Shown here: piece after piece, positions 1 to 64,000 of the stretch
Layout: each line of letters starts with the position of its first letter
Numbering within the stretch: the first letter of the stretch is position 1
DNA from: Patescibacteria group bacterium
GTDB taxonomy: Bacteria; Patescibacteriota; Patescibacteriia; UM-FILTER-42-10
NCBI GenBank assembly: GCA_041666485.1
Contig: JBAYGW010000003.1
Coordinates: forward strand, 16,415 to 80,414
Direction: 5' to 3'
Length of the DNA stretch: 64,000 nucleotides
Notes under the pieces: generated by a model
The model's database searches: none
What the model was told of the DNA's origin: nothing
What the model saw: only the letters and a program-made list of their open reading frames with translations
Made by a program: the position numbers and the translations under genes

Positions 1-134
1 ATTTCTATATTTAAATGATTCATTACTTATTTACCATTTTTCATTAATTCCTAGTATATTTGCATATTATACAAACATGCGCTAGTCTAATTATACTTAC
101 ATGCTTCAATTTAAGCAAAATATAATACTAAATT

Positions 135-614
135 ATGCCGACACTTCCTGTAGTTACAGAACCAAACCCAATATTAAGAAAAAAAGCGGAAACTATCAAT
201 AATCCGCTATCTTCAGCTGTTCAGGAACTGATCCCAAAACTGACTGAAACCATGATTCAGGAGGACGGGATTGGTATCGCCGCTCCGCAGGTCGGTGAAT
301 CAATTCAAATGATTATTATCAACCAAAAAGACAGCCCAATGGTGATGATTAATCCCAGGATAATCACAAAATCAATCCGCACTGAAATAGCTGAAGAAGG
401 ATGTCTGAGCGTGCCCGGAATATTCGGCATGGTCAAACGTTCTAAAAAAGTTAAAGTGAATGCGATAGATGGTTTGGGTAAACCTTTTACAATCAAGGCC
501 GAGGGTCTATTTGCCAGAGTAATACAGCATGAAATTGACCATTTAAATGGCATACTTTTTATAGACAAGATGGTGAAACAAACTCGGAACCCGGGGGACG
601 ATAATATTCTTTAG
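135..614 (+). CDS. def: peptide deformylase
   Basis: 159 aa; GIGIAAPQVG, EGCLSVPG and HEIDHLNG motifs typical of PDF. Confidence 0.9.
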   Translation: MPTLPVVTEPNPILRKKAETINNPLSSAVQELIPKLTETMIQEDGIGIAAPQVGESIQMIIINQKDSPMVMINPRIITKSIRTEIAEEGCLSVPGIFGMVKRSKKVKVNAIDGLGKPFTIKAEGLFARVIQHEIDHLNGILFIDKMVKQTRNPGDDNIL

Positions 615-1117
615 CTGTTTTGTACAATTTTTTCTATAAACTCTTCTTTTAATTTCCGATACACTCTGCCGTCGCCTTTAGCCGTTTTCACGGCTTGTTT
701 TTTTATTTTTGAATATTCCATCACCGCTTCCGGATGATTTTTCAGGTAATCACGGAACAAAATAATCCGTCGCCATTCAACTCCCCCCATTTTCACAAGA
801 TGAATATGTACACGTCTGATTTTCTTCTTACTAACGTAATCTCTCCGAAAAAATATCCTACCCGGGACACTGGCAACAGCACGGTACTCATAGCCGATAT
901 TCTCCAGTTTCAATTTTACTTTATGCATGTCCTTTTGTTTAACACCAACAAGAATATCAACAATCCCCTTTCCTCCTAAACCACGGACGGACGTGCTTCC
1001 AATATGCTCCACAAGAGCTTTACTTCCTAATGCTTTTACAATTTTATTTTTTTCATAATTATAAAACCTATTGTAATCTGAGGTATATTTATTAAAAACG
1101 TATTTTTTCATTTCCAT
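611..1117 (-). CDS. GrpB family protein (nucleotidyltransferase-like, UPF0157)
   Basis: 168 aa; HIGSTSV.GL..KG.VDILV pattern characteristic of GrpB; 4-nt convergent overlap with def. Confidence 0.65.
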   Translation of the reverse strand: MEMKKYVFNKYTSDYNRFYNYEKNKIVKALGSKALVEHIGSTSVRGLGGKGIVDILVGVKQKDMHKVKLKLENIGYEYRAVASVPGRIFFRRDYVSKKKIRRVHIHLVKMGGVEWRRIILFRDYLKNHPEAVMEYSKIKKQAVKTAKGDGRVYRKLKEEFIEKIVQNS

Positions 1118-1126
1118 TGATCTTGT

Positions 1127-1426
1127 TTATTTACTTTTATTGATAGTTTTATAAACTGTGATGATAAAATATGGCAGAACCAACATAAACATATATTCTT
1201 CAATCGGCAGATTGCCAATTTTTATTCCGGTTAAACCAGATGCGCTGTAATCAAAATACCAATGGTGACTATAAACGGCAAAGCTGTCCCATGCAACTCC
1301 TACGATTAGTAAAATTAATACTGTGGAAATTCTTTGTTTCCATGAATTATATAAACCAATTTTGTTTTTCCATTGTAGAAAAACACTAAATATCAATATG
1401 AACGTTAATATGATTAGATAGTCCAT
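1127..1426 (-). CDS. lycopene cyclase domain-containing small membrane protein
   Basis: 99 aa, 3 predicted TM helices, PIEEYMF (PxEE) motif of CrtYcd-type lycopene cyclase domain. Confidence 0.4.
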   Translation of the reverse strand: MDYLIILTFILIFSVFLQWKNKIGLYNSWKQRISTVLILLIVGVAWDSFAVYSHHWYFDYSASGLTGIKIGNLPIEEYMFMLVLPYFIITVYKTINKSK

Positions 1427-1503
1427 AAATATGCTTTTATCAATGTAATCATATCACTTTTTTTGAAATGGATAAATATTTGTGGATAAAAAAAGAGCTC
1501 ATT

Positions 1504-1800
1504 TTAGACGCTCTTACTTGCGGTACTTATTTGGTGAGTACCGGTGTAAACACCATGCACGATCAATCCTACCCCGACCAAGATACCGACGACAACGCAG
1601 ATCCTCATGAGCAGTGGCATAGCGCGCCACTCGCCTCTCCAGTACGCAGCACATGCTGCTTCAAACGTCAGGACAGGCTGTTCTGACTCTGTCTTTGTGA
1701 GCGGTTCCGTCATGCGGTTCCCGTTCCCTTCTGTTGGACAGGCTAGTGTTTCGGGGCGAAGAAAATGAGCTTCAAAGAAGTATATCACCTCATTCCCCAT
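1504..1800 (-). CDS. hypothetical small protein with C-terminal TM segment (lies in a GC-rich island)
   Basis: 98-aa ORF in locally GC-rich (~50%+) block unlike flanking AT-rich DNA; no recognisable domain; could be non-coding. Confidence 0.25.
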   Translation of the reverse strand: MGNEVIYFFEAHFLRPETLACPTEGNGNRMTEPLTKTESEQPVLTFEAACAAYWRGEWRAMPLLMRICVVVGILVGVGLIVHGVYTGTHQISTASKSV

Positions 1801-1818
1801 TTGTCAATACTAGGAATT

Positions 1819-2103
1819 TCAGCTGTAAATTATCACACCGATGACAACCATAATATTGATGATAAATGACACTATATTCGTAAAAATAATCGGCTTCTTT
1901 TTATGTAACTTCCCATAAATAACCCAAAGGATTGAGTTAAACGCGTAGGTAATCCAGGCAATTAGTGAAACACCGTCCGCGTTCTTATTCAGCCAAATCT
2001 TTATTACCTGCGACGAAGTCAATATTGGAATTGCGATGCCCATAATATACATAACCCGATCAAGTAACTGAACTCTGTCTCGCGCTTTTTTATCCATATC
2101 CAA
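1819..2103 (-). CDS. SemiSWEET / PQ-loop family small transporter
   Basis: 94 aa, three TM helices, W.IYG and P.I..N motifs as in bacterial SemiSWEETs. Confidence 0.5.
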   Translation of the reverse strand: MDMDKKARDRVQLLDRVMYIMGIAIPILTSSQVIKIWLNKNADGVSLIAWITYAFNSILWVIYGKLHKKKPIIFTNIVSFIINIMVVIGVIIYS

Positions 2104-2197
2104 ATAGTCTCAATTCTAGCGGTTAATGTTATATTTCTTGAATATTCTTACTACATAAGTCATACTGTAAACACAGTATATCATTATATCTGCAATT

Positions 2198-3163
2198 ATG
2201 GTTAGTAAAAAAGACGAAGTAAATGACAGCAAATTCAGAGTGGCATTTTTCGGCACGCCGGATTTTGCCGTGCCGGCTTTACAGGCACTGCTCTCCATGC
2301 CGGAAATTTACGTGCTCGCCGCTGTTACCCAGCCCGATAAGCCGGCCGGAAGAAAACAGGAGCTGACGGCCCCGCCGATAAAAAAATTGGCGGAACAATA
2401 TAATCTGCCGGTCTGCCAGCCGGAACGGATAAAATCGGTAAAATTTGAACAGTGCTTACGAAATGTCAATCTAGATCTCGCGATCGTTGTGGCTTACGGC
2501 AAAATCATTCCGGAAAAAGTTCTGGACATACCAAAATACGGCTGGTTGAATATTCACGGATCTTTGTTGCCGAAATACCGCGGTGCTTCGCCGATTCAGG
2601 CAGCAATCTTAAATGATGAAAAAGAGACAGGAATTACGCTGATGAAAATTGATGCCGGTTTGGACACGGGAGCCATAATTAATCAAAAAACCATTCCGAT
2701 CATGAGTGGTGACAATTTTGAGTCACTGCATGACAAGCTTGCTCTGCTCGGAGCAGATATTTTAAAAAGTTCACTACTTGACTACTTAAACGGAAAACTG
2801 AAGCCGGTACCGCAGGACGATTTGAAAGCGACTAAAACGCTGATTATAAAAAAAGAAGACGGAAAAATTGATTGGTCAAAAGATGCGTCCGTAATTGCCA
2901 GACACATTAGGGCATATAATCCGTGGCCGGGTTCTTTTTGCAAGTATTACAATAAGACCCTGAAAATACACTCTGCGGAAATAGCTGACGCAAAAGTTCA
3001 ACTGAGTCCTGGTAAAATTTCATATATTGATAATTCCCTTGTAATCGGCTGCGGAAAGGGTAATTTGAAAGTAACTGAACTTCAATTGGAAGGTAAAAGA
3101 TTGCAAACAGCCAATGAATTTATTAATGGTATTCCAGATTTTAGAAATGCTCAGCTTGCTTAA
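2198..3163 (+). CDS. fmt: methionyl-tRNA formyltransferase
   Basis: 321 aa; VAFFGTPDFAVP N-terminus, HGSLLPKYRGASPIQ formyltransferase core, C-terminal Fmt domain. Confidence 0.9.
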   Translation: MVSKKDEVNDSKFRVAFFGTPDFAVPALQALLSMPEIYVLAAVTQPDKPAGRKQELTAPPIKKLAEQYNLPVCQPERIKSVKFEQCLRNVNLDLAIVVAYGKIIPEKVLDIPKYGWLNIHGSLLPKYRGASPIQAAILNDEKETGITLMKIDAGLDTGAIINQKTIPIMSGDNFESLHDKLALLGADILKSSLLDYLNGKLKPVPQDDLKATKTLIIKKEDGKIDWSKDASVIARHIRAYNPWPGSFCKYYNKTLKIHSAEIADAKVQLSPGKISYIDNSLVIGCGKGNLKVTELQLEGKRLQTANEFINGIPDFRNAQLA

Positions 3164-3297
3164 CCAAGCACAAGCTAAATAAAAAAATTGGCTCCTGCCA
3201 AGAACCCCACGCCTCATCCATTATAAATGTGTAGAGCAATCTCTACAGCTACATTCATTAGAAATGCCGTCCTTGAATTAATTTCTTTTTTTTATTT

Positions 3298-3341
3298 CCC
3301 CTAATTCCTGACCCCTAACTCCTATACCCTATTTCCTAATT
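3298..3341. repeat. three imperfect direct copies of ~15-nt CCCCTAAYTCCTRW motif
   Basis: cccctaattcctga / cccctaactcctata / ccctatttcctaatt directly read in sequence; CCTAA/TAATT motifs recur in other intergenic regions. Confidence 0.4.
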
Positions 3342-4819
3342 TTCTCCGTCACATTAAATCCCATGTATTTACCCAGCATCAGCCGGGTCTGAGCATCAAT
3401 CGCTGGAATTGATCCGAAAAAGATCATTGTTACCGGAAAGAGTACCCATTGTAACAGCATTTCAACAAATTTAATCTTATGTTTTTGCTCGGGCCTTTTA
3501 GGCAGCAATGTCGTACTGAAAACTGCCATCAAAATCAGGCCGATCATTGCCGCGCTCATCAGCCACTCCAATACATAAGGCGCGGTTTGTGCGGCGATTG
3601 ATGAAGACTCCTGGTATCTGGCAACCGCAAGCGGTAGTCTACCTAAGATAAATATCAAAATCGGAGCTGTGGCCCAGGAATAATGTCCCTCCGCCATGTT
3701 CCACACGTAGTGAAATTTTTGTCGCCATTTAATTTTCTTATTTTTTTTGAAAAACCAAAGCATATACGGAAAATGCTCAATACCGTATGCCCAGCGCCTT
3801 TGCTGTTTATATTGATTTTTTAAACTTTGCCACAGGGTGCTGCCCATAACCGTATCCATGGAAACCGGTATGTACATAGGCGTCACAGTATAATCTCCGT
3901 CATATTCCAGAAAACACTGCAGAAATATTCTGGAATCCTCAGTGACAATATCGTTCTGCCAGAAATCAATATCCACCAGTGCGCGGAAACTCATACTGTG
4001 TGATGAAAATGTAAATAATCTTTCCGGCCGTAACTGTTCGGTCATCAACCAGAATGTCGTGCCATTTGCCACCACCCGCATCAGTGCCGGCGAATCCCAG
4101 ATATTATTATTGAACAGAGGCACGGGCTGGAAACTGGTTTTGGTCGGATTCGGATGGTTAAGATACATGTTCGTCAAATACGCAAAATATTCGCTGTGCA
4201 CGCATGTATCAACATCAAACGAGGATACGATAACGTTTTCGTACGGAATATTTTGGCTGTCAATATATTCCTTTGTTTTTCTACCAGCCCAGGCGATATT
4301 TGAACCTTTCCCGGGCATTTCTCCCGGAATATTCGCCGGGTGTTCCACCACCAGCAGTTTATGAAACTTATCACCGAATTCTCTTTGCATAATTTCCGCA
4401 ATACCGCTCGCTCTTTCCCTATCCCGCTCCTCAATCGCAAACGTAACAATAAATTTGTCCTTCGGATAATTGGAATTTACTAAGCTCTGGAATGTTGATC
4501 TTATTACTTCAATCGGCTCTTTATATGTCGGCAACATAATAAAATGATACATGTCCTGCCAACGGGAATTTTTCCTGCATTCTTCCAACCAATTTACCTT
4601 GATCGCTCTTTTGAAACGGCGATACGAGATGATCATATACAACTGTAAATACAGTATGCGCATCAGCCACAGTAGATCAAAGACAATAATAAAATATATC
4701 ACCCAGATCGGCTGGAAAAATGACAGTGAAATTGCGGCAATAAAAGTAGTCCAGGTCAGCGCACCCGGGATTATTTCCAGAATTCTATATTTACGATAAT
4801 CAGACAGTTTATTAAACAT
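3329..4819 (-). CDS. processive family-2 glycosyltransferase (cellulose/chitin synthase-like, membrane)
   Basis: 496 aa; N- and C-terminal TM helices, FDVDT (DxD), QQRRWAYG (QxxRW) motif. Confidence 0.75.
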   Translation of the reverse strand: MFNKLSDYRKYRILEIIPGALTWTTFIAAISLSFFQPIWVIYFIIVFDLLWLMRILYLQLYMIISYRRFKRAIKVNWLEECRKNSRWQDMYHFIMLPTYKEPIEVIRSTFQSLVNSNYPKDKFIVTFAIEERDRERASGIAEIMQREFGDKFHKLLVVEHPANIPGEMPGKGSNIAWAGRKTKEYIDSQNIPYENVIVSSFDVDTCVHSEYFAYLTNMYLNHPNPTKTSFQPVPLFNNNIWDSPALMRVVANGTTFWLMTEQLRPERLFTFSSHSMSFRALVDIDFWQNDIVTEDSRIFLQCFLEYDGDYTVTPMYIPVSMDTVMGSTLWQSLKNQYKQQRRWAYGIEHFPYMLWFFKKNKKIKWRQKFHYVWNMAEGHYSWATAPILIFILGRLPLAVARYQESSSIAAQTAPYVLEWLMSAAMIGLILMAVFSTTLLPKRPEQKHKIKFVEMLLQWVLFPVTMIFFGSIPAIDAQTRLMLGKYMGFNVTEKIRK

Positions 4820-5678
4820 ATAGTTTTTGGCATTTAGGACAAAAGGTTGTACCGCGGTTACTCACTTTGGTCCTGGACAGTTTAGTGTCACAGCGGAAAC
4901 AATTTTGTCCGCTACGCTTATATACTTTTCTCACGTTCTGGTAATTACCTTTTCTACCGAGCGCATCACGGTAATCTGATATGGATGTACCACGATACTT
5001 TACCGCCTTTTTCAGTATTTTAACAATAGCTGAATGGATGGCTTTGCTTTGTCTTACATTCAGACTGTCCGTTTTCTGTTTAGGATTGATCTTCGCTTCC
5101 CATAAAATCTCATCTGCATATATATTCCCGATTCCTGATACAAAATGCTGATCCAGTAAAATAGATTTAATAAAACCTTTTTTATTTTGGAGCCTTGATT
5201 TAAATACACTGTATGTAAACTCACGACTCAGCGGTTCCGGACCGAGTTTTTTCAGCCGCGGCATATCATTCTCTTCACTTGTTTTAAAAAGCTTAATCTC
5301 GCCAAATCTCCTCACATCCGAAAAAGCCAGCTCTTTATTATCATCCAAATAAAAGCGGGTGCGTATAAACTGATTAAAGGAATCGTAAAATGGACTGTCT
5401 TTTCCCTCTTTATTCTTCCAGTCATGATCACGATAAAGCAAATGACCGGTCATTTTTAAATGAATAAGTAATGTTTGATTACCTGTCAGATCAATCAGAA
5501 TATTTTTTGCCCGCCTTCTAACACCGGTCACTTTCCTGCCGACAATACCTTTCCTGACTTTCAAAACAGAAGGATGAAAGCTCTTCGGCCAATCAGTCCA
5601 AATCTTTTGAACAGTATGTCCTTTCAATTTTACATTTAAATCAGAAACAATTGTTTGTACTTCGGGCAGCTCCGGCAT
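4812..5678 (-). CDS. mutM: formamidopyrimidine-DNA glycosylase
   Basis: 288 aa; MPELPEV N-terminus, H2TH region, C-terminal zinc finger CFRC...CPKCQ. Confidence 0.85.
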   Translation of the reverse strand: MPELPEVQTIVSDLNVKLKGHTVQKIWTDWPKSFHPSVLKVRKGIVGRKVTGVRRRAKNILIDLTGNQTLLIHLKMTGHLLYRDHDWKNKEGKDSPFYDSFNQFIRTRFYLDDNKELAFSDVRRFGEIKLFKTSEENDMPRLKKLGPEPLSREFTYSVFKSRLQNKKGFIKSILLDQHFVSGIGNIYADEILWEAKINPKQKTDSLNVRQSKAIHSAIVKILKKAVKYRGTSISDYRDALGRKGNYQNVRKVYKRSGQNCFRCDTKLSRTKVSNRGTTFCPKCQKLYV

Positions 5679-5679
5679 A

Positions 5680-6078
5680 TTATATTATAATAGTTGATTG
5701 ATAATACTTCTCCTGAAAATTTATCTGCTTCCTTATTTCATCAACGCTGTATTTATTATTGTCAGCAACCACTAGTTTAAATTCATCATCATCTTTTCTT
5801 TCCACAAACGCGATAACAACACCTACATATTCATTAACGGGATTGTTGACACCCACCACATAAGCATCAACCGGCTCTCCGTCTCCCGCCATTGTTCCGG
5901 GGATATATCCGTAATTTATTTTGTATTTGGATTCCGGAAAATCAGGATGGCACGAACCAATTGGCCGGTCAATAATTACTTTCACTTTTTTACCTAACCA
6001 TTTTTTTGAGTCTTGATTCATTGGATTACAGCAATTATACCCTACCCAAGCCATAAAATAAAGAACCGAATTAACCAA
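5680..6078 (-). CDS. short inorganic pyrophosphatase-like protein
   Basis: 132 aa; NYGYIPGT...GDGEPVDAYVV aligns with family I PPase NYGYI..T..DGDPVDVLV core; lacks normal N- and C-terminal regions. Confidence 0.5.
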   Translation of the reverse strand: MVNSVLYFMAWVGYNCCNPMNQDSKKWLGKKVKVIIDRPIGSCHPDFPESKYKINYGYIPGTMAGDGEPVDAYVVGVNNPVNEYVGVVIAFVERKDDDEFKLVVADNNKYSVDEIRKQINFQEKYYQSTIII

Positions 6079-6130
6079 AAAGACCCCGCGATTGCGGGAT
6101 CCTTTTTCCTCCTTAGCAATTTCAAATTTA

Positions 6131-6412
6131 TTAGAGAATTGCGTCTTTTGCTGCTTTGGCGACTCTGAACTTCAGCACTGTTTTGGCTTTGATCTGAATC
6201 TGTTCGCCCGTGGCTGGGTTTCGGCCCATGCGAGCTTCACGGTGCTTTTTGATCATCTTTCCCAAACCCGGGAGAGTGATTTCACCGCTTGATTTACATT
6301 CTTTGTAAACCAATTCGTTTAGGTTTTCCATGAAGGAAACAACCTCTTTTTTTTGAAGACCGGTTTTTTCAACCAGCGCTCCAATGAATTGAGACTTGGT
6401 CATTGATGCCAT
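6131..6412 (-). CDS. hup: HU family DNA-binding protein
   Basis: 93 aa; MTKSQFI..L, GFGKF..R.R.ARMGRNP.TGE pattern of HU/IHF. Confidence 0.85.
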
Positions 6413-6682
6413 AGTATTCTCTTTTCTTACTTAATTAGTTATTCACATGTTAATGATTACATGCGTAGTATATACTATTTTGCAATATTTGCATAGATTC
6501 CCCTTTGTTTATAAGTATTTTTTACATACGAAGATATTCGGATCGCAATATTAATTTATAAAAAATGCATAATTATTGGCTAATATAAGCCATTTTCTAT
6601 TACTAAATAAAATGTCGCAAAAGCAACAAACTAATCAGATAAAAACTATTATATCGCCTGATAAAATGGTATGATTGTTATT

Positions 6683-8161
6683 ATGAAAAGACAATCCGGA
6701 ATATTATTACACATCACATCACTGCCCAGTCCGTATGGCATTGGTGATTTGGGAGAAGAAGCATTTAGATTTATTGATTTCTTAAGCAAGTCCGGACAGA
6801 GTATTTGGCAAATTCTTCCATTAACCATACCGGACTCTATCGGTTCACCATACGCGTCTTCATCTGCGTTTGCCGGAAACTGGCTACTAATTAGTCCTGA
6901 TGAATTATTAAAAGCCGGATTGCTGCACAAAAAGTCACTTCCCAAAACAAAGCGAGTCACAGCGATCAAATATTCAAAAGTATTCCAAGAGCGACGAAAA
7001 CTCGTTGAAAAATCATATGAGTATTTCCGCAAACATGCTTCACGTGAACAGAGTAACAGCTTTAATCATTTTATCCAATATCATTCAAAATGGCTCAACG
7101 ATTTCGGGCTGTTTATGGCGCTTAAAGATCACTTCAAGGGTGCGCGATGGTTTAATTGGCCTGAGGATATTGCCAACAGAGAAGAACAAGCCATCAAATA
7201 CTGGCAAAAAAAACTTGATCGCCAAATAAAAGTATATCAATACGGACAATGGATATTTTTTTCTCAGTATGCGAAAATTAAAAAATACGCGAATAAAAAA
7301 GGTATCCGCATTTTTGGCGATATTCCATTCTTTATTATTCACGACAGTGTAAATGTTTGGGTTGATCGGGATTTGTTTTTGCTGGACGATAAATACCAAC
7401 CCCTGGCCAAATCGGGTGTGCCACCGGATTATTTCAGCAAACGTGGACAGTTGTGGGGTGACCCGCAGTACAACTGGGAAAAAATGAAGAAAAATAATTT
7501 CCGTTGGTTTATCAGAAGAATAAAAAAAGCGGAAAACTTTTATGATGATGTTCGTTTAGACCATTTTAGAGGCTATTCAGCAGTATGGCATGTTGATCCA
7601 AAATCCAAAACATCTAAAAATGGCAAATGGGTCCCTGTACCCGGAATTGAAATCTTCAGAGAAGTAAAAAGCAAATTCAAAAATCTTTCTATCATTGCGG
7701 AAGATCTTGGATATATAACTCACGATGTAGTTGAATTGAAAAGGCATTATAAATTTCCGGGTATGCGCGTAATGCAGTTTGGTTTTAGTGGAAAACAGAA
7801 TAATTTTCATCTACCCACGAATTTTTCAACCGATTGCGTCGCTTATACCGGCACTCATGATAACGACACAACCTATGGCTGGATTACGAAATCCGGTAAA
7901 ACGTCGCAAAAGAAATTTGCGCTAAAATATGCGAAAACTGACAAAAAGCATTTTGCCTGGAAGCTTATTGAAATAGGTATGCGCTCAAGAGCCTGTTGGT
8001 TCGTCTTCCCTATTCAGGACGCTCTAAATCTCGGATCAGAGGCCCGCATGAACAAACCGTCAACCAAAAAGAAAAACTGGCAATGGCGTATGAAAAAAAA
8101 CGCATTATCGGACGAATTGGCAATTAAGATAAACAATCTTACCAGATCTGCCAGAAGATAA
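6683..8161 (+). CDS. malQ: 4-alpha-glucanotransferase (amylomaltase, GH77)
   Basis: N-terminus KRQSGILLHITSLPSPYGIGDLG typical of MalQ; GH77 length; ORF-track frame opens at 6671, MKRQ start chosen. Confidence 0.85.
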   Translation: MKRQSGILLHITSLPSPYGIGDLGEEAFRFIDFLSKSGQSIWQILPLTIPDSIGSPYASSSAFAGNWLLISPDELLKAGLLHKKSLPKTKRVTAIKYSKVFQERRKLVEKSYEYFRKHASREQSNSFNHFIQYHSKWLNDFGLFMALKDHFKGARWFNWPEDIANREEQAIKYWQKKLDRQIKVYQYGQWIFFSQYAKIKKYANKKGIRIFGDIPFFIIHDSVNVWVDRDLFLLDDKYQPLAKSGVPPDYFSKRGQLWGDPQYNWEKMKKNNFRWFIRRIKKAENFYDDVRLDHFRGYSAVWHVDPKSKTSKNGKWVPVPGIEIFREVKSKFKNLSIIAEDLGYITHDVVELKRHYKFPGMRVMQFGFSGKQNNFHLPTNFSTDCVAYTGTHDNDTTYGWITKSGKTSQKKFALKYAKTDKKHFAWKLIEIGMRSRACWFVFPIQDALNLGSEARMNKPSTKKKNWQWRMKKNALSDELAIKINNLTRSARR

Positions 8162-8167
8162 TAATTC

Positions 8168-8207
8168 TAAAAACGTTCCGGCTTGAAATAAGCGCCGGGG
8201 CGTTTTT
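8168..8207. terminator. bidirectional intrinsic terminator hairpin between convergent genes
   Basis: AAAAACGTTCCGGC...GCCGGGGCGTTTTT; GC stem flanked by A-run and T-run. Confidence 0.5.
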
Positions 8208-8321
8208 GATTATTCCAGAATCAGATTTCCGACCATGCCCATTTGCCGGTGATTTTGTATACCGCAATAATATTCAAAAATTCCGGTTTTATCCGCTATA
8301 AACTCCACTTAATATTAATAA

Positions 8322-8516
8322 TTAGCCGACCTTTTCCCATGTGGCATCATCGGCAACTTCATCAATGTCTACTTTTTTCTGGGGAATCAGGCACGAAACA
8401 CATTCGGGAAATTTTTCGCCTTTTTCCAATTTTGACTTATAGCCGCACGGCATACATAAATATTCTCCCGTCTCCGGAGCTTTATCACCGGCGTAATAGT
8501 ACTTTTTAATAGGCAT
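8322..8516 (-). CDS. small zinc-ribbon protein (CxxC...CxxC)
   Basis: 64 aa; CMPCG...CVSC pairs. Confidence 0.35.
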   Translation of the reverse strand: MPIKKYYYAGDKAPETGEYLCMPCGYKSKLEKGEKFPECVSCLIPQKKVDIDEVADDATWEKVG

Positions 8517-8531
8517 ACCTCCTCCTAATTG

Positions 8532-9098
8532 TTAAGAAGTAATATTTTCTCTGCCCCATTTAAGGGTTTTTGTCATCCAGATTAATTCTGTTAAAAAAGT
8601 ATCAATTCTTACATCGTATGATTCATCTAAAACGTTACCATCATCGTCAAAAAGTGTATCAACCTTTGAGAAGTTCAAGTCAGTCTTAATCATTGATAAT
8701 TGCAGGGCCTTCATAACAGATGCCAAACTTTCAACTGCCCTTGCCCCGCCAAAACCACCGTCTGAAACACTGCATAAGCCCACCGATTTATGCCGGTATT
8801 CCGGTAACAGCATATCCAGGGCCATTTTTAAACTACCCGGGAAACTGTGATTATACTCGGGTGATACAATAATCAAACCGTCCGCTTTTTCTACTAATTC
8901 TTTAAAATCAGAATTTTTTTTACCCAGACCGCGCCCTTCATTACCCGCAAAATTTAATTTTTTTACATCAATGATTTGCGTTACAATCCCCGGTTTCTCC
9001 CTGACTCTTTTTTCCAAATATTTCGCGACTTTTTCACTTTCGCGTCCTTCTCTGGTTGTACCAAGAATAATCGGCAAATATAGAGCATCTTCTGACAT
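8532..9098 (-). CDS. NADPH-dependent FMN reductase family protein
   Basis: 188 aa; N-terminal LPIILGTTREGR flavodoxin-like fold pattern typical of NAD(P)H-dependent FMN reductases. Confidence 0.7.
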   Translation of the reverse strand: MSEDALYLPIILGTTREGRESEKVAKYLEKRVREKPGIVTQIIDVKKLNFAGNEGRGLGKKNSDFKELVEKADGLIIVSPEYNHSFPGSLKMALDMLLPEYRHKSVGLCSVSDGGFGGARAVESLASVMKALQLSMIKTDLNFSKVDTLFDDDGNVLDESYDVRIDTFLTELIWMTKTLKWGRENITS

Positions 9099-9115
9099 AT
9101 AATTATAATTAATTA

Positions 9116-9814
9116 TTAAATATATTGTTGTGGATCAATCCAATTATTCAGTTCTGCTTCTGTCTGGACATATCCTTTGATATTAATTTCAGTTCCTTTA
9201 TGTATCCCGAAATGCAGATGCTTTCTTTCCCCGTCTGTTTCCGCGCTTTTGTCCGCACCCAGTAACCCTATTATATCCCCTTTTTTGATATTTGATCCAA
9301 CTTCAAATTTTACACTAGCTATCATTAAATGACCGTAAATTACAGTAACTCTCTGACCATTCAAATCACATTCCTGGACAATCACTCCCCCATAACCGCT
9401 TGCGGTAGTTTTCATTCTAAGCGATCCGGTACAAAAAGACTTAACCTCCACATCACTGTTTAGTTCGTCAGCAAATACCTCAAAGTCAGCTCCGGTATGA
9501 TATCCGGAAAATCTCTCCGGCTGTACCGGCGAATTAGTCTTCGTTATTTTAATACCGAATGGTTTTTTTATAATTCTTTCTTTTGGTTGATCCAAAGGAC
9601 TCTGATAACCCTCATTACTTACCTGATTATTTAAATTTTGGTTTAAATCGGCATTTGCAATGTTTGTAATTTCGGAATTTACCAATACACTATTATTTAA
9701 AATTGTACTGTTACCAATGTTCTGGTTTTTCTTAATCTGTAAAAAAACAAACACACCAAAAAATATAAACATTATCAGCAAACCATAGAGAACCCTTTTG
9801 AATCCTTTACCCAT
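9116..9814 (-). CDS. M23 family metallopeptidase (LytM-like), membrane anchored
   Basis: 232 aa; N-terminal TM; HTGADF...HLHFGIH motifs of peptidase M23. Confidence 0.8.
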   Translation of the reverse strand: MGKGFKRVLYGLLIMFIFFGVFVFLQIKKNQNIGNSTILNNSVLVNSEITNIANADLNQNLNNQVSNEGYQSPLDQPKERIIKKPFGIKITKTNSPVQPERFSGYHTGADFEVFADELNSDVEVKSFCTGSLRMKTTASGYGGVIVQECDLNGQRVTVIYGHLMIASVKFEVGSNIKKGDIIGLLGADKSAETDGERKHLHFGIHKGTEINIKGYVQTEAELNNWIDPQQYI

Positions 9815-9847
9815 TATCTTCTTATTAATATATTATTAAGTAAAACT

Positions 9848-9880
9848 CCCACCAAATAAATGGAGGGAGTTTTATCAATT
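9848..9880. terminator. hairpin AAAACTCCC...GGGAGTTTT downstream of arsR
   Basis: 9-bp perfect stem with A/T-rich flanks; a second hairpin GCCTG..CAGGC at 9931-9950. Confidence 0.4.
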
Positions 9881-9956
9881 CGGTTAGCAACCGCAATCAG
9901 GACCTGATGTCATTTTATTTACCTTTCATGTTTGCCTGCTTAAAATACAGGCTTAA

Positions 9957-10307
9957 TTAATGAATATGTTGATCTAAATGATTATCCAGCATTTCAACCT
10001 GTTCTTTGTCACTGATCTCAAGCATATAGCAAACGCACTTGCCCATTTTATACTTAGTTACAATCCGGGAGCGCTCTAGCATACTTAGCTGGTGCGACAC
10101 TGCGCTGATACTGATACCGAGCACAGCAGCGATATCTGAAACACAGATCTCTTCATAATGTTTTAATAACAGCAATATTTTTATCCTGGTCGGATCAGAC
10201 AAAACATTGCATAGATCACTTTGGATTTTTATGTGTTTACCGTTTCTTTTCAGCCAATTCTGATTTTTTAATATTTGCTTTTGCGTTAACATACTACGTT
10301 TTATCAT
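9957..10307 (-). CDS. ArsR/SmtB family transcriptional regulator
   Basis: 116 aa; wHTH with ICVSDIAAVLGISISAVSHQLSML. Confidence 0.75.
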   Translation of the reverse strand: MIKRSMLTQKQILKNQNWLKRNGKHIKIQSDLCNVLSDPTRIKILLLLKHYEEICVSDIAAVLGISISAVSHQLSMLERSRIVTKYKMGKCVCYMLEISDKEQVEMLDNHLDQHIH

Positions 10308-10444
10308 TTGCTCAAGTGTCTTAATGATATAGCAATTTGTTACCGCCTGTCAAGTCGGGTCACAACTCCTCATAAAGCCAATCTTGACAATAACGTACTT
10401 TTGTATTACTTTCTTTGTATGTTGATCTTTGAAACAACGATGTA

Positions 10445-10572
10445 GGTGGGAGGACCGCCGTACCAAAAAGCAAGCAGTAATGCTACCCGCTGGGTGACAT
10501 TGACTGACGGGATTCGTCTCGTCCGTGGGCAGATGTTGCCCTCTGGGATGCTAAAGTGCGCGTCCTCCCACC
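10445..10572 (+). other. GC-rich structured element closed by an 11-bp perfect helix (candidate ncRNA or leader)
   Basis: GGTGGGAGGAC (10446-10456) pairs with GTCCTCCCACC (10563-10573, running into a CCCC run); internal hairpins GGGCAgatgTTGCCC and AGCAgtaaTGCT; not matched to any RNA family I know. Confidence 0.3.
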
Positions 10573-10760
10573 CCACTTTCTTCTACAAATTGCTTTGTGC
10601 GGACGCTTAAGTCCGTTTGTGATAGTCACCCCACAACCCGATCCTACAGGGAGGTACGCCAAATGTACTCGTGGAGTTACGCACGCCACGGGTTCGGTTG
10701 ACCTGCGATCTTCTCCGTCTGAGTAGTCAATGCCCACGACTCAAAATGAGGAGATCTCGC

Positions 10761-11126
10761 ATGTGCGACAAGACCCAATGGAACGCGGGGCACGTCCTCG
10801 TCGTCCAGACCGTGTTCCCGACCGACAGCGAATCCCCCGGCGGTTTCTCGCGCAGCGTCATGTTGTGCACCTGTGGGAGCTGCCTGAGCTCCAACAACCC
10901 GATGACGCCCGCAGGGCCCCTGCACAGCTACCTGAAACGGTGCTTTGAGCAGGACGCTGCTGATGCGGTGGCGGGGGGCCTTGAGCCGCCCGTCAACCTC
11001 CTGAGCATGCCGAAGCTTGACCCGCGCACCGGCGCCGAGAAGCCGACCAAGAAGCAGGCAGCCATGCTGATCAAGCAGATCGGTCCGGACGCCTTCGCTT
11101 CCGACATCGTCGCGGCCTACGCCTAG
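10761..11126 (+). CDS. hypothetical protein (GC-rich island gene 1)
   Basis: ORF about 60%+ GC; GAGGAG SD 6 nt upstream of ATG 10761; followed by strong terminator; no known domain. Confidence 0.45.
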   Translation: MCDKTQWNAGHVLVVQTVFPTDSESPGGFSRSVMLCTCGSCLSSNNPMTPAGPLHSYLKRCFEQDAADAVAGGLEPPVNLLSMPKLDPRTGAEKPTKKQAAMLIKQIGPDAFASDIVAAYA

Positions 11127-11159
11127 CGTAGGAGAAGAAGTACATCGTTGAAGGACATC

Positions 11160-11192
11160 GGGCGAATCCACTGGATTCGCCCATTTTTTTAT
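11160..11192 (+). terminator. rho-independent terminator
   Basis: GGGCGAATCC-act-GGATTCGCCC 10-bp perfect stem followed by ATTTTTTTATT. Confidence 0.7.
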
Positions 11193-11200
11193 TATGAATA

Positions 11201-11229
11201 TTGACAGAAGAAGTGGAATACAATACCAT
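11201..11229 (+). promoter_or_regulatory. sigma70-like promoter (TTGACA-17-TACCAT)
   Basis: TTGACA at 11201, TACCAT at 11224 with 17-nt spacer, upstream of SD GGAGGAGG. Confidence 0.4.
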
Positions 11230-11276
11230 TGTTAACGCCCGCTGATTGTAAGACATCCTTCATGGAGGAGGTGGAC

Positions 11277-11573
11277 ATGTCCCAAAGTCGGCTGGTGATG
11301 TTCTTAATGCTCTTTCTCGGACTGACTCTCTCTCCCCTGTTTCTTGTCGTTGCGGCGGTTATGTTCCTTGCTCCCTCGGAGCCGAAGCTCATCCCCCGGG
11401 ATGATGAAGGGAGACGTTGCTGTCCCGTCTGCCACTCCAGACACTATCTCATCTTCCCGACTCGGCAGAAGAGCTACTTCGGCCATTCCTGGATTTCAGC
11501 ATTTTGCAGAAACCAAATGGAATACCGCTACCAGGACTGCACAATGAGCTGGAAAGAATCCGGGGACGGCTAA
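11277..11573 (+). CDS. hypothetical small membrane protein with CC..C.C..H cluster (GC-rich island gene 2)
   Basis: 99 aa from ATG after GGAGGAGG SD; N-terminal TM helix; CCPVCHSRH. Confidence 0.45.
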   Translation: MSQSRLVMFLMLFLGLTLSPLFLVVAAVMFLAPSEPKLIPRDDEGRRCCPVCHSRHYLIFPTRQKSYFGHSWISAFCRNQMEYRYQDCTMSWKESGDG

Positions 11574-11623
11574 ACCGCGTTGATGTTCTATCAGCGCTTT
11601 TTTTATATATTTATTTGACGTTA

Positions 11624-11959
11624 CTATCTGAAGATTTTAGACAGAAACCAGTTTACAATAGCCAGTACAATACCAAACAGCAATGCCCACCAAAAGCTTG
11701 CTATGGAAAATCCCGGAACAATTAACGCCATCAGCATAACCAATAATGCGTTAATCACCAGCGTAAACAAGCCAAGCGTCAGAATATTGATCGGCAGAGT
11801 AAAAATTACTAAAACAGGTTTGATAAATATATTAATCAGACCCAATACCAACGCCCCGACAAAAGCGACAAAAAAACCATCAACCGCTACGCCCGGTAGC
11901 AGATAGGCTGTGATCAGGATTGCGACCGTTGAAATTAGCCATTTAATAAGGATTTTCAT
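11624..11959 (-). CDS. DUF360 / phage-holin-4_2 family membrane protein
   Basis: 111 aa, 4 TM; YLLPGV motif; AT-rich native composition. Confidence 0.55.
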   Translation of the reverse strand: MKILIKWLISTVAILITAYLLPGVAVDGFFVAFVGALVLGLINIFIKPVLVIFTLPINILTLGLFTLVINALLVMLMALIVPGFSIASFWWALLFGIVLAIVNWFLSKIFR

Positions 11960-12156
11960 ATTGTTTTATTTAATGATTATGAAATCTTAGCTCTCTCTCC
12001 ATCAACCCAAAATAGTTGTTCATTATTAACAAAAGTAGGTATAATTAATGTACAAATATATTTTAGCACAATTCGCATAAAATACTCTATATTGCTGAAA
12101 TACGACATATATTCGTGTTGAAACGGGTTAAGTGAAATTCTAAATCTATTTTACAT

Positions 12157-13206
12157 ATGACAAACCATTACGAACAACAATTACAATTTGCTGCCCGTCG
12201 TGAGCAAGAGTCACTATTTACTGACGAGAATTGGATGGTACGCGTCAACAACGAGCTCCATAGTACGTACTTACCACTAGATAAGGATAAAGAAACACTA
12301 AGACCAGAATATCATGCTAAATTACTGGAAGATGCAGAGGCGTATTACCTGAACATTGGTGACGATTTCAATACATTTCGTCTACGATTGAAAAGAGGAA
12401 ATTTACGGGAAGCTGAACAACTAGCGCAAGTATTTTTATCTAAAACAGAAGAACCTAATTTTTTCGCCCATTACACTTCACACCCAGAGGCAATGGACGA
12501 TGCAAACATTCTTGAATTAAAAAAAACATACGTTTTGAGTGATTTAGCGAGATATAAGAAAGATGAAGAGTTACAAAAACAAGCTGCTGCAAGATTCATT
12601 ACTTACGCGGAAAATCAATCGCAACGTGATGAACTATCTGGCTACGAGGCATCAGCTCTCGGATTCTGGCAGGCACGAAGTCTTGTTACAGAAAACAAGC
12701 GAGCTGATATTTCAAATAATTGCATTGCCCAGTTTCGGAAAGCTGCTGAAGATAGAGCTAAAGTCGGGGATCGCTGGTGGGAAAGCATTGCACTGCGCCA
12801 AATAGGCAAAATCTCACCAGATCCAGCGGATAAGCAGGCAGCCTTACAAAGGTCAGAGGAACTGATTACGGAATATACGCAAATGGGCGATTACAAAAAA
12901 GCAGCCCTCTGGGCTCGCGATGTAAATGATCTCAATCCTTCAACAGAAAATGCTCAAAGAATGGAAGATTTGTGGAATGAAAACATAAGGAGAATGCAGG
13001 AAAGTGGTAATACGCGAGACATAGCTAAATCGCTCTGGTCTTTGTTCAAAAGGGTAAGAAAATACGATAGTGAAAAAGCTGAAGATTGCAGATTAAAGAC
13101 AATAGAGTGGTATGAGAAACTCTTATCCGAGGAAAAGGCTAAAAAGCAACCGAGAGAAGACAGAATACGCGAGTGCTATTGGGTATTCAGTGAGCTCATT
13201 CAATAA
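12157..13206 (+). CDS. hypothetical alpha-helical protein
   Basis: 349 aa, charged helical repeats, no recognised motif; slightly higher GC than neighbours. Confidence 0.5.
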   Translation: MTNHYEQQLQFAARREQESLFTDENWMVRVNNELHSTYLPLDKDKETLRPEYHAKLLEDAEAYYLNIGDDFNTFRLRLKRGNLREAEQLAQVFLSKTEEPNFFAHYTSHPEAMDDANILELKKTYVLSDLARYKKDEELQKQAAARFITYAENQSQRDELSGYEASALGFWQARSLVTENKRADISNNCIAQFRKAAEDRAKVGDRWWESIALRQIGKISPDPADKQAALQRSEELITEYTQMGDYKKAALWARDVNDLNPSTENAQRMEDLWNENIRRMQESGNTRDIAKSLWSLFKRVRKYDSEKAEDCRLKTIEWYEKLLSEEKAKKQPREDRIRECYWVFSELIQ

Positions 13207-13290
13207 ATTCAGAACTTCACACAACACCGCGTATGCGGAGAGTTTAAATCATATAGAAACAATCGGAAAATAATAAATATAGTATAATTT

Positions 13291-13779
13291 ATGACTAAAA
13301 AAATAGTTGGAATAATGGGTCCCGGTAGTAAAGCCACCATGAAGGACCTAAAAAACGCCTACAATATCGGAAAATTTTGTGCTGAAAATAACTGGGTTAC
13401 TTTAACAGGTGGCAGAAACAAAGGAGTAATGAATGAAGCATTAAAAGGCGCGAAAAAGGGTAACGGCTTAACTATCGGAATATTGCCAACTGATGAAAAA
13501 AATAAATTTTCTAAATTCCTAGATATTGCAATCTGCACAAATATGAGATCTGGAAGAAATTATATAAATGTTTTGTCTAGTGATATAGTAGTAGCCTGTG
13601 GTATAGACCCTGGCACATCTTCAGAGATCAGTTTGGCAATAAAACCAAAAAAGAATGTAATTTTAGTAGGACTTAATAAAGAGGCAAAAGACTTTTATAA
13701 AAAACTAGCCCCTAAACAAGTTTATTGTGTAAAAAATTATATAGAAGCAAATAAAATATTAGCTGAAAAACTTGGGTGA
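13291..13779 (+). CDS. TIGR00725-family LOG-like (SLOG superfamily) Rossmann protein
   Basis: 162 aa; GIMGPG, LTGG..GVMNEA, IGILP, RN.INVLSSD..VA.G..GT.SE pattern of LOG/TIGR00725 proteins; TATAAT just upstream. Confidence 0.6.
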   Translation: MTKKIVGIMGPGSKATMKDLKNAYNIGKFCAENNWVTLTGGRNKGVMNEALKGAKKGNGLTIGILPTDEKNKFSKFLDIAICTNMRSGRNYINVLSSDIVVACGIDPGTSSEISLAIKPKKNVILVGLNKEAKDFYKKLAPKQVYCVKNYIEANKILAEKLG

Positions 13780-13785
13780 TTTTTT

Positions 13786-13992
13786 GTGTCATACATCACC
13801 CCCGACCTTGACGAAGCTGGCAAAAAACAACTTGCGGATGTTGTATTAGCTATGAGAAAAGATTTGTTAGGCAGAAAAACTAAATTAAAACATGATGATA
13901 TAAAATATTTCATGTTACTTACGACAAATAGTAATATATTTTACTTCGTACAACACGCATTAGGAGAAATGCATAAACCAATTGAAAATTAA
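13786..13992 (+). CDS. hypothetical small protein
   Basis: 68-aa ORF between the two SLOG genes; start uncertain. Confidence 0.25.
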   Translation: MSYITPDLDEAGKKQLADVVLAMRKDLLGRKTKLKHDDIKYFMLLTTNSNIFYFVQHALGEMHKPIEN

Positions 13993-14001
13993 ATAAATAG
14001 A

Positions 14002-14418
14002 ATGAAAATTGTAATTTGCGGAAGTATGTCGTCAGCAGTTAAGATGTTAAACGCTGAGAAAGAATTACTTCAAAAAGGCCATAAAGTTGTATTACCAAAA
14101 CATACAAAAGAATATGCAGAAATAGAATCGGAGGCGGACACATCACATGAATCAATCAAGGACAAAATTGAACAAGATCTAATACGAGACTATTTTGAAG
14201 AGATAAAAAACGCTGATGCAGTTTTGATTATTAATGTTGATAAATACGGTATTCAAAATTATATCGGTGGAAATGCTTTTCTGGAAATGGGTTTTGCATA
14301 TGTTCTCAGTAAACCAATTTATATACTCAATCAAATTCCGGAAATATTTTATAAAGATGAGATTTTGGCAATGCAGCCGATTACACTTAACGGAAATTTA
14401 TCTAAAATACATTTATAG
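14002..14418 (+). CDS. nucleoside 2-deoxyribosyltransferase-like protein (SLOG superfamily)
   Basis: 138 aa; MKIVICGSMS...ADAVLIINVDKYG...GGNAFLEMGFAYVLSKPIYIL typical of Nuc_deoxyrib_tr-like proteins. Confidence 0.55.
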   Translation: MKIVICGSMSSAVKMLNAEKELLQKGHKVVLPKHTKEYAEIESEADTSHESIKDKIEQDLIRDYFEEIKNADAVLIINVDKYGIQNYIGGNAFLEMGFAYVLSKPIYILNQIPEIFYKDEILAMQPITLNGNLSKIHL

Positions 14419-14692
14419 TTAGCAAATTTTTACCATTTTCTTCTATTGTTATATAATAAGAAAACAATAAAAATCAAGCATCGCACCAGCCTTGGCGAGG
14501 CGGGCAACACCGGATATCACCACTACGGTCTAGAACCCTTGGGGGCCTTTTTCAAGGAATTTCAGAGAGTTTTTCAAGAGGTCACCCCGTCATACGACGG
14601 GGCAGGAAATGAGACAAAAGAGACAGTGCAGAGGGGTGTCTTATTCTTGACTCATTTAAATAACAGTAGCGTAATATTTACACGTTTAATTA

Positions 14693-14722
14693 TCTCAAAA
14701 GGCACGAATTGATATTCGTGCC
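14693..14722 (-). terminator. hairpin GGCACGAAT..ATTCGTGCC followed on minus strand by TTTTGAGAT
   Basis: 9-bp stem; plausible terminator for minus-strand gene 14856..15392. Confidence 0.4.
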
Positions 14723-14855
14723 CATATGCTATCTATAAGAATTAGACAATTATAACAACTTAATTTGTAAAACAGATACAAGAGACACAATGTCTATTAT
14801 AATTTTTCAACTAAATCATTAACTTCTTCGACATTAATTATGATTAGCTAAAAGA

Positions 14856-15392
14856 TTATTGCGCAGCAGGATAATTGACACGACCCAGATCGCGCGTTAA
14901 TGCCCACCATAAAGACGTCTTTGTAACCGATGGTAGCGATCCGGAAGTATCTTCAGGTATTGATAATACATCGTCCATTAATTGTCCTTGAATATACTGA
15001 CCCGGCACAAAAAGAGAGACTGCGGTCGCTGCGCTGGGATTCGGGTGATTCAACACTGTTAACTGTCCGTTAGTACGCATAACGTCTCTAATCATTAAAA
15101 CTCTTCCAATATATCCATCTGACTCGGTAAATGGATTACTATTTGGCGCGACTGCTGTATATGCATAAAAGCGAAATGAATTTGCAAAAGTCGGGCTAAG
15201 ATAAAAATAAATGCCCAAGAGTACAAATGTAAAACCAACCAAAGTAAAAAAGGAACCGACAATTAAGGAAATCCTTTTCCAAAGACTCCCTTTTGATTTG
15301 ATAATAAATATAATCAAAACAACCACTGCAATTAATATCAGCGGCATAATGACCGCCAAGCTTATGTAGTTTAAACCAAGGTTTGCTTGCAT
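14856..15392 (-). CDS. hypothetical membrane protein
   Basis: 178 aa, two N-terminal TM helices then extracytoplasmic domain. Confidence 0.45.
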   Translation of the reverse strand: MQANLGLNYISLAVIMPLILIAVVVLIIFIIKSKGSLWKRISLIVGSFFTLVGFTFVLLGIYFYLSPTFANSFRFYAYTAVAPNSNPFTESDGYIGRVLMIRDVMRTNGQLTVLNHPNPSAATAVSLFVPGQYIQGQLMDDVLSIPEDTSGSLPSVTKTSLWWALTRDLGRVNYPAAQ

Positions 15393-15452
15393 ATGTTTTA
15401 TAATAAAGATTTATATGTATATATTATATCATTTTATATAAAAGTATAATAG

Positions 15453-15491
15453 TATAAAAATGGCTCTGACAACGAATTCGTCGCCAGAGCC
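15453..15491 (-). terminator. GC-rich intrinsic terminator of the secreted-protein gene
   Basis: GGCTCTGACAACG-aatt-CGTCGCCAGAGCC followed on minus strand by ATTTTTAT. Confidence 0.6.
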
Positions 15492-15514
15492 TTGAATGAA
15501 ACAGGAGCGCTATA

Positions 15515-15895
15515 CTACGGACAGCTGCCGATCCACGGGGTCGGACTGCCCGTGTAGTCGAATGCCAGGCAACCGAGATGCGTCGTACCACCACCGAGGG
15601 TCTTCGACGGCCAGGTGTTGGACTGAATGTTGATGTCATTCACCCATGCCTTGCCGATGTAACCGGAACCAGACGGAAGTCCCGAGACAGAGATCAGTCG
15701 TTGCCCGAGCGGGAGCGTGACCATCGTGTTCTGCCAACGGACTGTGCTCCCCTGGATGATCTGCACCGTGTACGTGAATGATGATGGACCTCTCACCGTC
15801 ACCTGAGCAGTGCCGGCATGGGCGACGCTAACAGATCCGATGGACACCATCACGACGAGGACAAACAGCAGGATGACACTCTTGAAGATCTTCAT
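15515..15895 (-). CDS. small secreted protein (signal peptide), high-GC codon usage
   Basis: 126 aa; MKIFKSVILLFVLVVMVSIGSVSVAHA signal; about 60% GC; AAAGGTGG SD; C-terminal Cys pair. Confidence 0.55.
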   Translation of the reverse strand: MKIFKSVILLFVLVVMVSIGSVSVAHAGTAQVTVRGPSSFTYTVQIIQGSTVRWQNTMVTLPLGQRLISVSGLPSGSGYIGKAWVNDINIQSNTWPSKTLGGGTTHLGCLAFDYTGSPTPWIGSCP

Positions 15896-16459
15896 GATCT
15901 TCCACCTTTCATGCGAGTTTGCCTATGCTGTAATGACCAATGAAGCTACGATGAACTCTTACCTCCTTTCTCAAATAGGAAACGAACGATGAATCATTCC
16001 TGGTGTAACCAAGAACGTTATTAAAAGTATGTATGAGTATCAAAATTATTGCAAGAATAAACTTGCGTTATGAAATCTCGGAATCCAAACTACTTTCTCT
16101 TTTTAGAGTGATGATTGAGTGTCCACCAACATCGAAATCAAGATTTTGATGTATTAATGCGTACAGTTTTTTTATAATATGACCATCTTAGACAAACCCA
16201 GACAATATGATTACCGATAATATCAGACAAAATAAATGCCCTTGGAATGAAGCAGAAATGTAAACACTCACAAATGTGCTGTAAAAAATATTTCAATTTG
16301 TGATTATTTCTGTGGGATTGAATATCTAGATAATGTTTTGTGTTGTTATCCCGATAAAAATACTTTGCTAGATAATAAACAAAACAAATAATTTTATTCC
16401 TTAACGCTCGCTCTGGACGCCGGAATATCCTATTCTGTTAGCTGATTGCCGGATAAATT

Positions 16460-17461
16460 TCAGGCTATCGGGTTATTCTCCATCTTTTCACTTTCATCTT
16501 CAATCTCCCCCACCAACTCTTCCAATAGATCTTCCAGCGTGGCAATACCGACGGCTTTTTGTTGCTTGTCCACAACTACTGCAATGTGAACATGAGTTTT
16601 CTGAAAAATTTTGAACAGGTAATTTATTTTAAAATCCTCATCTACAATAATCGGTTTTTTTGCAACCTGTTCAATACGAGCGTTGCCTTTATTTTTTACA
16701 AGTTCTCTAGCAATATCTTTCACTAGTGCAATCCCCACGATGTCATGCTTGTCAGATTTATATACCGGAACACGCGAATAGCCACTGGTAATAATTTCAC
16801 TCATCGCTTCTGAAATTGTTTTTTCACCTTGGAGCATAAAAACGTTTTTAAAAGGGACCATAATCTCTTTTGCTAAAGTATCGCTGAATATCAAAGCCTG
16901 GTTCATAATATATTGCTCGTGCGGTTGAATTACATTTCTTTCCACGCCAAACTGGATCATTTCCTTGATTTCTGTTTCCGTAATTAATTCTTGATCAGGG
17001 ATTTTTACAATTCTGTGCATTAAATTTGTAATCCATTCCAAAAACCAGACAAACGGATAAATAATTAAACCGAAATAGTAAACCGGCCTGGAAATAAATA
17101 AAGCTATGGCACCGGCATTACGGTTGGCAAATGTCTTTGGCATAATTTCACCAAAGATTAAGATCAACAAAGTCAGAATGCCCGTTGCTAATCCGATCAC
17201 ACCTGATCCAAAATGTTCTGAGACAATAATTGCCGTCATGGAGGCCGCGGAGATGTTTGCGATGTTATTGCCGATTAAAACTATAATAATCATCCGGCGA
17301 GGTCTTTCCTTTAGTTTGCGTAAAATACGCGAGCCGCGCTTATTTTCTTTAAGATACGTACGCACCTTTAAATCTGTTACCGAAAGCAAAGCAACCTCGG
17401 CAGCGGAAAAATATCCGGAGATCAGCAACAGAACAAATAAGATTAAAATGTTGGTCCACAT
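16460..17461 (-). CDS. CNNM/CorC-family protein (DUF21 transmembrane domain + CBS pair)
   Basis: 333 aa; N-terminal SGYFSAAEVALLSV DUF21, tandem CBS. Confidence 0.8.
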   Translation of the reverse strand: MWTNILILFVLLLISGYFSAAEVALLSVTDLKVRTYLKENKRGSRILRKLKERPRRMIIIVLIGNNIANISAASMTAIIVSEHFGSGVIGLATGILTLLILIFGEIMPKTFANRNAGAIALFISRPVYYFGLIIYPFVWFLEWITNLMHRIVKIPDQELITETEIKEMIQFGVERNVIQPHEQYIMNQALIFSDTLAKEIMVPFKNVFMLQGEKTISEAMSEIITSGYSRVPVYKSDKHDIVGIALVKDIARELVKNKGNARIEQVAKKPIIVDEDFKINYLFKIFQKTHVHIAVVVDKQQKAVGIATLEDLLEELVGEIEDESEKMENNPIA

Positions 17462-17462
17462 A

Positions 17463-18041
17463 CTACTTTACTATATTTATGTTGAATTTTTTTAGTGCCC
17501 TGACTAAAGCATAGATGGGCAAACCGACAATGCTAAAGAAATCACCTTCCAACTTGCGGATCAGCACTGCACCATACCCCTGAACGGCAAATGCTCCCGC
17601 TTTATCTAAAGGTTCACGTGTTCCAATATACCAGTTTATTTCCTCTGATGATAGCTTTTTGATGGAGACTTTTGCGGTGCTATAATCAGAATATTTCCTT
17701 TTTGTTCTTGCGTCAACTATAGCAAATCCGGTGATTACATTCACACTCTTCCCGCTGATCATTTTTAACATTCTTCGGGTATCTTCCTTGTCTTTCGGCT
17801 TGCCTAATAGCTTATTACCCAAAACAACAAAAGTATCAGCGCCAATTACTATCCCCTCTGCATGTTTCTTTGCCACAGACTGGGCTTTGTTAAGCGCCAA
17901 AAACTTCGCCAGCCTCACAGGCGACAGATTTATTTTCATATCCTCCGGATATTCGCTGGCTTCCACAGAAAATTTTACTTTCAACATTTTCAGCAATTCT
18001 ATTCTCCTGGGGGAGGTTGATGCCAAAATTATTTTTTGCAT
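17463..18041 (-). CDS. maf: Maf-like nucleoside triphosphate pyrophosphatase
   Basis: 192 aa; IILASTSPRRIELL, GADTVV-like core. Confidence 0.85.
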   Translation of the reverse strand: MQKIILASTSPRRIELLKMLKVKFSVEASEYPEDMKINLSPVRLAKFLALNKAQSVAKKHAEGIVIGADTFVVLGNKLLGKPKDKEDTRRMLKMISGKSVNVITGFAIVDARTKRKYSDYSTAKVSIKKLSSEEINWYIGTREPLDKAGAFAVQGYGAVLIRKLEGDFFSIVGLPIYALVRALKKFNINIVK

Positions 18042-18054
18042 TTCAGAATTATAA

Positions 18055-18753
18055 TCATCTTATCATCAATTTTTTTACTAAATATAACGGCAATGTCGCG
18101 ATCAGCGCAAGCATTTCCATTAATGCTCCCAGTGACACAACGGGCCCCATATATTTGTTCTGTAGCATATTCAGTGTATTTTTGCCTACATCATAGTATA
18201 TCATCAAACCACCTAAAATTATTAAAAACAAAATTCCCCAAATTGCATTTTTGATATCAACACTGCTCGGTGCAATAGAGGCGGAAATCCCCGTCGCAAG
18301 ATATAAAAACAGCCAGAACTTCCAGTCAGAAGCAAACTCGCGAAAAAAATCAAGAGCGCTTTGAAAAAGACCATTAATATTTTGTAGAAATGTGACGGAA
18401 AAATCAACACTCGGCAAAGTATTGTGATAACCGAAAAGCACAAAAAGTCCCCAGAGCGACAGTGAGCACCCGATGAGCGGAGCCAATCCGATCAGTGGTT
18501 TGCCGATTATCGGTATTCTTGGCTGACCGTGTTCCACCTCTCCCCCCTCCGGCGCAAAAAAACGGATCCTCATTATCTTTGCCCGCATCAGTACACACGC
18601 TATTGCGTGGCTAAGCTCATGGATAATGATTCCCGGCGTGATAAACCACCGATAACCATGGCGGGGGAAAATTCTGCTCCACAAAAAATCTAACAAAAAA
18701 CTGAAAATAATCAGCAGGACAAACCACGTCAGAAATGCCAGATAGTTTGCCAT
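18055..18753 (-). CDS. polytopic membrane protein with HExxH motif (putative M50B-like zinc metalloprotease)
   Basis: 232 aa; IIHELSHAIA; multiple TM helices. Confidence 0.4.
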   Translation of the reverse strand: MANYLAFLTWFVLLIIFSFLLDFLWSRIFPRHGYRWFITPGIIIHELSHAIACVLMRAKIMRIRFFAPEGGEVEHGQPRIPIIGKPLIGLAPLIGCSLSLWGLFVLFGYHNTLPSVDFSVTFLQNINGLFQSALDFFREFASDWKFWLFLYLATGISASIAPSSVDIKNAIWGILFLIILGGLMIYYDVGKNTLNMLQNKYMGPVVSLGALMEMLALIATLPLYLVKKLMIR

Positions 18754-18771
18754 ATGATATTCAGCTAATAA

Positions 18772-19236
18772 TTATTGTCCGATGTATGAACTTTGGACTC
18801 TAAAAGTGCTCGTGCTGGTTGCTCCGGCCGATTCAAAATATTCACCCGACTTATTCACAAGTTTAATTCTTAGAATATAGTTACCCTCATCAACAGTCCT
18901 GACCATCTGGCTGCCGCCTTTACTCAGAACGTTGTACGAACCGGGCACGATTATTATCGTTTCACCATTTTTTATCAATTCCAGGTCAATTCTCTGCACC
19001 GCCTGTGTTTCTCCGGACAGCACATATTGAGCAACCAACGGACCGGGATTCATTACGGCATTATTTGCCGGGGATAATATTTGTACTGATGGCTCCTCGT
19101 CAATTGTAATTTCTGCCTCAACATTTGAGTTACTATTATTTTCTTCCCTAAAATAATTATTTTGCGCAAGCCATGTCCAAATCAAAATTACTGCAGATAA
19201 TAAGGCAATTACAATTACTAATTTTTTGTTGTTCAT
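18772..19236 (-). CDS. hypothetical secreted/anchored protein
   Basis: 154 aa, N-terminal TM/signal. Confidence 0.4.
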   Translation of the reverse strand: MNNKKLVIVIALLSAVILIWTWLAQNNYFREENNSNSNVEAEITIDEEPSVQILSPANNAVMNPGPLVAQYVLSGETQAVQRIDLELIKNGETIIIVPGSYNVLSKGGSQMVRTVDEGNYILRIKLVNKSGEYFESAGATSTSTFRVQSSYIGQ

Positions 19237-19586
19237 TATGACAGTCCTAATTCATCTTTAGCACTTTCCTTTACCATATCCGGTGTCCAGGGCGGATCCC
19301 AGACTAGGTACACCTTTGCACTTTTTATGCCCGGGAGCTTTTCTAGAACTTCCTGCGCCTGTCTGGTAATCGGACCTGCAAGCGGGCACCCCGGGAAAGT
19401 CAGTGTCATTTTTAGGGTCACAGCATTATTGCGTACCGATAAGCTATATATCAGACCGAGATCAACAATATTGATTCCTAATTCCGGATCCATTACTTCC
19501 CTTAATGCATTCTCAGCTGATTTCTTTGTAATTTTGTCCTGAAGCTTTATTTGTGGCTTTTTTTTATTCATAACGCAGAGCGTCAA
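19236..19586 (-). CDS. DUF59 (MIP18/SufT-like) Fe-S cluster assembly protein
   Basis: 116 aa; VMDPELGINIVDLGLIY motif. Confidence 0.7.
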   Translation of the reverse strand: MTLCVMNKKKPQIKLQDKITKKSAENALREVMDPELGINIVDLGLIYSLSVRNNAVTLKMTLTFPGCPLAGPITRQAQEVLEKLPGIKSAKVYLVWDPPWTPDMVKESAKDELGLS

Positions 19587-20802
19587 TCGGATTTTTTCTT
19601 GCGGCTTTTGATGCCGGCATTATTCCAAATACTATTCCAACAATGACAGATACGCCAAATGCTAATGCTAGTGAAAAAACAGTTATTAGCGCCGGAATGC
19701 CGTAGTATTTGGTAATCAATTGAGTCACTACGTACGCCAGACCAACTCCTATGAATCCGCCCAGTAAACTCAAGACGCTTGATTCAATTAAGAATTGGAA
19801 TAAAATATTTGAGCCGGACGCTCCCAACGCTTTTCTGATTCCAATTTCTCTTGTTCTCTCTGTTACAGACACCAGCATGATGTTCATAATTCCAATTCCA
19901 CCAACAATTAATGATATTGCGGCTATTCCGACGATTGCATTTGTTAATATTCCAAAAAAATCATCAAAGAGATCCAGCATATCGTCAGTTGTTAATACAG
20001 AAAAATCTTTAATTCCCTTATGCCGCTCCAACATTAAACTGTTGACTGTTTCAACACCAGGAGCGACCGCTTCGGTTGAATTGAAATTAATCATTATTCT
20101 AAAAATATTCAGTGCCTCAAGGGTGTCCTCAGCTGTACTGATTGGAATTGTGTATGCTTCATGCAGGTTCGGCATTTGACTCGTCATCATGTTACTATCG
20201 TCACCTCCGCCGCTTAGGAATCCTACATCAGTTTCCACAACTCCGATTACCTCAAATTCCTCTTCTAACACTTTTACTTTCTGCCCGACTGCTGAACCTT
20301 CAAAGTCACGTTTCGCAGCATCACGGCCAACCAGAATTACTTTCGCCTTGTTTTCAATATCTTCGGCAGAAATATACCTTCCTTCAATGGCTTTGATATC
20401 TACTATTTTGTTCATCTGATCATTTGTTGCTAAAACCATCGGAAGATACGGATTGCCTACTGGAGGGGTCACAGCACTTGGCACAATCATGAGCGGCGCA
20501 ACTGCTTTCACATTTTCCACCTCGCTGATTGCATCCACATCCCCCATTGTTAATGCCGACATACTCATAAATGAAGCTGGATTCATTTCGCCATTAGTGA
20601 TATCTCCCGCAATCACAGCCGCTAAATTTCCGCCTAACGAATCAACTGCACCGGTAAATTCTTGTTTTACCCCGTCTCCAATACTGACTAATGTTATTAC
20701 GGAAAACACTCCAATAATTATGCCAAGCATAGTCAATACGGACCGCATACGATTTGCCCAGATTGCCGATAATGCAAAGCGGATACTTTCTAAAATGTTC
20801 AT
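19564..20802 (-). CDS. ABC transporter permease (FtsX/MacB-like)
   Basis: 412 aa; N-terminal TM, large periplasmic domain, C-terminal FtsX 3-TM bundle. Confidence 0.8.
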   Translation of the reverse strand: MNILESIRFALSAIWANRMRSVLTMLGIIIGVFSVITLVSIGDGVKQEFTGAVDSLGGNLAAVIAGDITNGEMNPASFMSMSALTMGDVDAISEVENVKAVAPLMIVPSAVTPPVGNPYLPMVLATNDQMNKIVDIKAIEGRYISAEDIENKAKVILVGRDAAKRDFEGSAVGQKVKVLEEEFEVIGVVETDVGFLSGGGDDSNMMTSQMPNLHEAYTIPISTAEDTLEALNIFRIMINFNSTEAVAPGVETVNSLMLERHKGIKDFSVLTTDDMLDLFDDFFGILTNAIVGIAAISLIVGGIGIMNIMLVSVTERTREIGIRKALGASGSNILFQFLIESSVLSLLGGFIGVGLAYVVTQLITKYYGIPALITVFSLALAFGVSVIVGIVFGIMPASKAARKNPIDALRYE

Positions 20803-21485
20803 ACATTTGCTCCTTCCAATTCGCCGTCCACGATTCTTATTGTTTTATTCGCCCACTTCGCTATCTCAGGATCGTGAGTCACTATTAATAATGTCGTCCC
20901 CCTCTGATTGGCCGCTTTCAGCAGTTCCATAATTTCCCTTCCTGTTTTAGTGTCTAAATTACCAGTCGGCTCGTCTGCTAAAATTATTTCCGGTTGATTG
21001 ACTAATGCTCTGGCAATTGCCGCCCTTTGCGCTTCTCCGCCGGAAAGCTCATTCGGTTTATGGTGCATCCGCTCGGTAATTCCAACTGATTTTATGGCAT
21101 CCAATACTTTTTGCTTCCTTTCGGCTCTTGGCTCCTTAGCATAAATCAGTGGAAGCTCAACATTCTTATAAACGGAATACCTCGGCAATAGGTTATAGCT
21201 CTGGAAAATGAATCCGATTTTTTTGCCGCGCATTTTTGGAAATTCTCGTTTGGCAATTTCTAAAATATTTTGTCCGTCCAGTTCATACAAACCGTCCGTC
21301 GGCCAGTCCAACAGGCCGATAATGTTCATCAGAGACGATTTACCAGATCCCGATGGACCCATAAATGCAACAAAATCCCCCTTTTCTATTTCAAGGGAAA
21401 CATGTTTAATTACCGGAAGAAGCCTCTTTTTGCCTATCTGATACGACTTGTCAATTTTATCTAATTTAATTACTGATTTTGGCAT
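20799..21485 (-). CDS. ABC transporter ATP-binding protein (MacB/LolD-like)
   Basis: GPSGSGKSS Walker A, LSGGEAQRAAIARAL signature, ILADEPTGNLD Walker B. Confidence 0.85.
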   Translation of the reverse strand: MPKSVIKLDKIDKSYQIGKKRLLPVIKHVSLEIEKGDFVAFMGPSGSGKSSLMNIIGLLDWPTDGLYELDGQNILEIAKREFPKMRGKKIGFIFQSYNLLPRYSVYKNVELPLIYAKEPRAERKQKVLDAIKSVGITERMHHKPNELSGGEAQRAAIARALVNQPEIILADEPTGNLDTKTGREIMELLKAANQRGTTLLIVTHDPEIAKWANKTIRIVDGELEGANV

Positions 21486-21761
21486 TTATTTATTTCTTTT
21501 AGCTATCAAAAAAATAAAACTAATAAACAAAGTTACGAGTGTAATCAATTCGGCGAACATTATTGACACAGAACTGGTCTGCACAAAGAATATTCTTGAA
21601 ATGTAGTATATTGCGCCAAAAACAATCAGATTCAGAATAACCAAAAATGCAAACTTCATAACTAGTGACATATGCCCTGCCGGAAGCATTCTTTCCGGAT
21701 TACTCTCCTGTTTGTTCAATAACGGGGTTGGCTTATTTTTTTCGTTATTTTTTTCAGCCAT
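21486..21761 (-). CDS. hypothetical small membrane protein
   Basis: 91 aa, two TM helices. Confidence 0.35.
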   Translation of the reverse strand: MAEKNNEKNKPTPLLNKQESNPERMLPAGHMSLVMKFAFLVILNLIVFGAIYYISRIFFVQTSSVSIMFAELITLVTLFISFIFLIAKRNK

Positions 21762-21797
21762 TGAATTATTATTAATGTTTAGCCTTAATATTATAGC

Positions 21798-22718
21798 CTA
21801 TTTGTTCAGCAATTTCAATAATCTCTCACCCACGGAATATGGAACAGTTCTATTTTTTGAAATATACCCCAGAGGCAGTCCCGGTATGCTCTTATTATGG
21901 AAATCGCTGCCGCCTGTAATCTGCAGATTATTGCGTTCCGCAAATTTCAGCAGATTTTTAATATCTTTTACATAATGATCGGAAGCATATGCTTCTATAC
22001 CGTCTAATCCCATTTTTTTTAATGCTAGAAGATTTTTTGACCAAGTTCCTTTTACCGGCCACAGAGATAAATCCGGGGAATATCTTCTGCCTAACGGATG
22101 GGAAATAAACGCATATCCTCCCGCGTCATGAATAAGTTTGATCGCCTGTCCGGCGGAGAGATTCTTTTTTTCCGCATACGCGGCCGCGCTTTTAACCAAA
22201 TATTTTGCAATAAATTGTGAACGGTCAGGTATAAATCCGAAATTTTTGATTAATATTTTATTATTCCTTTTATCAAATATTACTTGATCGGCAAGATGCG
22301 GACGACCGATAATTTTTTCCGCTCTGTTTCTCACTCCGATGTAGCTGACCGCGTAGCCCAGACGGTTCAGGTTTATAATCATCTTTTTAATGCGGGTCAC
22401 TCGGCTATTAATATAAAACTGGCTTGCTCTCTTCATTGCGATGTGGTGATAATCAAATCCGTATCCCAACAAATGTAATTCTTCCCCTTTGAATGTGACT
22501 GTTATTTCAATTCCGGAAATAAATGGAAATCCGTATTGCTTAGCCTTTTTTTCAACATCATGCATGCCGATTGCAGAATCATGATCACAGACCACTAAAA
22601 TTTTTACTCCAGATTTTTTTGCCATACGGAAAAGCTCTGATGGCGTCAATGATCCGTCAGAGTGGATAGAATGCACCTGTAGATCCACTAGTTTCTGTTT
22701 CCTTTTCATTATAATCAT
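21798..22718 (-). CDS. PHP-domain phosphoesterase
   Basis: 306 aa; DLQVHSIHSDGS...VVCDHDS PHP metal-binding motifs. Confidence 0.7.
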   Translation of the reverse strand: MIIMKRKQKLVDLQVHSIHSDGSLTPSELFRMAKKSGVKILVVCDHDSAIGMHDVEKKAKQYGFPFISGIEITVTFKGEELHLLGYGFDYHHIAMKRASQFYINSRVTRIKKMIINLNRLGYAVSYIGVRNRAEKIIGRPHLADQVIFDKRNNKILIKNFGFIPDRSQFIAKYLVKSAAAYAEKKNLSAGQAIKLIHDAGGYAFISHPLGRRYSPDLSLWPVKGTWSKNLLALKKMGLDGIEAYASDHYVKDIKNLLKFAERNNLQITGGSDFHNKSIPGLPLGYISKNRTVPYSVGERLLKLLNK

Positions 22719-22837
22719 TATATCCCATTTTACAGAATAAATCCCGTTAAAAGCTTATGTGTGGTATTAAACTCCGCGTTCTCTATACCTTTGTGTATTC
22801 AGCCCGCAGCGAGATGCGAAGTATCCTGCTTCTAATG

Positions 22838-22875
22838 GAATAAAAAACCTGCCCAACACGTGAGTTGTGTTTAGA
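22838..22875 (-). terminator. intrinsic terminator downstream of purH
   Basis: imperfect GC hairpin followed on minus strand by TTTTTTATT. Confidence 0.45.
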
Positions 22876-22907
22876 CAGGGTCCTTTTGAAAAATGTGCAA
22901 ACGCCCT

Positions 22908-24497
22908 CTAGTGCCAGAACATCCGGCGATCGGTAAAGAGCATCGCGATGCCCAGTTTGTCCGCGGACCTGATTGAATCCTGGTCGCGAATTGAACCGCC
23001 CTGCTGGACGATCGTCTTGACGCCGAACGTGTCCGCCAGGCGCACGCAGTCGTCAAACGGGAAGAAGCTGTCGGACACCAGCACAGCATGGTGCAGATCC
23101 ATATTCTGCGCCTCCATGTTGTTCATGGCCTGCTCCAGAGCAAGCCGTGCCGACTTGATCCGGCTGGTCTGGCCGTTGCCGATGCCGATCGTCTGCCCGT
23201 TCCAGACCACGATGACCGAGTTGGACTTGACGTGCTTTGACACATTGCAGCCGAAACTGATATCCGACCAGTAGCGGTCCTTGACACCGAGCTTGGTGAC
23301 GCACCGGAACGACCTGCAGTCAAACAGCTCGGTGTCCATCAGCTGGACCACCATGCCGCCGGTCACCGGCTTGAAGTTCAGCGTGCCGAACGGCATGCTG
23401 CAGGAAAGCTCCCCACCCAGTTTGAACAGCGGGGTCTCTGCCCTGGCGCGCTTCTTGGTGATGTGTTCCATCGCCTCCGGCGAAAAATCCAGCGCGACGA
23501 TCGCGTCCACCTTCTGCACGCAGATGGTTTCAGCGACTTCCTCCGTCACCTGGAAGTTGAGTACCACCACCCCGCCGAAAGCCGATTCCGGATCGCACGC
23601 CAGTGCGTTCTGGAAAGCCTTCAGCGGACTGAAGCTGTCCATCGCCACTCCGCACGGCGTACCATGCTTGATGATCGCGACTGCGAATTCCGGGGACAGG
23701 TCGCGGACCGTCTCAATGCCGGCATTGATATCCAGCACAGTGGTGGCCGAGAGCGGCTTGCCCCAGATCTGCTTGGCGTTTGCCGCGGTGTAGCAGTTCA
23801 GACCCGGCAGTTCGTAGAACGCACCCGGCTGATGCGGATTCTCACCGTAGCGCAGATCACACTTCTTCTGCAGACGCTGAACCATCCGATCCGGGAAGCT
23901 GGGGAACTCAAGGCGTTCAGCCAGCCAGTCGGAGATCGTGGCGTCATACCACGCAGTGTGAAGAAACGCCTTGTAAGCCAGTTGCAGACGTTCCAGCGCG
24001 TTGAACCCGACATCTTCCGAAAGACACCGAATCACAAAGCCGTACTGCTCTGGTGAAGTGACCACCAGCACATGGCTGTGATTCTTCGCGGCCGCGCGGA
24101 TCAGTGCCACGCCGCCGATATCAATCTGCTCAATCGCGTCCCGAAATGCCACGGTCCGATCAGCCACCGTCTCTTCAAACGGATACAGGTTGACCACGAC
24201 CATGTCAAACGGGTAGATGCTGTGATCAAACAGCTCCTGCATGTGCGCGTCGCTGTCCTGATCCGCCAGGATCCCGCCGTGGATCTTCGGATGCAGAGTC
24301 TTCACCCTGCCACCCAGAATTTCCGGGAAACCGGTCACCTCCTCTACCGTTCGCACGGGAATTCCGGCTTCCACCAGGTGTCTGGACGTTCCGCCGGAAG
24401 ATACAATCTCCCAGCCATGTTCAAACAGCACGGTGGCAAGCTCAACAATGCCGCGCTTGTCGGACACGCTGATCAGAGCGCGCTGATTTGCTCGCAT
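22908..24497 (-). CDS. purH: bifunctional AICAR transformylase / IMP cyclohydrolase (high-GC gene)
   Basis: ALISVSDKRGIVELA MGS-like domain, GGRVKTLHPKIHGGILA, AICARFT domain; about 60% GC; AAAGGAG SD 7 nt before ATG at 24497. Confidence 0.85.
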   Translation of the reverse strand: MRANQRALISVSDKRGIVELATVLFEHGWEIVSSGGTSRHLVEAGIPVRTVEEVTGFPEILGGRVKTLHPKIHGGILADQDSDAHMQELFDHSIYPFDMVVVNLYPFEETVADRTVAFRDAIEQIDIGGVALIRAAAKNHSHVLVVTSPEQYGFVIRCLSEDVGFNALERLQLAYKAFLHTAWYDATISDWLAERLEFPSFPDRMVQRLQKKCDLRYGENPHQPGAFYELPGLNCYTAANAKQIWGKPLSATTVLDINAGIETVRDLSPEFAVAIIKHGTPCGVAMDSFSPLKAFQNALACDPESAFGGVVVLNFQVTEEVAETICVQKVDAIVALDFSPEAMEHITKKRARAETPLFKLGGELSCSMPFGTLNFKPVTGGMVVQLMDTELFDCRSFRCVTKLGVKDRYWSDISFGCNVSKHVKSNSVIVVWNGQTIGIGNGQTSRIKSARLALEQAMNNMEAQNMDLHHAVLVSDSFFPFDDCVRLADTFGVKTIVQQGGSIRDQDSIRSADKLGIAMLFTDRRMFWH

Positions 24498-24641
24498 TTC
24501 TGCTCCTTTCGTGGCAAACCGTGAAGCTTTCACCGCAAACAACCGTTTGGGAAACGGTTTTTTAACTTATCACTCCGACTGACGCAAGTCAAATCAAAAA
24601 CGGGTGACTTTCACCCGCATTTAATTATGAATGAATATGTC

Positions 24642-25145
24642 CTATTTTGACCGAATCCATTTATCTAGACTGAACCGATTTTTATGGCTTAAAGTGACCA
24701 GGCCAGCCATAACCATAAACAGCAAATCTCTGACATATGTGCTCCAATCCAGAGCGCTTTCGGAATTGAAACACCCGCAGGCAATCAATCCGCCACGGTA
24801 CAGGGTAATTAGGATGGCGATCATAAAACTAAAAAGCATCAGATTAATAATCGTCACGCTGAATCTCGTAAACAATCCTATAACAACCGCAAACCCGAAT
24901 ATCAGTTCAACCCAGGGCAACGCGTAGCCATACCATGTTTCCAGCGGATCGGGCAGAACATTATACTGCCGGACGGTTGCCATGAATTCATCCGGCGCCG
25001 GAATTTTTGACATAGCCGCCATTATAAATACCACGCCCAGTAATATCCGTAGGATCATAGTTGCATAATCATTCACAAATATTTTATTCATTCCAGCTAC
25101 CACTTTTTGATACATTGACTTTTTTTGTAAGTTTGTTTCTTCCAT
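24642..25145 (-). CDS. MauE/DoxX-family membrane protein
   Basis: 167 aa, 4 TM, CGCFN motif. Confidence 0.6.
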   Translation of the reverse strand: MEETNLQKKSMYQKVVAGMNKIFVNDYATMILRILLGVVFIMAAMSKIPAPDEFMATVRQYNVLPDPLETWYGYALPWVELIFGFAVVIGLFTRFSVTIINLMLFSFMIAILITLYRGGLIACGCFNSESALDWSTYVRDLLFMVMAGLVTLSHKNRFSLDKWIRSK

Positions 25146-25171
25146 TAATCCTGCTTTCTAGTGATGAATAC

Positions 25172-25936
25172 TTAATTAATTTTATTGAGCCATTTGATTA
25201 TGCCATTCGCCATTTGTTTTGAATCTCTATCCTGATGAAGCGTGTGCCCGGCATTTTTAATCACTATCCTATTCTTTATTTTAGTATTTAAATCATAATA
25301 AAATTTTCTATTCAATTTCAAAATCCGCGGATCCTCAGCTGAACCGTATATTTGTAATACTGGGCAGTTTATTTTCCTAACATGCATTGGCATATTATAT
25401 TTTTTTGATTCATTATAAACTGCAACCCCTATTTTAACCTGCTTTTTTTGAATTCTGGAGTATTCAAAAGCCCAACCTTGTTTTAATAGCAAAGCAAAAT
25501 TATCTCTCATTTCAAAAACAGCCAGCAAATCGTATGTTGGACTTTGCAGGATCAACCTACTAATGCGCCGATCACGACTTGCAATAATTACTGCGGCTGT
25601 ACCGCCGATTGAATAACCGATAAGAATATATTGCTTTCTTTTTAAATGCTTTAAAACATATGAAACTACCAGCTTAATATCCTGAACGTATCCTCCAACA
25701 GTAAAATCAACCAGCTTTCCTTCGCTTTTTCCTGTACTGTTCGTCGCATCCAAACGAACTGTAGAATACCCTTCTTCTCTTAACTTGCGCGCTACTTTAA
25801 CAACCTGCGGAGTTCCGCCGAATGACCGAAAACCGTGGCAAAGGATTACTAATGGTCCGGGAGACTTACCTCTCCATTCCAAAACGGCATAAATTGTTTT
25901 GCCTTTTTCATTCTTAATTCTGATTTCTTCTTTCAC
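25172..25936 (-). CDS. alpha/beta hydrolase
   Basis: 254 aa; GYSIGG nucleophile elbow, HG oxyanion region. Confidence 0.7.
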   Translation of the reverse strand: MKEEIRIKNEKGKTIYAVLEWRGKSPGPLVILCHGFRSFGGTPQVVKVARKLREEGYSTVRLDATNSTGKSEGKLVDFTVGGYVQDIKLVVSYVLKHLKRKQYILIGYSIGGTAAVIIASRDRRISRLILQSPTYDLLAVFEMRDNFALLLKQGWAFEYSRIQKKQVKIGVAVYNESKKYNMPMHVRKINCPVLQIYGSAEDPRILKLNRKFYYDLNTKIKNRIVIKNAGHTLHQDRDSKQMANGIIKWLNKIN

Positions 25937-25937
25937 A

Positions 25938-26408
25938 CTATGTCCTGTCCAAAATAATTTTTATATCCTCTGATGCCTTCGGTAAAAAACGCGATTGGAG
26001 ATAATGGCAAGTGATTTCCTCATCCAGATCCTGGTTGATGGCACGATTACCCAGACGATGTACGCCGTCCACCACCAAATATATTTCTTTCTCCGGATAA
26101 TATAGAACCAATATATCCCCCGCCGGCACGTCATCGTAATCATAAAAACTTTTGAAGTGGTCTTCATTAACCTTGGTCTGTGCCAGTGCATAAACATCCT
26201 TCAGCCTGACCGGTAAGTACTCATCATCTTTGCCCGCCTCTTCAAAAGCGTTAGTAATAATTCCGCACTTCTGGTATCGTGGCAAATAGTACTCCATAAT
26301 GTCGGATACTTTCTTTTTTTCTGAAAATTCCCGCTTGCCGAAAAACAACCAGGTCTTTTTTATCCGTACACGGATGTCTTTGCTGTATTTTTCCAGAAAG
26401 TCTGACAT
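25938..26408 (-). CDS. hypothetical protein with ParB/Srx-like DGxHR motif
   Basis: 156 aa; LVVDGVHRLGN. Confidence 0.3.
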   Translation of the reverse strand: MSDFLEKYSKDIRVRIKKTWLFFGKREFSEKKKVSDIMEYYLPRYQKCGIITNAFEEAGKDDEYLPVRLKDVYALAQTKVNEDHFKSFYDYDDVPAGDILVLYYPEKEIYLVVDGVHRLGNRAINQDLDEEITCHYLQSRFLPKASEDIKIILDRT

Positions 26409-26537
26409 GCAATAAGTATAGCAATTCCCCGGGTAAAAACAATTCTGGCTTAGATTTTAAAGACCATCTTTGTGTGTTATGCTAGAGGGGTGTAAGGGTG
26501 TAATAGCATTAATTTAAGTAAATCAGAGCAAAAAACC

Positions 26538-27527
26538 ATGAATCTGGATAAGATCTATACAATACTGGCAGACCAGCCGAAATACCGGATAGAACAGGCT
26601 AACGAAGCCATTTTTAAACTACTCATAAACAATTGGGATGGGGCGACAAACTTCCCGAAGGAAATCAGAGAAAAACTGAACCGAGAGTGCCCGCTGGAAA
26701 TAAAAGGTGAACTTTTTGCCTCCAAAGACAATAAAACCAGCAAAGCGCTGATTACACTGGAAGACGGCCAGCAGATTGAAACTGTTCTACTGATTCACAA
26801 AGACGGTCGGCATACAGTATGTGTTTCCACTCAAGCCGGTTGTCCGATGGGGTGCACTTTCTGTGCCACCGGAAAGCTAGGACTCAAAAGAAATCTGAAG
26901 GCGGAAGAAATATTGGCACAGGTACTTTTTTTCTCCAGGATTTTGAAACCGAAGAATGAACGCGTGTCCAACGTAGTTTTCATGGGTATGGGCGAACCGT
27001 TCCTGAATTATGACAATACACTTTCGGCAATCAACTATTTGAATAAAGACTTAGGTATCGGTGCCCGCCGTATCTCCATATCCACCTGCGGAGTAATCCC
27101 GGGGATAGAAAAATTAGCAAAAGAAAAATTACAGCTAAACCTTGCCGTATCGTTGCACGCGCCCAATCAGGAACTGCGTAATAAACTGATGCCGGTCAGC
27201 AAGCATGTTGCTTTAGAAAAACTGCTTTCAGCCGTGGACGACTATATTGCCAAAACCGGCAGACGGGTTATGTTTGAATATTTGATGATCAAGGGTGTAA
27301 ATGATAAAATTGAGTACGCAAAGCAACTGGCCGTGCTGATGGATAAACCTCTTCACATGGTAAACCTGATCGCCTACAACCCTACGGACGTTTTCAAACC
27401 TTCGGACCGGAAAACAATAGAAGCATTCAAAGAAGTTTTGGAAAAAGCGGGTGTTACCGTTACCCAGCGCTACAGTTTCGGTCAGGATATCAACGCTGCC
27501 TGTGGACAGTTGGCTAATAAAAAGTAA
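26538..27527 (+). CDS. rlmN: 23S rRNA (adenine2503-C2)-methyltransferase, radical SAM
   Basis: 329 aa; GCPMGCTFCATG radical-SAM cluster, MGMGEP, RlmN/Cfr C-terminal Cys. Confidence 0.85.
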   Translation: MNLDKIYTILADQPKYRIEQANEAIFKLLINNWDGATNFPKEIREKLNRECPLEIKGELFASKDNKTSKALITLEDGQQIETVLLIHKDGRHTVCVSTQAGCPMGCTFCATGKLGLKRNLKAEEILAQVLFFSRILKPKNERVSNVVFMGMGEPFLNYDNTLSAINYLNKDLGIGARRISISTCGVIPGIEKLAKEKLQLNLAVSLHAPNQELRNKLMPVSKHVALEKLLSAVDDYIAKTGRRVMFEYLMIKGVNDKIEYAKQLAVLMDKPLHMVNLIAYNPTDVFKPSDRKTIEAFKEVLEKAGVTVTQRYSFGQDINAACGQLANKK

Positions 27528-27645
27528 CTCAAGAGAATGATTAATATCTTGAATAAATATTTATTCACATGACTAATTCCATATTTTGTCTAAATTGGGT
27601 AAAATGTAACTATTGGAAAATATATATAATTAATTATCTAATAAA

Positions 27646-28602
27646 ATGATTAAAGAACCAACTCCAGGATTGGAGCAATCAAGAGAATTAATAGAAGAAC
27701 AAGGCCACAACACCAGTGTTCATTTTACATTTGTCCGTCATTCGCAGAAATCATCAGGTCAAGTTTTTGCAGAAGGTGGCAAGGGAATATCGCGATCAAG
27801 TATTTCCGAAGGAGGAAGACAGCGGGCAGAAGTTTATGGACGAGATCAAATGTCCAGTCGAAGAATAAATAAAGCTTATGCTACTAAAGTAGATAGAACA
27901 AAAGAAACATTAAATTATGCTTTTCAGGCAGCAGAAATAAATCCAGATATTCTACAAAAATCAGATAGCTCACAATCTTTCTTCTCACTGCCCGCTTTAT
28001 CGGGCAGTACAGAATTTAATAGACGTTATGATGCTATTATGCTTCCCGAAAGACAAAAATTTATTGACGGGCATTATCCGGGGAGGCAATTTAGTGAACT
28101 GACGCCAGATGAGCAAGAGGTAGCCGCAGAATACGCCGAGGAACCGGCCCTAGAATGGTATCTTTCATATAATAATGAACGACCCGATGAAGAAACACCA
28201 AGCCCGCGTGAACAGGCCGCCTCTGTTGCCTTCAAACTAAATCGACTCGTTAATTTAACGGATTTCATGCCAAATGGCAAAGAATTGGACCTTGTCAGTT
28301 CAGGACATAAAACATCTACTGAAGCATTGCTAAAATATATTATAGAACGACAAGAAAATGGCGAAGTAGTAGTGGGATTTGAAAGCTTGGAACAAATAGG
28401 TGGAAGTTTAAAGATTCTAGATAGCTGGGATTTATATGTTCAAAATGATGAAGGTGGAGAAAAGCATATCATGATGGTGTTGAGACGGGAAAATGGTGAA
28501 ACGCAGGAATATGGACTAAACAGTTCTATTCTAAATGAATTGGCAAAAGAATACATTGAGGCCAGCAGTTTGAAGCCTAAGAAAATAGACTCATTACAAT
28601 AA
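27646..28602 (+). CDS. histidine phosphatase superfamily-like protein
   Basis: 318 aa; FTFVRHSQK (RHG-like) near N-terminus and SSGHKTS near C-terminus. Confidence 0.4.
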   Translation: MIKEPTPGLEQSRELIEEQGHNTSVHFTFVRHSQKSSGQVFAEGGKGISRSSISEGGRQRAEVYGRDQMSSRRINKAYATKVDRTKETLNYAFQAAEINPDILQKSDSSQSFFSLPALSGSTEFNRRYDAIMLPERQKFIDGHYPGRQFSELTPDEQEVAAEYAEEPALEWYLSYNNERPDEETPSPREQAASVAFKLNRLVNLTDFMPNGKELDLVSSGHKTSTEALLKYIIERQENGEVVVGFESLEQIGGSLKILDSWDLYVQNDEGGEKHIMMVLRRENGETQEYGLNSSILNELAKEYIEASSLKPKKIDSLQ

Positions 28603-28606
28603 AGCT

Positions 28607-28936
28607 ATGGCAAAAATATTACTTACCGGCATAGGCGCCAGCCCAGGATATGTAGAAGGCACTGCACGACTATTTCATTCTGGCGATGAACTATTATCAT
28701 TTCATGATGGTGATATTTTAGTAACTATAATAACCGATCCAACCATGGTGACCGCGATGGTAAAAGCATCGGCAATAATTACAGATATCGGTGGTATTAC
28801 ATCCCACCCCGCAATCCTGAGTCGTGAAATGGGTATACCTTGTATTGTTAATACGAAGGAGGCAACAAAGATAATAAGAGATGGCATGCATATTAGTGTT
28901 GATGGTCAAAAAGGAGAAATTTATGTCCTGGATTAA
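28607..28936 (+). CDS. stand-alone PEP-utilising-enzyme mobile (phosphohistidine swivel) domain protein
   Basis: 109 aa; IITDIGGITSHPAILSREMGIPCIV matches the swivel-domain phosphohistidine signature. Confidence 0.7.
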   Translation: MAKILLTGIGASPGYVEGTARLFHSGDELLSFHDGDILVTIITDPTMVTAMVKASAIITDIGGITSHPAILSREMGIPCIVNTKEATKIIRDGMHISVDGQKGEIYVLD

Positions 28937-29990
28937 TGAGTTTACAAAATCAGCATCAAGTTTGTTTAAAGGTCAGATACTAGCAGGTTTCCAACCGCTT
29001 GATTTTAGTCACTTTCTTCCACTTTGGTATGCTCTATGGATTACTAATATTGCGCATACAATTAAAATACTGGACTTAGAATCAAAACATTTTGATGAAA
29101 TCAATGAAATACTTCCACCACCTTCCAACATGAGGGCAATTCTGGTAAAACTTATTCCCGCTTATTATGCTAATCCCACAAAAAATAAGAAGGATTACAA
29201 CATAGTAGCAAATTTTTTTGCGCGAATGCTTAAAGAATGCTGCCCAAATGATCCATTTGCTCTTAAATCAAATACCATTCATACAAGCACGGAAATTATT
29301 TCCCTTGTATCCAATATAAACTGGAATAATGCCGATATTCAAAGTGCGCGAAAAGTTGGCCAACTTATCACTGCAACCGGGTCACTTGTTCATGGTTTAT
29401 ATAACGACCTTGTAACGGATCTCGGCTGGGAAGTATATGGTCCATATATTTCAACAATAAAGCAAACATTACTAATACGTCTTTTCCCCAATCTCCAACC
29501 AAAAGAGCTATGGCCAGAAAAGTATTTAGCCAGCATGAAAGAAATTACTATCTATGCCACTTATGAAGATGTTGAATGGAATATTTCTTTTGTTGGCTGT
29601 CATACAATTTCTAATGGAAAAAGCCCAGTTGAAGGCATGACAAAATACGCAATTTACGGGGATGGAAAAAAATTAAATCTAATCAATACAGAAAATCTTA
29701 TTGATGAATTATCAAAGAAAGCAACAGATATTTATAGCAACATAAATAGTATGTCCTCTGAGAACCTTAAATTATTGGTTATGAGGCAAGAATGCTATCA
29801 ACTTAAATTATTGTTTGATGAAGCGGGAATCGATTGGCAGCCGACCGCTGAAATGATAGAAGTAGTTAAAAGCAAGCAAATTTTGCATGGAGTATTTCCG
29901 CGTGATAAATTTATTGAATCAACAGAGGAATTTAAGAAAATATTTGGCATTGATGTTTTTGAAAAAGAAATTCTGAATATTTTAAATTAA
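28923..29990 (+). CDS. hypothetical protein, translationally coupled to the swivel-domain gene
   Basis: 355 aa from ATG 28923 with AAAGGAGAAA SD; overlaps upstream stop by 14 nt; no known domain. Confidence 0.5.
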   Translation: MSWINEFTKSASSLFKGQILAGFQPLDFSHFLPLWYALWITNIAHTIKILDLESKHFDEINEILPPPSNMRAILVKLIPAYYANPTKNKKDYNIVANFFARMLKECCPNDPFALKSNTIHTSTEIISLVSNINWNNADIQSARKVGQLITATGSLVHGLYNDLVTDLGWEVYGPYISTIKQTLLIRLFPNLQPKELWPEKYLASMKEITIYATYEDVEWNISFVGCHTISNGKSPVEGMTKYAIYGDGKKLNLINTENLIDELSKKATDIYSNINSMSSENLKLLVMRQECYQLKLLFDEAGIDWQPTAEMIEVVKSKQILHGVFPRDKFIESTEEFKKIFGIDVFEKEILNILN

Positions 29991-30001
29991 TTTATAAACA
30001 T

Positions 30002-30427
30002 ATGACCAAAGCACAAATCAAGGGACATCAAGTTGTTTGTTCCGCGTTTATAGAAAGAAATAAAAGGTTTTTGATTGTCATGGATCCCAAATTCAAAGTT
30101 TGGCGGGTTCCCGGAGGCAGACCGGAGCACGGTGAAAAGCTTGAAGATACTTTGATACGAGAAATGCAGGAAGAAACAGGTATAACATTTTCCGACCCCA
30201 AATTCATCGGCTTTGGCCAGGATCAGCAGTTTAAAGTGGATGATAAACTGGAAACATCGCGTTTGATTATGTATTTTCATGTGCATACCGACCAGGAACC
30301 GGTGCTTGACCCGAACGAAGCAGAACAGCACAAATGGGTTACGCTTGACGAACTCAAGGAAATAGATTTAGATAACAAGGAAGGGGCGCTTACCGATTTT
30401 TTTAATCGTAATCCGAATTTTAAATAA
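30002..30427 (+). CDS. NUDIX hydrolase
   Basis: GGRPEHGEKLEDTLIREMQEETGI Nudix box. Confidence 0.8.
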   Translation: MTKAQIKGHQVVCSAFIERNKRFLIVMDPKFKVWRVPGGRPEHGEKLEDTLIREMQEETGITFSDPKFIGFGQDQQFKVDDKLETSRLIMYFHVHTDQEPVLDPNEAEQHKWVTLDELKEIDLDNKEGALTDFFNRNPNFK

Positions 30428-30434
30428 AACATTT

Positions 30435-30812
30435 ATGAATGAAAATGTCATAGTCAAAGAGTCAAGTATCAATAATAAAGGCGTTTTTGCCACACGCGAT
30501 TTTAAAAAGGGTGAAGTAGTGCTCCCCTGGCAGACAAATACTATCCTAACCATGGAAGAAGTTAAAAAATTGCCGGCATCAGAAAGAAACTATATCGCCA
30601 ACTATGCGGGGGGTAAATATCTGCATCAACAAGAGCCGGAAAGATATGTTAACCACTCCTGCGATCCGAATACAGAAACTGGTGATGATTGTGACGTAGC
30701 GATCAGAGATATTAAATCTGGTGAAGAAATTACTTCCGATTATTCCAAGGCAAAGTTTAATATGCACTTTGTATGCAACTGCGGGAGTAAAAATTGCCGC
30801 AAGTATATTTAA
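30435..30812 (+). CDS. SET-domain protein (putative lysine methyltransferase) with post-SET Cys cluster
   Basis: 125 aa; NHSCDPN, GEEITSDY, C-terminal CNCGSKNC. Confidence 0.7.
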   Translation: MNENVIVKESSINNKGVFATRDFKKGEVVLPWQTNTILTMEEVKKLPASERNYIANYAGGKYLHQQEPERYVNHSCDPNTETGDDCDVAIRDIKSGEEITSDYSKAKFNMHFVCNCGSKNCRKYI

Positions 30813-30838
30813 GTATATATACTTTAAATGATTGAATC

Positions 30839-31297
30839 ATGTCGGATCAACGAAAAGTAATCCCGGGAGTACATCTCATTTTCCAAAAATATAATAATGA
30901 CATCGGCGAGAACGAGTATCTGCTCCACAAGCGCATGAATACCAACTTTTTTGACAAACACTTTTCCGTTCCCGGCGGGCATATTGATGATTATGAAACC
31001 CCTACCGACTGCGTGGTACGCGAAGGAAAAGAAGAACTTGGTGTGGATATTGATCCAAAATACATAAAATTTGCTAATGTACTTTACAGGATTAAAAAAT
31101 CCGATCATGAAGTGCGCATTGACTTTTGCTACATCATTACCAAATGGAAAGGCATATTGAAGGCCAATGAACAGCATAAACACTCTGAGCCGGCCTGGTA
31201 TCCACTCAGCAAATTCCCTACACCCGTAGTTCCTTATGTATTGCAGGCAATACAAGATATTGAAAGTGGAATTGCATACACAAAGACAGATATTTAG
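30839..31297 (+). CDS. NUDIX hydrolase
   Basis: GGHIDDYETPTDCVVREGKEELGV Nudix box. Confidence 0.75.
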   Translation: MSDQRKVIPGVHLIFQKYNNDIGENEYLLHKRMNTNFFDKHFSVPGGHIDDYETPTDCVVREGKEELGVDIDPKYIKFANVLYRIKKSDHEVRIDFCYIITKWKGILKANEQHKHSEPAWYPLSKFPTPVVPYVLQAIQDIESGIAYTKTDI

Positions 31298-31351
31298 TGG
31301 GGAATAAGAATCATAATAATAACCTGGGTGCAAGAATTTAATTCAATATAA

Positions 31352-31789
31352 ATGTTTACAATCGGAACATTCGGCATAATCAAAGATGAAAATGAACGGG
31401 TATTACTCTGTCACCGCCGGGATTATGATTTTTGGAATCTGCCTGGAGGCGGAGTAAAAGAAAATGAAACTCCCTGGGACGCTGTAATTCGGGAAATAAG
31501 GGAAGAAACGGGACTGGAAGCTCGGATCACTCACCTCTCGGGCGTGTACAGCAAGCCGGATAAAAATGAAATTGTGTTTTCTTTTGTTTGCGAAATAGCG
31601 GGCGGGGAAACTACTTTAACTGACGAGGCGGACAAAATAGCATATTTTGAAGTTGACCAGATTCCTAAAAATACTTCCCCGAAACAAGTGGAACGGATCA
31701 AAGATTATTTTGCTGATCCATCCAAAACCCACTACAAGGCGCAAACCGGCGCGTCATCAATTGATCTGATCAAAGCGGGAAGACTTTAA
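31352..31789 (+). CDS. NUDIX hydrolase
   Basis: GGGVKENETPWDAVIREIREETGL Nudix box. Confidence 0.8.
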   Translation: MFTIGTFGIIKDENERVLLCHRRDYDFWNLPGGGVKENETPWDAVIREIREETGLEARITHLSGVYSKPDKNEIVFSFVCEIAGGETTLTDEADKIAYFEVDQIPKNTSPKQVERIKDYFADPSKTHYKAQTGASSIDLIKAGRL

Positions 31790-31807
31790 AATTCAGAATA
31801 AATTTAA

Positions 31808-31830
31808 AACAGTTTATGCAATAAACTGTT
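31808..31830. terminator. bidirectional terminator hairpin AACAGTTTAT-gca-ATAAACTGTT
   Basis: perfect 10-bp stem between convergent genes. Confidence 0.5.
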
Positions 31831-31854
31831 CTTTGTTAACAAAAAAACTTAACA

Positions 31855-33075
31855 TTAAAACTTGCTCTTCCTTAAAATATATACCATCAAAACCAATTGA
31901 CAGATACCGACTGCCAATGGAGCCATTAACAGTCCCGTTTTTTGTGAAGTAATTTGAATTATGAATAATAGTATCAGGACGCTAGATATCCTACCGATGT
32001 TCAAAAACAATTCTTTGTCAAAAATATACATGTATTGATTATTCAGCTTCTCATTAGACTCATCGTCCATGATATCTAATACTAGTGGCTCAATCGTTAA
32101 CCACTGAAAAATAGTGGTAATTCCTGAAAATAAAACAAAAATTAAAATATTCAGTGGATGCTCCAGTAATAACAATAAAACAGAAAATATTATATATGAC
32201 GACAATGATACAAAATAAACCGGCTTTCTATGATTATGTTTTGCTAAACGTCCGTACAGATAAGTAATAACCACCACGAATAATGTTACAATCGTGCTGA
32301 TCGTCCCCAGTACCCCTTCTTCGCCAAGGTAAAACAAAATCAGTAAAGTCGGCAGAAAAAAACCGATTCCTTCCAGGATGCCCATGGCAAAACTGATTAA
32401 TCTTACTTTATTCCATTTTGGAGAGATGTGAAATTGGATTATTTTATTTACTTTAGGCGATACATAATCAGTTTTCAAAACCACCATTCCTGAATATATT
32501 AACACTATCATGGCCAGTAGACTTAAAACCCAATATGCTGTTGTCGGCGTATATAACCCGTTACCTTCACCCAAAACAATCAGCCACCCTACTAAAAATG
32601 TAACAATGAGGGATATTAAAGAATTCAATAAGGAAGCGATACTGTAAAAATAATTCCTATGCTGGGATTTCGCTTCCTGAAATGATAAAAAATTCCGGTT
32701 AGCCCAATAAATTCCGGCGCCGAAACCATAAAACCCCCCGTAAGCAAAAAAATTCCAAACACTACTGCCTGAAAAAAATACTGTGACTACTATTGAAACG
32801 GCGGAAACAATCAAACCGACCAAATACAACCGGGCAATCTTTATTCTTTTTAACATCAGACCGTTGACATAAAAACCAAGCGGCAATAAAACAAAAAATC
32901 CGACATTATAAATTACCACATCCGGCAGCGATGAAGTACTCCGCCAGATAAATGAATTGATGAATAATGATAATAGTGGAGATGCAATACTACGCAGTGT
33001 AAATGAAATCATCAGCAGCCGAGACTTCAGAGGAAGAGTTTGATAATGATTCCATTCACGTAAAATAATATTCAT
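31855..33075 (-). CDS. polytopic membrane transporter (MFS-like)
   Basis: 406 aa, about 12 TM helices. Confidence 0.45.
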   Translation of the reverse strand: MNIILREWNHYQTLPLKSRLLMISFTLRSIASPLLSLFINSFIWRSTSSLPDVVIYNVGFFVLLPLGFYVNGLMLKRIKIARLYLVGLIVSAVSIVVTVFFSGSSVWNFFAYGGFYGFGAGIYWANRNFLSFQEAKSQHRNYFYSIASLLNSLISLIVTFLVGWLIVLGEGNGLYTPTTAYWVLSLLAMIVLIYSGMVVLKTDYVSPKVNKIIQFHISPKWNKVRLISFAMGILEGIGFFLPTLLILFYLGEEGVLGTISTIVTLFVVVITYLYGRLAKHNHRKPVYFVSLSSYIIFSVLLLLLEHPLNILIFVLFSGITTIFQWLTIEPLVLDIMDDESNEKLNNQYMYIFDKELFLNIGRISSVLILLFIIQITSQKTGLLMAPLAVGICQLVLMVYILRKSKF

Positions 33076-33144
33076 AAGGCAATGAATGTTTGATAACTTG
33101 AATATAACTGCATTGTAGTGTTTTTCAAAGCTACGGTCAATCTA

Positions 33145-33179
33145 AAAACTGTCCCTCAATTAATCCGAGGGACAGTTTT
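33145..33179 (-). terminator. hairpin AAAACTGTCCCTC..GAGGGACAGTTTT downstream of PA14/FG-GAP gene
   Basis: 13-bp perfect stem with A/T flanks. Confidence 0.5.
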
Positions 33180-33191
33180 ATATTAGTTAAT

Positions 33192-34784
33192 TTATTGGAT
33201 GATTCCTCCACCCACCTGAACGCCGTTTCGGTATTCAATTGCATAAGGGAAAAATCCGGCATTGATGATCGGCTGGCCGTAGCGGTTGAAAATTCTGACA
33301 TGCGGTCCTCCGCCCGGCCCGGCACCGGTAATGATTTCATCCCTACCATCCTGATCCAAATCAGCGATTCCGACATTTACTCCCCCTCGGAATGCGGTAT
33401 CATAGGCGAAAAATCCCGGAGTGAACTTAATATTGCCATAGGGGTCAAAAATTCTGACGTGCGCTCCCATTCGTACATTGGTTCCGGTAATTATCTCGTC
33501 CCGTCCGTCTTTATCCAGGTCGCCGGCGGCAACTTTAATGCCGTGCCGGAGATCTTCACGATACGCAAAAAATCCCGGAGAAAATTTCAGATTGCCGTCT
33601 CCGCCAAAAACACGTACATGCGGACCGCCGCCGGATTCTGTACCGGTAATTATTTCTGATTTACCGTCTCCGTCCAGATCGCCGGCTGCAACTTTTACAC
33701 CCAGTAAATAGTTATAATTATAGGCGGAAAATTCCTTTAACAAATAATATTTTCCGTCACGATATTCAAATACTCTTACTAAGTGCCCGCCGACTCCGGC
33801 GCCAGTGATTATTTCTTTTGTTCCGTTACCGTTTACATCCCCAATCGCAACATTGACACCGCCGCCGAAATTTTCGTCATAAGCCATGAAAGAATTTATC
33901 TGTATTCCTTCAATATTAAACAATCTGACTTCCGGTTTTCTGCCGTCCTGCGGACCGACAACGACTTCCGCTATCCCGTCCAGTGTGATATCACCAACAG
34001 CCAGATTTACTCCGCCGAGAAATTCTTTTTCATATACCAAAAATTCTCTGACAAAATTGCCGTCTTTTCCGAAAACTTTAACGTATGGCTCCTCCCATTT
34101 GCTGGTAGCAACAACAATGCCGGTTGATTTTGAGTCACCGATAACCTGAGGAGTTGGAATATTTGTCTGATCATCATCCTTGATCGGGACAGACGGTGTT
34201 GTCCGTGCAGTAATTTTCAGTTTATCCTGATTGCTGAAACTAAACATCATTGATGCTTCATAAGCATTTCTATCAGCATAATAGATATCTACCGTATGTT
34301 TGGATTCTGTTATCGTCTCTATTGCTGTTTTAGTACGTGCGGCATGAACACCGGAATTATCAATCACCAATCTTCCGTCAAAATATACCCATGAATCATC
34401 ATCACTGGTTATGGACAGGACATAGTCGCCAGGAAAATCGGTTGTAACATAAGACTGCCAGTGAACACCGAAATTTCGGTCGTGTCCCAGATTATCCTCT
34501 TCCTTTGCAGAATCAAACGGGAAAAAATTATTACCAAAATTCAAATTATCATCAATTCTGGCAAAACGAAAATACTTATTGTCATACCAGTCAGTATCCC
34601 AAGTGCCTAGCGGATTGCCGTGATTATTATCAGGCCACTTCGCACTGGGAACTGCCATATCAGGATGTAACTCAGAATAGTTATAATACCTGCCATACCA
34701 GCCGGTATCACCTTCCGCACTACGTACCCCGAACGGGATAAATAATCCGACTACTGCCAAAATTAATATTGATTTTTTAATCAT
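33192..34784 (-). CDS. secreted PA14-domain protein with FG-GAP/integrin-alpha-like repeats
   Basis: 530 aa; signal peptide; PA14-like N-terminal region (GDYVLSITSDDDSWVYFDG); repeated GD.D.DG..EIITG FG-GAP units. Confidence 0.7.
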   Translation of the reverse strand: MIKKSILILAVVGLFIPFGVRSAEGDTGWYGRYYNYSELHPDMAVPSAKWPDNNHGNPLGTWDTDWYDNKYFRFARIDDNLNFGNNFFPFDSAKEEDNLGHDRNFGVHWQSYVTTDFPGDYVLSITSDDDSWVYFDGRLVIDNSGVHAARTKTAIETITESKHTVDIYYADRNAYEASMMFSFSNQDKLKITARTTPSVPIKDDDQTNIPTPQVIGDSKSTGIVVATSKWEEPYVKVFGKDGNFVREFLVYEKEFLGGVNLAVGDITLDGIAEVVVGPQDGRKPEVRLFNIEGIQINSFMAYDENFGGGVNVAIGDVNGNGTKEIITGAGVGGHLVRVFEYRDGKYYLLKEFSAYNYNYLLGVKVAAGDLDGDGKSEIITGTESGGGPHVRVFGGDGNLKFSPGFFAYREDLRHGIKVAAGDLDKDGRDEIITGTNVRMGAHVRIFDPYGNIKFTPGFFAYDTAFRGGVNVGIADLDQDGRDEIITGAGPGGGPHVRIFNRYGQPIINAGFFPYAIEYRNGVQVGGGIIQ

Positions 34785-34912
34785 TTTCTTTCAAATTATA
34801 TATTTATCAGCAACGTTGGATACTATCACATTTGTATCCCCCTGTCAATACCTGAAGAAAAAACGCTAAATTTAGCGTTAATTAAAGTCTATAATAATTC
34901 ATTATTCAAACC

Positions 34913-36415
34913 TTAGGTAATTGTAAAAATATTGATTTTTTCAATCGCTTTCTTTGCCAGTTCAATTCTTTCCCTGCGATTCGCGTAAAAAGTGAACAGT
35001 TTACTACCCTTTTTAACTTCCTGTCCAACCCTTTTGTGGAGGTAAATGCCGGCCAATTTTTCTGAAGGCGCACCTAGTGTTCTCGCAATTTCGTCAATTG
35101 CTTTATTATCTACTGCGGTTATTTTACCTGACTTTGCGGAAAGTACACGGTAATACTCACCGCCTAAGACCACTGCGTCGGAATCAATTGTAGAATTACC
35201 ACCCTGTTCCTTGATCACCACCTGCATTTTTTTCCACGCCTTACCTGATACCAGAATTTCTTCCGCAACTGATTTTCCCTTACCGCGCGCCACCTGCCCC
35301 GATATTTCCAGAAGTTTTCCCGCCAAAACCAGTGCTTTATCTTCTAAATCTTTCGGCCTGTTACTTTTTTGCTGCAATACCCGGAGAACATCGCGTGATT
35401 CCAAGGCCGGTCCAACCCCTCTGCCGACCGGTTCATTGGCAAAAATTTTTTCAACATGTATTTTAATCCCAAAACGCTTGCCAAGATACATAAACTTTTT
35501 TTCAATCTCATTCGCGGTCTTCATATCCGGAATTTTTGAGGTGATTCCGACCGGCATATCAATCACCAGATACTTGATACCCATGGCAACTTTTTTCGCC
35601 ATAATACTTACCACCATTTTATCAAACGGTTCCAAGGAGAGTGGTTTTGTCACCTGAATAATCAAATCATCCGCCGGAGCAATATTTAAACCACCGCCCC
35701 AGATCATACATACTTTGTTTTTCATCACCATTTGTTTGATTCTGGTCATGGAAAATCCGACCGGAGCCAATACTTCCATAGTATCCGCCGTACCCGACGG
35801 TGAAGTGATCGCCCGGGAGGAGGTTTTTGGAATATATAAACCAAAGGCTGCAACAATCGGAACAACAATCATAGTTGTCCTATTGCCGGCCAAACCGCCG
35901 ACGGAATGTTTATCAACTACAATTTTATTTCCGGAAAATCTCAACTGCTCGCCGGTTTCCGCAATTGATTTTGTAAGATAATACAGCTCCAGTGGAGTAT
36001 AAGGCCTTGCAAAACTAGACGCGACAAAATATGATGTTTCCACCGGTCCGAGTCTGCGGCTGACAATATCTGCTATGATTGAATGAATTTCCTCATAACT
36101 TAAAACACCGCCCTTAATTTTCTTATTAATTGCTTTTACTGATTCCGGACGTTCAACGATTGAAACCTCAATGATTTGATCTTTCTTCATCGGGTACTTC
36201 GCCCAGATCTCTTCAAAAAAACCGATCTCCCCCGGCTTTATTTCATTTTCCGCCAGGTTTACAGTAGCAAATATTCTTTTACGGTTATGCCAGGACAAAC
36301 CGATATGGTCATTAGCATGAATACCAAAATTGAGGGCTTCTTTTTCATTTAAAAGCACCTTCGGCATCTCGCCGGTTTCAATATCAATTTTTTTTGCCCT
36401 TAAATAAAATGCCAT
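34913..36415 (-). CDS. AMP phosphorylase (thymidine phosphorylase family, archaeal-type)
   Basis: 500 aa; N-terminal extension plus pyrimidine-nucleoside phosphorylase core (DKHSVGG, TSSRAITSPSGTADT). Confidence 0.8.
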   Translation of the reverse strand: MAFYLRAKKIDIETGEMPKVLLNEKEALNFGIHANDHIGLSWHNRKRIFATVNLAENEIKPGEIGFFEEIWAKYPMKKDQIIEVSIVERPESVKAINKKIKGGVLSYEEIHSIIADIVSRRLGPVETSYFVASSFARPYTPLELYYLTKSIAETGEQLRFSGNKIVVDKHSVGGLAGNRTTMIVVPIVAAFGLYIPKTSSRAITSPSGTADTMEVLAPVGFSMTRIKQMVMKNKVCMIWGGGLNIAPADDLIIQVTKPLSLEPFDKMVVSIMAKKVAMGIKYLVIDMPVGITSKIPDMKTANEIEKKFMYLGKRFGIKIHVEKIFANEPVGRGVGPALESRDVLRVLQQKSNRPKDLEDKALVLAGKLLEISGQVARGKGKSVAEEILVSGKAWKKMQVVIKEQGGNSTIDSDAVVLGGEYYRVLSAKSGKITAVDNKAIDEIARTLGAPSEKLAGIYLHKRVGQEVKKGSKLFTFYANRRERIELAKKAIEKINIFTIT

Positions 36416-36416
36416 G

Positions 36417-36470
36417 ATTAGTAATTCGTAATTAGCAATTGGTAATTAGTAATTAGCAACGTGTAATTCG
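36417..36470. repeat. low-complexity GTAATTAG/TAATTCG tandem repeats
   Basis: tagtaattcgtaattagcaattggtaattagtaattagcaacgtgtaattcg; reverse complement resembles 40640-40700. Confidence 0.4.
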
Positions 36471-36516
36471 CTGTATAATGCCGTATGTACAGGTCTGATA
36501 TTAAGATGTAAAAAAA

Positions 36517-37761
36517 TTACTTATCCCCATCCTTCCAATGTCTGAGCGCAACGGCTAACTCTCCGTGGTCTTTGGCATACTCATCCAGATCAATCCCCGC
36601 AAGCGTCGCGTCTAATGCCTGTTTAACGGCTGTCGCTCCGGCAAATGTTCCTTCCGGATGACCATGGATACCCCCGCCAAAATTCAGAATTACATCTTTG
36701 CCGAATATTTTATAAAGCGAAGGTATTAAATTGGGATACAACCCGCCTGATGCGATCGGGAATGTTGATTTAATATTAAACCACTTACTGCGCAGAAAAT
36801 CATCTATTTCAACTACATCACTTTTTCCACCCTCCATTTTCCCCACAACCGTGCCGGTGTGCAGCTGATCAATACCTGCCAGACGCGCCAATTTTGACAG
36901 CACTAGCATACTCATTCCATGTTTTTGGTTCTTAGTGAACATAGAATGCCCAGCTCTGTGACCGTGAATTATAAGACCTAAATCCCGTTTGCGTAACATT
37001 TGCACATTATCAAGTCCTACGGAAACCATGTCAATCATTACCACTTCACCGCCGAGGCTTTTGACCAGCTGCGCTCTTTTGATCATTTCATCCGGTTGTG
37101 CTGTTACATTAAACACGCACAATTTTTTGCAGCCTGTTTCTTTTTCCGCTTTATCCCTCATTTTAAGAGTAAGCCGGACTCGCTGATCAAATCGGCTGAA
37201 AGAAAGGTCGGTTAAATTTTCATCATCTTTGACCAGATCAATTCCACCGATAAAGACCTGGTAAGACAGTGTGGCATGCTGCAGAGCGGACAAGCCCAGC
37301 TTTGGTTTCAGAATTGATCCCAGTATGGGCCGGTCATAAATTCCCATAATGCGCCTGATCCCTTTTATGCCGAAACGCGGGCCCTGAAAACTTTCAACAT
37401 ATTCTTTCGGAAAGTCTACATCCACTAATCTGAGATTCCTTATGATCTTCATACTAAAAACATTACCCGCCACACCGGATAAAAATTGCGGGATGCTCCC
37501 CTTTTCAAAAAGCGCCAAGGGATAGGCAACTTTGAATGTATGGGCTTTTTTATCAATATCATATGCTTTCGCGCTCAGCTTCGTGAATGTTGCTTTGGAT
37601 AATGTGGCAAGATCCGTCCAGGTTCCAATAGAAGATTCCGCCGCCACTCCGCCCGCCGCATCGTTAAAATCAACATTGGTATCCATATAGAATGAAGCGA
37701 CAAGTTCTGTTTTCTTCGGCTGATAGCTTTTTTTTACAAATTTTTGGTAAAATTTATTCAT
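36517..37761 (-). CDS. rbcL: ribulose-1,5-bisphosphate carboxylase large subunit, form III-like
   Basis: MNKFYQKFVKKSYQPKK N-terminus, GGIDLVKDDE, K-D-E Mg site region; start at MNKF to avoid overlap with upstream isomerase. Confidence 0.85.
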   Translation of the reverse strand: MNKFYQKFVKKSYQPKKTELVASFYMDTNVDFNDAAGGVAAESSIGTWTDLATLSKATFTKLSAKAYDIDKKAHTFKVAYPLALFEKGSIPQFLSGVAGNVFSMKIIRNLRLVDVDFPKEYVESFQGPRFGIKGIRRIMGIYDRPILGSILKPKLGLSALQHATLSYQVFIGGIDLVKDDENLTDLSFSRFDQRVRLTLKMRDKAEKETGCKKLCVFNVTAQPDEMIKRAQLVKSLGGEVVMIDMVSVGLDNVQMLRKRDLGLIIHGHRAGHSMFTKNQKHGMSMLVLSKLARLAGIDQLHTGTVVGKMEGGKSDVVEIDDFLRSKWFNIKSTFPIASGGLYPNLIPSLYKIFGKDVILNFGGGIHGHPEGTFAGATAVKQALDATLAGIDLDEYAKDHGELAVALRHWKDGDK

Positions 37762-37762
37762 A

Positions 37763-38719
37763 TTATAGATTCTTGAAAATCCATGGATAATGCTTTTCAA
37801 CTAAATAAGCAACATCACGTGGCTTAATAATACCAAATTCACAAATTATTCCTTTGATGAATTTAGATGGAATGCGGTCAAAAGCGAAATTGATTATTTT
37901 TAATCCTTTCGGACCGTTCGGCCAGATTTCTTTGCGATCCCGCAATTCAATGCCAACATATTTGCTGATAAATGTTTCCGGATCGGTTTTTAAAAGTGAA
38001 GCGGCGACATAAACCGGAATTTTTTCGTGGTTAGCAACCTGGGCGATTCCGTAGCTACCGACTTTGTTGATCACTGAGCCGCCGGATGTAACCGAGTCTG
38101 CACCCAAAAAAGCAATATCCACCATCACTTCCCGGCCACTGGTTCTGCTGATCAGAAAAGCGGCAGCTGAATCAGCCACCATTGTGACGTCAATCTTTCG
38201 CTTTAATAGATTCTTAGCTGTTATTCGCCCCTGGAAAAGCGGGCGGGTTTCTGTACAAAAAACATGCGGCATCTTTGAATGTTTATTAGCCTCAGTAATA
38301 ATATGCTCCACAGTTGAAGAATGGCAGTGCGTGAATACTTTCATATCTTGCTTAATCAGTTTTGCGCCGGCTACGGCAATTTTTTGATCATGATATTTCA
38401 GCAAAACTAAAAAAAGATGGCAAGCTTTTTTTAGCAACTTCGCCAACTCAGGCACGGATAAACCTTCTTTATTATTCTCTAAATAATGTAAAACGAATTG
38501 GACTGAATTACGGGACAGCGGTTCGGTCGGCCTTGCTTCCGCCAAGGCTTTGCCACTTTTACGAATAGCAGAAAGAAACTGGCTTTTATTTTTTTTTAGC
38601 AATTGATTACTTTCCAACTGCAACGCGTCCAAAATTACTTTGGTTATCTGCGTTGCACCCTGTATTTCTAAAGATGCTATTTTTGTTACTGTTTTTTGTA
38701 CTGCGCTATTCATAAACAC
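37763..38719 (-). CDS. ribose-1,5-bisphosphate isomerase (eIF-2B alpha/beta/delta-like)
   Basis: 318 aa; e2b2 family fold pattern; adjacent to RuBisCO and AMPpase. Confidence 0.75.
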   Translation of the reverse strand: MFMNSAVQKTVTKIASLEIQGATQITKVILDALQLESNQLLKKNKSQFLSAIRKSGKALAEARPTEPLSRNSVQFVLHYLENNKEGLSVPELAKLLKKACHLFLVLLKYHDQKIAVAGAKLIKQDMKVFTHCHSSTVEHIITEANKHSKMPHVFCTETRPLFQGRITAKNLLKRKIDVTMVADSAAAFLISRTSGREVMVDIAFLGADSVTSGGSVINKVGSYGIAQVANHEKIPVYVAASLLKTDPETFISKYVGIELRDRKEIWPNGPKGLKIINFAFDRIPSKFIKGIICEFGIIKPRDVAYLVEKHYPWIFKNL

Positions 38720-38734
38720 AGTATACCATTTATA

Positions 38735-40558
38735 TCATTCCCATTCAATCGTCCCTGGCGGCTTGTTGGTGAAATCAAAAACAATCAAATCTATTTGTTT
38801 TATTCTTTTTAAGCGTCCGACAACCTGGTCAATAAAAGATCGGGACAACGGGAAATACTTGACCGTCATTGCTTCCTCCGATTGCACGGGGCGCAAAATT
38901 ACTGTGTAGCCGCCCGCAATGGAATATGGGGCCAGGATTACGGGAAATTGCCAGATTTTAGAATCCAGTCGGGCTTTTTTCATTTCAGACTGTACTATGT
39001 CGTCAATATTCTGCAGTAGAGCCACGTTTTTTTTCGTCAGCAGAAGTTTAATATTTTTTCCTCCGCTAATATCTTTTTTCCTGCTAAAAATCACCCAGCA
39101 CACCCGATTTACATTTTGAATCTGATTTGCCACGAGCGGACCGAGCTTTTGCATTTGAATAGTATTCATTTCTCCGGAGAAAACCGCGGGATGGGCGTAA
39201 GTCCGTTCATCGCCCTGAACGCCCACACTTCTGACCGGTAGTACCCAGCCTTTAATATCTGATTTGTTCTCATAATTGAACTGCGAGATTATTATATCCA
39301 AATCGGCATTTTCTTTCTTTACATTTACATGCACCTTATTTCCCCGGGAACAAATTATACGGATTGCCAACCCCGGACCGGGAAATGGATGACGATTGAT
39401 AATTTCTCCAGGCAAGCCGATCTGCTTGCCGAGCTGCCGTACTTCGTCTTTGTACAAGTCTTTCAAAGGCTCAATGACCAACCCGCGTTTTATTAATTCC
39501 AAAACTTCTTTTACCCGATTATGGTGTGTTTTTATTTTATCGGCGTGCTTCGTCCCGCCCGATTCAATTGTATCCGGATAAATAGTCCCCTGCGCCAGAA
39601 TCCATTCCTTTGGATTCAGTTTGAATTTCTTCATCGCAATTCTTTGAACATCCAGATACGTCCTGCCGATAATCTCGCGTTTGCGTTCCGGACTGATAAT
39701 ACCTTTTAACCTCTTATAGAATAGTACGGAAGCATCCATTACTTCCAGATTGGTAAACCCTAGTTTATTGAAACGTTTTTTTATTTCCTCTGATTCATTT
39801 TTTCTCATGAACCCCAGATCAATATGCAGACCAAACACCTTTTCTTTGCCCAAGATCCGATTCAGTAACCCGAAACATACGGCAGAATCAACTCCGCCGG
39901 AAACCAGCAAAAATACCTTGCGACTTCCTACTTTCCTAACTATCTCTTTTTCAATATCAGTTAAGTAATGTTTAATATCCCATTCCTTTTTAGCGCCGCA
40001 GATACTGAAAACAAAGTTATTAATTAATTCCATTCCACGTTCTGTATGTGATACTTCGGGGTGAAACTGGACTCCGTATATTTTCATTATGCTGTTTCCC
40101 ATCGCTGCTACCGGGCAATCAGCAGTCTTTGCCATGACTTTAAATCCCTTCGGCACATTTAATACAAGATCACCATGACTCATCCAAACCTGTTCGTTTG
40201 CACCAAATTTCCTGAACAGCTTGCCGGGTTCAATTACTGACAGGTTGGCAAAACCATATTCTCTCACATCACCCCTGACTACTTTTCCGCCCATTAGATA
40301 GGTGATCAGTTGGTGACCATAGCAAACACCTAGGATTGGTACGCCGCTTTTCAGTATTCTCCGGTCAAATTTTATTTTCCCGTCATAAACGCTGTTTGGT
40401 CCGCCGGACAGGATTATTCCCCAGGACGACCTTAATTCTTCAAGTGGCGTTTCGGGATTGTAAATATTAGCTAAAACACCAAGTTGCCGGATTCTGCGTG
40501 CAATCAGGTGGGTATATTGTGAACCAAAATCCAGAATTGTTATGTGTTTTTGTTTCAT
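38735..40558 (-). CDS. guaA: GMP synthase (glutamine-hydrolysing)
   Basis: 607 aa; class-I GATase N-terminus, SGGVDSAV PP-loop, C-terminal ...PPGTIEWE. Confidence 0.9.
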   Translation of the reverse strand: MKQKHITILDFGSQYTHLIARRIRQLGVLANIYNPETPLEELRSSWGIILSGGPNSVYDGKIKFDRRILKSGVPILGVCYGHQLITYLMGGKVVRGDVREYGFANLSVIEPGKLFRKFGANEQVWMSHGDLVLNVPKGFKVMAKTADCPVAAMGNSIMKIYGVQFHPEVSHTERGMELINNFVFSICGAKKEWDIKHYLTDIEKEIVRKVGSRKVFLLVSGGVDSAVCFGLLNRILGKEKVFGLHIDLGFMRKNESEEIKKRFNKLGFTNLEVMDASVLFYKRLKGIISPERKREIIGRTYLDVQRIAMKKFKLNPKEWILAQGTIYPDTIESGGTKHADKIKTHHNRVKEVLELIKRGLVIEPLKDLYKDEVRQLGKQIGLPGEIINRHPFPGPGLAIRIICSRGNKVHVNVKKENADLDIIISQFNYENKSDIKGWVLPVRSVGVQGDERTYAHPAVFSGEMNTIQMQKLGPLVANQIQNVNRVCWVIFSRKKDISGGKNIKLLLTKKNVALLQNIDDIVQSEMKKARLDSKIWQFPVILAPYSIAGGYTVILRPVQSEEAMTVKYFPLSRSFIDQVVGRLKRIKQIDLIVFDFTNKPPGTIEWE

Positions 40559-40603
40559 ACTTGTCTTTATTGTAAAATATACTTACAATTAAAACAACAT
40601 TTT

Positions 40604-40705
40604 AACCCTAATCCCTTGTCCCTACTACCTAACTTCGCATATTACCAGGTAGAGATTACGAATTACCAAATTGCCAATTACTAATTACTAGTTCCTAAAC
40701 CCTAA
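40604..40705. repeat. CCCTAA / AATTAC low-complexity repeats in guaA-guaB divergent intergenic region
   Basis: accctaatcccttgtccctactacctaact...attacgaattaccaaattgccaattactaattactagttcctaaaccctaaa. Confidence 0.4.
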
Positions 40706-40711
40706 AAAAAT

Positions 40712-42187
40712 ATGTTTACCCAGTTTGAAGAAACATTAACATTTGATGATGTATTGTTAGTTCCGCAAAAGTCATCAATTCTTCCGAATGAAACCGAGAT
40801 TAAAACCAGGCTGACACGCAGGATAAATTTAAATATTCCATTAATCTCATCCCCGATGGACACTGTAACCGAACACCGGCTGGCGATCGCCCTGGCACTG
40901 CACGGCGGAATCGGGATAATTCATAAAAATATGCCTGCCGACAAACAGGCGCAGGAAGTAAGTTTTGTAAAAAGATTTGAAAACGGCTTTATTGAAAATC
41001 CTGCCACACTGCAGCCGGAAGATCCGATTGATGACGCGGCGGAAATTAGAGACAAAAAAGGATACAAAAAAATTCCGATTGTTGATAAAAACAACAAGCT
41101 GGTGGGAATGATTACCGAGCAGGATTATTTCGTGCCCGACGATTTGAAACTGCCGATAAAATTTAAAATGAAACGTTTGAATGAAATTGTGGTCGCTAAG
41201 CACGGCATCACCCTCCAACAAGCAAATAAAATTATTAGGGAGAAAAAGCTCACCGCATTGCCGATCGTTAATAAGCAGGGAAAACTGGTTAGTATGGTTA
41301 CCAGAAAAGATTTGGAAAAAAACGAGCAGCACCCCAATGCCTGCAAGGATGATAAAAAACAACTGCGGGTCGGTGCCGCTATTTCCGTCGGCCCGGAAGC
41401 TCTGGAACGCGCCAAATATTTGGTTGCCGCCGGAGTAGATGTATTGGTCGTTGATACCGCTCACGGCCATACTAAGGGCGTATTGGATACGGTAAGAGCG
41501 CTGAAAAAAAATAAATTGTTTTCTAATATTGATATCATCGCCGGGAATGTCGCAACAGAAGAAGGAACCAGAGATCTGATCAGGGCTGGTGCGGACGCTG
41601 TAAAGGTAGGGGTCGGGCCGGGATCAATCTGTACCACCAGAGTAATTGCGGGGATCGGTGTACCACAAATCAGCGCGATTCTGGCGGCGGTAAAAGGCCG
41701 GGGTAAATCCAATATTCCCATTATTGCTGACGGCGGTATCCGATACTCAGGCGATATAGTAAAAGCACTTGGTGCTAAAGCGGATTCCGTAATGATCGGC
41801 AGTCTTTTTGCCGGTTGTGAAGAAACACCAGGTGAAATAGAGTATGAAGGTGGCAAAATGTATAAATCCTACCGCGGGATGGGTTCAAAAGAAGCCATGA
41901 TCCACGGATCCAAAGACCGTTACGGACAGGGAGAGCAAAAAGACAGTGAAAAACTGGTGCCGGAAGGTGTATCAGCCAGGGTTATTTATAAAGGGCTGGT
42001 TTCAAGACACATATATCAGTTGATCGGCGGGATTAGATCCGGTATGGGTTATATCGGCTCTAAAACAATTTCGGAGTTGCACAGGAAAGCAAGATTTATT
42101 AAAATCAGCTCTGCGGGACTGCGAGAAAGTCATCCACATGATGTAACAATTACAAAACAGCCGCCAAATTATCATTCGGAAAAATAA
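40712..42187 (+). CDS. guaB: IMP dehydrogenase
   Basis: 491 aa; GIGIIHKNM, tandem CBS, catalytic GSICTT loop, GGIRYSGDI. Confidence 0.9.
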
Positions 42188-42231
42188 TAAACAAAAGACG
42201 GATTTCACATCCGTCTTTTTAATTCGCTCTA

Positions 42232-43668
42232 TTAAATTCTTTTTCTCAACTTCATGTGCGCCTGTTGCAACTGCGTCAAAAGACTCGTTTCGTTGATAAA
42301 ATTATGCTTACGATTAGAAATAACAAAATTCCCGTTAATCATCAGATCCCTGATATTTCTACCCCCATACGTAATCATATTACTGACCAATGTCTTCGGG
42401 TCATTTGAATTGTACGGTAAGAATCCGCGATCCTGCAGTTTCCAGAACGCGATATCCGCCCGATATCCCGGCAGTATTTTGCCGACTTTTGGCAATCCCA
42501 ACAGTTTCGCACCTTGTGCAGTAATCATATTGAATAAATCACTATAGGGAACGATTTTTTTGTTTTGATGCATCGTTTTAGTCTGTAGCGCTTCCGTAAG
42601 CAAATCCAGCCTGTTTTTACTGACCACGCTGTCCGTTCCCAAGGCAATCTGTTTGGTTGCTTTAATCTTATGAAATAACGGATAATCAAACTGACCGCTA
42701 CGGTGCAGAAGATTGGATGTCGGCAGATGCACAACCCCGACCCTTCTTTTCTGAATTAATTCTACATCTTCCCTGCCCACATGCACGACATGCGACATCA
42801 TGGTCCTGGGATTTAATAGTCCAAACCGATCCAATACTTTCACCGGATGTTCTCCAAATTTTTTCATTGACTTCTCCAATGACTCCTTAGTTTCCGCGAC
42901 ATGGATCGTAAACAATGCATTATACTTTTTCTGAAGCAATCTAACTTTTTTAAAAATTGCCGGCGATGCCTTGTGCGGTTCATGGATCGCAATTGCGGGC
43001 TCCGTATGATATTTTGCTTTATTCTTCAGATATCTTTCAACCATTGCCGGAGTATTTTCCGGATGCGAGTTGCTCACCGCACTGACAGCATTAATCACTT
43101 CATGACCGGTTAGTTTTCCCGCATCGTCAATCGGTTCAAACACTCCATAGTGGCTAAGCGTTGTTGATATGCCGAACTTTTGTTGTTCAGTAAAATCCCC
43201 TACTGCCCCCAGAAAAAAATCGTCCTCAGTCATTTTCCCTTCTAACCTTGCCATACCTTTCAGTGTCTTTTCTAAATTCGCTTCGGAAAATGTTAATGTG
43301 GATCTGAGTAGATACATCGGGGGATGTGCGTGTGCATTAACTAACCCGGGGGTAACAACTATTCCACCGCCGAGCTCGGCATCATAAATTAGGTCAATCT
43401 CGGTTAAATCAACAAAAGATAATTCAGTTGCTTTTAATACTTTTACTATCACTCCATCCTCAATCAGAATTGATCGTCCGGATACAACCTCTAATTTTTC
43501 ATTCTCATTGATGGTAATTAAAAAGGGAATTCCGTGAATTAGAATTTTTCTCGGATTCCCTTCGCGCAACAAAGTATACCTGTTTTTCCCTTTCTGGCCA
43601 GCAGCAAAATTAATATCTTTCTGCCGATATTCAATCTCGCTTTTAAGTTCGGAAAACTCGTTTCTCAT
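42232..43668 (-). CDS. amidohydrolase-family metal-dependent deaminase/hydrolase (guanine or MTA/SAH deaminase-like)
   Basis: TPGLVNAHAH metal-binding motif; start set to MRNEF because longer ORF overlaps queG 3' end. Confidence 0.65.
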   Translation of the reverse strand: MRNEFSELKSEIEYRQKDINFAAGQKGKNRYTLLREGNPRKILIHGIPFLITINENEKLEVVSGRSILIEDGVIVKVLKATELSFVDLTEIDLIYDAELGGGIVVTPGLVNAHAHPPMYLLRSTLTFSEANLEKTLKGMARLEGKMTEDDFFLGAVGDFTEQQKFGISTTLSHYGVFEPIDDAGKLTGHEVINAVSAVSNSHPENTPAMVERYLKNKAKYHTEPAIAIHEPHKASPAIFKKVRLLQKKYNALFTIHVAETKESLEKSMKKFGEHPVKVLDRFGLLNPRTMMSHVVHVGREDVELIQKRRVGVVHLPTSNLLHRSGQFDYPLFHKIKATKQIALGTDSVVSKNRLDLLTEALQTKTMHQNKKIVPYSDLFNMITAQGAKLLGLPKVGKILPGYRADIAFWKLQDRGFLPYNSNDPKTLVSNMITYGGRNIRDLMINGNFVISNRKHNFINETSLLTQLQQAHMKLRKRI

Positions 43669-43678
43669 TTGCTTGATA

Positions 43679-44713
43679 TTATAACAGGATTTGCTTTTTT
43701 GCCCAAATTGCGTGAGCTGCGACCATTTCATCCTCATTTTTAATTAATAGCTCAATGGAAGGTAGCGCTTCCACACTCCCCCAATTCCCCAGGGCAACCG
43801 CTACATTTCTCATGAATCCGCGATATTTTGTTCTCTTTATCGGGCTGTTTTTGAATCTAGCCATAAAATCCTCTGCAGATAATTTTGCCAAATCTACTAG
43901 AGACGGGGCGATTAAATCTTCATGGGCAGTAAATTCTTGAAATGACGTTGGTAATGATTTGCTGTTCCAAGGGCAAACCTCCTGACAAATATCACAGCCG
44001 TAAATTCTATTTTTCATAAGCTTGCGAAATTCTACTGGTATTTCATTTTTTAATTCTATCGTAAGATATGAAATACAACGCCTAGCATCAAGCACCTTGT
44101 TTGCCACCAACGCTCCGGTAGGACAGCTCTTTCTGCATCGCTGGCAGGTTCCGCATGATCCAATCAGTTTATTTACATAACTGTCTAATTCTATATCTAT
44201 TAATATCTCACCCAGAAATATATATGAACCGGTTCTGTAATTTATCAAATTAGTGTTGTTGCCAGTAAATCCTAATCCTGCGCGCTCAGCAAACTCCCTT
44301 TCCAAAAAAGGCCCCGTATCAACATACATCTTTGCGCTGACATTTTTTTTCATCACAACTGAAATGGCTTCAACATATTTTTCCAGTCTCGTTTTAACTA
44401 TCTTGTGATAGTCGTCAAACCACGCATAGCGGGCAATGATTCCTCTTGAAGGATCATTTAGTAATTCAGCCGGGATATCCTGCGTAAAATAACTTACCCC
44501 AACCATAATAATTGATTTTGCTTGGGGAAATATTTTTCTCGGATCTTCGCGTTTTTCCTGGCCGCGCCGGATCCAATCCATATCCCCCGCCATTCCTAAG
44601 CTTATCCACTGGTCAAGTTGACGTTTTTGTTTGCTGGGCTGTACCGGTATTATTCCAAGCAAATCAAAACCTAGTTTTTTTCCGGCATTATGAATACTGC
44701 GAGTAATTTCCAT
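43679..44713 (-). CDS. queG: epoxyqueuosine reductase
   Basis: 344 aa; two 4Fe-4S motifs CGTCQRCRKSCP and CDICQEVCPWN; C-terminal HEAT-like. Confidence 0.85.
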   Translation of the reverse strand: MEITRSIHNAGKKLGFDLLGIIPVQPSKQKRQLDQWISLGMAGDMDWIRRGQEKREDPRKIFPQAKSIIMVGVSYFTQDIPAELLNDPSRGIIARYAWFDDYHKIVKTRLEKYVEAISVVMKKNVSAKMYVDTGPFLEREFAERAGLGFTGNNTNLINYRTGSYIFLGEILIDIELDSYVNKLIGSCGTCQRCRKSCPTGALVANKVLDARRCISYLTIELKNEIPVEFRKLMKNRIYGCDICQEVCPWNSKSLPTSFQEFTAHEDLIAPSLVDLAKLSAEDFMARFKNSPIKRTKYRGFMRNVAVALGNWGSVEALPSIELLIKNEDEMVAAHAIWAKKQILL

Positions 44714-44844
44714 ATGAATATTTTAGCAATTAATGGGATATTAGCACAATTGAATTGACACCCGTCAAATTTGAGCCTAAACTCTATATGGCCTGAAAAG
44801 CCATTTGTTCATTGTCACCGGCTCAACACCAGAAAGGAGCAGAC

Positions 44845-45267
44845 ATGGACTTGAAAAAAGTCCGGCAAATAGTCAGCCTGCTCCAAGAGCATCCAACTAT
44901 TGCCGAGCTGGAAGTAAGGAACACGATGGGATTTGAAAAAATCCTGATCCGGAGGTCTCCTCCGATCATCCCCGAGAGTCAGACACAAGCAACAGTTGTA
45001 CTGGCACGACCGACCTTTTTCATCACCGCTCCGGATGTCGGATGGTACCTGGCCGCTGCCGATCTGGAGAAAAATCCGCCGCTTACCAAGGGCAGTTTTG
45101 TTTCCCAGGGCGAAATCGTGGGTTACATTGAAAACCACGGAATTCGGAATGAAGTCGTTGCGGAATTCGCCGGGACAGTCATGCATGTACATGCTGAAAC
45201 CGGTAAACCGGTGGAGTACGACCAGAAGCTGTACACAATCTTACTTTCCGAACCTTCCAGATGCTAA
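44845..45267 (+). CDS. biotin carboxyl carrier protein-like, lacking the biotinyl-lysine (EAMKM replaced by ENHGI)
   Basis: aligns with AccB C-terminal domain (VSQGEIVGYIENHGIRNEVVAEFAGTV...GKPVEYDQKLYTI); about 50% GC; AAAGGAG SD. Confidence 0.5.
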   Translation: MDLKKVRQIVSLLQEHPTIAELEVRNTMGFEKILIRRSPPIIPESQTQATVVLARPTFFITAPDVGWYLAAADLEKNPPLTKGSFVSQGEIVGYIENHGIRNEVVAEFAGTVMHVHAETGKPVEYDQKLYTILLSEPSRC

Positions 45268-45364
45268 TTACCTGCTCATTTCGTCAAGCGCAATGCTTGA
45301 TGTTTTTTTTAATTCCAATATGCGATATAATAGCTTAAACAAGATATTACACGTATAATATAAA

Positions 45365-46486
45365 ATGATTAAAGCCATCATATTTGATTTCGGGAACGTT
45401 ATAGCCAGTTTTGACAATGGTTTATTTTTGAAAAAAATTTCCAAATATACCAGTAAATCTATTGACAAGTTGTATGAACTAATCTATAAAAAATCAAAAC
45501 TGCCAAGCCAATACGAACAGGGAAAAATTAACTCCGATGAATTTTACAACCAAGTTGTAAAACTATGTGATCTGAAAATCAGTCAGATACAATTTAGAGA
45601 CGCCTATACTCAGATATTCACACCGATTCCGGAAACAATTGAGCTGATTAATGCACTTAAGCCAAATTATAAGCTGGGGCTTTTATCCAGCACCAGCGAG
45701 TGGGATTTTGAATTTGGATTCAAACCGCTAATTGATGTGTCTATTTTTGATTCAATTACATTAACCTATCAGCTAGGAATTAAAAAACCGGATCCGAAAT
45801 TATTTCACGATGCTTTAAATAAACTGAGTGTTGCCCCAAACGAAACTGCCTATATTGATGATCTCCCGGAAACAATTGAAGTAGCCAATAATCTGGGTAT
45901 TCATGGAATATTATTTACCGGTAATGACACCCTGCAAGCATCACTGCATAAACTGGGGGTTGAAGTTAATAATACCTACCGCCCGAATTATGTGCAAAAA
46001 GTTACGATAGCTGACGAGAATGACAAAAAAATTGGATACAAATACCGGGATCAAATCACAGAGACAGATATTTTTCGGGCGACCGGCTTGTGGATTACCA
46101 ATTCAAAAGGCGAAATACTTTTAGCCCGAAGAGCACTGTCAAAAAAAATGCATCCGGGATTATGGAGTACCGCCGTTGCCGGAACAGTTGAAGAAGATGA
46201 AACATACGAACAAAATGTAATCAAAGAAGCTGAAGAGGAACTTGGTATCGTTGGCGAAACTTTTATTCCGTATGAAAAAACCAGAATCCGAGGAAAACAC
46301 AATTTCTTCATCCAATGGTACACTTTAGTCATAAATAAAAAAGCTGAGGAATTCATGTTGCAACCAGAGGAAGTGGTTGAAGTAAAATGGTTCAAAAAAT
46401 CCGAGCTAAAATTGTTGCTGAAAGAAAAACCGGAAATATTTACGTCTTCGCTGCCTCAGTGGGTATCTTTATTCCTGGCGAAATAG
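45365..46486 (+). CDS. HAD-like hydrolase / NUDIX hydrolase fusion protein
   Basis: N-terminus IIFDFGNV (HAD motif I), C-terminal Nudix box GLWSTAVAGTVEEDETYEQNVIKEAEEELGI. Confidence 0.65.
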   Translation: MIKAIIFDFGNVIASFDNGLFLKKISKYTSKSIDKLYELIYKKSKLPSQYEQGKINSDEFYNQVVKLCDLKISQIQFRDAYTQIFTPIPETIELINALKPNYKLGLLSSTSEWDFEFGFKPLIDVSIFDSITLTYQLGIKKPDPKLFHDALNKLSVAPNETAYIDDLPETIEVANNLGIHGILFTGNDTLQASLHKLGVEVNNTYRPNYVQKVTIADENDKKIGYKYRDQITETDIFRATGLWITNSKGEILLARRALSKKMHPGLWSTAVAGTVEEDETYEQNVIKEAEEELGIVGETFIPYEKTRIRGKHNFFIQWYTLVINKKAEEFMLQPEEVVEVKWFKKSELKLLLKEKPEIFTSSLPQWVSLFLAK

Positions 46487-46499
46487 ATTTGTACTATTG

Positions 46500-47420
46500 T
46501 TATATTTTTTTTGGAAACAGAATAGACAGGATAATTGAAGCAAAAAGCGCGAGCATAATGATGCCAAATGAGATTAATGACGATATATGGACACCAAATA
46601 TCCCAGAAAGCATTTTCAATCCGATAAACAACAGAATAAATGCCAAACCTTTCTGCAGATGATGAAAACGATGGAGTACGCTTTCAATCAGGAAGAATAA
46701 TGCTCTCAACCCCAGAATTGCAAAAATGTTTGAAGTGAATACAATAAAGAAATTTTGGGAAATAGCAAAGACCGCTGGAATTGAATCCACCGCAAAAAGG
46801 ATATCCGTCGCCTCAATCAATATCATTATTAAAAATAGCGAGGTAAACACAAACTTTCCATTTTCACGGTAAAAAAACTTTCCACTATGGTGGTTTACGG
46901 TAAATGGCAAATACTTTCGGGCAATTTTGATTATTCTATTATTATTAAAATCAACGTGCTCCTCTTTTTTCTCACGCAAAAGTTTAAAGCCGGTAAATAA
47001 TAATACCGCGCCAAAAATATACAACACCCAGTAAAATTGGTGAATAATATACGCTCCCACCCCGATAAAAATTCCGCGGAAAACAATTGCCCCCATTATG
47101 CCCCAGAACAAAACCCGGTGATGGTATTTTTCTTCTAATTTGAAATAACTGAAAATCAGCATCATCACAAACAGATTGTCAACGGACAACATTTTTTCCG
47201 TTACGTATGCGCTCATAAACTGGGCCGCCAGTTCATTACCCATATACAGAAGAATCAAAAAGCCGAACATTACGGAAATCAATATCCAAAATATTGATTG
47301 ATACAATGCCGGTTTGAATTCAATTCTATGGCTTCTCCGGTTAAAGAATCCAAGATCAACTATCATAAACAAAGTTACAATTATCCCGAAGAGAATAAAC
47401 AGTTTAGCTTGTATATCCAT
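46500..47420 (-). CDS. TerC family integral membrane protein
   Basis: 306 aa; 8-9 TM, TerC-like. Confidence 0.75.
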   Translation of the reverse strand: MDIQAKLFILFGIIVTLFMIVDLGFFNRRSHRIEFKPALYQSIFWILISVMFGFLILLYMGNELAAQFMSAYVTEKMLSVDNLFVMMLIFSYFKLEEKYHHRVLFWGIMGAIVFRGIFIGVGAYIIHQFYWVLYIFGAVLLFTGFKLLREKKEEHVDFNNNRIIKIARKYLPFTVNHHSGKFFYRENGKFVFTSLFLIMILIEATDILFAVDSIPAVFAISQNFFIVFTSNIFAILGLRALFFLIESVLHRFHHLQKGLAFILLFIGLKMLSGIFGVHISSLISFGIIMLALFASIILSILFPKKI

Positions 47421-47451
47421 AACAGCTGGTGCTTTATTATTTAAATCGTCT

Positions 47452-47478
47452 CATAAAAAAACCGGCATTCGGCCGGTT
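47452..47478 (-). terminator. intrinsic terminator AACCGGC-attc-GCCGGTT + T-run (minus strand)
   Basis: hairpin followed on minus strand by TTTTTTATG. Confidence 0.45.
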
Positions 47479-47614
47479 ATAATTAATGCTAGTTCACTGT
47501 TCCAAAGCGCCCTCTTGTGGAAGGACCTTTTGCTTTTTCACTCCCTAGCATTCAAGGCATATTAATAATATCAAACAAATCACTAGAATGCAAACCTACT
47601 CAAAATACTTTTTG

Positions 47615-48250
47615 CTATTTTTTCTTTTTTGCCTTCGGTTTAGCTTTTACCGCCTTTATTACCTTCTTCTTAACTTCTGCTTTTACAGAAACCTTCTTCT
47701 TTATTTCGGGCTTAGAAACAGGTTTTACTTTTTCTTGTAATACTTCTGGCTCTGCTGCCGATAACTGCCGCAATATTTTATCTAATTTTTCATTAATTGT
47801 TTTTAACTGGCCGTCAAATCGCCCGCTATTGGCATCGCTTGGTTTTCGGTCAGCACTTCTCGGATCCTTCCCAAAACAGCTGGAACACAATACGGGCTTT
47901 TCTCCGGTAGGACGAAAAGGAACTTCACAGCTCTGCCCGCACTTGGAACAGGTAGCACTGAACATTTTTTTCTCATAAAAATTCGGCTTGCCGAAATCCC
48001 TGCCAAAAGAACGACCGGAACTTGATTTATCCTTTGCTTTGAAGCAGTTACTGCAATAAACCGGCTTGTTTCCCGTCGGTTTAAACGGAACTTCACAGCT
48101 TTGCCCGCATTCCGAACAGACAGCTTTATGCATTACATGATGGTCCGAGTCACCTCCCCGGTTATAACCGCCGCTCATAGATTCTCTGCGGTCAAAACTA
48201 GGACCGTTTTTTCGGTCAAATGATTTTCCGTTTCTGTTAAAGTTTTTCAT
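47615..48250 (-). CDS. double zinc-ribbon protein with RG-rich N-terminus and lysine-rich C-terminal tail
   Basis: two copies of C..CGQSCEVPF.PTG.KPV.CS.CF; C-terminal KKVSVKAEVKKKVIKAVKAKPKAKKKK. Confidence 0.5.
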   Translation of the reverse strand: MKNFNRNGKSFDRKNGPSFDRRESMSGGYNRGGDSDHHVMHKAVCSECGQSCEVPFKPTGNKPVYCSNCFKAKDKSSSGRSFGRDFGKPNFYEKKMFSATCSKCGQSCEVPFRPTGEKPVLCSSCFGKDPRSADRKPSDANSGRFDGQLKTINEKLDKILRQLSAAEPEVLQEKVKPVSKPEIKKKVSVKAEVKKKVIKAVKAKPKAKKKK

Positions 48251-48366
48251 AAAAATTTTATAATAATTAATGCGGGTTAAGTCTAGCTGTTTAAGTCATA
48301 AATAGCAAGCTTTTCATTAACATTTTTACGCTTTTGTGCTATAATTACAATAATTACGGAATTATT

Positions 48367-49038
48367 ATGGATCAGAAAGTGATTATCTCGATTAGAAATA
48401 TCGAGAAAACATATAACCTTGGCGAAATAAAGGTTAAAGCACTGAGAAAAATCTCCTTAGATATTCAAGAAGGAGAATTTTTGATTATTACCGGCAGAAA
48501 CGGATCCGGCAAGTCCACCCTGCTCCGACAAATCGGCCTTTTAGACTGGCCGAACCGCGGTCAAATATTTCTGGACGGAGATGAAGTCACCCATTTGAAG
48601 GAAAAACACCGCAGAAAAATCCGCCACAAAAAAATCGGTTATATTTTTCAGGAATACGCTTTGATTCCGGAATTAAACGCAATTGAAAATGTAATGCTCC
48701 CCGCCATGCTGATTGAACCGACAAAATCCTGCAAACCGAGAGCAATTGATTTACTGAAAAAGGTCGGGCTGGAAAATCGGCTCAGGCATCAGCCGAAACA
48801 GATGTCCGGCGGTGAACAGCAGAAGGTAGCCATTGCCCGCGCGCTGATTAATAACCCAAAAATACTTTTCGCTGACGAACCGACCGCAAATCTTGATTCA
48901 ATAGCGGCGGGTGGAATTCTGGAAATATTTGAACGACTACATGCTGAGGGCCATACAATTGTAATGATTTCTCACGAGCAGGATGAAAAAAGCTACGCAA
49001 GCAGGATTATTGAATTAAGAGACGGGGTATTATTATGA
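48367..49038 (+). CDS. ABC transporter ATP-binding protein
   Basis: GRNGSGKST Walker A, MSGGEQQKVAIARAL signature, LFADEPT Walker B. Confidence 0.85.
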   Translation: MDQKVIISIRNIEKTYNLGEIKVKALRKISLDIQEGEFLIITGRNGSGKSTLLRQIGLLDWPNRGQIFLDGDEVTHLKEKHRRKIRHKKIGYIFQEYALIPELNAIENVMLPAMLIEPTKSCKPRAIDLLKKVGLENRLRHQPKQMSGGEQQKVAIARALINNPKILFADEPTANLDSIAAGGILEIFERLHAEGHTIVMISHEQDEKSYASRIIELRDGVLL

Positions 49039-50234
49039 AATATGAATTTAAAATTCCGTTTTTTCTGGCATTTCGCCAGATTACCCGTGGTAGTAAGTGG
49101 ACTTTCTTTTTGATAATTTTTTTAATGGCGGCATCATTTATTAATCTAGTTTTTGTTTCTTCTCTTTTCAAGGGCATTATTAAAGGATCAAATGAGCAGG
49201 TGATAAATATGCATTCCGGACATATCATGATTAAACCGAACAGCGGAAAGGACGTGTTTGAAAACCGGGATGATCTAATTGAAGAGATTGAGAAAATCCC
49301 AAATATTGAATCAGCAACTACGCAATTTGAGATTGGCGGAAATCTTGCACTGAATGAAAAAAGCGGTAATTGGATAATCAATGCCATAAACCCGGATGAG
49401 GAGGTAAAAGTTACAAAACTTTTTGACAGTATGATTTCCGGGGAATATTTAAAATCAGGAGACCGGGAAGGAATTATCCTTGGTAAACAGATCGCGGGTG
49501 GTGATGTGGCGGAACTGGATGCTTTTTCCCTACATGCCAATGTCGGAGATACTATCATTGCAAATTTTAACGGCGTGGAAAAAGAATTTGTTGTAAGAGG
49601 AATATTCAATTCCAAATACATGACCGTAGACAATACTGCATTTATCACTTACGCGGGTTTGGAATCTATTTTTCCGGCTTTGGTTAATCAGGCCAATACC
49701 GCGCTTGTCCGCTTGATTGAACCCGGTGAAGAACAGACGGCCATCAATCAGCTGAAGAATGCGGGTATTCATGGAACATTTTATACCTGGGAAGACGCGG
49801 CCGGCATAATGAACTCCGTAACAAGCAGTTTTCTGACAATTGATTTTATACTCAGCTTTGTTGCCACATTAATCGCAGCGGTAACAATTTTTATAGTTGT
49901 CTACATTGATATTTCAAACAAGCGACAACAAATCGGAATATTGCGGGCGATAGGAGTGAAACCATATATTATCCGTTCCGCATACGTTATTATTTCTTCA
50001 ATATATTCCGTAATTGGCGTTGCTGTCGGTGCCGGACTGTTTTTCGGAATTATCATGCCGTATTTTGTTGCACATCCCTTTGTACTGCCGATTGTGGATG
50101 CAACCTTGGCAATTGAGCCTGGAGATTTTATTTTCCGCATGGAATCAATTATTATTGTTTCAATTCTGGTCAGCCTTATCCCCTCCTTCATGATAACCAG
50201 AATTAAGTTATTAAACGCTATCTGGGGTAAATAA
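49035..50234 (+). CDS. ABC transporter permease (FtsX-like)
   Basis: 399 aa; N-terminal TM, extracytoplasmic domain, C-terminal 3 TM. Confidence 0.8.
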   Translation: MKYEFKIPFFLAFRQITRGSKWTFFLIIFLMAASFINLVFVSSLFKGIIKGSNEQVINMHSGHIMIKPNSGKDVFENRDDLIEEIEKIPNIESATTQFEIGGNLALNEKSGNWIINAINPDEEVKVTKLFDSMISGEYLKSGDREGIILGKQIAGGDVAELDAFSLHANVGDTIIANFNGVEKEFVVRGIFNSKYMTVDNTAFITYAGLESIFPALVNQANTALVRLIEPGEEQTAINQLKNAGIHGTFYTWEDAAGIMNSVTSSFLTIDFILSFVATLIAAVTIFIVVYIDISNKRQQIGILRAIGVKPYIIRSAYVIISSIYSVIGVAVGAGLFFGIIMPYFVAHPFVLPIVDATLAIEPGDFIFRMESIIIVSILVSLIPSFMITRIKLLNAIWGK

Positions 50235-50265
50235 TTAATACAACTAGAAGGGATATCTAAACAAC

Positions 50266-50655
50266 ATGGAAGAACCTAAGGTAAGTCCAAAACCATTAAG
50301 GCTTTTTTACTTTTGGTCCGGTATCATCGCTACATTCGCCTACCGTGCAATTATTGTAATCAATGACGCGGTCGTCGTGAAGATATTTTGGTATGTCGGC
50401 ACAATCGGTTTTATAATCTATTTTATACACCGGTTTGATATTTCGCAAAAACGCTCTAAATTGATTGTAGATCACAAACTGCGGGAGAAAATGGACACTC
50501 TTGACCATCTGACCGACGATGATAAAAAAGCACTGAGTTATATACTCGGTACCCTAGTATCTTCAAAAGAGAAATGGAACAATTACGCAATCTTTATTCT
50601 CTCCGGAATTGCCCTAATATTGGGAATATTATTTGATTTTATCCTTAAAATTTAA
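50266..50655 (+). CDS. hypothetical small membrane protein
   Basis: 129 aa, 3 TM. Confidence 0.4.
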   Translation: MEEPKVSPKPLRLFYFWSGIIATFAYRAIIVINDAVVVKIFWYVGTIGFIIYFIHRFDISQKRSKLIVDHKLREKMDTLDHLTDDDKKALSYILGTLVSSKEKWNNYAIFILSGIALILGILFDFILKI

Positions 50656-50658
50656 ATT

Positions 50659-51093
50659 TTGATGGAAATAAAACAATTCACCGCCACCAAAGCGTTTATC
50701 AAATATAACGGTAAAATTCTGATTCTCCGTGAATCAGGAAAATATGAAGACGGAACTAATATGGGATATTATGATATTCCCGGTGGCAGAGTGAAGCCCG
50801 GGCAAAGGTTTGACGAAAGCTTGAGGAGGGAAATTAAAGAAGAAACCGGATTGAATATTGCGATCGGTGAACCGTTTTTTGTGAGTGAATGGCGACCGGA
50901 AAAAAACGGCGAGCAGTGGCAGATTGTCGGGATCTTTTTTGAATGTCAGGCGGACATTGACCGAGTGATTTTAAGCAATGATCACGACAAATACGAGTGG
51001 ATTGATCCAAAAGAATATATCAAATTTAAACTTATTGATAACTTAAAGCCGGCATTTAAGAGTTATAATCAGCGTCAAACAGTTAATCAATAA
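50659..51093 (+). CDS. NUDIX hydrolase
   Basis: GGRVKPGQRFDESLRREIKEETGL Nudix box. Confidence 0.8.
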   Translation: MMEIKQFTATKAFIKYNGKILILRESGKYEDGTNMGYYDIPGGRVKPGQRFDESLRREIKEETGLNIAIGEPFFVSEWRPEKNGEQWQIVGIFFECQADIDRVILSNDHDKYEWIDPKEYIKFKLIDNLKPAFKSYNQRQTVNQ

Positions 51094-52066
51094 GTTTTAA
51101 ATACCGAGAGCGGTTAACCCGCTCTTTTTCTTTTTCAAACGCCAATTTAAATTCGGGATAAATTTCGGAAACTCTAACTAACCTATCTTCAACTATTACT
51201 AGTGGATCAATCACACGCATTTTAGATTTTTTGTGGATGTAATCATAAATATCCGCATCTTCAATAACTTTATTACGATCAAGATTTTTTAATCTCCTAG
51301 TCGCTTCAATGATATCATTGTTACTGCAATTTTCTAATTTCTCAATAACTACGTCATCATCGGTTGCTAAATCTTCTTTCATTAATACCCCTGCTTCTAT
51401 AGCCATAACTATAATATTTTTTAACATATTGTAAGAATAGACACCCCAATTGGAATGCCAGAAATTTCCGCACATCCACAATGACAATTCAGCGAATTCT
51501 TTGGCAATATCTTTATCATGAAAAACAATCATATCATTTTTAACAACCAGATCGTTGATGATTATCTTTGCTTTCTTTTGATCTATCCTATTCGCAGTAA
51601 CACCATCACCTAGGGTATACTGCAAGCGATCCGCACAGATATTCGGCAGTTCATTTTCTGCTAGCGGCCATCTTTTTATATCTTCAACAGCGTCCGTATC
51701 AATTTTATATTTCTTCAAAACTGCACTGATGTCAGTCTGAAAATATTTTTTGTTCACGCTTTCTTGATAATCCTCTTTTTCATAACGGTTATATAAGTGA
51801 TCTATTACATGGGAAAATGTTCCGTGCGATATGTCATGCAGCAAACCGGCAAGCTGTTCTTCAAGTCCCGCACCGAATTGTTTTAATAACCAGTACACTC
51901 CCAATGAATGTTCAAATCGGGTTGTATCAGCTTCCGGATAAAAATAATGGTAAATTCCATATTGATGTATTTTTTTTAACCTCTGCAATTGCGGAGTATC
52001 AATCAATTCCAAAACTACCGGCTCTGTGATTTCAATGTTTCCATAGATTTTATCTGTGAATCGCAT
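51083..52066 (-). CDS. HD-domain phosphohydrolase
   Basis: 327 aa; H...HD motif (FEHSLGV...LLHDISHGTFSH). Confidence 0.7.
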   Translation of the reverse strand: MRFTDKIYGNIEITEPVVLELIDTPQLQRLKKIHQYGIYHYFYPEADTTRFEHSLGVYWLLKQFGAGLEEQLAGLLHDISHGTFSHVIDHLYNRYEKEDYQESVNKKYFQTDISAVLKKYKIDTDAVEDIKRWPLAENELPNICADRLQYTLGDGVTANRIDQKKAKIIINDLVVKNDMIVFHDKDIAKEFAELSLWMCGNFWHSNWGVYSYNMLKNIIVMAIEAGVLMKEDLATDDDVVIEKLENCSNNDIIEATRRLKNLDRNKVIEDADIYDYIHKKSKMRVIDPLVIVEDRLVRVSEIYPEFKLAFEKEKERVNRSRYLKLID

Positions 52067-52119
52067 GGATCTATTGTATTAAAAAAAGCGGATGTCGTCC
52101 ACCTTATTGTAATTTCTTT

Positions 52120-52401
52120 TTACTTTTTTATTGCTATCGGCCGTAGTGCAAAATACACAAAGGCAAATACAATGATTGTACCGATCATTCCGGCAAACGC
52201 CACAGCCAAGTAGTCATTGCCGAATATGTTCAATTCATAATCCGGCATTAGCACCTTTGAAGGATAATTTAGCGCTTTTACAATAAAACCCTTATCTTCC
52301 GCGACTTTTTCCAGGCCATCAGGGCTAGAAGAAGCAAACAAAGAAACAACACTTGCTGACAAAATAGATACTAATAATAGTATTTTATATCTTCTGTTCA
52401 T
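52120..52401 (-). CDS. PDGLE-domain protein (CbiN-like ECF accessory)
   Basis: 93 aa; SSSPDGLE motif, two TM. Confidence 0.6.
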   Translation of the reverse strand: MNRRYKILLLVSILSASVVSLFASSSPDGLEKVAEDKGFIVKALNYPSKVLMPDYELNIFGNDYLAVAFAGMIGTIIVFAFVYFALRPIAIKK

Positions 52402-53089
52402 TGCCTTTTTCTTTTTGCATATACCAAACTATCGCAAACGTAATTATGCCCTCGCCAATGCCGATCAAAGCATGCGTCTTAACCATTGCGGGAATAACTA
52501 AATTCAGTGCAATTGTGTTTGAAATTGCCAGTTCAAGAGATGTCGCAATTGATGCTAAGACAACACTTAACCAACCAGCAATAAAAACAGACAATAGTTT
52601 AAACTTAACAATCTTCCTGATTCCCTTGTAGCAATAAAAACCCGCTATTGTACCAATTATGCCCATATTAAAAATATTTGCACCCAAAGCAACCAACCCC
52701 CCGTCCGCAAAAAAAATAGACTGTATAACTAGAACGGCCGATATCACAATCAAAGCTTCCAGCGGACCGAGCAGTACAGCCGCCAACACTCCGCCCAATA
52801 AATGGCCGGACGTTCCATTCGCCACCGGAAAATTAAGCATTTGTGTCGCAAACACAAATGATGCGATAGTAGCCATGCGTAACAATTTATCCTTTCCATA
52901 TCCAGACAGTACGGATGTTTTTTTTACCGTTGAAAATTGCGCACCTTCGGGCGTAGCTAGCGCAAGAATTTCCTTCTTTACAAAAAACTTTCTTTTTACC
53001 CTGCTAACAGCAAAGCTGACCGCAGCAACTGCTGCAGTAATTAATGAAGCGGACGTATTTGGTCCTAAAAATCCGTCTGGAATATGCAT
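52385..53089 (-). CDS. cbiM: ECF-type metal transporter substrate-capture subunit CbiM
   Basis: MHIPDGFL N-terminus, 6-7 TM. Confidence 0.8.
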   Translation of the reverse strand: MHIPDGFLGPNTSASLITAAVAAVSFAVSRVKRKFFVKKEILALATPEGAQFSTVKKTSVLSGYGKDKLLRMATIASFVFATQMLNFPVANGTSGHLLGGVLAAVLLGPLEALIVISAVLVIQSIFFADGGLVALGANIFNMGIIGTIAGFYCYKGIRKIVKFKLLSVFIAGWLSVVLASIATSLELAISNTIALNLVIPAMVKTHALIGIGEGIITFAIVWYMQKEKGNEQKI

Positions 53090-53092
53090 AGT

Positions 53093-53842
53093 TTATTCAA
53101 TGAGTAACATTAACGCCATTATTCCAATTCCGAGCATTAAGGACAGTAATTGAAACCACGATTTTCTAAAGTCGGTTTCTTTTTTCATTTCCGGAATTAA
53201 ATCAGCAGCAGCAATATAGACAAAACCGCCGACCGTAAACGCAACAAGAAATTCTTGCGTATTTTCCAAAACTGATCCAACTAATAAGGCCAGGACAGCG
53301 CCCGCTATTGCCGTTAATGCAGACAGAAAATTGAAAAGTAGCGCTTTTTTCTTGCTAAATCCGGCATGCAATAGAATTCCAAAGTCCCCTATTTCTTGAG
53401 GAATTTCATGCAATATTACTGCGACAGTTGTCGCGATACCTAACGGGATATTAACTAAGTAACTTCCGGCTATTATCATGCCGTCAATTAGATTATGAAA
53501 GCCATCTCCTACTATATTATTCACTGCAACAGGATGCGGATGATTTTCAGACGTTGGCACATGGCAATGTCGCCAACATAATATTTTTTCCAAAATGAAG
53601 AATAGTAAGAAACCCAATATAATCATAAAAGGGATCATTGCAATATTATTTGAATCTTTATAGACCTCCGGAATCAAATGAATGAATGCGTCACCTAATA
53701 ATGAGCCCGCGGCAAAACTAACTAAGAACAAAAGGCTCTTTTTTAGTTTCTCCATATCAATTGAAATTGCAACGATTCCAATCAATGAAACCAAACTTAC
53801 TATGAAGACGCTCCCAATTGTATATAGCCAAACTTGTGTCAT
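53093..53842 (-). CDS. ZIP family metal transporter (ZupT-like)
   Basis: HNLIDGM, HEIPQEIGDF motifs. Confidence 0.8.
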   Translation of the reverse strand: MTQVWLYTIGSVFIVSLVSLIGIVAISIDMEKLKKSLLFLVSFAAGSLLGDAFIHLIPEVYKDSNNIAMIPFMIILGFLLFFILEKILCWRHCHVPTSENHPHPVAVNNIVGDGFHNLIDGMIIAGSYLVNIPLGIATTVAVILHEIPQEIGDFGILLHAGFSKKKALLFNFLSALTAIAGAVLALLVGSVLENTQEFLVAFTVGGFVYIAAADLIPEMKKETDFRKSWFQLLSLMLGIGIMALMLLIE

Positions 53843-53863
53843 ATTATTTTCATTATATCATTA

Positions 53864-54838
53864 TTATTCAACGCTCGCATCAAGCTTCTTTAAACGTAAT
53901 ATTGACCAGATAGCGCCAAACACAATTACGGCGCCCAGCCATTGTCCTAAAGATAGCGTTTGATTATGTATAAAGTATTCTAATATTATGGCACTGACCG
54001 GAAAAACCATTTCGTACATTATGGAACGCGTTGCCAAAACTTTTTTTAACCCCCAGTAGTATATAAATATTGCCGTACCGCCGGTGGTCAGCGCAATCAC
54101 CACGAAAGCACCGATCAGGTTCCAATTCACAGCACTAAATCCGGCGAAGCCCTCATAATTAGTATCAATCCCGGAATAATTTAACAGCGAAATCACAGAA
54201 ATTATTACTAGCATTATTGCTGTTGTAATAAAAAACCTCAGGGCAGTTCCCAAACCGTTACTGATTTTAGTAACCGCTCTTTTTGAAAACACAGTTGAGG
54301 ATCCGAACGAAAAGGCGGCCAGAATAGCCAGCATTGCCGGCACAAACATTCCGGTGACTTTGAAATTCGGGCTGTTCAAACCGAATGTCAAAAGATAACT
54401 GCCAATCAGAGCAACTAGCGCCCAGACGTAAAATACTTTTCTTGGCCTTTCTTTCAGCCACAAATATGCAAGCAGTATGGCGAAGATCGGCTGCAGCTTC
54501 TGAAGTAAAAGTACCACGGAAATATTCAGGCCTTCACTATAAACCTGCACGATTGCCGCGATGATCGCCATAGTCCCGATCGCACCACCGAACAAGCCGG
54601 TCAATCCAAATGCCAACCAGTCTTTTTTATCCAGATTTTTCAATTCGGCGGATTTGGTAAACAAGAAATAACTTAAGAATACTGATGAAACAGCATGTAA
54701 CATGAAAACAAATGTCGGTACGTCGGAAAGACCCAGGTCTACCACCCAGGGTGTCAGTACCACTCCGTCAAATGCCCATAAAAAAGCGGCAAACATGATT
54801 GCCAGCGCTCCCATAAAACCAATATTCTTTAATCTCAT
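53864..54838 (-). CDS. DMT superfamily (EamA-like) transporter
   Basis: 324 aa, about 10 TM in two EamA halves. Confidence 0.65.
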   Translation of the reverse strand: MRLKNIGFMGALAIMFAAFLWAFDGVVLTPWVVDLGLSDVPTFVFMLHAVSSVFLSYFLFTKSAELKNLDKKDWLAFGLTGLFGGAIGTMAIIAAIVQVYSEGLNISVVLLLQKLQPIFAILLAYLWLKERPRKVFYVWALVALIGSYLLTFGLNSPNFKVTGMFVPAMLAILAAFSFGSSTVFSKRAVTKISNGLGTALRFFITTAIMLVIISVISLLNYSGIDTNYEGFAGFSAVNWNLIGAFVVIALTTGGTAIFIYYWGLKKVLATRSIMYEMVFPVSAIILEYFIHNQTLSLGQWLGAVIVFGAIWSILRLKKLDASVE

Positions 54839-54882
54839 ATTAATTTAAAATTTTGTAAAGATATTATATCAGAAAATAATGA

Positions 54883-55653
54883 TTAGCATAATTTTACAGT
54901 TTCATCATGAAGTCTGGTGCCGTTAGTGGCAATAAATATGCTGTTCATGTCATTTTTTTCAATTCTGCCGGAAAAATCCGTAATGCGTGCCCCTGCCTCT
55001 CGGGCAATTAATTTGCCCGCGATATGGTCATATATTTCGCTGTAGTTATTAATTAATATTTCTACTTTCCCTGAAGCAAGCATGCAGAAATCCAGTGAAG
55101 GAGACCAATTGCGTAAAATTCTTTTTACTTTTTTATTTTCAACTCTATCAATGATTAACTTATGCGGCTTGCGGTTCACTGTGTAATGAGTTATGTAGAC
55201 AACGGTTGATTTCTCCAATTCGGATATTTTATTTACTTCAATCTTTTTTTTATTACAGAAAGCGCCATTACCTTTTTCCGCATAATATGTTTTTTCTTGG
55301 ATCGGGTCGTACACTACTGACGCAATTATTTCATCATTTCTTAATAATGCGATGGAAGCAGAAAAATTAGGTATTCCTAAAACAAAATTATTTGAGCCGT
55401 CTAACGGATCAATGATCAAGGTATATTCAGAATTTTTCTTTATCTCTCCCGTTTCTTCGGAGAAGATATTAAAACCGGGTAATTCTTTGGTGACAATATT
55501 TAAAATAGCCGCCTCTGATTCAATATCAGCTTTCGTATAAACATCAGCCGGAAATGTCTTCTGAACAACTTGCAGATCGTGGCCGAAATATTTCCTTAAT
55601 ACTTCCCCGCCGGCCTCTGCCGCTTTGATAATTACCTTTGTTTCTCTTTTCAT
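54883..55653 (-). CDS. inositol monophosphatase family protein
   Basis: IIDPLDGSNNF and YDHIAGKLIAREAG motifs. Confidence 0.8.
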   Translation of the reverse strand: MKRETKVIIKAAEAGGEVLRKYFGHDLQVVQKTFPADVYTKADIESEAAILNIVTKELPGFNIFSEETGEIKKNSEYTLIIDPLDGSNNFVLGIPNFSASIALLRNDEIIASVVYDPIQEKTYYAEKGNGAFCNKKKIEVNKISELEKSTVVYITHYTVNRKPHKLIIDRVENKKVKRILRNWSPSLDFCMLASGKVEILINNYSEIYDHIAGKLIAREAGARITDFSGRIEKNDMNSIFIATNGTRLHDETVKLC

Positions 55654-55810
55654 ACCGTCTTATTGTACCAAATATCAATGTTTCTGGCGACTTGTCATTA
55701 CAGTCACGTAGCAACCCTGACTTGCCAGAGTAAATGAAATATGGTAAAAACAAAACTGTGCCCATCTTCAGGGCGCAAATGACCAAAACCCGTTTTTGGG
55801 AGGTATTGGT

Positions 55811-56923
55811 ATGGACCAACGATTTGTCGATCTGGCGAGAGTCATGGTCGGCCATTCCACAAGGGTCTCAAAGGACGATATCGTCATCGTCAAGAGCACG
55901 GAGGTAGTGCCGCCCGACATGATCTTCGCGGTGATCCAGACCGTGCGCGAAGCGGGGGGCTCCGTGATCCCCTGGCGCTACGATCCGCGCATTGACTTCG
56001 AGGCATTCAGGGGTGGCACCGCTCACCAGCTGCGTGCCTGGGGCGCCGGCCAGTTTACCCAACTGGCTGCCGCCAACTGCTTCATTGAGTTCCGGCCGTT
56101 CAGTAACCAGCTCGACGGCAACGACGTGCCGGCAGCGGACATGCAGCGCCACGGCGAGGTGTTCGTTCCGCTGACGGTTGAACAGCGCGTGGAACGCACC
56201 CGCTGGGTGCTGACCCGCTGGCCGACGCCGGCCAACGCCCAGTTGGCCGGGATGTCCACGACGCAGTTCGAAGAGTTCTTCTTCAAGGCATGCCTCGCCG
56301 ACTACGGCGCCATGGCCAAGGCCGTGAAGCCGCTCGTCGCCCTGATGGAGCGGACCGACCAGGTCCAGATCCAAGGGCCGGGCGACACCGATCTCACTTT
56401 CAGCATCAAGGGAATTCCGATCATCGCCTGTACCGGATCGCACAACATCCCCGACGGCGAAGTGTTCACGGCGCCGGTTCGCGATTCCATGAACGGCGTG
56501 ATCGCCTACAACACCCCCACGGTCAACTCCCGCGGCCAGCGGTTCACCAATCTCCGCTTCGTGGTCAAGGCGGGCAAGATCGTGGAGGCGACCTGCGAGA
56601 CGGGTGACCAGACGGCGCTGGACGCCTTCCTGGACACCGACGAGGGTGCCCGCTACTTCGGCGAATTCGCCCTCGGCATCAACAACTTCGTCACGGGTGT
56701 GATCGGCGAAACGCTGTTCGACGAGAAGGTCGGTGGAAGCCTCCACTTGACGCCCGGCCGGTGCTATGAGCAAGCGCCGAACGGGAACCAGTCGGCCAAC
56801 CACTGGGACATCGTCTGCGATCAGCGCGGGGCTTCCGGTGGTGGGGAGATCTACTTCGACGGCAAGCTGGTCCGCAGCAAAGGGCTTTTCATCCCGAAGA
56901 GCCTCCACGCGCTCAATCCCTGA
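55811..56923 (+). CDS. M29-family aminopeptidase (AmpS/PepS-like), high-GC gene
   Basis: 371 aa; GEFALGIN and HWDIV motifs; about 65% GC; GGGAGG SD before ATG 55811. Confidence 0.75.
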   Translation: MDQRFVDLARVMVGHSTRVSKDDIVIVKSTEVVPPDMIFAVIQTVREAGGSVIPWRYDPRIDFEAFRGGTAHQLRAWGAGQFTQLAAANCFIEFRPFSNQLDGNDVPAADMQRHGEVFVPLTVEQRVERTRWVLTRWPTPANAQLAGMSTTQFEEFFFKACLADYGAMAKAVKPLVALMERTDQVQIQGPGDTDLTFSIKGIPIIACTGSHNIPDGEVFTAPVRDSMNGVIAYNTPTVNSRGQRFTNLRFVVKAGKIVEATCETGDQTALDAFLDTDEGARYFGEFALGINNFVTGVIGETLFDEKVGGSLHLTPGRCYEQAPNGNQSANHWDIVCDQRGASGGGEIYFDGKLVRSKGLFIPKSLHALNP

Positions 56924-56989
56924 CCGCACAACCGGCGCATTGTCAACTAAGCCGTCTAGCACGGCTATTCGCTCTTGAAACGGACCCGC

Positions 56990-57027
56990 GAACTGTGACC
57001 TTAACAGTTCAAAGGTCCATTTTTTTT
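56990..57027 (+). terminator. intrinsic terminator of the aminopeptidase gene
   Basis: GAACTGT..ACAGTTC / GACCTT..AAGGTC hairpins followed by CATTTTTTTT. Confidence 0.55.
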
Positions 57028-57034
57028 ATAATCT

Positions 57035-57068
57035 AAAACCGCTCAAATAATGCATATTGAGCGGTTTT
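57035..57068. terminator. bidirectional terminator AAAACCGCTCAA..TTGAGCGGTTTT
   Basis: 12-bp perfect stem between convergent genes. Confidence 0.5.
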
Positions 57069-57080
57069 ATGAATTAATAT

Positions 57081-58127
57081 TTATTTCACTAGGTTTTTCA
57101 TTTTCATTTTCTGGCTGTAAGAAGTAATATTTTCAATCGTCGTATCCAATATCCTTTCCAACGCCTCTTTGCTGTTGAAAGCGTTATGCGGGGTTACTAC
57201 AACTTTGTCAGACATTAATAGCATATGACCTTCCACGATTGTTTCCAGATTCTCCTTGATATTCTGCTGATTTTTGCTGACAAAATGCGGGGACAAAAGT
57301 TCCGTTTCTTCTTTGAGTATATATTTTTCCTCTTCTAACACATCTAATCCAATACCTGCAAGTTTGCCACTACGTAACCCGTCAATCAAAGCTGTCGTAT
57401 CAATCAGGCCTCCGCGGGCGGTATTGATGATCATTGCCCCTTCTTTAACCAGTTTGATATTTTTCCTGTTGATCATGTGATGGGTTTTCTTGGTATACGG
57501 CGCGTGCAGTGTAATAATATCCGACACACTGATCAGCCGGTTGAGTGTTACATATTGGAACCCCATTTTCTTTGCTAACTTCTGATTCCGATGAACATCA
57601 TACACAATCACTTTCATATTGAAGCCTTGGGCAATTCTTATGACATGTTGTCCGATATTTCCACTGCCAACCACGCCGATCGTTTTGTCTCTGAGATCAA
57701 AACCACGCAATCCCTCCAAACTGAAATTTCCACGTGATGTCCGTTCATAAGCCTGGTGGATTTTCCTGCTAAGCGAGAGAATTAAGGCGAAGGTATGTTC
57801 CGCAACCGTATTTGCTCCGTACGTCGGCACATTTGCTACCTTGATATTCATTTTTTGCGCCGACTTAAGATCAATGTGATCAAATCCGGTTGAACGGGTT
57901 GCTACTAATTTCAGATTTGGTAGTGCCGAAAGAATATCCTTATTTATTTTGGAATAGATAAAAGGCGACAAGATACCGACATTCTGAATACTTTTCAGAT
58001 TTTCCTTATCTATAGTTTTACTGAAAAAACTAAGTTCAAACCCTTTTAATCTTTTTTCTAGATATTCCTTTTCCCACTGCTCAACCTCAAAAAAAGCAAC
58101 GCTTACTTTTCGGTTTTTTTTGGTCAT
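57081..58127 (-). CDS. D-isomer-specific 2-hydroxyacid dehydrogenase
   Basis: GVVGSGNIGQHV NAD-binding motif, catalytic R/E/H spacing. Confidence 0.8.
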   Translation of the reverse strand: MTKKNRKVSVAFFEVEQWEKEYLEKRLKGFELSFFSKTIDKENLKSIQNVGILSPFIYSKINKDILSALPNLKLVATRSTGFDHIDLKSAQKMNIKVANVPTYGANTVAEHTFALILSLSRKIHQAYERTSRGNFSLEGLRGFDLRDKTIGVVGSGNIGQHVIRIAQGFNMKVIVYDVHRNQKLAKKMGFQYVTLNRLISVSDIITLHAPYTKKTHHMINRKNIKLVKEGAMIINTARGGLIDTTALIDGLRSGKLAGIGLDVLEEEKYILKEETELLSPHFVSKNQQNIKENLETIVEGHMLLMSDKVVVTPHNAFNSKEALERILDTTIENITSYSQKMKMKNLVK

Positions 58128-58375
58128 TATTCTTCTCTCTTGGAACCCTTTCTAGCCTTTATCTTTTTTCTAGTTTTGTTAACTTTCTTTACCGTTGCAA
58201 TGCTGGTTAATATAGCAAAGGCACCGGCCAAACCCAACATTACTTTCTTTTTTGTTTCATCATCCATTGAGCTGTACTTACCTTTTATTTTATTGGTATG
58301 CTCAATCAGTTTGTCAAACTTTTTATGTTCAACGGTTGGTGATGAAGCAGGAACGCGTTTCTTGGTAATTTTCAT
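58127..58375 (-). CDS. hypothetical small protein with one TM
   Basis: 82 aa, lysine-rich. Confidence 0.3.
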   Translation of the reverse strand: MKITKKRVPASSPTVEHKKFDKLIEHTNKIKGKYSSMDDETKKKVMLGLAGAFAILTSIATVKKVNKTRKKIKARKGSKREE

Positions 58376-58396
58376 GGGTTTAATCCTTTCTAGTTA

Positions 58397-58972
58397 TTAA
58401 TAATTTTCTTTAAATATTTCAAAGTGTGCCTGGGGGTGCAGGCAAGCCGGGCAGACATTCGGCGCCTTTGTTCCCTCGTGCAGATAACCGCAATTCCGAC
58501 ACTTCCAAATAATCTTTTCACCGCTGACAAATACTTTACCTTCTTCTAAATTTTGATACAGCTTTCTGTACCTTTTTTCGTGTGCTCCTTCAACTTTTGA
58601 AATATTCCGAAAAGCATTGGCAATTTCTTTGAATCCTTCTTCCTCTGCGACATCAGCAAAGCCAGGATATAGTTCTGACCACTCTTCATGTTCGCCTTCC
58701 GCGGCTGCCTTCAAATTTTCCAAGGTCGTGCCAATTTTTCCGGCAGGATAAGTGGCAGTTATTTCAACCTTATTGCCTTCCAAAAATTTGAAAAATATTT
58801 TGGCATGTTCCCGTTCATTCAAAGCGGTTTCTTCAAAAATACCAAACATTTGTTCCAAGCCTTCTTTTTTCGCCTGCTTGGAAAAATAATCATAACGCAT
58901 TCGGGCCTGTGACTCACCGGCAAATGCTTTGAGCAAATTTTTTTCTGTTTGTGAACCAGCTAAATTTCCCAT
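58397..58972 (-). CDS. rubrerythrin
   Basis: di-iron ferritin-like E..H motifs plus C-terminal rubredoxin-like CRNCG...CPAC. Confidence 0.85.
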   Translation of the reverse strand: MGNLAGSQTEKNLLKAFAGESQARMRYDYFSKQAKKEGLEQMFGIFEETALNEREHAKIFFKFLEGNKVEITATYPAGKIGTTLENLKAAAEGEHEEWSELYPGFADVAEEEGFKEIANAFRNISKVEGAHEKRYRKLYQNLEEGKVFVSGEKIIWKCRNCGYLHEGTKAPNVCPACLHPQAHFEIFKENY

Positions 58973-59093
58973 ATCAATTGATGTTAATGATTATTTGTAT
59001 TGGTCTACATTATAGCAGATTTACACGGATTATCAATTAGAGCCAAAATGAAAAAACCAAATTATTCCGGCTCAAAATTGAAGATAAACAATT

Positions 59094-59861
59094 TTACATC
59101 ACAGTCAAATCTACCCCTTTTGATTCATAATATTCTAAAACATAATCGGGTATCTGTATTTTATGATGCCTAAAGCATTGGACCATTTTTGTAATATATC
59201 CCTCTTTATCATCCTCCCATGTATCCCAATGCAACGATTCACGAGCGATCGCATTTAGTTCCTTATCCATAGCTCCGTACTTCAACTGTAAATCCGTTAG
59301 CTCCTTCCACAAAATAAGATGATACAAACGGATACCACTCTGATCAAACCATGATTGACTGTCAAAAACATCCTGATATTTTTCATGAAACCGGTCTATC
59401 TGATATTCCCCATATATAAACACAGCTACCCCGGTTACAATCGCTCCAACTTCTGCCAGTTTTTTTGTGCTTTCACGCTTGGATTTTGCAGCAGCCATTG
59501 AATCATCCACTAATAAAACGCGTGTTCCGGGTTTGATAAAATTCATGCCACCAACGATAACCGGTCGTCCTGCACGTTTTGATTCACCGCGCACAATAAC
59601 CATTGGTTTGCCAGTTGCCATTGAAATCGCCGTCGCAATGGTAACACCGGATAACTCAATACCGGCAATAATATCTACCTGACTAAAATCAATCAGTCGT
59701 TTGAACTCTTCCGCAAGCAATTTCAATATCGTCGGCTCACCAACTACGCCTCTGGTAAAATCCACAGGAATCAAGCCATAACTGGTCATTACTGGTACAA
59801 GTGTAAACAAATTCGGAAACGTTCCCAGTCGTTTGATTAATTCTTGGCTTTGTATGTTCAT
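59094..59861 (-). CDS. phosphoribosyltransferase-fold protein (OPRTase-like, degenerate PRPP motif)
   Basis: VLLVDDSMAAAKS resembles type I PRTase loop; C-terminal extension. Confidence 0.45.
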   Translation of the reverse strand: MNIQSQELIKRLGTFPNLFTLVPVMTSYGLIPVDFTRGVVGEPTILKLLAEEFKRLIDFSQVDIIAGIELSGVTIATAISMATGKPMVIVRGESKRAGRPVIVGGMNFIKPGTRVLLVDDSMAAAKSKRESTKKLAEVGAIVTGVAVFIYGEYQIDRFHEKYQDVFDSQSWFDQSGIRLYHLILWKELTDLQLKYGAMDKELNAIARESLHWDTWEDDKEGYITKMVQCFRHHKIQIPDYVLEYYESKGVDLTVM

Positions 59862-59989
59862 AAAGTAATTGTAACGCGCATATATTCTAGGTCAAGGTGC
59901 CTGTATAACTACTGCCCGTTCGAATCCCAATAATTACAAATGTCTTAATTCATTATTTATCCTGAGCACAACAGGAGCGCACAAGGCAT

Positions 59990-60138
59990 AGATTTGACAA
60001 GTCTAGCTAGTCCTCGCCGAGACAGAAAAAAGTGGGGCCCCCGACCCGCTTTTGGCGGGTTGGGGAAAGGGGCACAGACCCGCAACCTAAAACAACCAAG
60101 CTTGCTTGGTTGTGACAGGTGAAGGGTCTGATGACCCG
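59990..60138. other. GC-rich hairpin-dense spacer 3' of tRNA-Gln
   Basis: GGGGCCCC palindrome, CCCGCttttgGCGGG and CAACCAAGCttgCTTGGTTG hairpins; CCTCGCCGAGAC unit related to insertions in the tRNA duplicate. Confidence 0.4.
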
Positions 60139-60212
60139 TGGCTGGGGAGGAGGGATTCGAACCCCCGGTGACGGGACCAGAACCCGTTGCCTTACCGCTT
60201 GGCTACTCCCCA
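60139..60212 (-). tRNA. tRNA-Gln (anticodon CUG), CCA encoded
   Basis: manual fold: acceptor UGGGGAG/CUCCCCA, D-arm GCC-AAGCGGUAA-GGC, anticodon stem ACGGG/CCCGU with loop UUCUGGU, T-arm GGGGG-UUCGAAU-CCCUC, 3' GCCA. Confidence 0.75.
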
Positions 60213-60221
60213 ATGTTTAGA

Positions 60222-60488
60222 TTAATTTTTATTTTTGATTTCTTCTATGTCTTTCAGTTTTTCATCAAGTAATTTTCTACCTTGACCGGATTTTAAAAAC
60301 TTTTCTCTTTTCATTGCCTCAGATCTACTATTAAAATCTTCCTTATAAATCAATACCCACGGTGATCGTCCCTTAGTATATCTACACTTGCCGCTATTGT
60401 GTTCTTCTAATCTTTTCTCAACATTATCAGTGCTACCAACGTACCTATTCTGGTAATTTATACTTTTTATTACGTAAATTGAATACAT
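60222..60488 (-). CDS. GIY-YIG nuclease family protein (small, UPF0213/YhbQ-like)
   Basis: 89 aa from MYSIYVIKS...RYVGSTDNVEKRLEEHNSGK..YTKGRSPWVLIY.E.F; longer ORF-track frame reads through the upstream tRNA-like duplicate. Confidence 0.75.
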   Translation of the reverse strand: MYSIYVIKSINYQNRYVGSTDNVEKRLEEHNSGKCRYTKGRSPWVLIYKEDFNSRSEAMKREKFLKSGQGRKLLDEKLKDIEEIKNKN

Positions 60489-60499
60489 TGTATTTTTAT

Positions 60500-60650
60500 G
60501 ATTCCTCGCCGGAGGCGAGTGCGCTCGCCTCGCTTTCGCGAGAGCGAAGCGGGCCTCAGGCGCAGAACCCCCGGTGACGGGACCAGAACCCGTTGCCTTA
60601 TCCGCCTCGGCTCGACGCCTCGTCGAGACGGGCCGCTTGGCTACTCCCCA
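60500..60650 (-). pseudogene. partial duplicate of tRNA-Gln 5' portion interrupted by two GC-rich palindromic insertions
   Basis: 60555-60650 reproduces tRNA positions 1-~56 with a 33-nt insertion in the D-loop and a ~60-nt hairpin insertion (GAGGCGAGtgcgCTCGCCTC) after GGGGGTTC; no 3' acceptor strand. Confidence 0.5.
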
Positions 60651-60706
60651 ATGTTTTATTTCAAAAAAATAATTCGCCATATATCGCATGGCGATAACAT
60701 TCTTAT

Positions 60707-62356
60707 CTAACCTTCTACCACTTTCCCGCCGAAGGTGTCAAGTGCATCCTTCAGCGCACTACTGTCTTCCTCTTTTTTATTGTGTTCCGGTATCTTTTTA
60801 TCTCGCAACGCATTATCAATAATACAGGTGAAGGTCAGGGGCGTTTCATATACTTCATCCAGTACATTTTCAATTATCTGTTTGTTCTTTGCTTCCCAGA
60901 CCCGGTCCATATAAAATTTAAACCCGAAAGCAATTGTAATAACCTTGCCGTTAATCTCCAATACTTCCCCGACACTTAAGGTAAGTGATAAAGAATGATT
61001 ATGTGCTTTTAGCTTTTTTAAAAAAGTTTTCCATTTTTTTTCAATCTCTGACAGCTTAACAACCGGCGTCTCTTTTACCAATTCATCTGTTTCATCAACC
61101 GCCTTCTTTTCAGCTAGAACTGGCCTAATTACCTCTTTTACTATCTTATGTACTTGAGCAATTGGTCTTACTTCGGGAATATTTCTTCTGTTTGGTGGTT
61201 GAAATTTAGGAGTAAAAGACGGTTGATTCTTTGTAACCGGCTGTGTTATTTCATTCCCGCCCTCAATAATTTCCAAAATTGCAATTTCCAGCGGGAGTTG
61301 GATTATATCCTTTTGCGCTTTGATCATCGGTTCAATTTTAAGAAAAATATTGATCCACCGGATCAGTTCCTGTGAATTGAATTGATTTGAAATTTTAATC
61401 ATTTCTTTCTGCAGTTCATCATCCATTTCATACACAACAAACTTCTCCAATGAACTTGATATATTAAGCAGCATGATTCTTCTTAACACTTCAATCACAT
61501 TTTTAACAAAATTCCTGACATTTCCACCCTCTTCTACCAACCTGTTGACCAGCTCAATAGATGCGGCGGTATTTTCCATCGCAATCAGGCTCAAAAACTG
61601 AATCACTAGTGTATCATCAGAATGCGGAACGATCAGATCAATGTGATCCATTGTAACTTTTTTCTCTCCGAGTGAAAGCACCTGACCCAACATGCTCTCG
61701 GCGTCCCGTACACTACCGTCAGAAGCCATAGCAATTGCCTTCAAGACCGGCTCATCAACCTGCACTTTTTCCTGACTAATAATAGTGTTCAACCGGAGCA
61801 CCAGATCTTTTACTCCCACTTTCTGAAAATCAAAACGCTGACAGCGGGATATAATAGTCTGCGGCACCTTATGTACCTCGGTTGTCGCAAGGATAAACAC
61901 AACATTTTCCGGCGGTTCTTCCAGTGTTTTCAGCAAAGCATTGAACGCGGATATTGAAAGCATGTGGACTTCATCTATTATGAATACTTTGTAGGTGCTG
62001 GATACCGTTGCCACACGCGAATTGTCAATTATATTTTGTCTTACATTATCCACTCCCGTATGAGAAGCAGCATCAATCTCAACCAAATCCAATAATCTTC
62101 CCTTCATAATATCTTTGCAGGAGCTGCATTCATTACAGGGTTCTGCAGAATCTTTTTTTCTTTTCTTACAGTTAAGAGATTTTGCAAAAAGACGGGCAAT
62201 GGTTGTCTTGCCGACACCCCGCGGACCGGTAAACAAATATGCATGGGCGATTCTACCGCTTTCCAATTCATTTATCAGCGTAATTCTGATATGATTTTGA
62301 TCAACCAAATCCTTAAAAGACTGCGGCCGATATTTACGATATAGTGTCTGTGACAT
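60707..62356 (-). CDS. dnaX: DNA polymerase III subunit gamma/tau
   Basis: YRPQSFKDLVDQ, GPRGVGKTT Walker A, zinc module CNECSSC, SRC motif. Confidence 0.85.
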   Translation of the reverse strand: MSQTLYRKYRPQSFKDLVDQNHIRITLINELESGRIAHAYLFTGPRGVGKTTIARLFAKSLNCKKRKKDSAEPCNECSSCKDIMKGRLLDLVEIDAASHTGVDNVRQNIIDNSRVATVSSTYKVFIIDEVHMLSISAFNALLKTLEEPPENVVFILATTEVHKVPQTIISRCQRFDFQKVGVKDLVLRLNTIISQEKVQVDEPVLKAIAMASDGSVRDAESMLGQVLSLGEKKVTMDHIDLIVPHSDDTLVIQFLSLIAMENTAASIELVNRLVEEGGNVRNFVKNVIEVLRRIMLLNISSSLEKFVVYEMDDELQKEMIKISNQFNSQELIRWINIFLKIEPMIKAQKDIIQLPLEIAILEIIEGGNEITQPVTKNQPSFTPKFQPPNRRNIPEVRPIAQVHKIVKEVIRPVLAEKKAVDETDELVKETPVVKLSEIEKKWKTFLKKLKAHNHSLSLTLSVGEVLEINGKVITIAFGFKFYMDRVWEAKNKQIIENVLDEVYETPLTFTCIIDNALRDKKIPEHNKKEEDSSALKDALDTFGGKVVEG

Positions 62357-62493
62357 AAATAAATCCCCTTAATCGGGTACCTACTATATTAGCGCGAATG
62401 ATAAAGATTTGCAATCTGCATAACTCATATAAAAAGACCCTTATTCTGTAGGTTTATAGGGTCTTAAAACAGTTATTAAAATTTACTTTGAAA

Positions 62494-63144
62494 TTATATC
62501 TCTAAATCATCAACTGCCTTTTCCTTCTCCATGCCGGGATTTTCTTGTTGGATATTCACAGTACTCGGCACAGCATTAATATTTGGTTGTGACTCGCCTC
62601 CTTTTACAATATTTTCCACAGCGGCCCAATCTGTTTGTTTATCAATTGGAACAAGTATTACCACCTCATCACCGACTTCACCTTTAAAATACGTAATACT
62701 GGCCAAAAGTACCTTATAACTCTTGCCGTTTGCCAGCACCTGGTATTCCCCGGTTGTATCATCCTGATTCAACATGCCGATCAGTCTTTTTCTTTCCACC
62801 GGCCCGATTTGTTTAAAAACAAAAGAACCATCATTGGAAATGGTCAGTTTTAAGATATCGCCTTCAACCAGTTTTGATTTAGAAGCATAGTTCGCCGGCA
62901 CATTGTACTGTTTTCCGTCCGGACCGATCATATTTAATCCATCAAATACTCCTTCCACAACACGCCCGTTGTGATCCACAGAACCGATGGAGCGAGCCTT
63001 TTGTAAATGACTAATCTCATTGGAAACAGCGTCAGCATCCGATTCTAGCGAGTCTCCTTCCAACATAGCTTTAGCAACACGTATCGCATCTTCCGCTGAA
63101 GCAATTAGCTGTTTGATTTGTGTCAGTTTATTTTCGTCAACCAT
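62494..63144 (-). CDS. hypothetical protein
   Basis: 216 aa, no recognised motif. Confidence 0.4.
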   Translation of the reverse strand: MVDENKLTQIKQLIASAEDAIRVAKAMLEGDSLESDADAVSNEISHLQKARSIGSVDHNGRVVEGVFDGLNMIGPDGKQYNVPANYASKSKLVEGDILKLTISNDGSFVFKQIGPVERKRLIGMLNQDDTTGEYQVLANGKSYKVLLASITYFKGEVGDEVVILVPIDKQTDWAAVENIVKGGESQPNINAVPSTVNIQQENPGMEKEKAVDDLEI

Positions 63145-63322
63145 TTTATTTTTGCCTCCCCTTTTTATATTGTTTTATCTTTGATTTTAATTTTGATTTA
63201 AGTTTTTGTTTGGTTTTTACTAATCACATTGTATCATATTGAGTTTTCAAATGTAAAGCATAATTTGATTTCTGGCATAAAAATACGGGATAAATCCCGT
63301 ATATTTCGTTTTAGCTATAATA

Positions 63323-63877
63323 CTAGAATTGATATAAATATATGGCAATACTTGATTTGTCTGGCTTACTTACTGCACTTGGAGTAAATGTTTTAAGCGG
63401 AAACACATATGAGATTACTCTGGCGCCTTTTTTCAGTTCCTTGGAAAATTTTGCCTCCAGTTCCTTTATTGATTTTGGCATCAGAAAACATATTACCAAA
63501 TCGGCGTCATTCAAATTTTGCTGGAAAAGATCACGGTATTTGATCAAAACTTTACCTTTCATTTTATGAACAATAATTGTGTTCATCAACCAGGACTTTA
63601 TTTTTGAGAACACATAGGGCATTAGCGAGATTTCAACACCCGTTGCAGACACTTTAAATCGTTTGGCTATTTCAAAAAGTATACGCCCATCCCCGGAACC
63701 CAGCTCATAAACTGATTCACCGTCTTTTATTCCGGCCAGGTTAATCAGCCGGTCAAGATCCTTCTTTTTTGTCGGCACCCACGGAGCACCGCGGTATCCG
63801 GCATATGCCATTGATCCCAATACCACAAAAACAATAACTGCAATAATAAAATAAAAAAACATTCCTGGATCAAACAT
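63323..63877 (-). CDS. membrane-anchored class I SAM-dependent methyltransferase
   Basis: N-terminal TM; VYELGSGDGRI motif I; ADLVICFL. Confidence 0.55.
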   Translation of the reverse strand: MFDPGMFFYFIIAVIVFVVLGSMAYAGYRGAPWVPTKKKDLDRLINLAGIKDGESVYELGSGDGRILFEIAKRFKVSATGVEISLMPYVFSKIKSWLMNTIIVHKMKGKVLIKYRDLFQQNLNDADLVICFLMPKSIKELEAKFSKELKKGARVISYVFPLKTFTPSAVSKPDKSSIAIYLYQF

Positions 63878-64000
63878 ATTGATTTATATTTAACAAATGC
63901 GAAACTAAACGGTAAATTTTGGAGTTGATGATGTCGGCGGAACCGGCAATGTTGGATTTTTTGGGACTGATGTATTTGGAGTTGATACAGGAGCTGTTGG

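What the first reader, a model, noticed from the sequence alone, without database searches (positions are those of the whole stretch)
12157..14418. Two SLOG-superfamily genes (LOG-like TIGR00725 + nucleoside 2-deoxyribosyltransferase-like) beside a 349-aa helical protein: candidate undescribed nucleotide-processing or conflict module
A LOG-like Rossmann protein and a Nuc_deoxyrib_tr-like protein are both predicted N-glycosidic-bond-cleaving SLOG folds. They are co-oriented and tightly spaced, with a 68-aa ORF between them and a 349-aa unannotatable helical protein upstream. The cluster sits in an accessory-like stretch (arsR to CorC, about 10.3-16.4 kb) with GC-rich inserted cassettes on both sides. 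SLOG pairs are reported in biological-conflict and modified-nucleotide systems. Here they could instead be salvage enzymes, given the organism's nucleotide-salvage-heavy gene content. Either way the arrangement is not a textbook operon.
Basis: partly seen in the sequence, partly recalled or inferred. Interest (0 to 1): 0.7.

Follow-up and report, generated by a model that had tools for sequence, protein, structure and literature searches.

The report
Unlinked nucleotide-enzyme genes, variable slot
The four genes exist and belong to recognisable families, but they sit together only in this one Patescibacteria genome, so this is a chance juxtaposition in a swap-prone stretch of DNA and not a new nucleotide-processing or defence module.

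Summary

Of 80 genomes carrying the NDT-like gene, one has any SLOG-like gene within 10 kb. Of 80 metagenomic loci and 3 further looked-up contexts (7 loci) carrying the MCP-like gene, none has the NDT-like or 349-aa gene nearby. The 349-aa family sits in seven other contexts, never beside an MCP-like gene.

Two syntenic relatives keep the backbone ArsR, holin, NDT-like, CorC, Maf. Between holin and NDT-like they carry entirely different genes. So 12139-13959 is a replaceable slot next to a conserved backbone NDT-like gene.

The most likely roles are independent ones in nucleotide salvage, house-cleaning or ligand binding. Interest is low. A conserved structured RNA leader at about 10442-10580 was noticed in passing.

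The parts
12157..13206 (+). 349-aa TPR-like helical-repeat protein from a rare Patescibacteria-only family. It is part of the variable slot.
13291..13779 (+). 162-aa SLOG cluster-4 protein of the Moco-carrier-protein (MCP) family. It behaves as a single-gene accessory cassette.
   Evidence: PF18306, E 6.7e-45. PDB hits: 6Y01 (RoMCP) E 4.9e-43 with 51% identity, and 2IZ5 (CrMCP) E 1.4e-36 with 45.5% identity. LOG enzymes hit only at E about 1e-5 with the family profile. Invariant G40, R89, N90, G108, T109, E112. The DNA is 84% identical to L090/L091 across the gene only, where the flanks differ.
13786..13992 (+). 68-aa GTG ORF, probably a non-functional 3' remnant of an unrelated small membrane-protein gene.
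   Evidence: No family hits. The only similarity is between residues 5-41 and the C-terminus of a 139-aa protein in L055 (51% over 37 aa, E 3.4e-5). It is not present upstream of the NDT-like gene in relatives: homology to L097 starts at window 13960.
14002..14418 (+). 138-aa protein of the NDT/DNPH1 superfamily. It is a conserved backbone gene of Patescibacteria and DPANN, not part of the slot.
12139..13959 (.). Variable slot A, which holds the 349-aa gene, the MCP-like gene and the 68-aa ORF. Relatives carry different genes here.
   Evidence: Flank homology ends at window 12138 (matching L097 8065) and resumes at 13960 (matching L097 9941). In L097 the slot holds an integrase, a 93-aa gene and Vpar_1526. 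In L099 it holds a 220-aa gene, HAD, a 274-aa gene, Methyltransf_24, NUDIX and an AAA_18/33 kinase. None of these has a counterpart here.
14430..16430 (.). Variable slot B, downstream of the NDT-like gene. It holds an 88-aa ORF or possible small RNA, a 178-aa membrane protein and a 126-aa secreted protein.
   Evidence: There is no tblastx or blastn match to L097 or L099 between 14443 and 16432. The relatives carry OmdA, a 99-aa or HATPase gene and a 417-aa gene instead, none of which is found in the window. The window ORFs have no Pfam hits.
11624..11959 (-). Phage_holin_4_2-family membrane protein. It is the conserved left anchor of slot A.
   Evidence: PF04020, E 1.2e-33. Conserved in L099 (84% over 71 aa) and partly in L097.
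16460..18041 (-). CNNM/CBS (CorC-like) and Maf genes. They form the conserved right anchor.
   Evidence: PF01595/PF00571 and PF02545. Syntenic in L097 and L099.

Best explanation
The cluster is a lineage-specific juxtaposition and not a functional module.

What is shown:
- The NDT-like gene (14002-14418) is a conserved backbone gene of Patescibacteria and DPANN. It keeps its place between a holin-family gene and CorC-Maf in related genomes.
- The DNA just upstream of it (12139-13959) is a replaceable slot that carries different cargo in each relative.
- In this genome the cargo is a rare TPR-like protein, a single-gene MCP-family (SLOG cluster-4) cassette, and a leftover gene fragment.

What is inferred about function:
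- The NDT-like protein most likely cleaves or transfers the N-glycosidic bond of a (deoxy)nucleoside or (deoxy)nucleotide, using the invariant Glu95. This would serve base salvage or house-cleaning in an organism that depends on scavenged nucleotides.
- The MCP-like protein most likely binds a phosphate-bearing, nucleotide-like small molecule in the LOG-type pocket, and may hydrolyse it. In its characterised cyanobacterial and algal relatives that ligand is the molybdenum cofactor.
- The TPR-like protein is a protein- or ligand-binding scaffold with no detectable link to the other two.
For: Co-localisation is at chance level:
- 1 of 80 NDT-like genome loci has any SLOG-like ORF within 10 kb. 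That ORF scores 66 bits and belongs to a different subfamily.
- 0 of 80 metagenomic MCP-like loci have an NDT-like or 349-aa homologue; 48 of them have at least 5 kb of flank.
- 0 of 7 looked-up MCP-like loci (3 distinct contexts) do either.
- The 349-aa family appears in 7 distinct contexts, none with an MCP-like gene. Only L007 has an NDT-like gene, 2.3 kb away.

Synteny:
- L097 and L099 share ArsR, the GC-rich segment, holin, NDT-like, CorC and Maf, but have unrelated genes in the slot. In L097 these include a tyrosine integrase.

Separate histories:
- The nearest MCP-like relative (86% aa, 84% nt across the gene only) sits beside a Y1 transposase and CYTH-MazG-HD genes in L090.
- The nearest 349-aa relative (77%) has other neighbours.

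Family assignments.

NDT-like neighbourhoods are mainly housekeeping: lysS in 24 loci, greA in 17, serS in 15. Nucleotide house-cleaning genes appear occasionally: HD in 8+4 loci, NUDIX in 5, Maf in 5, dCMP deaminase in 5. No PADLOC model matches beyond noise.
Against: - The three genes are co-oriented and close together, so co-transcription in this genome cannot be excluded.
- The two enzymes belong to folds that both act on N-glycosidic bonds.
- Each is found next to a phosphoribosyltransferase once elsewhere: L096 for the MCP-like gene and L007 for the NDT-like gene. A shared salvage theme is therefore plausible.
- No substrate has been demonstrated for either protein.
- Whether this genome has any molybdoenzyme is unknown from 64 kb.
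- The pattern-based locus scans return only the best 80 hits and can miss divergent homologues.
Confidence: 0.75

Rival explanations
1. This is a lineage-specific salvage operon. The MCP/LOG-like protein releases bases from ribonucleoside monophosphates and the NDT/DNPH1-like protein releases them from deoxynucleotides, or transfers deoxyribose. The two were recently brought together and are co-expressed to feed base salvage.
For: The genes share a strand and have short gaps. The LOG-type residues R89 and E112 are invariant in the MCP-like family, and E95 is invariant in the NDT-like family. Each gene lies next to a PRTase once elsewhere. Nucleotide house-cleaning genes (NUDIX, an AAA_18/33 kinase overlapping the NDT-like start by 4 nt, HD, Maf) recur near the NDT-like gene.
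Against: The pairing is not conserved in 160 scanned loci and 3 looked-up MCP-like contexts (7 loci). A 222-nt gap holding a probable gene remnant separates the two genes. Characterised MCPs are reported to lack enzymatic activity (PMC7470044). The promoter scan is no better than shuffled sequence.
Confidence: 0.15
2. This is a biological-conflict (anti-phage or toxin) module. A SLOG sensor or effector pairs with an NDT/TIR-like effector and a TPR scaffold.
Against: PADLOC gives only noise-level hits: PsyrA at 18.9 bits and a CARF model at 16.9 bits. The NDT-like gene is a conserved backbone gene in housekeeping contexts across at least 354 genomes. The SLOG gene is an MCP orthologue found alone in varied contexts. 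There is no nuclease, NADase, cyclase or other effector or sensor partner, and no co-occurrence of the genes.
Confidence: 0.03
3. The SLOG cluster-4 protein is a genuine molybdenum-cofactor carrier here. It would store Moco scavenged from a host for a molybdoenzyme encoded elsewhere in the genome, and its neighbours would be irrelevant.
For: It is 51% identical to RoMCP and 45.5% identical to CrMCP. That lies within the 50-60% range used in the literature to call bacterial MCP homologues (PMC9571131). RoMCP binds Moco and transfers it to apo-nitrate reductase (PMC7470044).
Against: No Mo-related gene was seen among the annotated neighbours of the window or of the looked-up CPR/DPANN MCP-like loci. 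From general knowledge, Patescibacteria and DPANN usually lack Moco biosynthesis and molybdoenzymes. This was not testable from 64 kb.
Confidence: 0.15

Closest known systems
Moco carrier proteins: RoMCP (PDB 6Y01, Rippkaea orientalis) and CrMCP (PDB 2IZ5-7, Chlamydomonas reinhardtii)
   Same: The 162-aa protein aligns full-length at 51% and 45.5% identity (E 4.9e-43 and 1.4e-36). It has the same length and the same GGRxxGVM, RN and GxxGTxxE motifs.
   Different: The host is a Patescibacteria MAG, where a Moco economy is doubtful. Ligand binding is untested. The gene sits in a variable slot and not in a molybdenum context.
LOG cytokinin riboside 5'-monophosphate phosphoribohydrolases (PF03641, TIGR00730)
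   Same: It has the same SLOG Rossmannoid fold. Counterparts of the LOG catalytic Arg and Glu (R89, E112) and the Gly-rich loop are invariant. The family profile hits LOG structures at E 5e-5 to 8e-3.
   Different: There is no PF03641 hit. TIGR00730 scores 19 bits against a cut-off of 96. The motif reads DPGTSSE rather than PGGxGTxxE. Characterised close relatives (MCPs) are reported to be non-enzymatic.
Nucleoside 2'-deoxyribosyltransferases (PF05014; e.g. PDB 7O62, 6EVS, 1F8X)
   Different: The protein scores below the Pfam gathering threshold. No PDB NDT is found by sequence. It has a family-specific helical insert at about residues 33-70 that carries invariant S51, K55, D59 and R62. The N-terminal motif is CGSM rather than the Tyr-containing NDT motif (from my own knowledge).
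DNPH1/Rcl 2'-deoxynucleoside 5'-phosphate N-hydrolase, and the MilB/BcmB/BlsM CMP N-glycosidases
   Different: The sequence relationship is not statistically significant. The Tyr that precedes CGS in DNPH1 is Val/Ile here. Substrate, and any preference for phosphorylated substrates, is untested.
SLOG-containing conflict systems (e.g. Thoeris ThsA SLOG domain, PsyrTA)
   Same: They share the SLOG fold class.
   Different: There is no fused or adjacent effector, no significant PADLOC hit and no conserved neighbourhood. The protein is a stand-alone MCP orthologue.
TPR_12/TPR_10 repeat scaffolds and LanC-like alpha/alpha toroids
   Different: No Pfam TPR model hits the protein itself. Identity to LanC-like proteins is 8-10%, and no LanC-type Zn-ligand pattern is evident among the invariant residues.

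Membership tests
Pfam PF18306 LDcluster4 (SLOG cluster 4) | HMM score above the gathering threshold (26.3 bits) across most of the model | tested here: met
   152.8 bits, E 6.7e-45, residues 4-138 on model positions 2-133 of 151. All 120 listed homologues carry PF18306.
NCBIfam TIGR00725 | Score above the curated cut-off (106.9 bits) | tested here: not met
   92.3 bits, E 2e-26. The protein is related but scores below the family cut-off.
Moco carrier protein (MCP) family | Full-length sequence homology to the characterised CrMCP and RoMCP | tested here: met
   6Y01: E 4.9e-43, 51% identity over 148 aa. 2IZ5: E 1.4e-36, 45.5% identity over 145 aa.
Moco carrier protein (MCP) family | Binds Moco and donates it to an apo-molybdoenzyme; forms a homotetramer | not testable with these tools
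   These properties are defined biochemically (PMC7470044).
LOG phosphoribohydrolase (PF03641 / TIGR00730) | Family HMM hit plus the PGGxGTxxE motif | tested here: not met
   No PF03641 hit. TIGR00730 scores 19.1 bits against a cut-off of 96. The motif is D-P-G-T-S-S-E, so only GTxxE is retained.
Nucleoside 2'-deoxyribosyltransferase (PF05014) | HMM score above the gathering threshold (28.8 bits) | tested here: not met
   19.7 bits, E 9.7e-4 for this protein. 22 of 33 family members hit at E<=0.01, with the best at 3.4e-6.
NDT/DNPH1 structural superfamily | Flavodoxin-like NDT fold as the best structural match | tested here: met
   [not shown]
NDT/DNPH1 structural superfamily | Catalytic Glu nucleophile at the end of the central strand | tested here: inconclusive
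   E95 is invariant within GGNxFLEMG. It aligns with the DNPH1 ELG Glu in an hhalign against a sequence recalled from memory (E 0.059). No residue-level structural superposition was available.
Conserved SLOG + NDT-like (+ 349-aa) gene module | The genes recur as neighbours in other genomes | tested here: not met
   1 of 80 NDT-like loci, 0 of 80 metagenomic MCP-like loci and 0 of 7 looked-up MCP-like loci (3 distinct contexts). The 349-aa family is in 7 contexts, none with an MCP-like gene. Syntenic relatives lack the pair.
Known anti-phage defence systems (PADLOC-DB 2.0) | Significant match of any of the proteins to a defence-system model | tested here: not met
   The best hits are PsyrA at 18.9 bits (E 1.6e-4), a CARF model at 16.9 bits and Cas11 at 15.5 bits. 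All are partial and at noise level. The NDT-like protein and the 68-aa ORF have no hits.
TPR repeat proteins | Match to TPR repeat models | tested here: inconclusive
   There is no Pfam TPR hit on the protein itself. However, the family profile retrieves TPR_12/TPR_10 proteins at E down to 2e-22, and JGI names one homologue a TPR protein.

The most novel reading that the evidence does not exclude
MCP-family (SLOG cluster-4) proteins are widespread and highly conserved in Patescibacteria and DPANN, which are thought to lack a molybdenum-cofactor economy. In these organisms the protein may not be a Moco carrier at all. It may instead bind or hydrolyse a nucleotide-like metabolite. In this lineage it may have been recruited next to the conserved NDT/DNPH1-like gene to form a young two-step base-salvage operon.
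Probability: 0.1. Interest if true: 0.45.

Novelty: new member of a known kind. Interest (0 to 1): 0.2.

Why it matters
The practical value is negative. This cluster should not be carried forward as a candidate new nucleotide-processing or defence system.

Three smaller points are useful:
- The 'cytochrome' and 'TIGR00725' labels on these small Rossmann proteins in CPR and DPANN genomes hide the fact that they are close homologues of structurally characterised Moco carrier proteins. That raises the question of which ligand they handle in organisms that probably have no molybdoenzymes.
- A roughly 137-aa NDT/DNPH1-like family is a conserved, uncharacterised gene in hundreds of Patescibacteria and DPANN genomes. 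It is a reasonable target for biochemical study of nucleotide salvage in ultra-small symbionts.
- The locus shows how a replaceable slot next to a conserved gene can mimic an operon.

Tried and rejected
- Defence or conflict module. PADLOC and PHROGs scans of all five ORFs gave only noise-level partial hits. Rejected.
- Conserved module. Tested in both directions with 80 genome loci for the NDT-like gene and 80 metagenome loci for the MCP-like gene, plus 12 contig look-ups. No recurrence was found. Rejected.
- Second-order link through shared MazG-HD neighbours of the 349-aa gene (L001) and the MCP-like gene (L090). The MazG and HD proteins are only 27-32% identical over partial lengths, so they are not the same cluster. 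Dropped.
- Sequence-level placement of the NDT-like family against solved structures. A profile search and a single-sequence search found no NDT or DNPH1 chain. Only fold searches worked.
- 68-aa ORF as a conserved small gene or as a read-through extension. It is in frame with the MCP-like ORF after its TGA stop, but MCP homologues all end at about 160 aa and the ORF is not conserved. It is treated as a remnant.
- 'GC-rich inserted cassette' at 10.3-11.65 kb. It is not an insertion, because it is conserved end to end in relatives.
- Rfam searches of the window, of the two sub-regions and of L097/L099 found nothing but one tRNA.
- The AFDB50 fold library was unavailable. The Burroughs et al. 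2015 SLOG paper could not be retrieved.
Full report
**Observation.** The host is a Patescibacteria MAG: the 349-aa protein is identical to NCBI 'WCT33_01140, Patescibacteria group bacterium'.

**The 162-aa protein.**
- It is a clear member of Pfam PF18306 'SLOG cluster4' (E 6.7e-45).
- It scores 92 bits on TIGR00725, below that model's 106.9-bit cut-off. It has no LOG (PF03641) hit.
- A family profile and the single sequence both hit two solved structures very strongly. PDB 6Y01 is deposited as 'p450 cytochrome, putative' and is the Rippkaea orientalis Moco carrier protein. PDB 2IZ5 is the Chlamydomonas Moco carrier protein. E-values are 4.9e-43 and 1.4e-36, with 51% and 45.5% identity.
- Genuine LOG enzymes appear only at E 5e-5 to 8e-3 with the family profile.
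- The literature describes RoMCP as binding Moco selectively and donating it to apo-nitrate reductase, and CrMCP as devoid of enzymatic function (PMC7470044). Bacterial homologues at 50-60% identity are treated as MCPs (PMC9571131).
- The family keeps invariant G40, R89-N90 and G108-T109-x-S111-E112. These are the counterparts of the LOG nucleotide-pocket residues (inference).

**The 138-aa protein.**
- It hits PF05014 (nucleoside 2-deoxyribosyltransferase) at only 19.7 bits, against a gathering score of 28.8. However, 22 of 33 family members hit that model.
- An AF2 model built on 33 homologues is confident (pLDDT 89.6).
- Foldseek puts NDTs, the CMP N-glycosidases BcmB and MilB, DNPH1, BlsM and YtoQ on top.
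- The family has invariant C6-G7-S8, D59, R62, D72, G89-G90-N91 and E95.
At E 0.059 this is only a lead.
- The protein is therefore in the NDT/DNPH1 superfamily at fold level. It is not a Pfam-threshold member, and from my own knowledge it does not belong to the SLOG superfamily proper.

**The 349-aa protein.**
- It has no Pfam or NCBIfam match. It has only 11 homologues, all from Patescibacteria-type sources.
- An exhaustive profile search of 1.84 billion cluster representatives found six at E<1e-30. Beyond those, only long TPR_12/TPR_10 proteins match, to positions of about 185-320.
- The AF2 model is confident and all-helical (pLDDT 91.1).

**The 68-aa ORF.** It has no family hits. It is not conserved upstream of the NDT-like gene in relatives. 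It resembles only the C-terminal 37 residues of a 139-aa membrane protein in L055 (E 3.4e-5). It is probably a remnant.

**Is it a module?** I tested co-localisation in both directions.
- From the NDT-like gene: a scan of one genome per species found the NDT-like gene in 354 genomes. In the 80 best loci (up to 10 kb of flank on each side), an HMM for the MCP-like family found a hit in only one, L069. That hit scores 66 bits and belongs to a different LOG-like subfamily.
- The common neighbours of the NDT-like gene are lysS (24 loci), greA (17) and serS (15). Occasional neighbours are HD, NUDIX, Maf and dCMP-deaminase genes. Tandem NDT-like paralogues occur in 9 loci.
- From the MCP-like gene: 80 metagenomic loci, 48 of them with at least 5 kb of flank, contain no NDT-like and no 349-aa homologue.
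- Three looked-up MCP-like contexts also lack both. One is the closest relative (86% aa), beside a Y1 transposase and CYTH-MazG-HD genes. One is a lone gene between DNA ligase and a HEPN/NTase pair in Nanoarchaeota. One is a PRTase-MCP pair in Gracilibacteria.
- The 349-aa family was examined in seven other contexts. None has an MCP-like neighbour, and the neighbours differ each time. Only L007 has an NDT-like gene, 2.3 kb away and followed by a PRTase.

**Synteny settles the anatomy.**
- Two relatives, L097 (NDT-like 85% identical) and L099 (78%), share the gene order ArsR, GC-rich segment, holin_4_2, [slot], NDT-like, [slot], CorC, Maf and onward.
- Homology to L097 stops at window 12138 and resumes at 13960, about 40 nt before the NDT-like start codon.
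- In that interval L097 carries an integrase, a 93-aa gene and a Vpar_1526 gene. L099 carries a 220-aa gene, HAD, a 274-aa gene, a methyltransferase, NUDIX and an AAA_18/33 kinase whose stop overlaps the NDT-like start. None of these has a counterpart here.
- A second variable slot lies downstream of the NDT-like gene, at about 14430-16430.
- The MCP-like gene is 84% identical at the DNA level to L090 across the gene only. It is also 72.5% identical at the DNA level to Nanoarchaeota copies, which is consistent with movement as a single-gene cassette.
- Promoter and terminator scans are no better than shuffled sequence.

**Conclusion.**
- The gene set is a lineage-specific juxtaposition in a replaceable slot next to a conserved backbone gene.
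- The family calls and the 'accessory' flavour of part of the stretch are correct. The module or conflict reading is not supported, and no PADLOC model matches.
- Mechanistically I commit to three independent roles, all inferred. The NDT-like protein is a Glu95-dependent N-glycosidic-bond hydrolase or transferase in (deoxy)nucleotide salvage or house-cleaning. The MCP-like protein binds, and possibly hydrolyses, a phosphate-bearing nucleotide-like ligand, which is Moco in its characterised relatives. The TPR-like protein is a scaffold.
- A young lineage-specific salvage operon cannot be excluded, but I give it about 0.15.

**Noticed in passing.**
- The 'GC-rich cassette' at 10.3-11.65 kb is conserved end to end in both relatives, at 75-77% nucleotide identity.
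- It contains a promoter-like site followed by a highly conserved structured leader of about 140 nt (about 10442-10580). The leader folds at -66.6 kcal/mol with z -4.0. Its consensus fold has 44 pairs, including one compensatory and seven one-sided changes. It has no Rfam match.
- Two GC-rich small ORFs without Pfam hits follow the leader.
- The other GC-rich islands are single protein genes: purH at 22908-24542 and an M29 peptidase at 55796-56923.

Noticed in passing
window 10385-10600 (leader about 10442-10580), + strand; also L099:3002-3143 and L097:5530-5676: A highly conserved structured RNA leader of about 140 nt lies downstream of a CTTGACA promoter-like site and upstream of a GC-rich 121-aa ORF. 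MFE is -66.6 kcal/mol with z -4.0. The consensus fold has 44 pairs (1 compensatory, 7 one-sided changes). There is no Rfam match even at E<=1. This is a candidate new cis-regulatory RNA, or riboswitch-like element, in Patescibacteria. Only three sequences are available.
   Followed up: partly
It aligns end to end with relatives L099 (76.7% nt) and L097 (74.9% nt). It encodes two small GC-rich ORFs, each followed by a terminator-like hairpin and T-run: about 10761-11126 (121 aa) and 11277-11573 (98 aa, a TM helix plus a CxxC zinc-ribbon-like motif). Neither has a Pfam hit.
   Followed up: partly
window 13786-13992: The 68-aa ORF lies in the same frame as the MCP-like gene, two codons after its TGA stop. 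Its first 40 residues or so resemble the C-terminus of a 139-aa membrane protein in L055 (13886-14305). It looks like the 3' remnant of a gene displaced when the slot's cargo changed.
   Followed up: partly
window 14429-14722, + strand: A 10/12 sigma-70-like promoter (14429-14457) is followed by a moderately GC-rich stretch of about 260 nt. The stretch has a weak fold signal (z -2.4) and ends in a hairpin, GGCACGAATTGATATTCGTGCC. The 88-aa TTG ORF within it has no homologues in the fetched loci and no family hits. It could be a small RNA or an orphan small gene.
   Followed up: partly
L092-L095 (Nanoarchaeota) compared with window 13268-13750: The MCP-like gene is 72.5% identical at the DNA level and 72% at the protein level between this bacterium and Nanoarchaeota/DPANN contigs. 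Its close homologues are spread across CPR, DPANN and Firmicutes. This points to cross-domain horizontal transfer of a single-gene cassette.
   Followed up: no
P0136, P0143, P0154, P0156, P0175, P0187, P0222 (homologues of window 13291-13779): NCBI names many of these MCP-family proteins 'cytochrome'. PDB entry 6Y01 (RoMCP) is deposited as 'p450 cytochrome, putative', so that wording exists at the PDB level too. This looks like a propagated misannotation.
   Followed up: no
L019, L029, L071, L032, L052, L075, L084, L015, L068: Nine of 80 genomes carry two NDT-like paralogues at the same locus. Tandem duplication of this gene is therefore far more common than pairing with a SLOG gene.
   Followed up: no
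L097:7138-7950 and L099:9510-10411: In relative L097 a tyrosine integrase sits in the same slot, next to a holin gene that matches the window's over only 71 aa. In L099 an AAA_18/33 kinase-like gene overlaps the NDT-like start codon by 4 nt, with NUDIX just upstream. This is the best hint that the NDT-like protein works in nucleotide metabolism.
   Followed up: partly
window 22908-24542 (-) and 55796-56923 (+): The strongest GC-rich islands (GC 0.60-0.64 in a genome of about 0.39 GC) are single protein-coding genes. One is purH (AICARFT/IMPCHase plus MGS) and the other is an M29 peptidase. They are probably acquisitions from high-GC donors. purH is also present in the relatives.
   Followed up: partly
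[not shown]
   Followed up: no

Follow-up and report, generated by a model that had tools for sequence, protein, structure and literature searches.

The purH locus

The window analyzed here is a 64-kb stretch of DNA (64,000 nucleotides) from a Patescibacteria group bacterium, and its minus strand carries a purH gene directly upstream of a gene for a PHP-family phosphoesterase. The gene, the signals around it, and its downstream neighbor are located as follows.

22908–24497, minus strand: purH coding sequence (529 amino acids; ATG at 24497, TAG at 22908–22910), with MGS-like IMP cyclohydrolase and AICAR transformylase domains
24503–24508, minus strand: Shine-Dalgarno sequence AAGGAG, 5 nt before the purH ATG, read from the sequence
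about 22842–22886, minus strand: hairpin followed by a U-run, 3' of the stop codon, probable intrinsic terminator of purH, identified by folding
24600–24618, minus strand: terminator of the upstream MauE/DoxX gene, with 8 pairs (5 of them G-C) and a T-run
24541–24559, no strand assigned: second short hairpin in the purH 5' leader, AACCGTTTGGGAAACGGTT, from the terminator scan, matching no Rfam family
21798–22718, minus strand: PHP-family phosphoesterase, the conserved downstream neighbor of purH, which together with a 91-aa ORF, an ABC ATPase, and an FtsX permease makes up the syntenic slot

The list of open reading frames gave purH as 22908–24542 (minus strand) with a TTG start. We preferred the ATG at 24497 because the orthologues are 529–530 amino acids long and because AAGGAG lies at 24503–24508. 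Pfam assigned MGS (PF02142) to residues 31–145 and AICARFT_IMPCHas (PF01808) to residues 151–471, the latter covering the whole profile (1–311 of 311; E = 1e-85). The protein scored 592 bits against the NCBIfam model NF002049 (cut-off 402) and 508 bits against the older model TIGR00355, slightly below its cut-off of 528, and it aligned over its whole length with the Mycobacterium tuberculosis PurH 3ZZM. The motifs GRVKTLHP, NLYPF, IDIGG, AAAKN, RYGENPHQ, KH, SAFGG, GQTSR, and GGSxRD were invariant in all nine PurH orthologues and aligned to 3ZZM, with the Lys-His dyad, K277-H278, likewise kept in the nine. The roles of these motif residues (catalytic, AICAR- or folate-binding, and the cyclohydrolase Lys/Tyr/Asp) we take to be those seen in ATIC/PurH structures. 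Comparison of the orthologues gave a dN/dS of ∼0.17–0.21, indicating purifying selection. The gene looks real, intact, and full-length, and it looks like one that encodes a functional bifunctional enzyme; a dN/dS near 0.2 and its retention in all nine genomes show, at the level of sequence conservation, that it is useful to its carriers.

The window PurH shares with canonical bacterial PurH (3ZZM; NF002049/TIGR00355) the same two-domain architecture and all of the motifs. It differs in that its best identity to any non-CPR PurH is only ∼44–48%, that it belongs to a long-branch clade consisting of CPR sequences only, that TPCG replaces NPCG after the Lys-His dyad across this clade, and that its gene lies outside any pur operon, in what otherwise looks like a salvage-only genome. 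Unlike stand-alone proteins of the IMP cyclohydrolase domain (e.g., ForH, PDB 6NKO), which have one domain, it has both. A protein of 200 amino acids with the N-terminal PurH domain only, 45% identical to residues 1–193 of the window PurH, was found in another Kerfeldbacteria contig, where its gene adjoins an M29 peptidase gene. As an enzyme, PurH is nothing out of the ordinary for its known family; what is unusual is its setting.

The Shine-Dalgarno sequence and the terminator ascribed to purH in a preliminary description of this DNA were both recovered, the former as AAGGAG and the latter as the hairpin and U-run 3' of the stop codon. The folding energy of this hairpin is by itself unremarkable (z = −1.13), and a simple terminator scan missed it, the stem being interrupted, but hairpin and U-run are kept in seven related loci with compensating changes in the stem. 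The terminator of the MauE/DoxX gene at 24600–24618 makes purH a separate transcription unit, and a sigma-70 scan found no promoter near it. No ZTP riboswitch or other known regulatory RNA was found upstream, either at the Rfam gathering threshold in the window, where a tRNA-Gln was the only match, or at E ≤ 1 within 24400–24700. On the 3' side, the purH stop codon, the spacer, the terminator hairpin, and the promoter-like TGnGATATAAT of the following PHP gene are conserved across both deep branches of the PurH tree described below, indicating that the junction itself is old.

Relatives, synteny, and phylogeny of PurH

A search of 5.8 billion proteins returned eight close relatives of the window PurH, at 82, 81, 79, 65, 51, 51, 51, and 49% identity (82, 82, 79, 65, 52, 52, 52, and 51% when the nine orthologues were compared), beyond which the matches plateaued at 44–48% in Bacillota and many other phyla. 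The contigs of all eight are AT-rich and come from related organisms, one of which is Candidatus Kerfeldbacteria (GCA_002784945.1) of the Patescibacteria/Parcubacteria group; the loci come from independent samples and assemblers (JGI, ENA, NCBI, and Logan). Seven of the contigs (L001, L003, L130, L131, L008, L129, and L006) have purH directly upstream of the same PHP phosphoesterase gene. The contig of the eighth, L128, stops at purH, and shares with L006 an upstream DUF2703 gene. On the longer contigs, the ∼91-aa ORF, the ABC ATPase, and the FtsX permease continue the block, and AMP phosphorylase/RuBisCO genes are often nearby. The presence of purH is not patchy, as each of the nine related loci found, the window included, has it in that slot.

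In a tree of 83 PurH sequences, the CPR sequences formed one clade (bootstrap 100/100) made up of two deep subclades that are ∼50% identical to each other, each again with a bootstrap of 100/100; the PurH trees were built by neighbor joining only. The median distance from the CPR clade to outsiders was 0.95, larger than the 0.70 among outsiders. Between the subclades, PurH is 52% identical as opposed to 69–88% for the flanking genes, a greater divergence that would fit either a higher rate of evolution or a replacement of the gene long ago. No donor lineage was visible among the 5.8 billion proteins, the viral contigs, or the GTDB matches listed. A scan of GTDB genomes with an alignment of the CPR sequences yielded, among the matches listed, distant PurH from many phyla, the best at 46% identity, and no viral relative in IMG/VR or among GenBank phages exceeded ∼43% overall identity. 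We rejected a viral origin, as a phage auxiliary purH/purM, on the basis of this best viral identity. There was no nearby tRNA, the annotated ORFs included no integrase or transposase, and repeats at the borders of purH were limited to short chance matches.

The preliminary description had derived (recent) horizontal acquisition from the high GC content of purH, and had named beforehand a PurH phylogeny placing the protein with related Patescibacteria as the outcome refuting it. PurH does group with related Patescibacteria: its relatives at 82–49% identity are from related CPR genomes with the gene in the same slot, the clade has 100% bootstrap support, and no donor was found, so the step from high GC to recent transfer does not hold. 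We favor, with moderate confidence, the explanation that PurH has been vertically inherited and fixed at one slot since before the Kerfeldbacteria-related group diversified, that it converts AICAR to IMP, and that its GC excess is old. The gene would then be a resident just upstream of the block of PHP phosphoesterase, small ORF, ABC, and FtsX genes, and would be transcribed alone.

Composition of purH and persistence of its GC excess

The GC content of purH, put at about 60% in the preliminary description, was measured as 59.1% (GC1 0.60, GC2 0.40, GC3 0.77), versus 40.1% in the rest of the window, with the rise and the fall coinciding with the ends of the purH ORF. The 36 other window genes measured had GC3 values of 0.27–0.49. 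Codon usage departed strongly from the background (AAG 0.91 vs. 0.24, CAG 0.95 vs. 0.50, CTG 0.77 vs. 0.26), the codons ATA, TTA, and CTA were absent, and the protein was depleted in Lys, Ile, and Asn and enriched in Ala and Val. Across the nine loci, purH had a GC content of 0.52–0.61 (GC3 0.55–0.81) versus 0.36–0.43 in flanks measured over up to 10 kb on each side, with the lower GC3 values (0.55–0.65) in the subclade to which the window does not belong.

Flanking genes within the window subclade have a dS of 1 to >3, near synonymous saturation. Where residues are conserved among the window, L008, and L006, the choice of synonymous codon is 86–95% of the way to full randomization in purH and 83–99% in the flanks. 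Given the GC excess in all nine loci and this near-complete randomization of codons, the GC richness of purH is long-lived. Compositionally atypical transferred genes are said to ameliorate, following the model of Lawrence and Ochman. The purH gene resembles such a case in its contrast of GC, GC3, codons, and amino acids and in its boundaries at the gene ends. It is unlike such an island in that it is not patchy and lacks mobility genes, a tRNA, repeats, and a donor, and unlike amelioration in that a nearly complete turnover of synonymous sites has not erased its atypical composition.

Our analysis leans towards a composition that is actively kept high, through selection at synonymous sites or a GC-biased process, rather than a fading relic. 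The competing explanation is that the ancestor of the clade received the gene once, long ago, from a very GC-rich donor, and that the present excess is an unusually slowly decaying remnant; we regard it as unlikely, yet as the alternative that survives best. A two-state likelihood model with three taxa placed the equilibrium GC3 of purH at ∼0.75 and rejected 0.40 (p = 0.003), and the same model found the pooled flanks stationary at 0.39. With four taxa and gamma-distributed rates, a relic model in which GC3 starts at ∼0.94 at the root and decays to 0.40 had a slightly better fit than stationarity (nll 686.9 vs. 689.3, with one more parameter). Since rate heterogeneity reverses the preference, the stationarity result from three taxa is model dependent, and the conclusion that GC is maintained leans on a site-class test and on the randomization in the deep pairs instead.

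For the site-class test, site rates were classified in one subclade and composition was measured in the other. Where subclade B showed three or four different bases at a site, GC3 in the window subclade was 0.80–1.0, and at invariant sites it was 0.82; fast sites are thus as GC-rich as invariant ones, the opposite of what a relic carried by slow sites would give. Parsimony counted 89 GC-to-AT and 36 AT-to-GC changes in purH, an imbalance that fits decay but is also close to the ∼81:44 expected, by hand calculation, under stationarity at a GC3 of 0.77. An ancient transfer would be in keeping with the grading of GC3 across lineages from 0.81 to 0.55, as slow amelioration would give, and with a GC-rich purM in L006 that has Acidobacteria-like best matches. 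Against this, the relic model already puts GC3 at ∼0.94 at the root of the window subclade and shortens the purH branches about threefold relative to the flanks; extended back to the ancestor shared with the subclade of 50% identity, it would call for a GC3 above 1. It also has to accommodate the 86–95% randomization of codon choice between subclades. The GC excess of purH is probably maintained, very slow decay being the less likely of the two readings.

Other GC-rich genes

The purH gene is not the only one of its kind in this lineage, which carries several persistent GC-rich islands of single genes. A second one in the window is the following.

55796–56923, plus strand: M29 aminopeptidase gene, an ORF-delimited island (63% GC, GC3 0.84)

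In the related contig L089, the M29 gene is found in the same synteny, with 88% identity and 63% GC between flanks of 40% GC, and in L182, a more distant Patescibacteria contig of 34% GC, an M29 gene of 52% GC lies in quite a different neighborhood. The M29 peptidase gene shows the same persistent GC richness as purH. Further cases are a gene for a 405-aa protein of no assigned function, absent from the window and 55–60% GC in L001, L003, and L008, and a GC-rich patch of small genes at ∼10400–11600, with up to 66% GC and 77% identity to L130. We rejected rRNA as the source of the GC rise at 10–12 kb, as Rfam showed no rRNA there, and Rfam likewise identified no riboswitch or other known RNA in the patch at 10.2–11.8 kb.

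We tentatively propose that purH, the M29 gene, the 405-aa gene of the relatives, and the patch at 10.4–11.6 kb are held 15–25 GC points above a genome of ∼40% GC by a gene-specific force, a proposal that we put forward as possible and somewhat short of probable. Candidate forces would be selection on synonymous sites or on mRNA, or localized GC-biased conversion. If the proposal is true, gene-specific compositional equilibria exist in bacteria, and composition-based calls of horizontal transfer in CPR genomes would be systematically misleading.

Purine metabolism and the role of PurH

Around 57 ORFs of the window were annotated with Pfam or NCBIfam. Those with the most direct bearing on the substrates and the product of PurH are listed here.

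40712–42187, plus strand: guaB (IMP dehydrogenase), a consumer of IMP, from domain annotation
38735–40558, minus strand: guaA (GMP synthase)
2198–3163, plus strand: fmt (methionyl-tRNA formyltransferase; TIGR00460, 288 bits, cut-off 201.5)

The presence of fmt indicates that the cell uses 10-formyl-THF, the co-substrate of PurH. An AMP phosphorylase, a type III RuBisCO, and a homologue of ribose-1,5-bisphosphate (R15P) isomerase are encoded 10–15 kb from purH, and the window also encodes a TRZ/ATZ-type amidohydrolase, Def, many NUDIX hydrolases, a LOG/SLOG-type protein, and one phosphoribosyltransferase whose specificity is not evident. The guaB, guaA, amidohydrolase, and AMP phosphorylase/RuBisCO genes that the preliminary description had placed in the window are therefore all present, and its statement that no other de novo purine gene occurs there agrees with our annotation, in which the ∼57 ORFs include no second one. 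Among the same ORFs we found neither histidine genes nor folate-interconversion genes. An AICAR source (hisF/hisH, other pur genes, or a transporter) was identified neither in the window nor in the stretches of ∼20 kb read on the relatives' contigs.

AMP phosphorylase, R15P isomerase, and form II/III or III RuBisCO make up the nucleotide-salvage route described in CPR bacteria (Wrighton et al., 2016; PMC5113843); the window has all three, and they are syntenic in the relatives. That route degrades nucleotides for carbon (PMC5113843) and purH is no described part of it; PurH would feed the IMP/GMP pool. Our searches of the literature on purH, AICAR, or purine in CPR, Patescibacteria, or Kerfeldbacteria found nothing specific.

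From the gene's sequence and setting, the reaction direction and role of PurH are most likely those of the known enzyme: AICAR and 10-formyl-THF would be converted to FAICAR and then to IMP, which the GuaB and GuaA of the window could convert to GMP. A stand-alone purH that turns AICAR into IMP for GMP synthesis, as the preliminary description had proposed, thus seems the natural reading of an intact gene under purifying selection in a region with salvage genes, guaA, and guaB. Its description of purH as lone stands for the 64-kb window and fails in a distant relative, the Kerfeldbacteria relative L006, where a purM equivalog of 54–56% GC comes right after purH. Going by this purM, the pathway may once have been more complete in the ancestor, with purH as the piece that remained of use.

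The purM of L006, together with a view of the genome that spans 64 kb, leaves some room for the explanation that purH merely sits outside an operon and that a fuller de novo purine pathway is scattered elsewhere in the genome. We consider this rather unlikely. Neither the window nor the ∼20 kb around purH at seven relative loci has another pur gene, L006 alone having purM, and nucleotide synthesis is generally missing from CPR bacteria (PMC5113843, PMC7304191). More weakly, the best 120 matches to the L006 PurM, whose closest matches are Acidobacteria-like, include no orthologue from large contigs of the window clade.

PurH might also be kept for another purpose than net IMP formation, either the removal of ZMP (AICAR), as a toxic or signaling compound, or the reverse reaction from IMP to 10-formyl-THF. 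The AICAR transformylase step alone is reversible, the retention of a lone gene needs a reason, and an AICAR source was not identified in the regions read, all of which such a role would accommodate. Cyclization strongly favors IMP, on the other hand, both domains are fully conserved, guaB and guaA give IMP an obvious use, and no ZTP riboswitch was found. We regard a role of this kind as improbable and retain net conversion of AICAR to IMP as the most likely function.

Foreign or native origin

The composition and codon usage of purH look foreign along the whole gene, and its GC island is delimited by the ORF, as would be expected had the gene recently been acquired from a donor of ∼60% GC and not yet ameliorated. 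We nevertheless consider recent acquisition very improbable, as eight other related contigs have the gene in this slot, with protein identities down to ∼50%, the flanks are at synonymous saturation, the PurH clade is monophyletic and CPR-only, and no donor, viral relative, or mobility feature was found. An assembly chimera or bin contamination, in which a GC-rich fragment was joined to a CPR contig, would account for the abrupt change in GC but is hardly credible, with the junctions exactly at the gene ends in conserved intergenic sequence of native type and the same arrangement seen again in assemblies from JGI, ENA, NCBI, and Logan that go back to different samples.

Implications

Vertical inheritance of purH at one slot, with an old GC excess, would have consequences for how composition is read in these genomes. 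The part worth following is the heritable GC excess common to purH and a few other genes. As the case of purH shows, a marked departure in GC can be a long-standing, heritable trait, and calls of "recent HGT" or "contamination" based on GC, as well as the removal of such genes in MAG curation, can therefore be wrong. If the excess is actively maintained, these genes would offer a clean natural system for the control of GC gene by gene, with several orthologous loci and with the flanks as internal controls.

Purine synthesis is usually said to be beyond CPR bacteria. A stand-alone PurH that one of their lineages conserves under selection suggests that AICAR (ZMP), or something related to it, reaches the cells steadily from a host or from the environment. 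Such an external supply of AICAR would be a concrete and testable dependency.

Purine genes in Kerfeldbacteria contigs

In L006, a Candidatus Kerfeldbacteria contig, purH is followed directly by a purM equivalog, which is GC-rich too, and another Kerfeldbacteria contig (L181) carries the IMP cyclohydrolase half of PurH alone, encoded directly upstream of a gene for an M29 peptidase.

L006, 11901-13331: purM equivalog
L181, 7226-7828: 200-aa protein, PurH IMP cyclohydrolase half alone
L181, 8001-9140: M29 peptidase gene

The L006 PurM comprises 476 aa, versus about 345 aa for ordinary purM proteins, and has an N-terminal stretch of more than 100 residues that those proteins lack; among the matches listed from the protein collection, it had a single close relative, at 54% identity. 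The 200-aa protein shares 45% identity with residues 1-193 of the window PurH, and no transformylase half was found near its gene.

Other GC-rich genes and a GC-rich patch

The second GC island of the window corresponds to an M29 aminopeptidase gene, with limits set by the ORF. The relative L089 has the same synteny and GC at this locus, while in the distant Patescibacteria contig L182 the M29 gene is also GC-rich (52% versus 34%) but has different neighbours.

Window, 55796-56923, + strand: M29 aminopeptidase gene, 63% GC, GC3 0.84
L089, 6001-7128: M29 gene
L182, 8001-9161: M29 gene

A third GC-rich gene (55-60% GC), encoding a protein of 405-443 aa with no Pfam family, varies in presence among relatives: it sits after the CNNM gene in L001, L003 and L008, and is lacking in the window and in L130.

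L001, 18709-19926; L003, 17654-18871; L008, 17995-19326: gene for the 405-443 aa protein

A GC-rich patch reaching 66% GC shares 77% identity with its counterpart in the related contig L130, a stretch of L130 where gene calling gave zero genes. It appears to hold three elements, namely a conserved leader, an ORF with its own terminator and differences biased to third positions, and a small Cys-rich membrane ORF.

Window, about 10380-11700 (L130, 19642-21005): GC-rich patch
Window, 10400-10660: conserved leader, about 270 nt
Window, 10671-11126, + strand: ORF
Window, about 11277-11573, + strand: small Cys-rich membrane ORF

The leader contains a long-range helix (GGTGGGAGGAC/GTCCTCCCACC) and an inserted hairpin, the latter variable. 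Searches of Rfam, Pfam and NCBIfam gave zero matches for the patch, which may represent an undescribed cis-regulatory RNA.

Other gene content

Nucleotide-handling genes are unusually dense in the window (30002-31789, 45365-46486, 50659-51093 and 13291-14418). This set includes five NUDIX-domain proteins, one of them fused to a HAD phosphatase, as well as a LOG/SLOG-type protein and an ORF weakly resembling nucleoside deoxyribosyltransferases. The sole tRNA within the window, tRNA-Gln(CTG), directly adjoins a gene for a GIY-YIG domain protein.

Window, 60139-60689: GIY-YIG domain protein, 155 aa, with adjoining tRNA-Gln(CTG)

Variation among related species

Between the purH terminator and the promoter of the downstream PHP phosphoesterase gene, the window, L001 and L130 share a conserved element that L003, L008 and L129 lack.

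Window, about 22740-22840: conserved element, about 100 nt

Across 16460-27527, compared with L001, L003 and L130, the closest relative of the window varies gene by gene. The radical SAM gene of the window shares 94% identity with that of L003 versus 79% with that of L001, while the CNNM genes of L001 and L003 share 87% identity, and each shows 70% identity with that of the window. Because the closest relative shifts between genes, these sequence comparisons indicate that the species represented by the window, L001, L003 and L130 probably recombine frequently.

Follow-up and report, generated by a model that had tools for sequence, protein, structure and literature searches.

A stand-alone phosphohistidine swivel domain linked to an unannotated protein family in Patescibacteria, possible parts of a dikinase divided among separate proteins

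The DNA analysed here, which we call the window, is a stretch of 64,000 nt from contig JBAYGW010000003.1 (GCA_041666485.1) of a Patescibacteria group bacterium (UM-FILTER-42-10). Three ORFs on its forward strand, at positions 27646-29990, encode proteins of 318, 109 and 355 aa and make up the cassette described below (Table 1). Only 4 nt separate the stop codon of the first gene from the ATG of the second, and the start of the third overlaps the stop of the second by 14 nt. For the 355-aa protein, whose longest ORF opens at 28881, we prefer the ATG at 28923 because the homologues all begin with MxWI; a GGAG lies ahead of this codon. The identical overlap recurs at 24 of the 28 related loci in which the two genes are separate, in support of the translational coupling proposed in a preliminary description of this DNA. 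A scan for promoters and terminators gave nothing over shuffle expectation, and no forward-strand terminator was found between 27500 and 31800. The four genes that follow are co-directional with the cassette (gaps of 11, 7, 26 and 54 nt, in order, counted from the 355-aa gene) and may be co-transcribed with it.

Table 1. Features of the cassette and the genes downstream (positions in the window)
Feature	Position	Strand	Basis
Presumed promoter region, AT-rich intergenic, 118 nt	27528-27645	+	Sequence
318-aa histidine-phosphatase-superfamily protein (family A2)	27646-28602	+	Pfam, alignment, AF2, Foldseek
Free-standing swivel domain of the PEP-utiliser type, 109 aa (phospho-His carrier)	28607-28936	+	PF00391
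Translational-coupling junction	28913-28936	+	GGAG 28913-28916, ATG 28923, TAA 28934-28936
355-aa protein (355fam), presumed acceptor site	28923-29990	+	AF2, conservation, fusions
NUDIX	30002-30427	+	Pfam
SET domain	30435-30812	+	Pfam
NUDIX	30839-31297	+	Pfam
NUDIX	31352-31789	+	Pfam

The NUDIX and SET genes do not belong to the conserved cassette, and a SET neighbour is shared by only one related locus (L007). A look at neighbourhood conservation, as had been suggested earlier, showed that the pairing of the second and third genes is conserved while the genes outside the cassette are not; NUDIX, SET, phosphoribosyltransferase, glycosyltransferase and AbiEii genes are all met among the relatives. 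Genes for TrmB regulators, divergently oriented, adjoin many of the cassettes. A defence-system origin was rejected, PADLOC having given only one weak, chance-level match (the 318-aa protein to UzuA, E 0.008), as was a phage origin, since the family is encoded on no viral contig.

The 109-aa protein matches the Pfam family PF00391 with an E value of 1.3e-25 (89 bits; cut-off 23.1) and spans the swivel part only of PEP synthase, corresponding to positions 355-461 of the 798 in the NCBIfam model. Its best match is an archaeal PEP synthase (PDB 8a8e, residues 377-481, E 4.7e-30), with an identity of about 50%, judged by eye from the printed alignment; the rifampin phosphotransferase model NF041857 is matched as well (E 5e-23). 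As in the rest of the superfamily, this mobile domain has a catalytic His within a GGxxxH loop: the motif GGITSH is intact (G72-H77), and the candidate catalytic residue, H77, aligns with the catalytic loop of 8a8e. Loop motif and His are kept in all 28 cassette swivels. Thr75, which corresponds in position to the Thr that is regulatory in PEP synthase and PPDK, is kept in 27 of them. The swivel is also the most conserved of the three proteins, with a median identity of 65% (50% for the 355-aa family and 38% for the phosphatase), which fits a carrier that docks on several partners.

The family of the 355-aa protein, here called 355fam, is unannotated. It comprises 392 clusters (50% identity), and wherever a source carries a name it is one of the Patescibacteria. 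The description of the protein as unannotatable held up: it has no match in Pfam, NCBIfam or PADLOC, Pfam found no family in any of the 46 355fam members, and the PDB sequences gave no match to the protein alone or to the family profile. The AF2 model is confident (pLDDT 93.8, pTM 0.91) and predicts eight helices, six consecutive strands and then further helices. Foldseek found no match to this fold in the PDB or among the BFVD viral structures, the best PDB results (E 0.08, TM 0.14) being unrelated chains. The two folds that had been put forward for checking, ATP-grasp and TIM barrel, are both wrong for this protein. A PEP/pyruvate TIM barrel (PEP-utilizers_C) was rejected for want of a (beta-alpha)8 pattern and of any Pfam, NCBIfam or Foldseek match, and a rifampin-binding domain was rejected because a Foldseek search of the PDB, which includes 5fbs and 5hv1, was without match. 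Profile comparison of 355fam with three rifampin-phosphotransferase-like proteins from Patescibacteria, in which another domain is joined to a swivel, gave hhalign probabilities of at most 0.15.

Conserved throughout the superfamily of 355fam are P25, D110, D162, G173-P174-Y175, W197, Y214, W305 and P307; R71, Y160 and H227 are conserved less strictly. The polar and aromatic residues among these (D110, D162, Y175, H227, W197 and W305) suggest, from the alignment, a ligand pocket. No DNA-binding or output domain was detected.

The linkage between swivel and 355fam is far above chance. At each of the 33 distinct loci for which upstream DNA is available, the swivel is adjacent or fused to 355fam, so that the outcome that would have told against a common system, an unrelated 355-aa family with no co-occurrence, did not materialise, and the co-occurrence counts rule out chance adjacency. 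The two are fused in several cases (P0074, L015, L023, P0220 and P0290). The simplest arrangement is that of P0074, swivel plus 355fam in 466 aa. The 771-aa P0290 contains PPDK_N (47-286), swivel (319-389) and 355fam (458-754), the domain order of PEP synthase except that 355fam stands where the TIM barrel would be, and a further fusion, the 697-aa P0150, joins 355fam to PPDK_N. In fusions of the P0186/P0220 type, an N-terminal domain of about 325 aa had no match locally or in the PDB. Together with the intact swivel, the pairing at every informative locus and these fusions support the earlier proposal of a stand-alone swivel acting in a split or novel phosphotransfer system.

The match of the 318-aa protein to His_Phos_1 is below threshold (E 0.036, 14.2 bits against a gathering cut-off of 21.7). 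Of the 37 members of its family, A2, 29 match the same model at E<=1, the best at 1.8e-7. R31, H32, R84 and H221 are invariant in the 37 sequences, R31 and H32 lying within an RHS in the window protein; the family thus has the RHG-type motif with a candidate nucleophilic His, a second Arg and a second His, as expected of the superfamily. Absence of the catalytic His or Arg had been named among the outcomes that would tell against the phosphotransfer proposal; the family keeps these residues and has the matching fold. The AF2 model (pLDDT 89.4) has the phosphoglycerate-mutase-like alpha/beta fold, and Foldseek returned 240 PDB matches at E<=0.001, which cover both branches of the superfamily; histidine acid phosphatases, RosC, BPGM and PGAM5 are all matched with probability 1.0. 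A large helical cap (about residues 122-204, some 80 residues) and a C-terminal extension that forms a beta subdomain (233-291) hold the TM scores down to 0.4-0.5. The acidic residues D215 and E226, invariant in the alignment, are candidate proton donors.

The phosphatase is a less regular companion than 355fam. Its gene lies downstream of the other two at three loci (L016, L040 and L043) and between them at one (L029), and at four (L007, L008, L012 and L018) there is no adjacent phosphatase. Its slot at L037 is occupied by a protein without homology to it, a calcineurin-like phosphoesterase (PF00149, E 4.8e-7), a substitution that argues for a hydrolytic role of the slot. Proteins of about 235 aa encoded upstream at other loci form a family, A3, most members of which have Asn for the second His. 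A3 had no match in Pfam and no significant hhalign match to A2 (E 0.15 and 0.073), the RH motif and second Arg nevertheless being aligned in register; on this alignment its members are probable histidine phosphatases. Among ten metagenome loci found with the A2 profile, eight have an A2-type phosphatase adjoining a swivel protein, in two of them a full-length protein running from PPDK_N to swivel. A2 occurs with 355fam and with rifampin-phosphotransferase-like domains, two acceptor modules unrelated to each other, and is best read as an accessory that other swivel dikinases of Patescibacteria have as well.

The preliminary description had noted that no ATP-grasp or PEP-binding domain is encoded nearby, and this was borne out. 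A phmmer search with two PPDK_N (PF01326) domains, run on all stop-to-stop ORFs of the window from 50 aa upwards, found none. Pfam scans of the large window ORFs, like the precomputed annotation covering the middle ~21 kb, showed neither PPDK_N nor PEP-utilizers_C. An ATP-grasp domain is nearby in only 4-5 of about 35 related loci, and PPDK_N is absent within about 6 kb of most of them. Instances in the same protein or operon include the fusions P0290 and P0150 and the loci L010, L001 and L049. Phosphatase, swivel, 355fam and ATP-grasp come together in four relatives (L010, L001, L038 and L049): L010 has the three cassette genes and a stand-alone PPDK_N of 312 aa, and at L001 a large rifampin-phosphotransferase-like ORF adjoins the cassette. 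Because ATP-grasp is present in these four relatives with the phosphatase still in place, we favour an ATP-grasp acting in trans over a phosphatase that replaces it. Stand-alone PPDK_N proteins of ~312 aa are abundant (7748 clusters at E<=1e-40, the top 120 all of ~310 aa); the matches carrying a source name are from Patescibacteria/Parcubacteria, and the genes cluster with swivel-bearing proteins and A2-type phosphatases. We infer that the donor for the window system is probably encoded elsewhere in the genome.

We somewhat favour a model in which the cassette encodes, as individual proteins, components of a swivelling-domain dikinase akin to PEP synthase, PPDK or rifampin phosphotransferase. 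The 109-aa protein would be the mobile carrier, phosphorylated on His77, most likely by an ATP-grasp (PPDK_N) protein from elsewhere in the genome. It would then dock on the 355-aa protein, produced in fixed proportion through the 14-nt overlap, which would provide the second substrate site, a part played in canonical enzymes by the TIM barrel for PEP/pyruvate or by the domain that binds rifampin. The overall reaction expected is ATP + acceptor + H2O -> AMP + Pi + acceptor-P. As accessory phosphatase, the 318-aa protein would most probably act on the phosphorylated product, or on something derived from that product; the alternative target is the phospho-carrier itself. The TrmB neighbours, the conserved aromatics of 355fam and the nucleotide-salvage context of the window give a hint, and only that, of a nucleotide or sugar as the substrate.

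Several observations do not sit easily with the dikinase. ATP-grasp is missing from the window and is rare near its relatives, a kinase and a phosphatase at one site would make a futile cycle, and four loci have no adjacent phosphatase. We found no third conserved enzyme that could use a phosphorylated intermediate. The association of A2 with two unrelated acceptor modules fits a common target, the swivel, better than one specific product. A bolder version, which we consider unlikely, would see in 355fam a domain of new structure, acceptor or catalytic, that has taken over from the TIM barrel and makes or consumes an unrecognised phosphometabolite, with His-to-His exchange between the phosphatase-fold protein and the free swivel, so that the cassette and an ATP-grasp would form an undescribed soluble phospho-relay.

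The 318-aa protein could instead serve the dikinase as a carrier phosphatase, acting on phospho-His77 or on Thr75 to reset or regulate the swivel. The histidine phosphatase superfamily includes SixA, which takes phosphate off NPr, a phospho-His carrier of the PTS (PMC7948535, PMC6282199). The swivel is the element common to the A2-linked systems with unrelated acceptors, and Thr75 keeps the regulatory position in nearly all swivels. The replacement at L037 also agrees with a protein target, as its GDIHG motif is typical of PPP/ApaH-type phosphatases, some of which act on phosphoproteins. We nonetheless think this role improbable. SixA is small, about 160 aa, and is not known to have a cap, and large caps in the superfamily usually enclose small-molecule sites; the 318-aa protein, far from a minimal uncapped core, has both its cap insert and an extra C-terminal subdomain, and in structure it comes closest to acid phosphatases and mutases that act on small molecules. 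Constitutive co-expression of such an enzyme with its target would, moreover, drain ATP.

A more radical departure does without ATP-grasp altogether: phosphate would pass from a phosphometabolite to His32 of the 318-aa protein, on to His77 and finally to an acceptor on the 355-aa protein, or in reverse. PPDK_N is missing from the window and from the surroundings of most related loci, and the order phosphatase, swivel, 355fam mimics the donor, carrier and acceptor of PEP synthase. A covalent phospho-His intermediate is established chemistry for histidine phosphatases. HpeH alone, without its ATP-grasp partner, exchanges phosphate between two phenolic substrates (PMC12167813). Against this transphosphorylase, the phosphatase is retained where ATP-grasp is present and is therefore an addition, not a substitute; its gene varies in position or is missing; the L037 metallophosphoesterase works without a covalent intermediate; and transfer from a phosphomonoester to phospho-His is energetically uphill. 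Such a scheme is distinctly improbable.

A kinase that inactivates xenobiotics or antibiotics in the way of rifampin phosphotransferase, the 355-aa protein binding the drug, is very improbable: the swivel's match to NF041857, the rph-like genes reported in CPR genomes (PMC8651080) and the ORF adjoining the L001 cassette speak for it, whereas neither Foldseek nor hhalign shows any likeness, in fold or in sequence, between 355fam and the rifampin-binding domain, the domain order (swivel, then acceptor) and the best swivel match are those of PEP synthase, a dedicated phosphatase would reverse the inactivation, and the family is known only from Patescibacteria among named sources, with no plasmid or phage association seen. 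Least credible is a regulatory phospho-His module in which the swivel phosphorylates or allosterically controls the 355-aa protein as effector, in the manner of VadK, a PPDK derivative without PEP/pyruvate domain that phosphorylates itself and serves as a regulatory His kinase (PMC13400623); kinase-phosphatase pairs are typical of signalling and divergent TrmB regulators are frequent neighbours, but 355fam occupies the exact catalytic acceptor place in the fusions, its conserved polar and aromatic residues suggest a ligand pocket, and it has no detected DNA-binding or output domain.

Swivelling-domain dikinases are a small, mechanistically distinctive class whose members are defined by the second substrate domain, for pyruvate, glucan, rifampin or phenols. 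If the dikinase model holds, 355fam would be a further second-site module, one without Pfam family or PDB fold match, in organisms whose metabolism is still mostly inferred from annotation. A stand-alone ATP-grasp beside several swivel-bearing proteins and a histidine-phosphatase-fold partner is common in Patescibacteria genomes, which suggests a modular phosphotransfer system with one donor and many acceptors. The identity of the substrate could bring to light a step, so far overlooked in these reduced organisms, that consumes ATP or, run backwards, yields it, and with only three or four small soluble proteins the hypothesis is open to direct testing in vitro.

Among known systems, VadK (Rv1127c) resembles the cassette as a PEP-utilising-enzyme derivative without the PEP/pyruvate domain. 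In VadK, however, ATP-grasp and swivel share one chain, no acceptor domain has been put in place of the lost one, and the role is regulatory, in mycobacteria. SixA and NPr offer the same pairing of a histidine-phosphatase-fold protein with a phospho-His carrier of the PEP-utilising/PTS world, but that carrier is HPr-like whereas the one here is, from its sequence, a swivel domain, and SixA is minimal where the 318-aa protein is elaborated by its cap and C-terminal subdomain.

Split dikinases have been characterised in HpeHI, CreHI and PpsAB, the phenylphosphate synthase (PMC12167813), and the dikinase AcvAB shares an operon with the phosphatase AcvF (bioRxiv 10.1101/2022.04.28.489975). These four have a separate ATP-grasp subunit, like the stand-alone PPDK_N of L010; in them and in rifampin phosphotransferase the second site binds a non-pyruvate ligand, as is predicted here; and the Acv and phenol pathways also include an operon phosphatase, though of the HAD family rather than the histidine phosphatase superfamily. 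Their rifampin-binding-domain homologue is N-terminal to the swivel in one chain, as it is in rifampin phosphotransferase (RPH), whereas in the window a free swivel precedes an unrelated domain. Their hosts and aromatic substrates are likewise unrelated to the present case.

PEP synthase and PPDK differ from the cassette in their TIM barrel, where we find an unrelated alpha/beta protein; in a single polypeptide for what are here three or four separate ones; and in carrying ATP-grasp, which the window lacks, while the cassette adds a histidine-phosphatase-fold partner. They are also its closest kin: the swivel is nearest to that of archaeal PEP synthase and keeps GGxTSH, the swivelling-His mechanism is presumably shared, and the fusion P0290 runs, from N to C terminus, through ATP-grasp, swivel and second-site domain just as PEP synthase does.

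The system to which the cassette belongs comprises four components: an ATP-grasp protein, a phosphohistidine swivel domain, the family of the 355-aa protein (355fam) and a phosphatase, which is an addition to the ATP-grasp protein and no substitute for it. This follows from four-gene sets and fusions. [quoted passage not shown] Protein P0074 fuses swivel and 355fam, and P0150 (697 aa) fuses 355fam and PPDK_N. P0290 (771 aa) carries PPDK_N (residues 47-286), PEP-utilizers (319-389) and 355fam (458-754), the architecture of PEP synthase, except that 355fam stands where the PEP/pyruvate domain would be. The ORFs of every fetched locus were compared with a profile of each cassette protein: the swivel was the adjacent gene, or fused to 355fam, in 33 of 33 distinct loci with upstream DNA. 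Fusions, four-gene sets and linkage support and sharpen the proposal, made in the preliminary description, of a split or novel phosphotransfer system around a lone swivel domain, and we consider it highly probable that swivel and 355-aa protein are parts of a single phosphotransfer enzyme.

The window, part of a Patescibacteria (CPR) metagenome-assembled genome, contains all three ORFs described at 27646-29990 (see table), the first two separated by 4 nt; NCBI names give the locus tags WCT33_01235 (318 aa) and WCT33_01245 (355 aa). The longest ORF for the 355-aa gene would open at 28881. We place the start at 28923 because homologues all begin MxWI..F, matching the ATG there, and because GGAG precedes it (28913-28916). 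With this start, the gene shares 14 nt with the end of the 109-aa gene, TAA included; an identical overlap in 24 of the 28 loci with separate swivel and 355fam genes is in keeping with the suggested translational coupling. Compared with their counterparts in the window, proteins of 14 loci have a median identity of 65% (swivel), 50% (355-aa protein) and 38% (phosphatase). No terminator was predicted between the cassette and the three NUDIX hydrolase genes and 125-aa SET-domain gene that come after it. A bacterial SET-domain protein among NUDIX genes is unusual; a SET-domain gene also lies just 5´ of the cassette in L007 (4804-5181).

Coordinates of features in the window and in related loci
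Feature	Sequence	Coordinates	Strand	Remarks
318-aa gene	window	27646-28602	+	ORF call
109-aa swivel gene	window	28607-28936	+	ORF call
355-aa gene	window	28923-29990	+	ORF call; start set from homologues
NUDIX (three) and SET-domain genes	window	30002-31789	+	gaps 7-54 nt
530-aa protein gene	window	33192-34784	-	N-terminal signal-like segment
AMP phosphorylase-like gene	window	34913-36415	-	Glycos_trans_3N/Glycos_transf_3/PYNP_C
RuBisCO large subunit gene	window	36517-37800	-	side by side with AMP phosphorylase-like gene
IF-2B-family gene	window	37763-38719	-	adjoins RuBisCO gene
GMP synthase gene	window	38735-40558		follows AMP-pathway genes
IMP dehydrogenase gene	window	40712-42187		follows GMP synthase gene
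PurH gene	window	22908-24542	-	MGS + AICARFT/IMPCHase
M29 peptidase gene	window	55796-56923	+	in 56-58 kb high-GC block
Long no-family ORF	window	55868-56962		opposite strand to M29 peptidase gene
HAD-phosphatase + NUDIX fusion gene	window	45365-46486	+	373 aa
GH77 4-alpha-glucanotransferase gene	window	6671-8161	+	
PPDK_N, X-domain-swivel and A2 cluster	L034	3033-7176		
PPDK_N, X-domain-swivel and A2 cluster	L035	2654-5954		
PPDK_N, X-domain-swivel and A2 cluster	L036	474-5936		

The 109-aa protein, which belongs to the PEP-utilising superfamily, matches PF00391 (E 1.3e-25), covers only positions 355-461 of the 798-position NCBIfam PEP synthase model, and aligns best in the PDB with residues 377-481 of an archaeal PEP synthase (8a8e, E 4.7e-30). 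As previously described, it is a complete mobile carrier domain with no further domain. The catalytic loop GGITSH is intact, with His77 as the catalytic residue, as is Thr75, which aligns with the regulatory Thr of PEP synthase and PPDK; the catalytic His is kept in every swivel of the related loci.

Whether the 355-aa protein might supply an ATP-grasp or PEP-binding TIM-barrel fold had been raised, and the prediction speaks against both. Alone or as a family, it had no match in Pfam, NCBIfam, PADLOC or PDB sequences. Its very confident AlphaFold model (pLDDT 93.8, pTM 0.91) is helical in its N-terminal half and its C-terminal part, with six consecutive beta strands (170-246) in between, and Foldseek matched it to nothing in the PDB (best E 0.08, TM 0.14) or BFVD. 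Given this layout and the lack of sequence or fold matches, the protein is neither an ATP-grasp nor a TIM barrel. Each of P25, D110, D162, G173-P174-Y175, W197, Y214, W305 and P307 is kept in 85% or more of 105 superfamily members, and each of R71, Y160 and H227 in 70-85%; this acidic, His and aromatic set suggests a ligand pocket.

355fam is a real but narrow family, with 89 clusters at 90% identity, 392 representative clusters at 50% identity (E<=0.001) and 26 loci among 185,579 species genomes. Record titles name Uhr-, Magasanik-, Doudna-, Davies-, Gracili- and Saccharibacteria, all Patescibacteria, and Moraniibacteriota appear among the protein names; we take five titles reading "uncultured Gammaproteobacteria" to be mislabelled. 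The family was not found in the viral contigs searched. Some genomes have tandem swivel-355fam duplicates within one operon (L005 5688-8451, L042 4149-6949), the second copy highly divergent (~27% identity by hhalign in L005; GCHT changed to SASH), and in L023 (2798-4216) the paralogue is a 472-aa swivel fusion. Other 355fam paralogues, with or without an intervening swivel, are fused to a ~325-aa N-terminal domain that had no Pfam, PDB or local match (P0186, P0204, P0225, P0220, P0230).

Consistent with the earlier statement that no ATP-grasp or PEP-binding domain is encoded near the cassette, PPDK_N was absent from every stop-to-stop ORF of at least 50 aa in the 64-kb window, and neither PPDK_N nor PEP-utilizers_C, the PEP/pyruvate TIM barrel, was found in its annotated and large ORFs. 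Stand-alone PPDK_N proteins of ~312 aa abound: 7748 clusters reach E<=1e-40, of which the top 120 are all ~310 aa, and the matches with a named source belong to Patescibacteria or Parcubacteria. Their genes cluster with one to three proteins of 341-507 aa that combine an X-domain with a C-terminal swivel, and with a phosphatase of the type of A2, the family of the 318-aa protein, suggesting that one ATP-grasp donor serves several acceptor subunits. Given this abundance and clustering, it is plausible that the ATP-grasp protein of the window genome is encoded elsewhere in the genome. In L001 (closed Moraniibacteriota genome CP064975), a 1521-aa ORF right after the cassette (7077-11642), for which the public gene call covers the last 578 aa only, has PPDK_N at its start and two swivel domains; a giant multi-module dikinase, a gene fusion and a mis-assembly are all possible explanations.

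Taken alone, the 318-aa protein matched His_Phos_1 below threshold (E 0.036). Of its 54 homologues, the source-named ones are from Patescibacteria; 37 were aligned, and R31, H32, R84 and H221, which correspond to R-H...R...H of the histidine phosphatase superfamily, are invariant in them, while 29 of the 37 match His_Phos_1. Its AlphaFold model (pLDDT 89.4), with a large helical insert (~residues 122-204) and a C-terminal beta subdomain, matched histidine acid phosphatases, RosC, bisphosphoglycerate mutase and PGAM5 with Foldseek probability 1.0, which supports the proposed superfamily. A phosphatase gene adjoins swivel/355fam in most loci, lying 5´, 3´ or between them: A2 in 17 loci, the ~235-aa RH-motif family A3 in ~8, other RHG-containing proteins in L015 and L038, and a non-homologous calcineurin-like phosphoesterase in L037 (PF00149, E 4.8e-7); in four loci no phosphatase is adjacent. 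An independent search of metagenomes for A2 phosphatases gave 10 loci; in 8 of them A2 adjoins a swivel protein, which in two cases is a full-length PPDK_N...swivel enzyme. In A3 (upstream gene in L004, L005, L013, L025 and L028), R-H and a later Arg are invariant, Asn replaces the second catalytic His in most members (LNFE versus SHFE), and superfamily membership is a candidate assignment (hhalign E 0.07 only); a TrmB regulator in divergent orientation accompanies the gene in nearly all cases. In L037 (4618-8370), where TrmB also lies upstream in opposite orientation, a stand-alone swivel and the phosphoesterase (GDIHG motif) precede a ~325-aa-domain fusion gene.

The likeliest scheme follows that of PEP synthase, PPDK, rifampin phosphotransferase and three split dikinases already characterised, HpeHI, CreHI and PpsAB (PMC12167813, PMC4844700): the ATP-grasp protein would load His77 of the free swivel, which would dock on the co-translated 355-aa protein and hand its phosphoryl group on to a bound acceptor, although transfer may also run in reverse. 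We lean towards this overall scheme. The phosphatase may act at either of two points. Action on the product, or a derivative, is favoured by the large cap domain of the 318-aa protein, by the likeness of its predicted model to small-molecule phosphatases, and by the precedent of AcvAB/AcvF, a dikinase and phosphatase in one operon. Action on the phospho-carrier is favoured by the company that the phosphatase keeps with swivel systems having unrelated acceptor domains, and by the SixA-NPr precedent. Conserved aromatics, TrmB neighbours in many loci and the nucleotide-salvage genes around the window cassette hint weakly at a sugar or a nucleoside/nucleotide as acceptor; no flanking genes beyond the cassette are conserved among related loci.

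The salvage genes, ~5 kb from the cassette, are the AMP phosphorylase-like, RuBisCO and IF-2B-family genes (the last taken to be ribose-1,5-bisphosphate isomerase) of the nucleotide-salvage (AMP) pathway, which has been described in archaea and CPR. PurH lies in a 2-kb block of 50.7% GC (~40% elsewhere), and a second block (56000-58000, 51.6%) also takes in the start of a 2-hydroxyacid dehydrogenase gene; genes of both may be horizontally acquired. The 530-aa protein, whose L032 counterpart has a PA14 domain and FG-GAP repeats (precomputed Pfam), is putatively a surface or adhesion protein.

The literature searched held no description of 355fam, nor of an association between histidine-phosphatase-fold proteins and dikinases in Patescibacteria. 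The cassette falls outside PEP synthase/PPDK proper because it has no TIM barrel, and outside the rifampin-phosphotransferase/HpeH family because it has no rifampin-binding-like domain and a different domain order. We class it as a split dikinase of the PEP synthase kind, in which the second-site protein is uncharacterised and a phosphatase is the partner.
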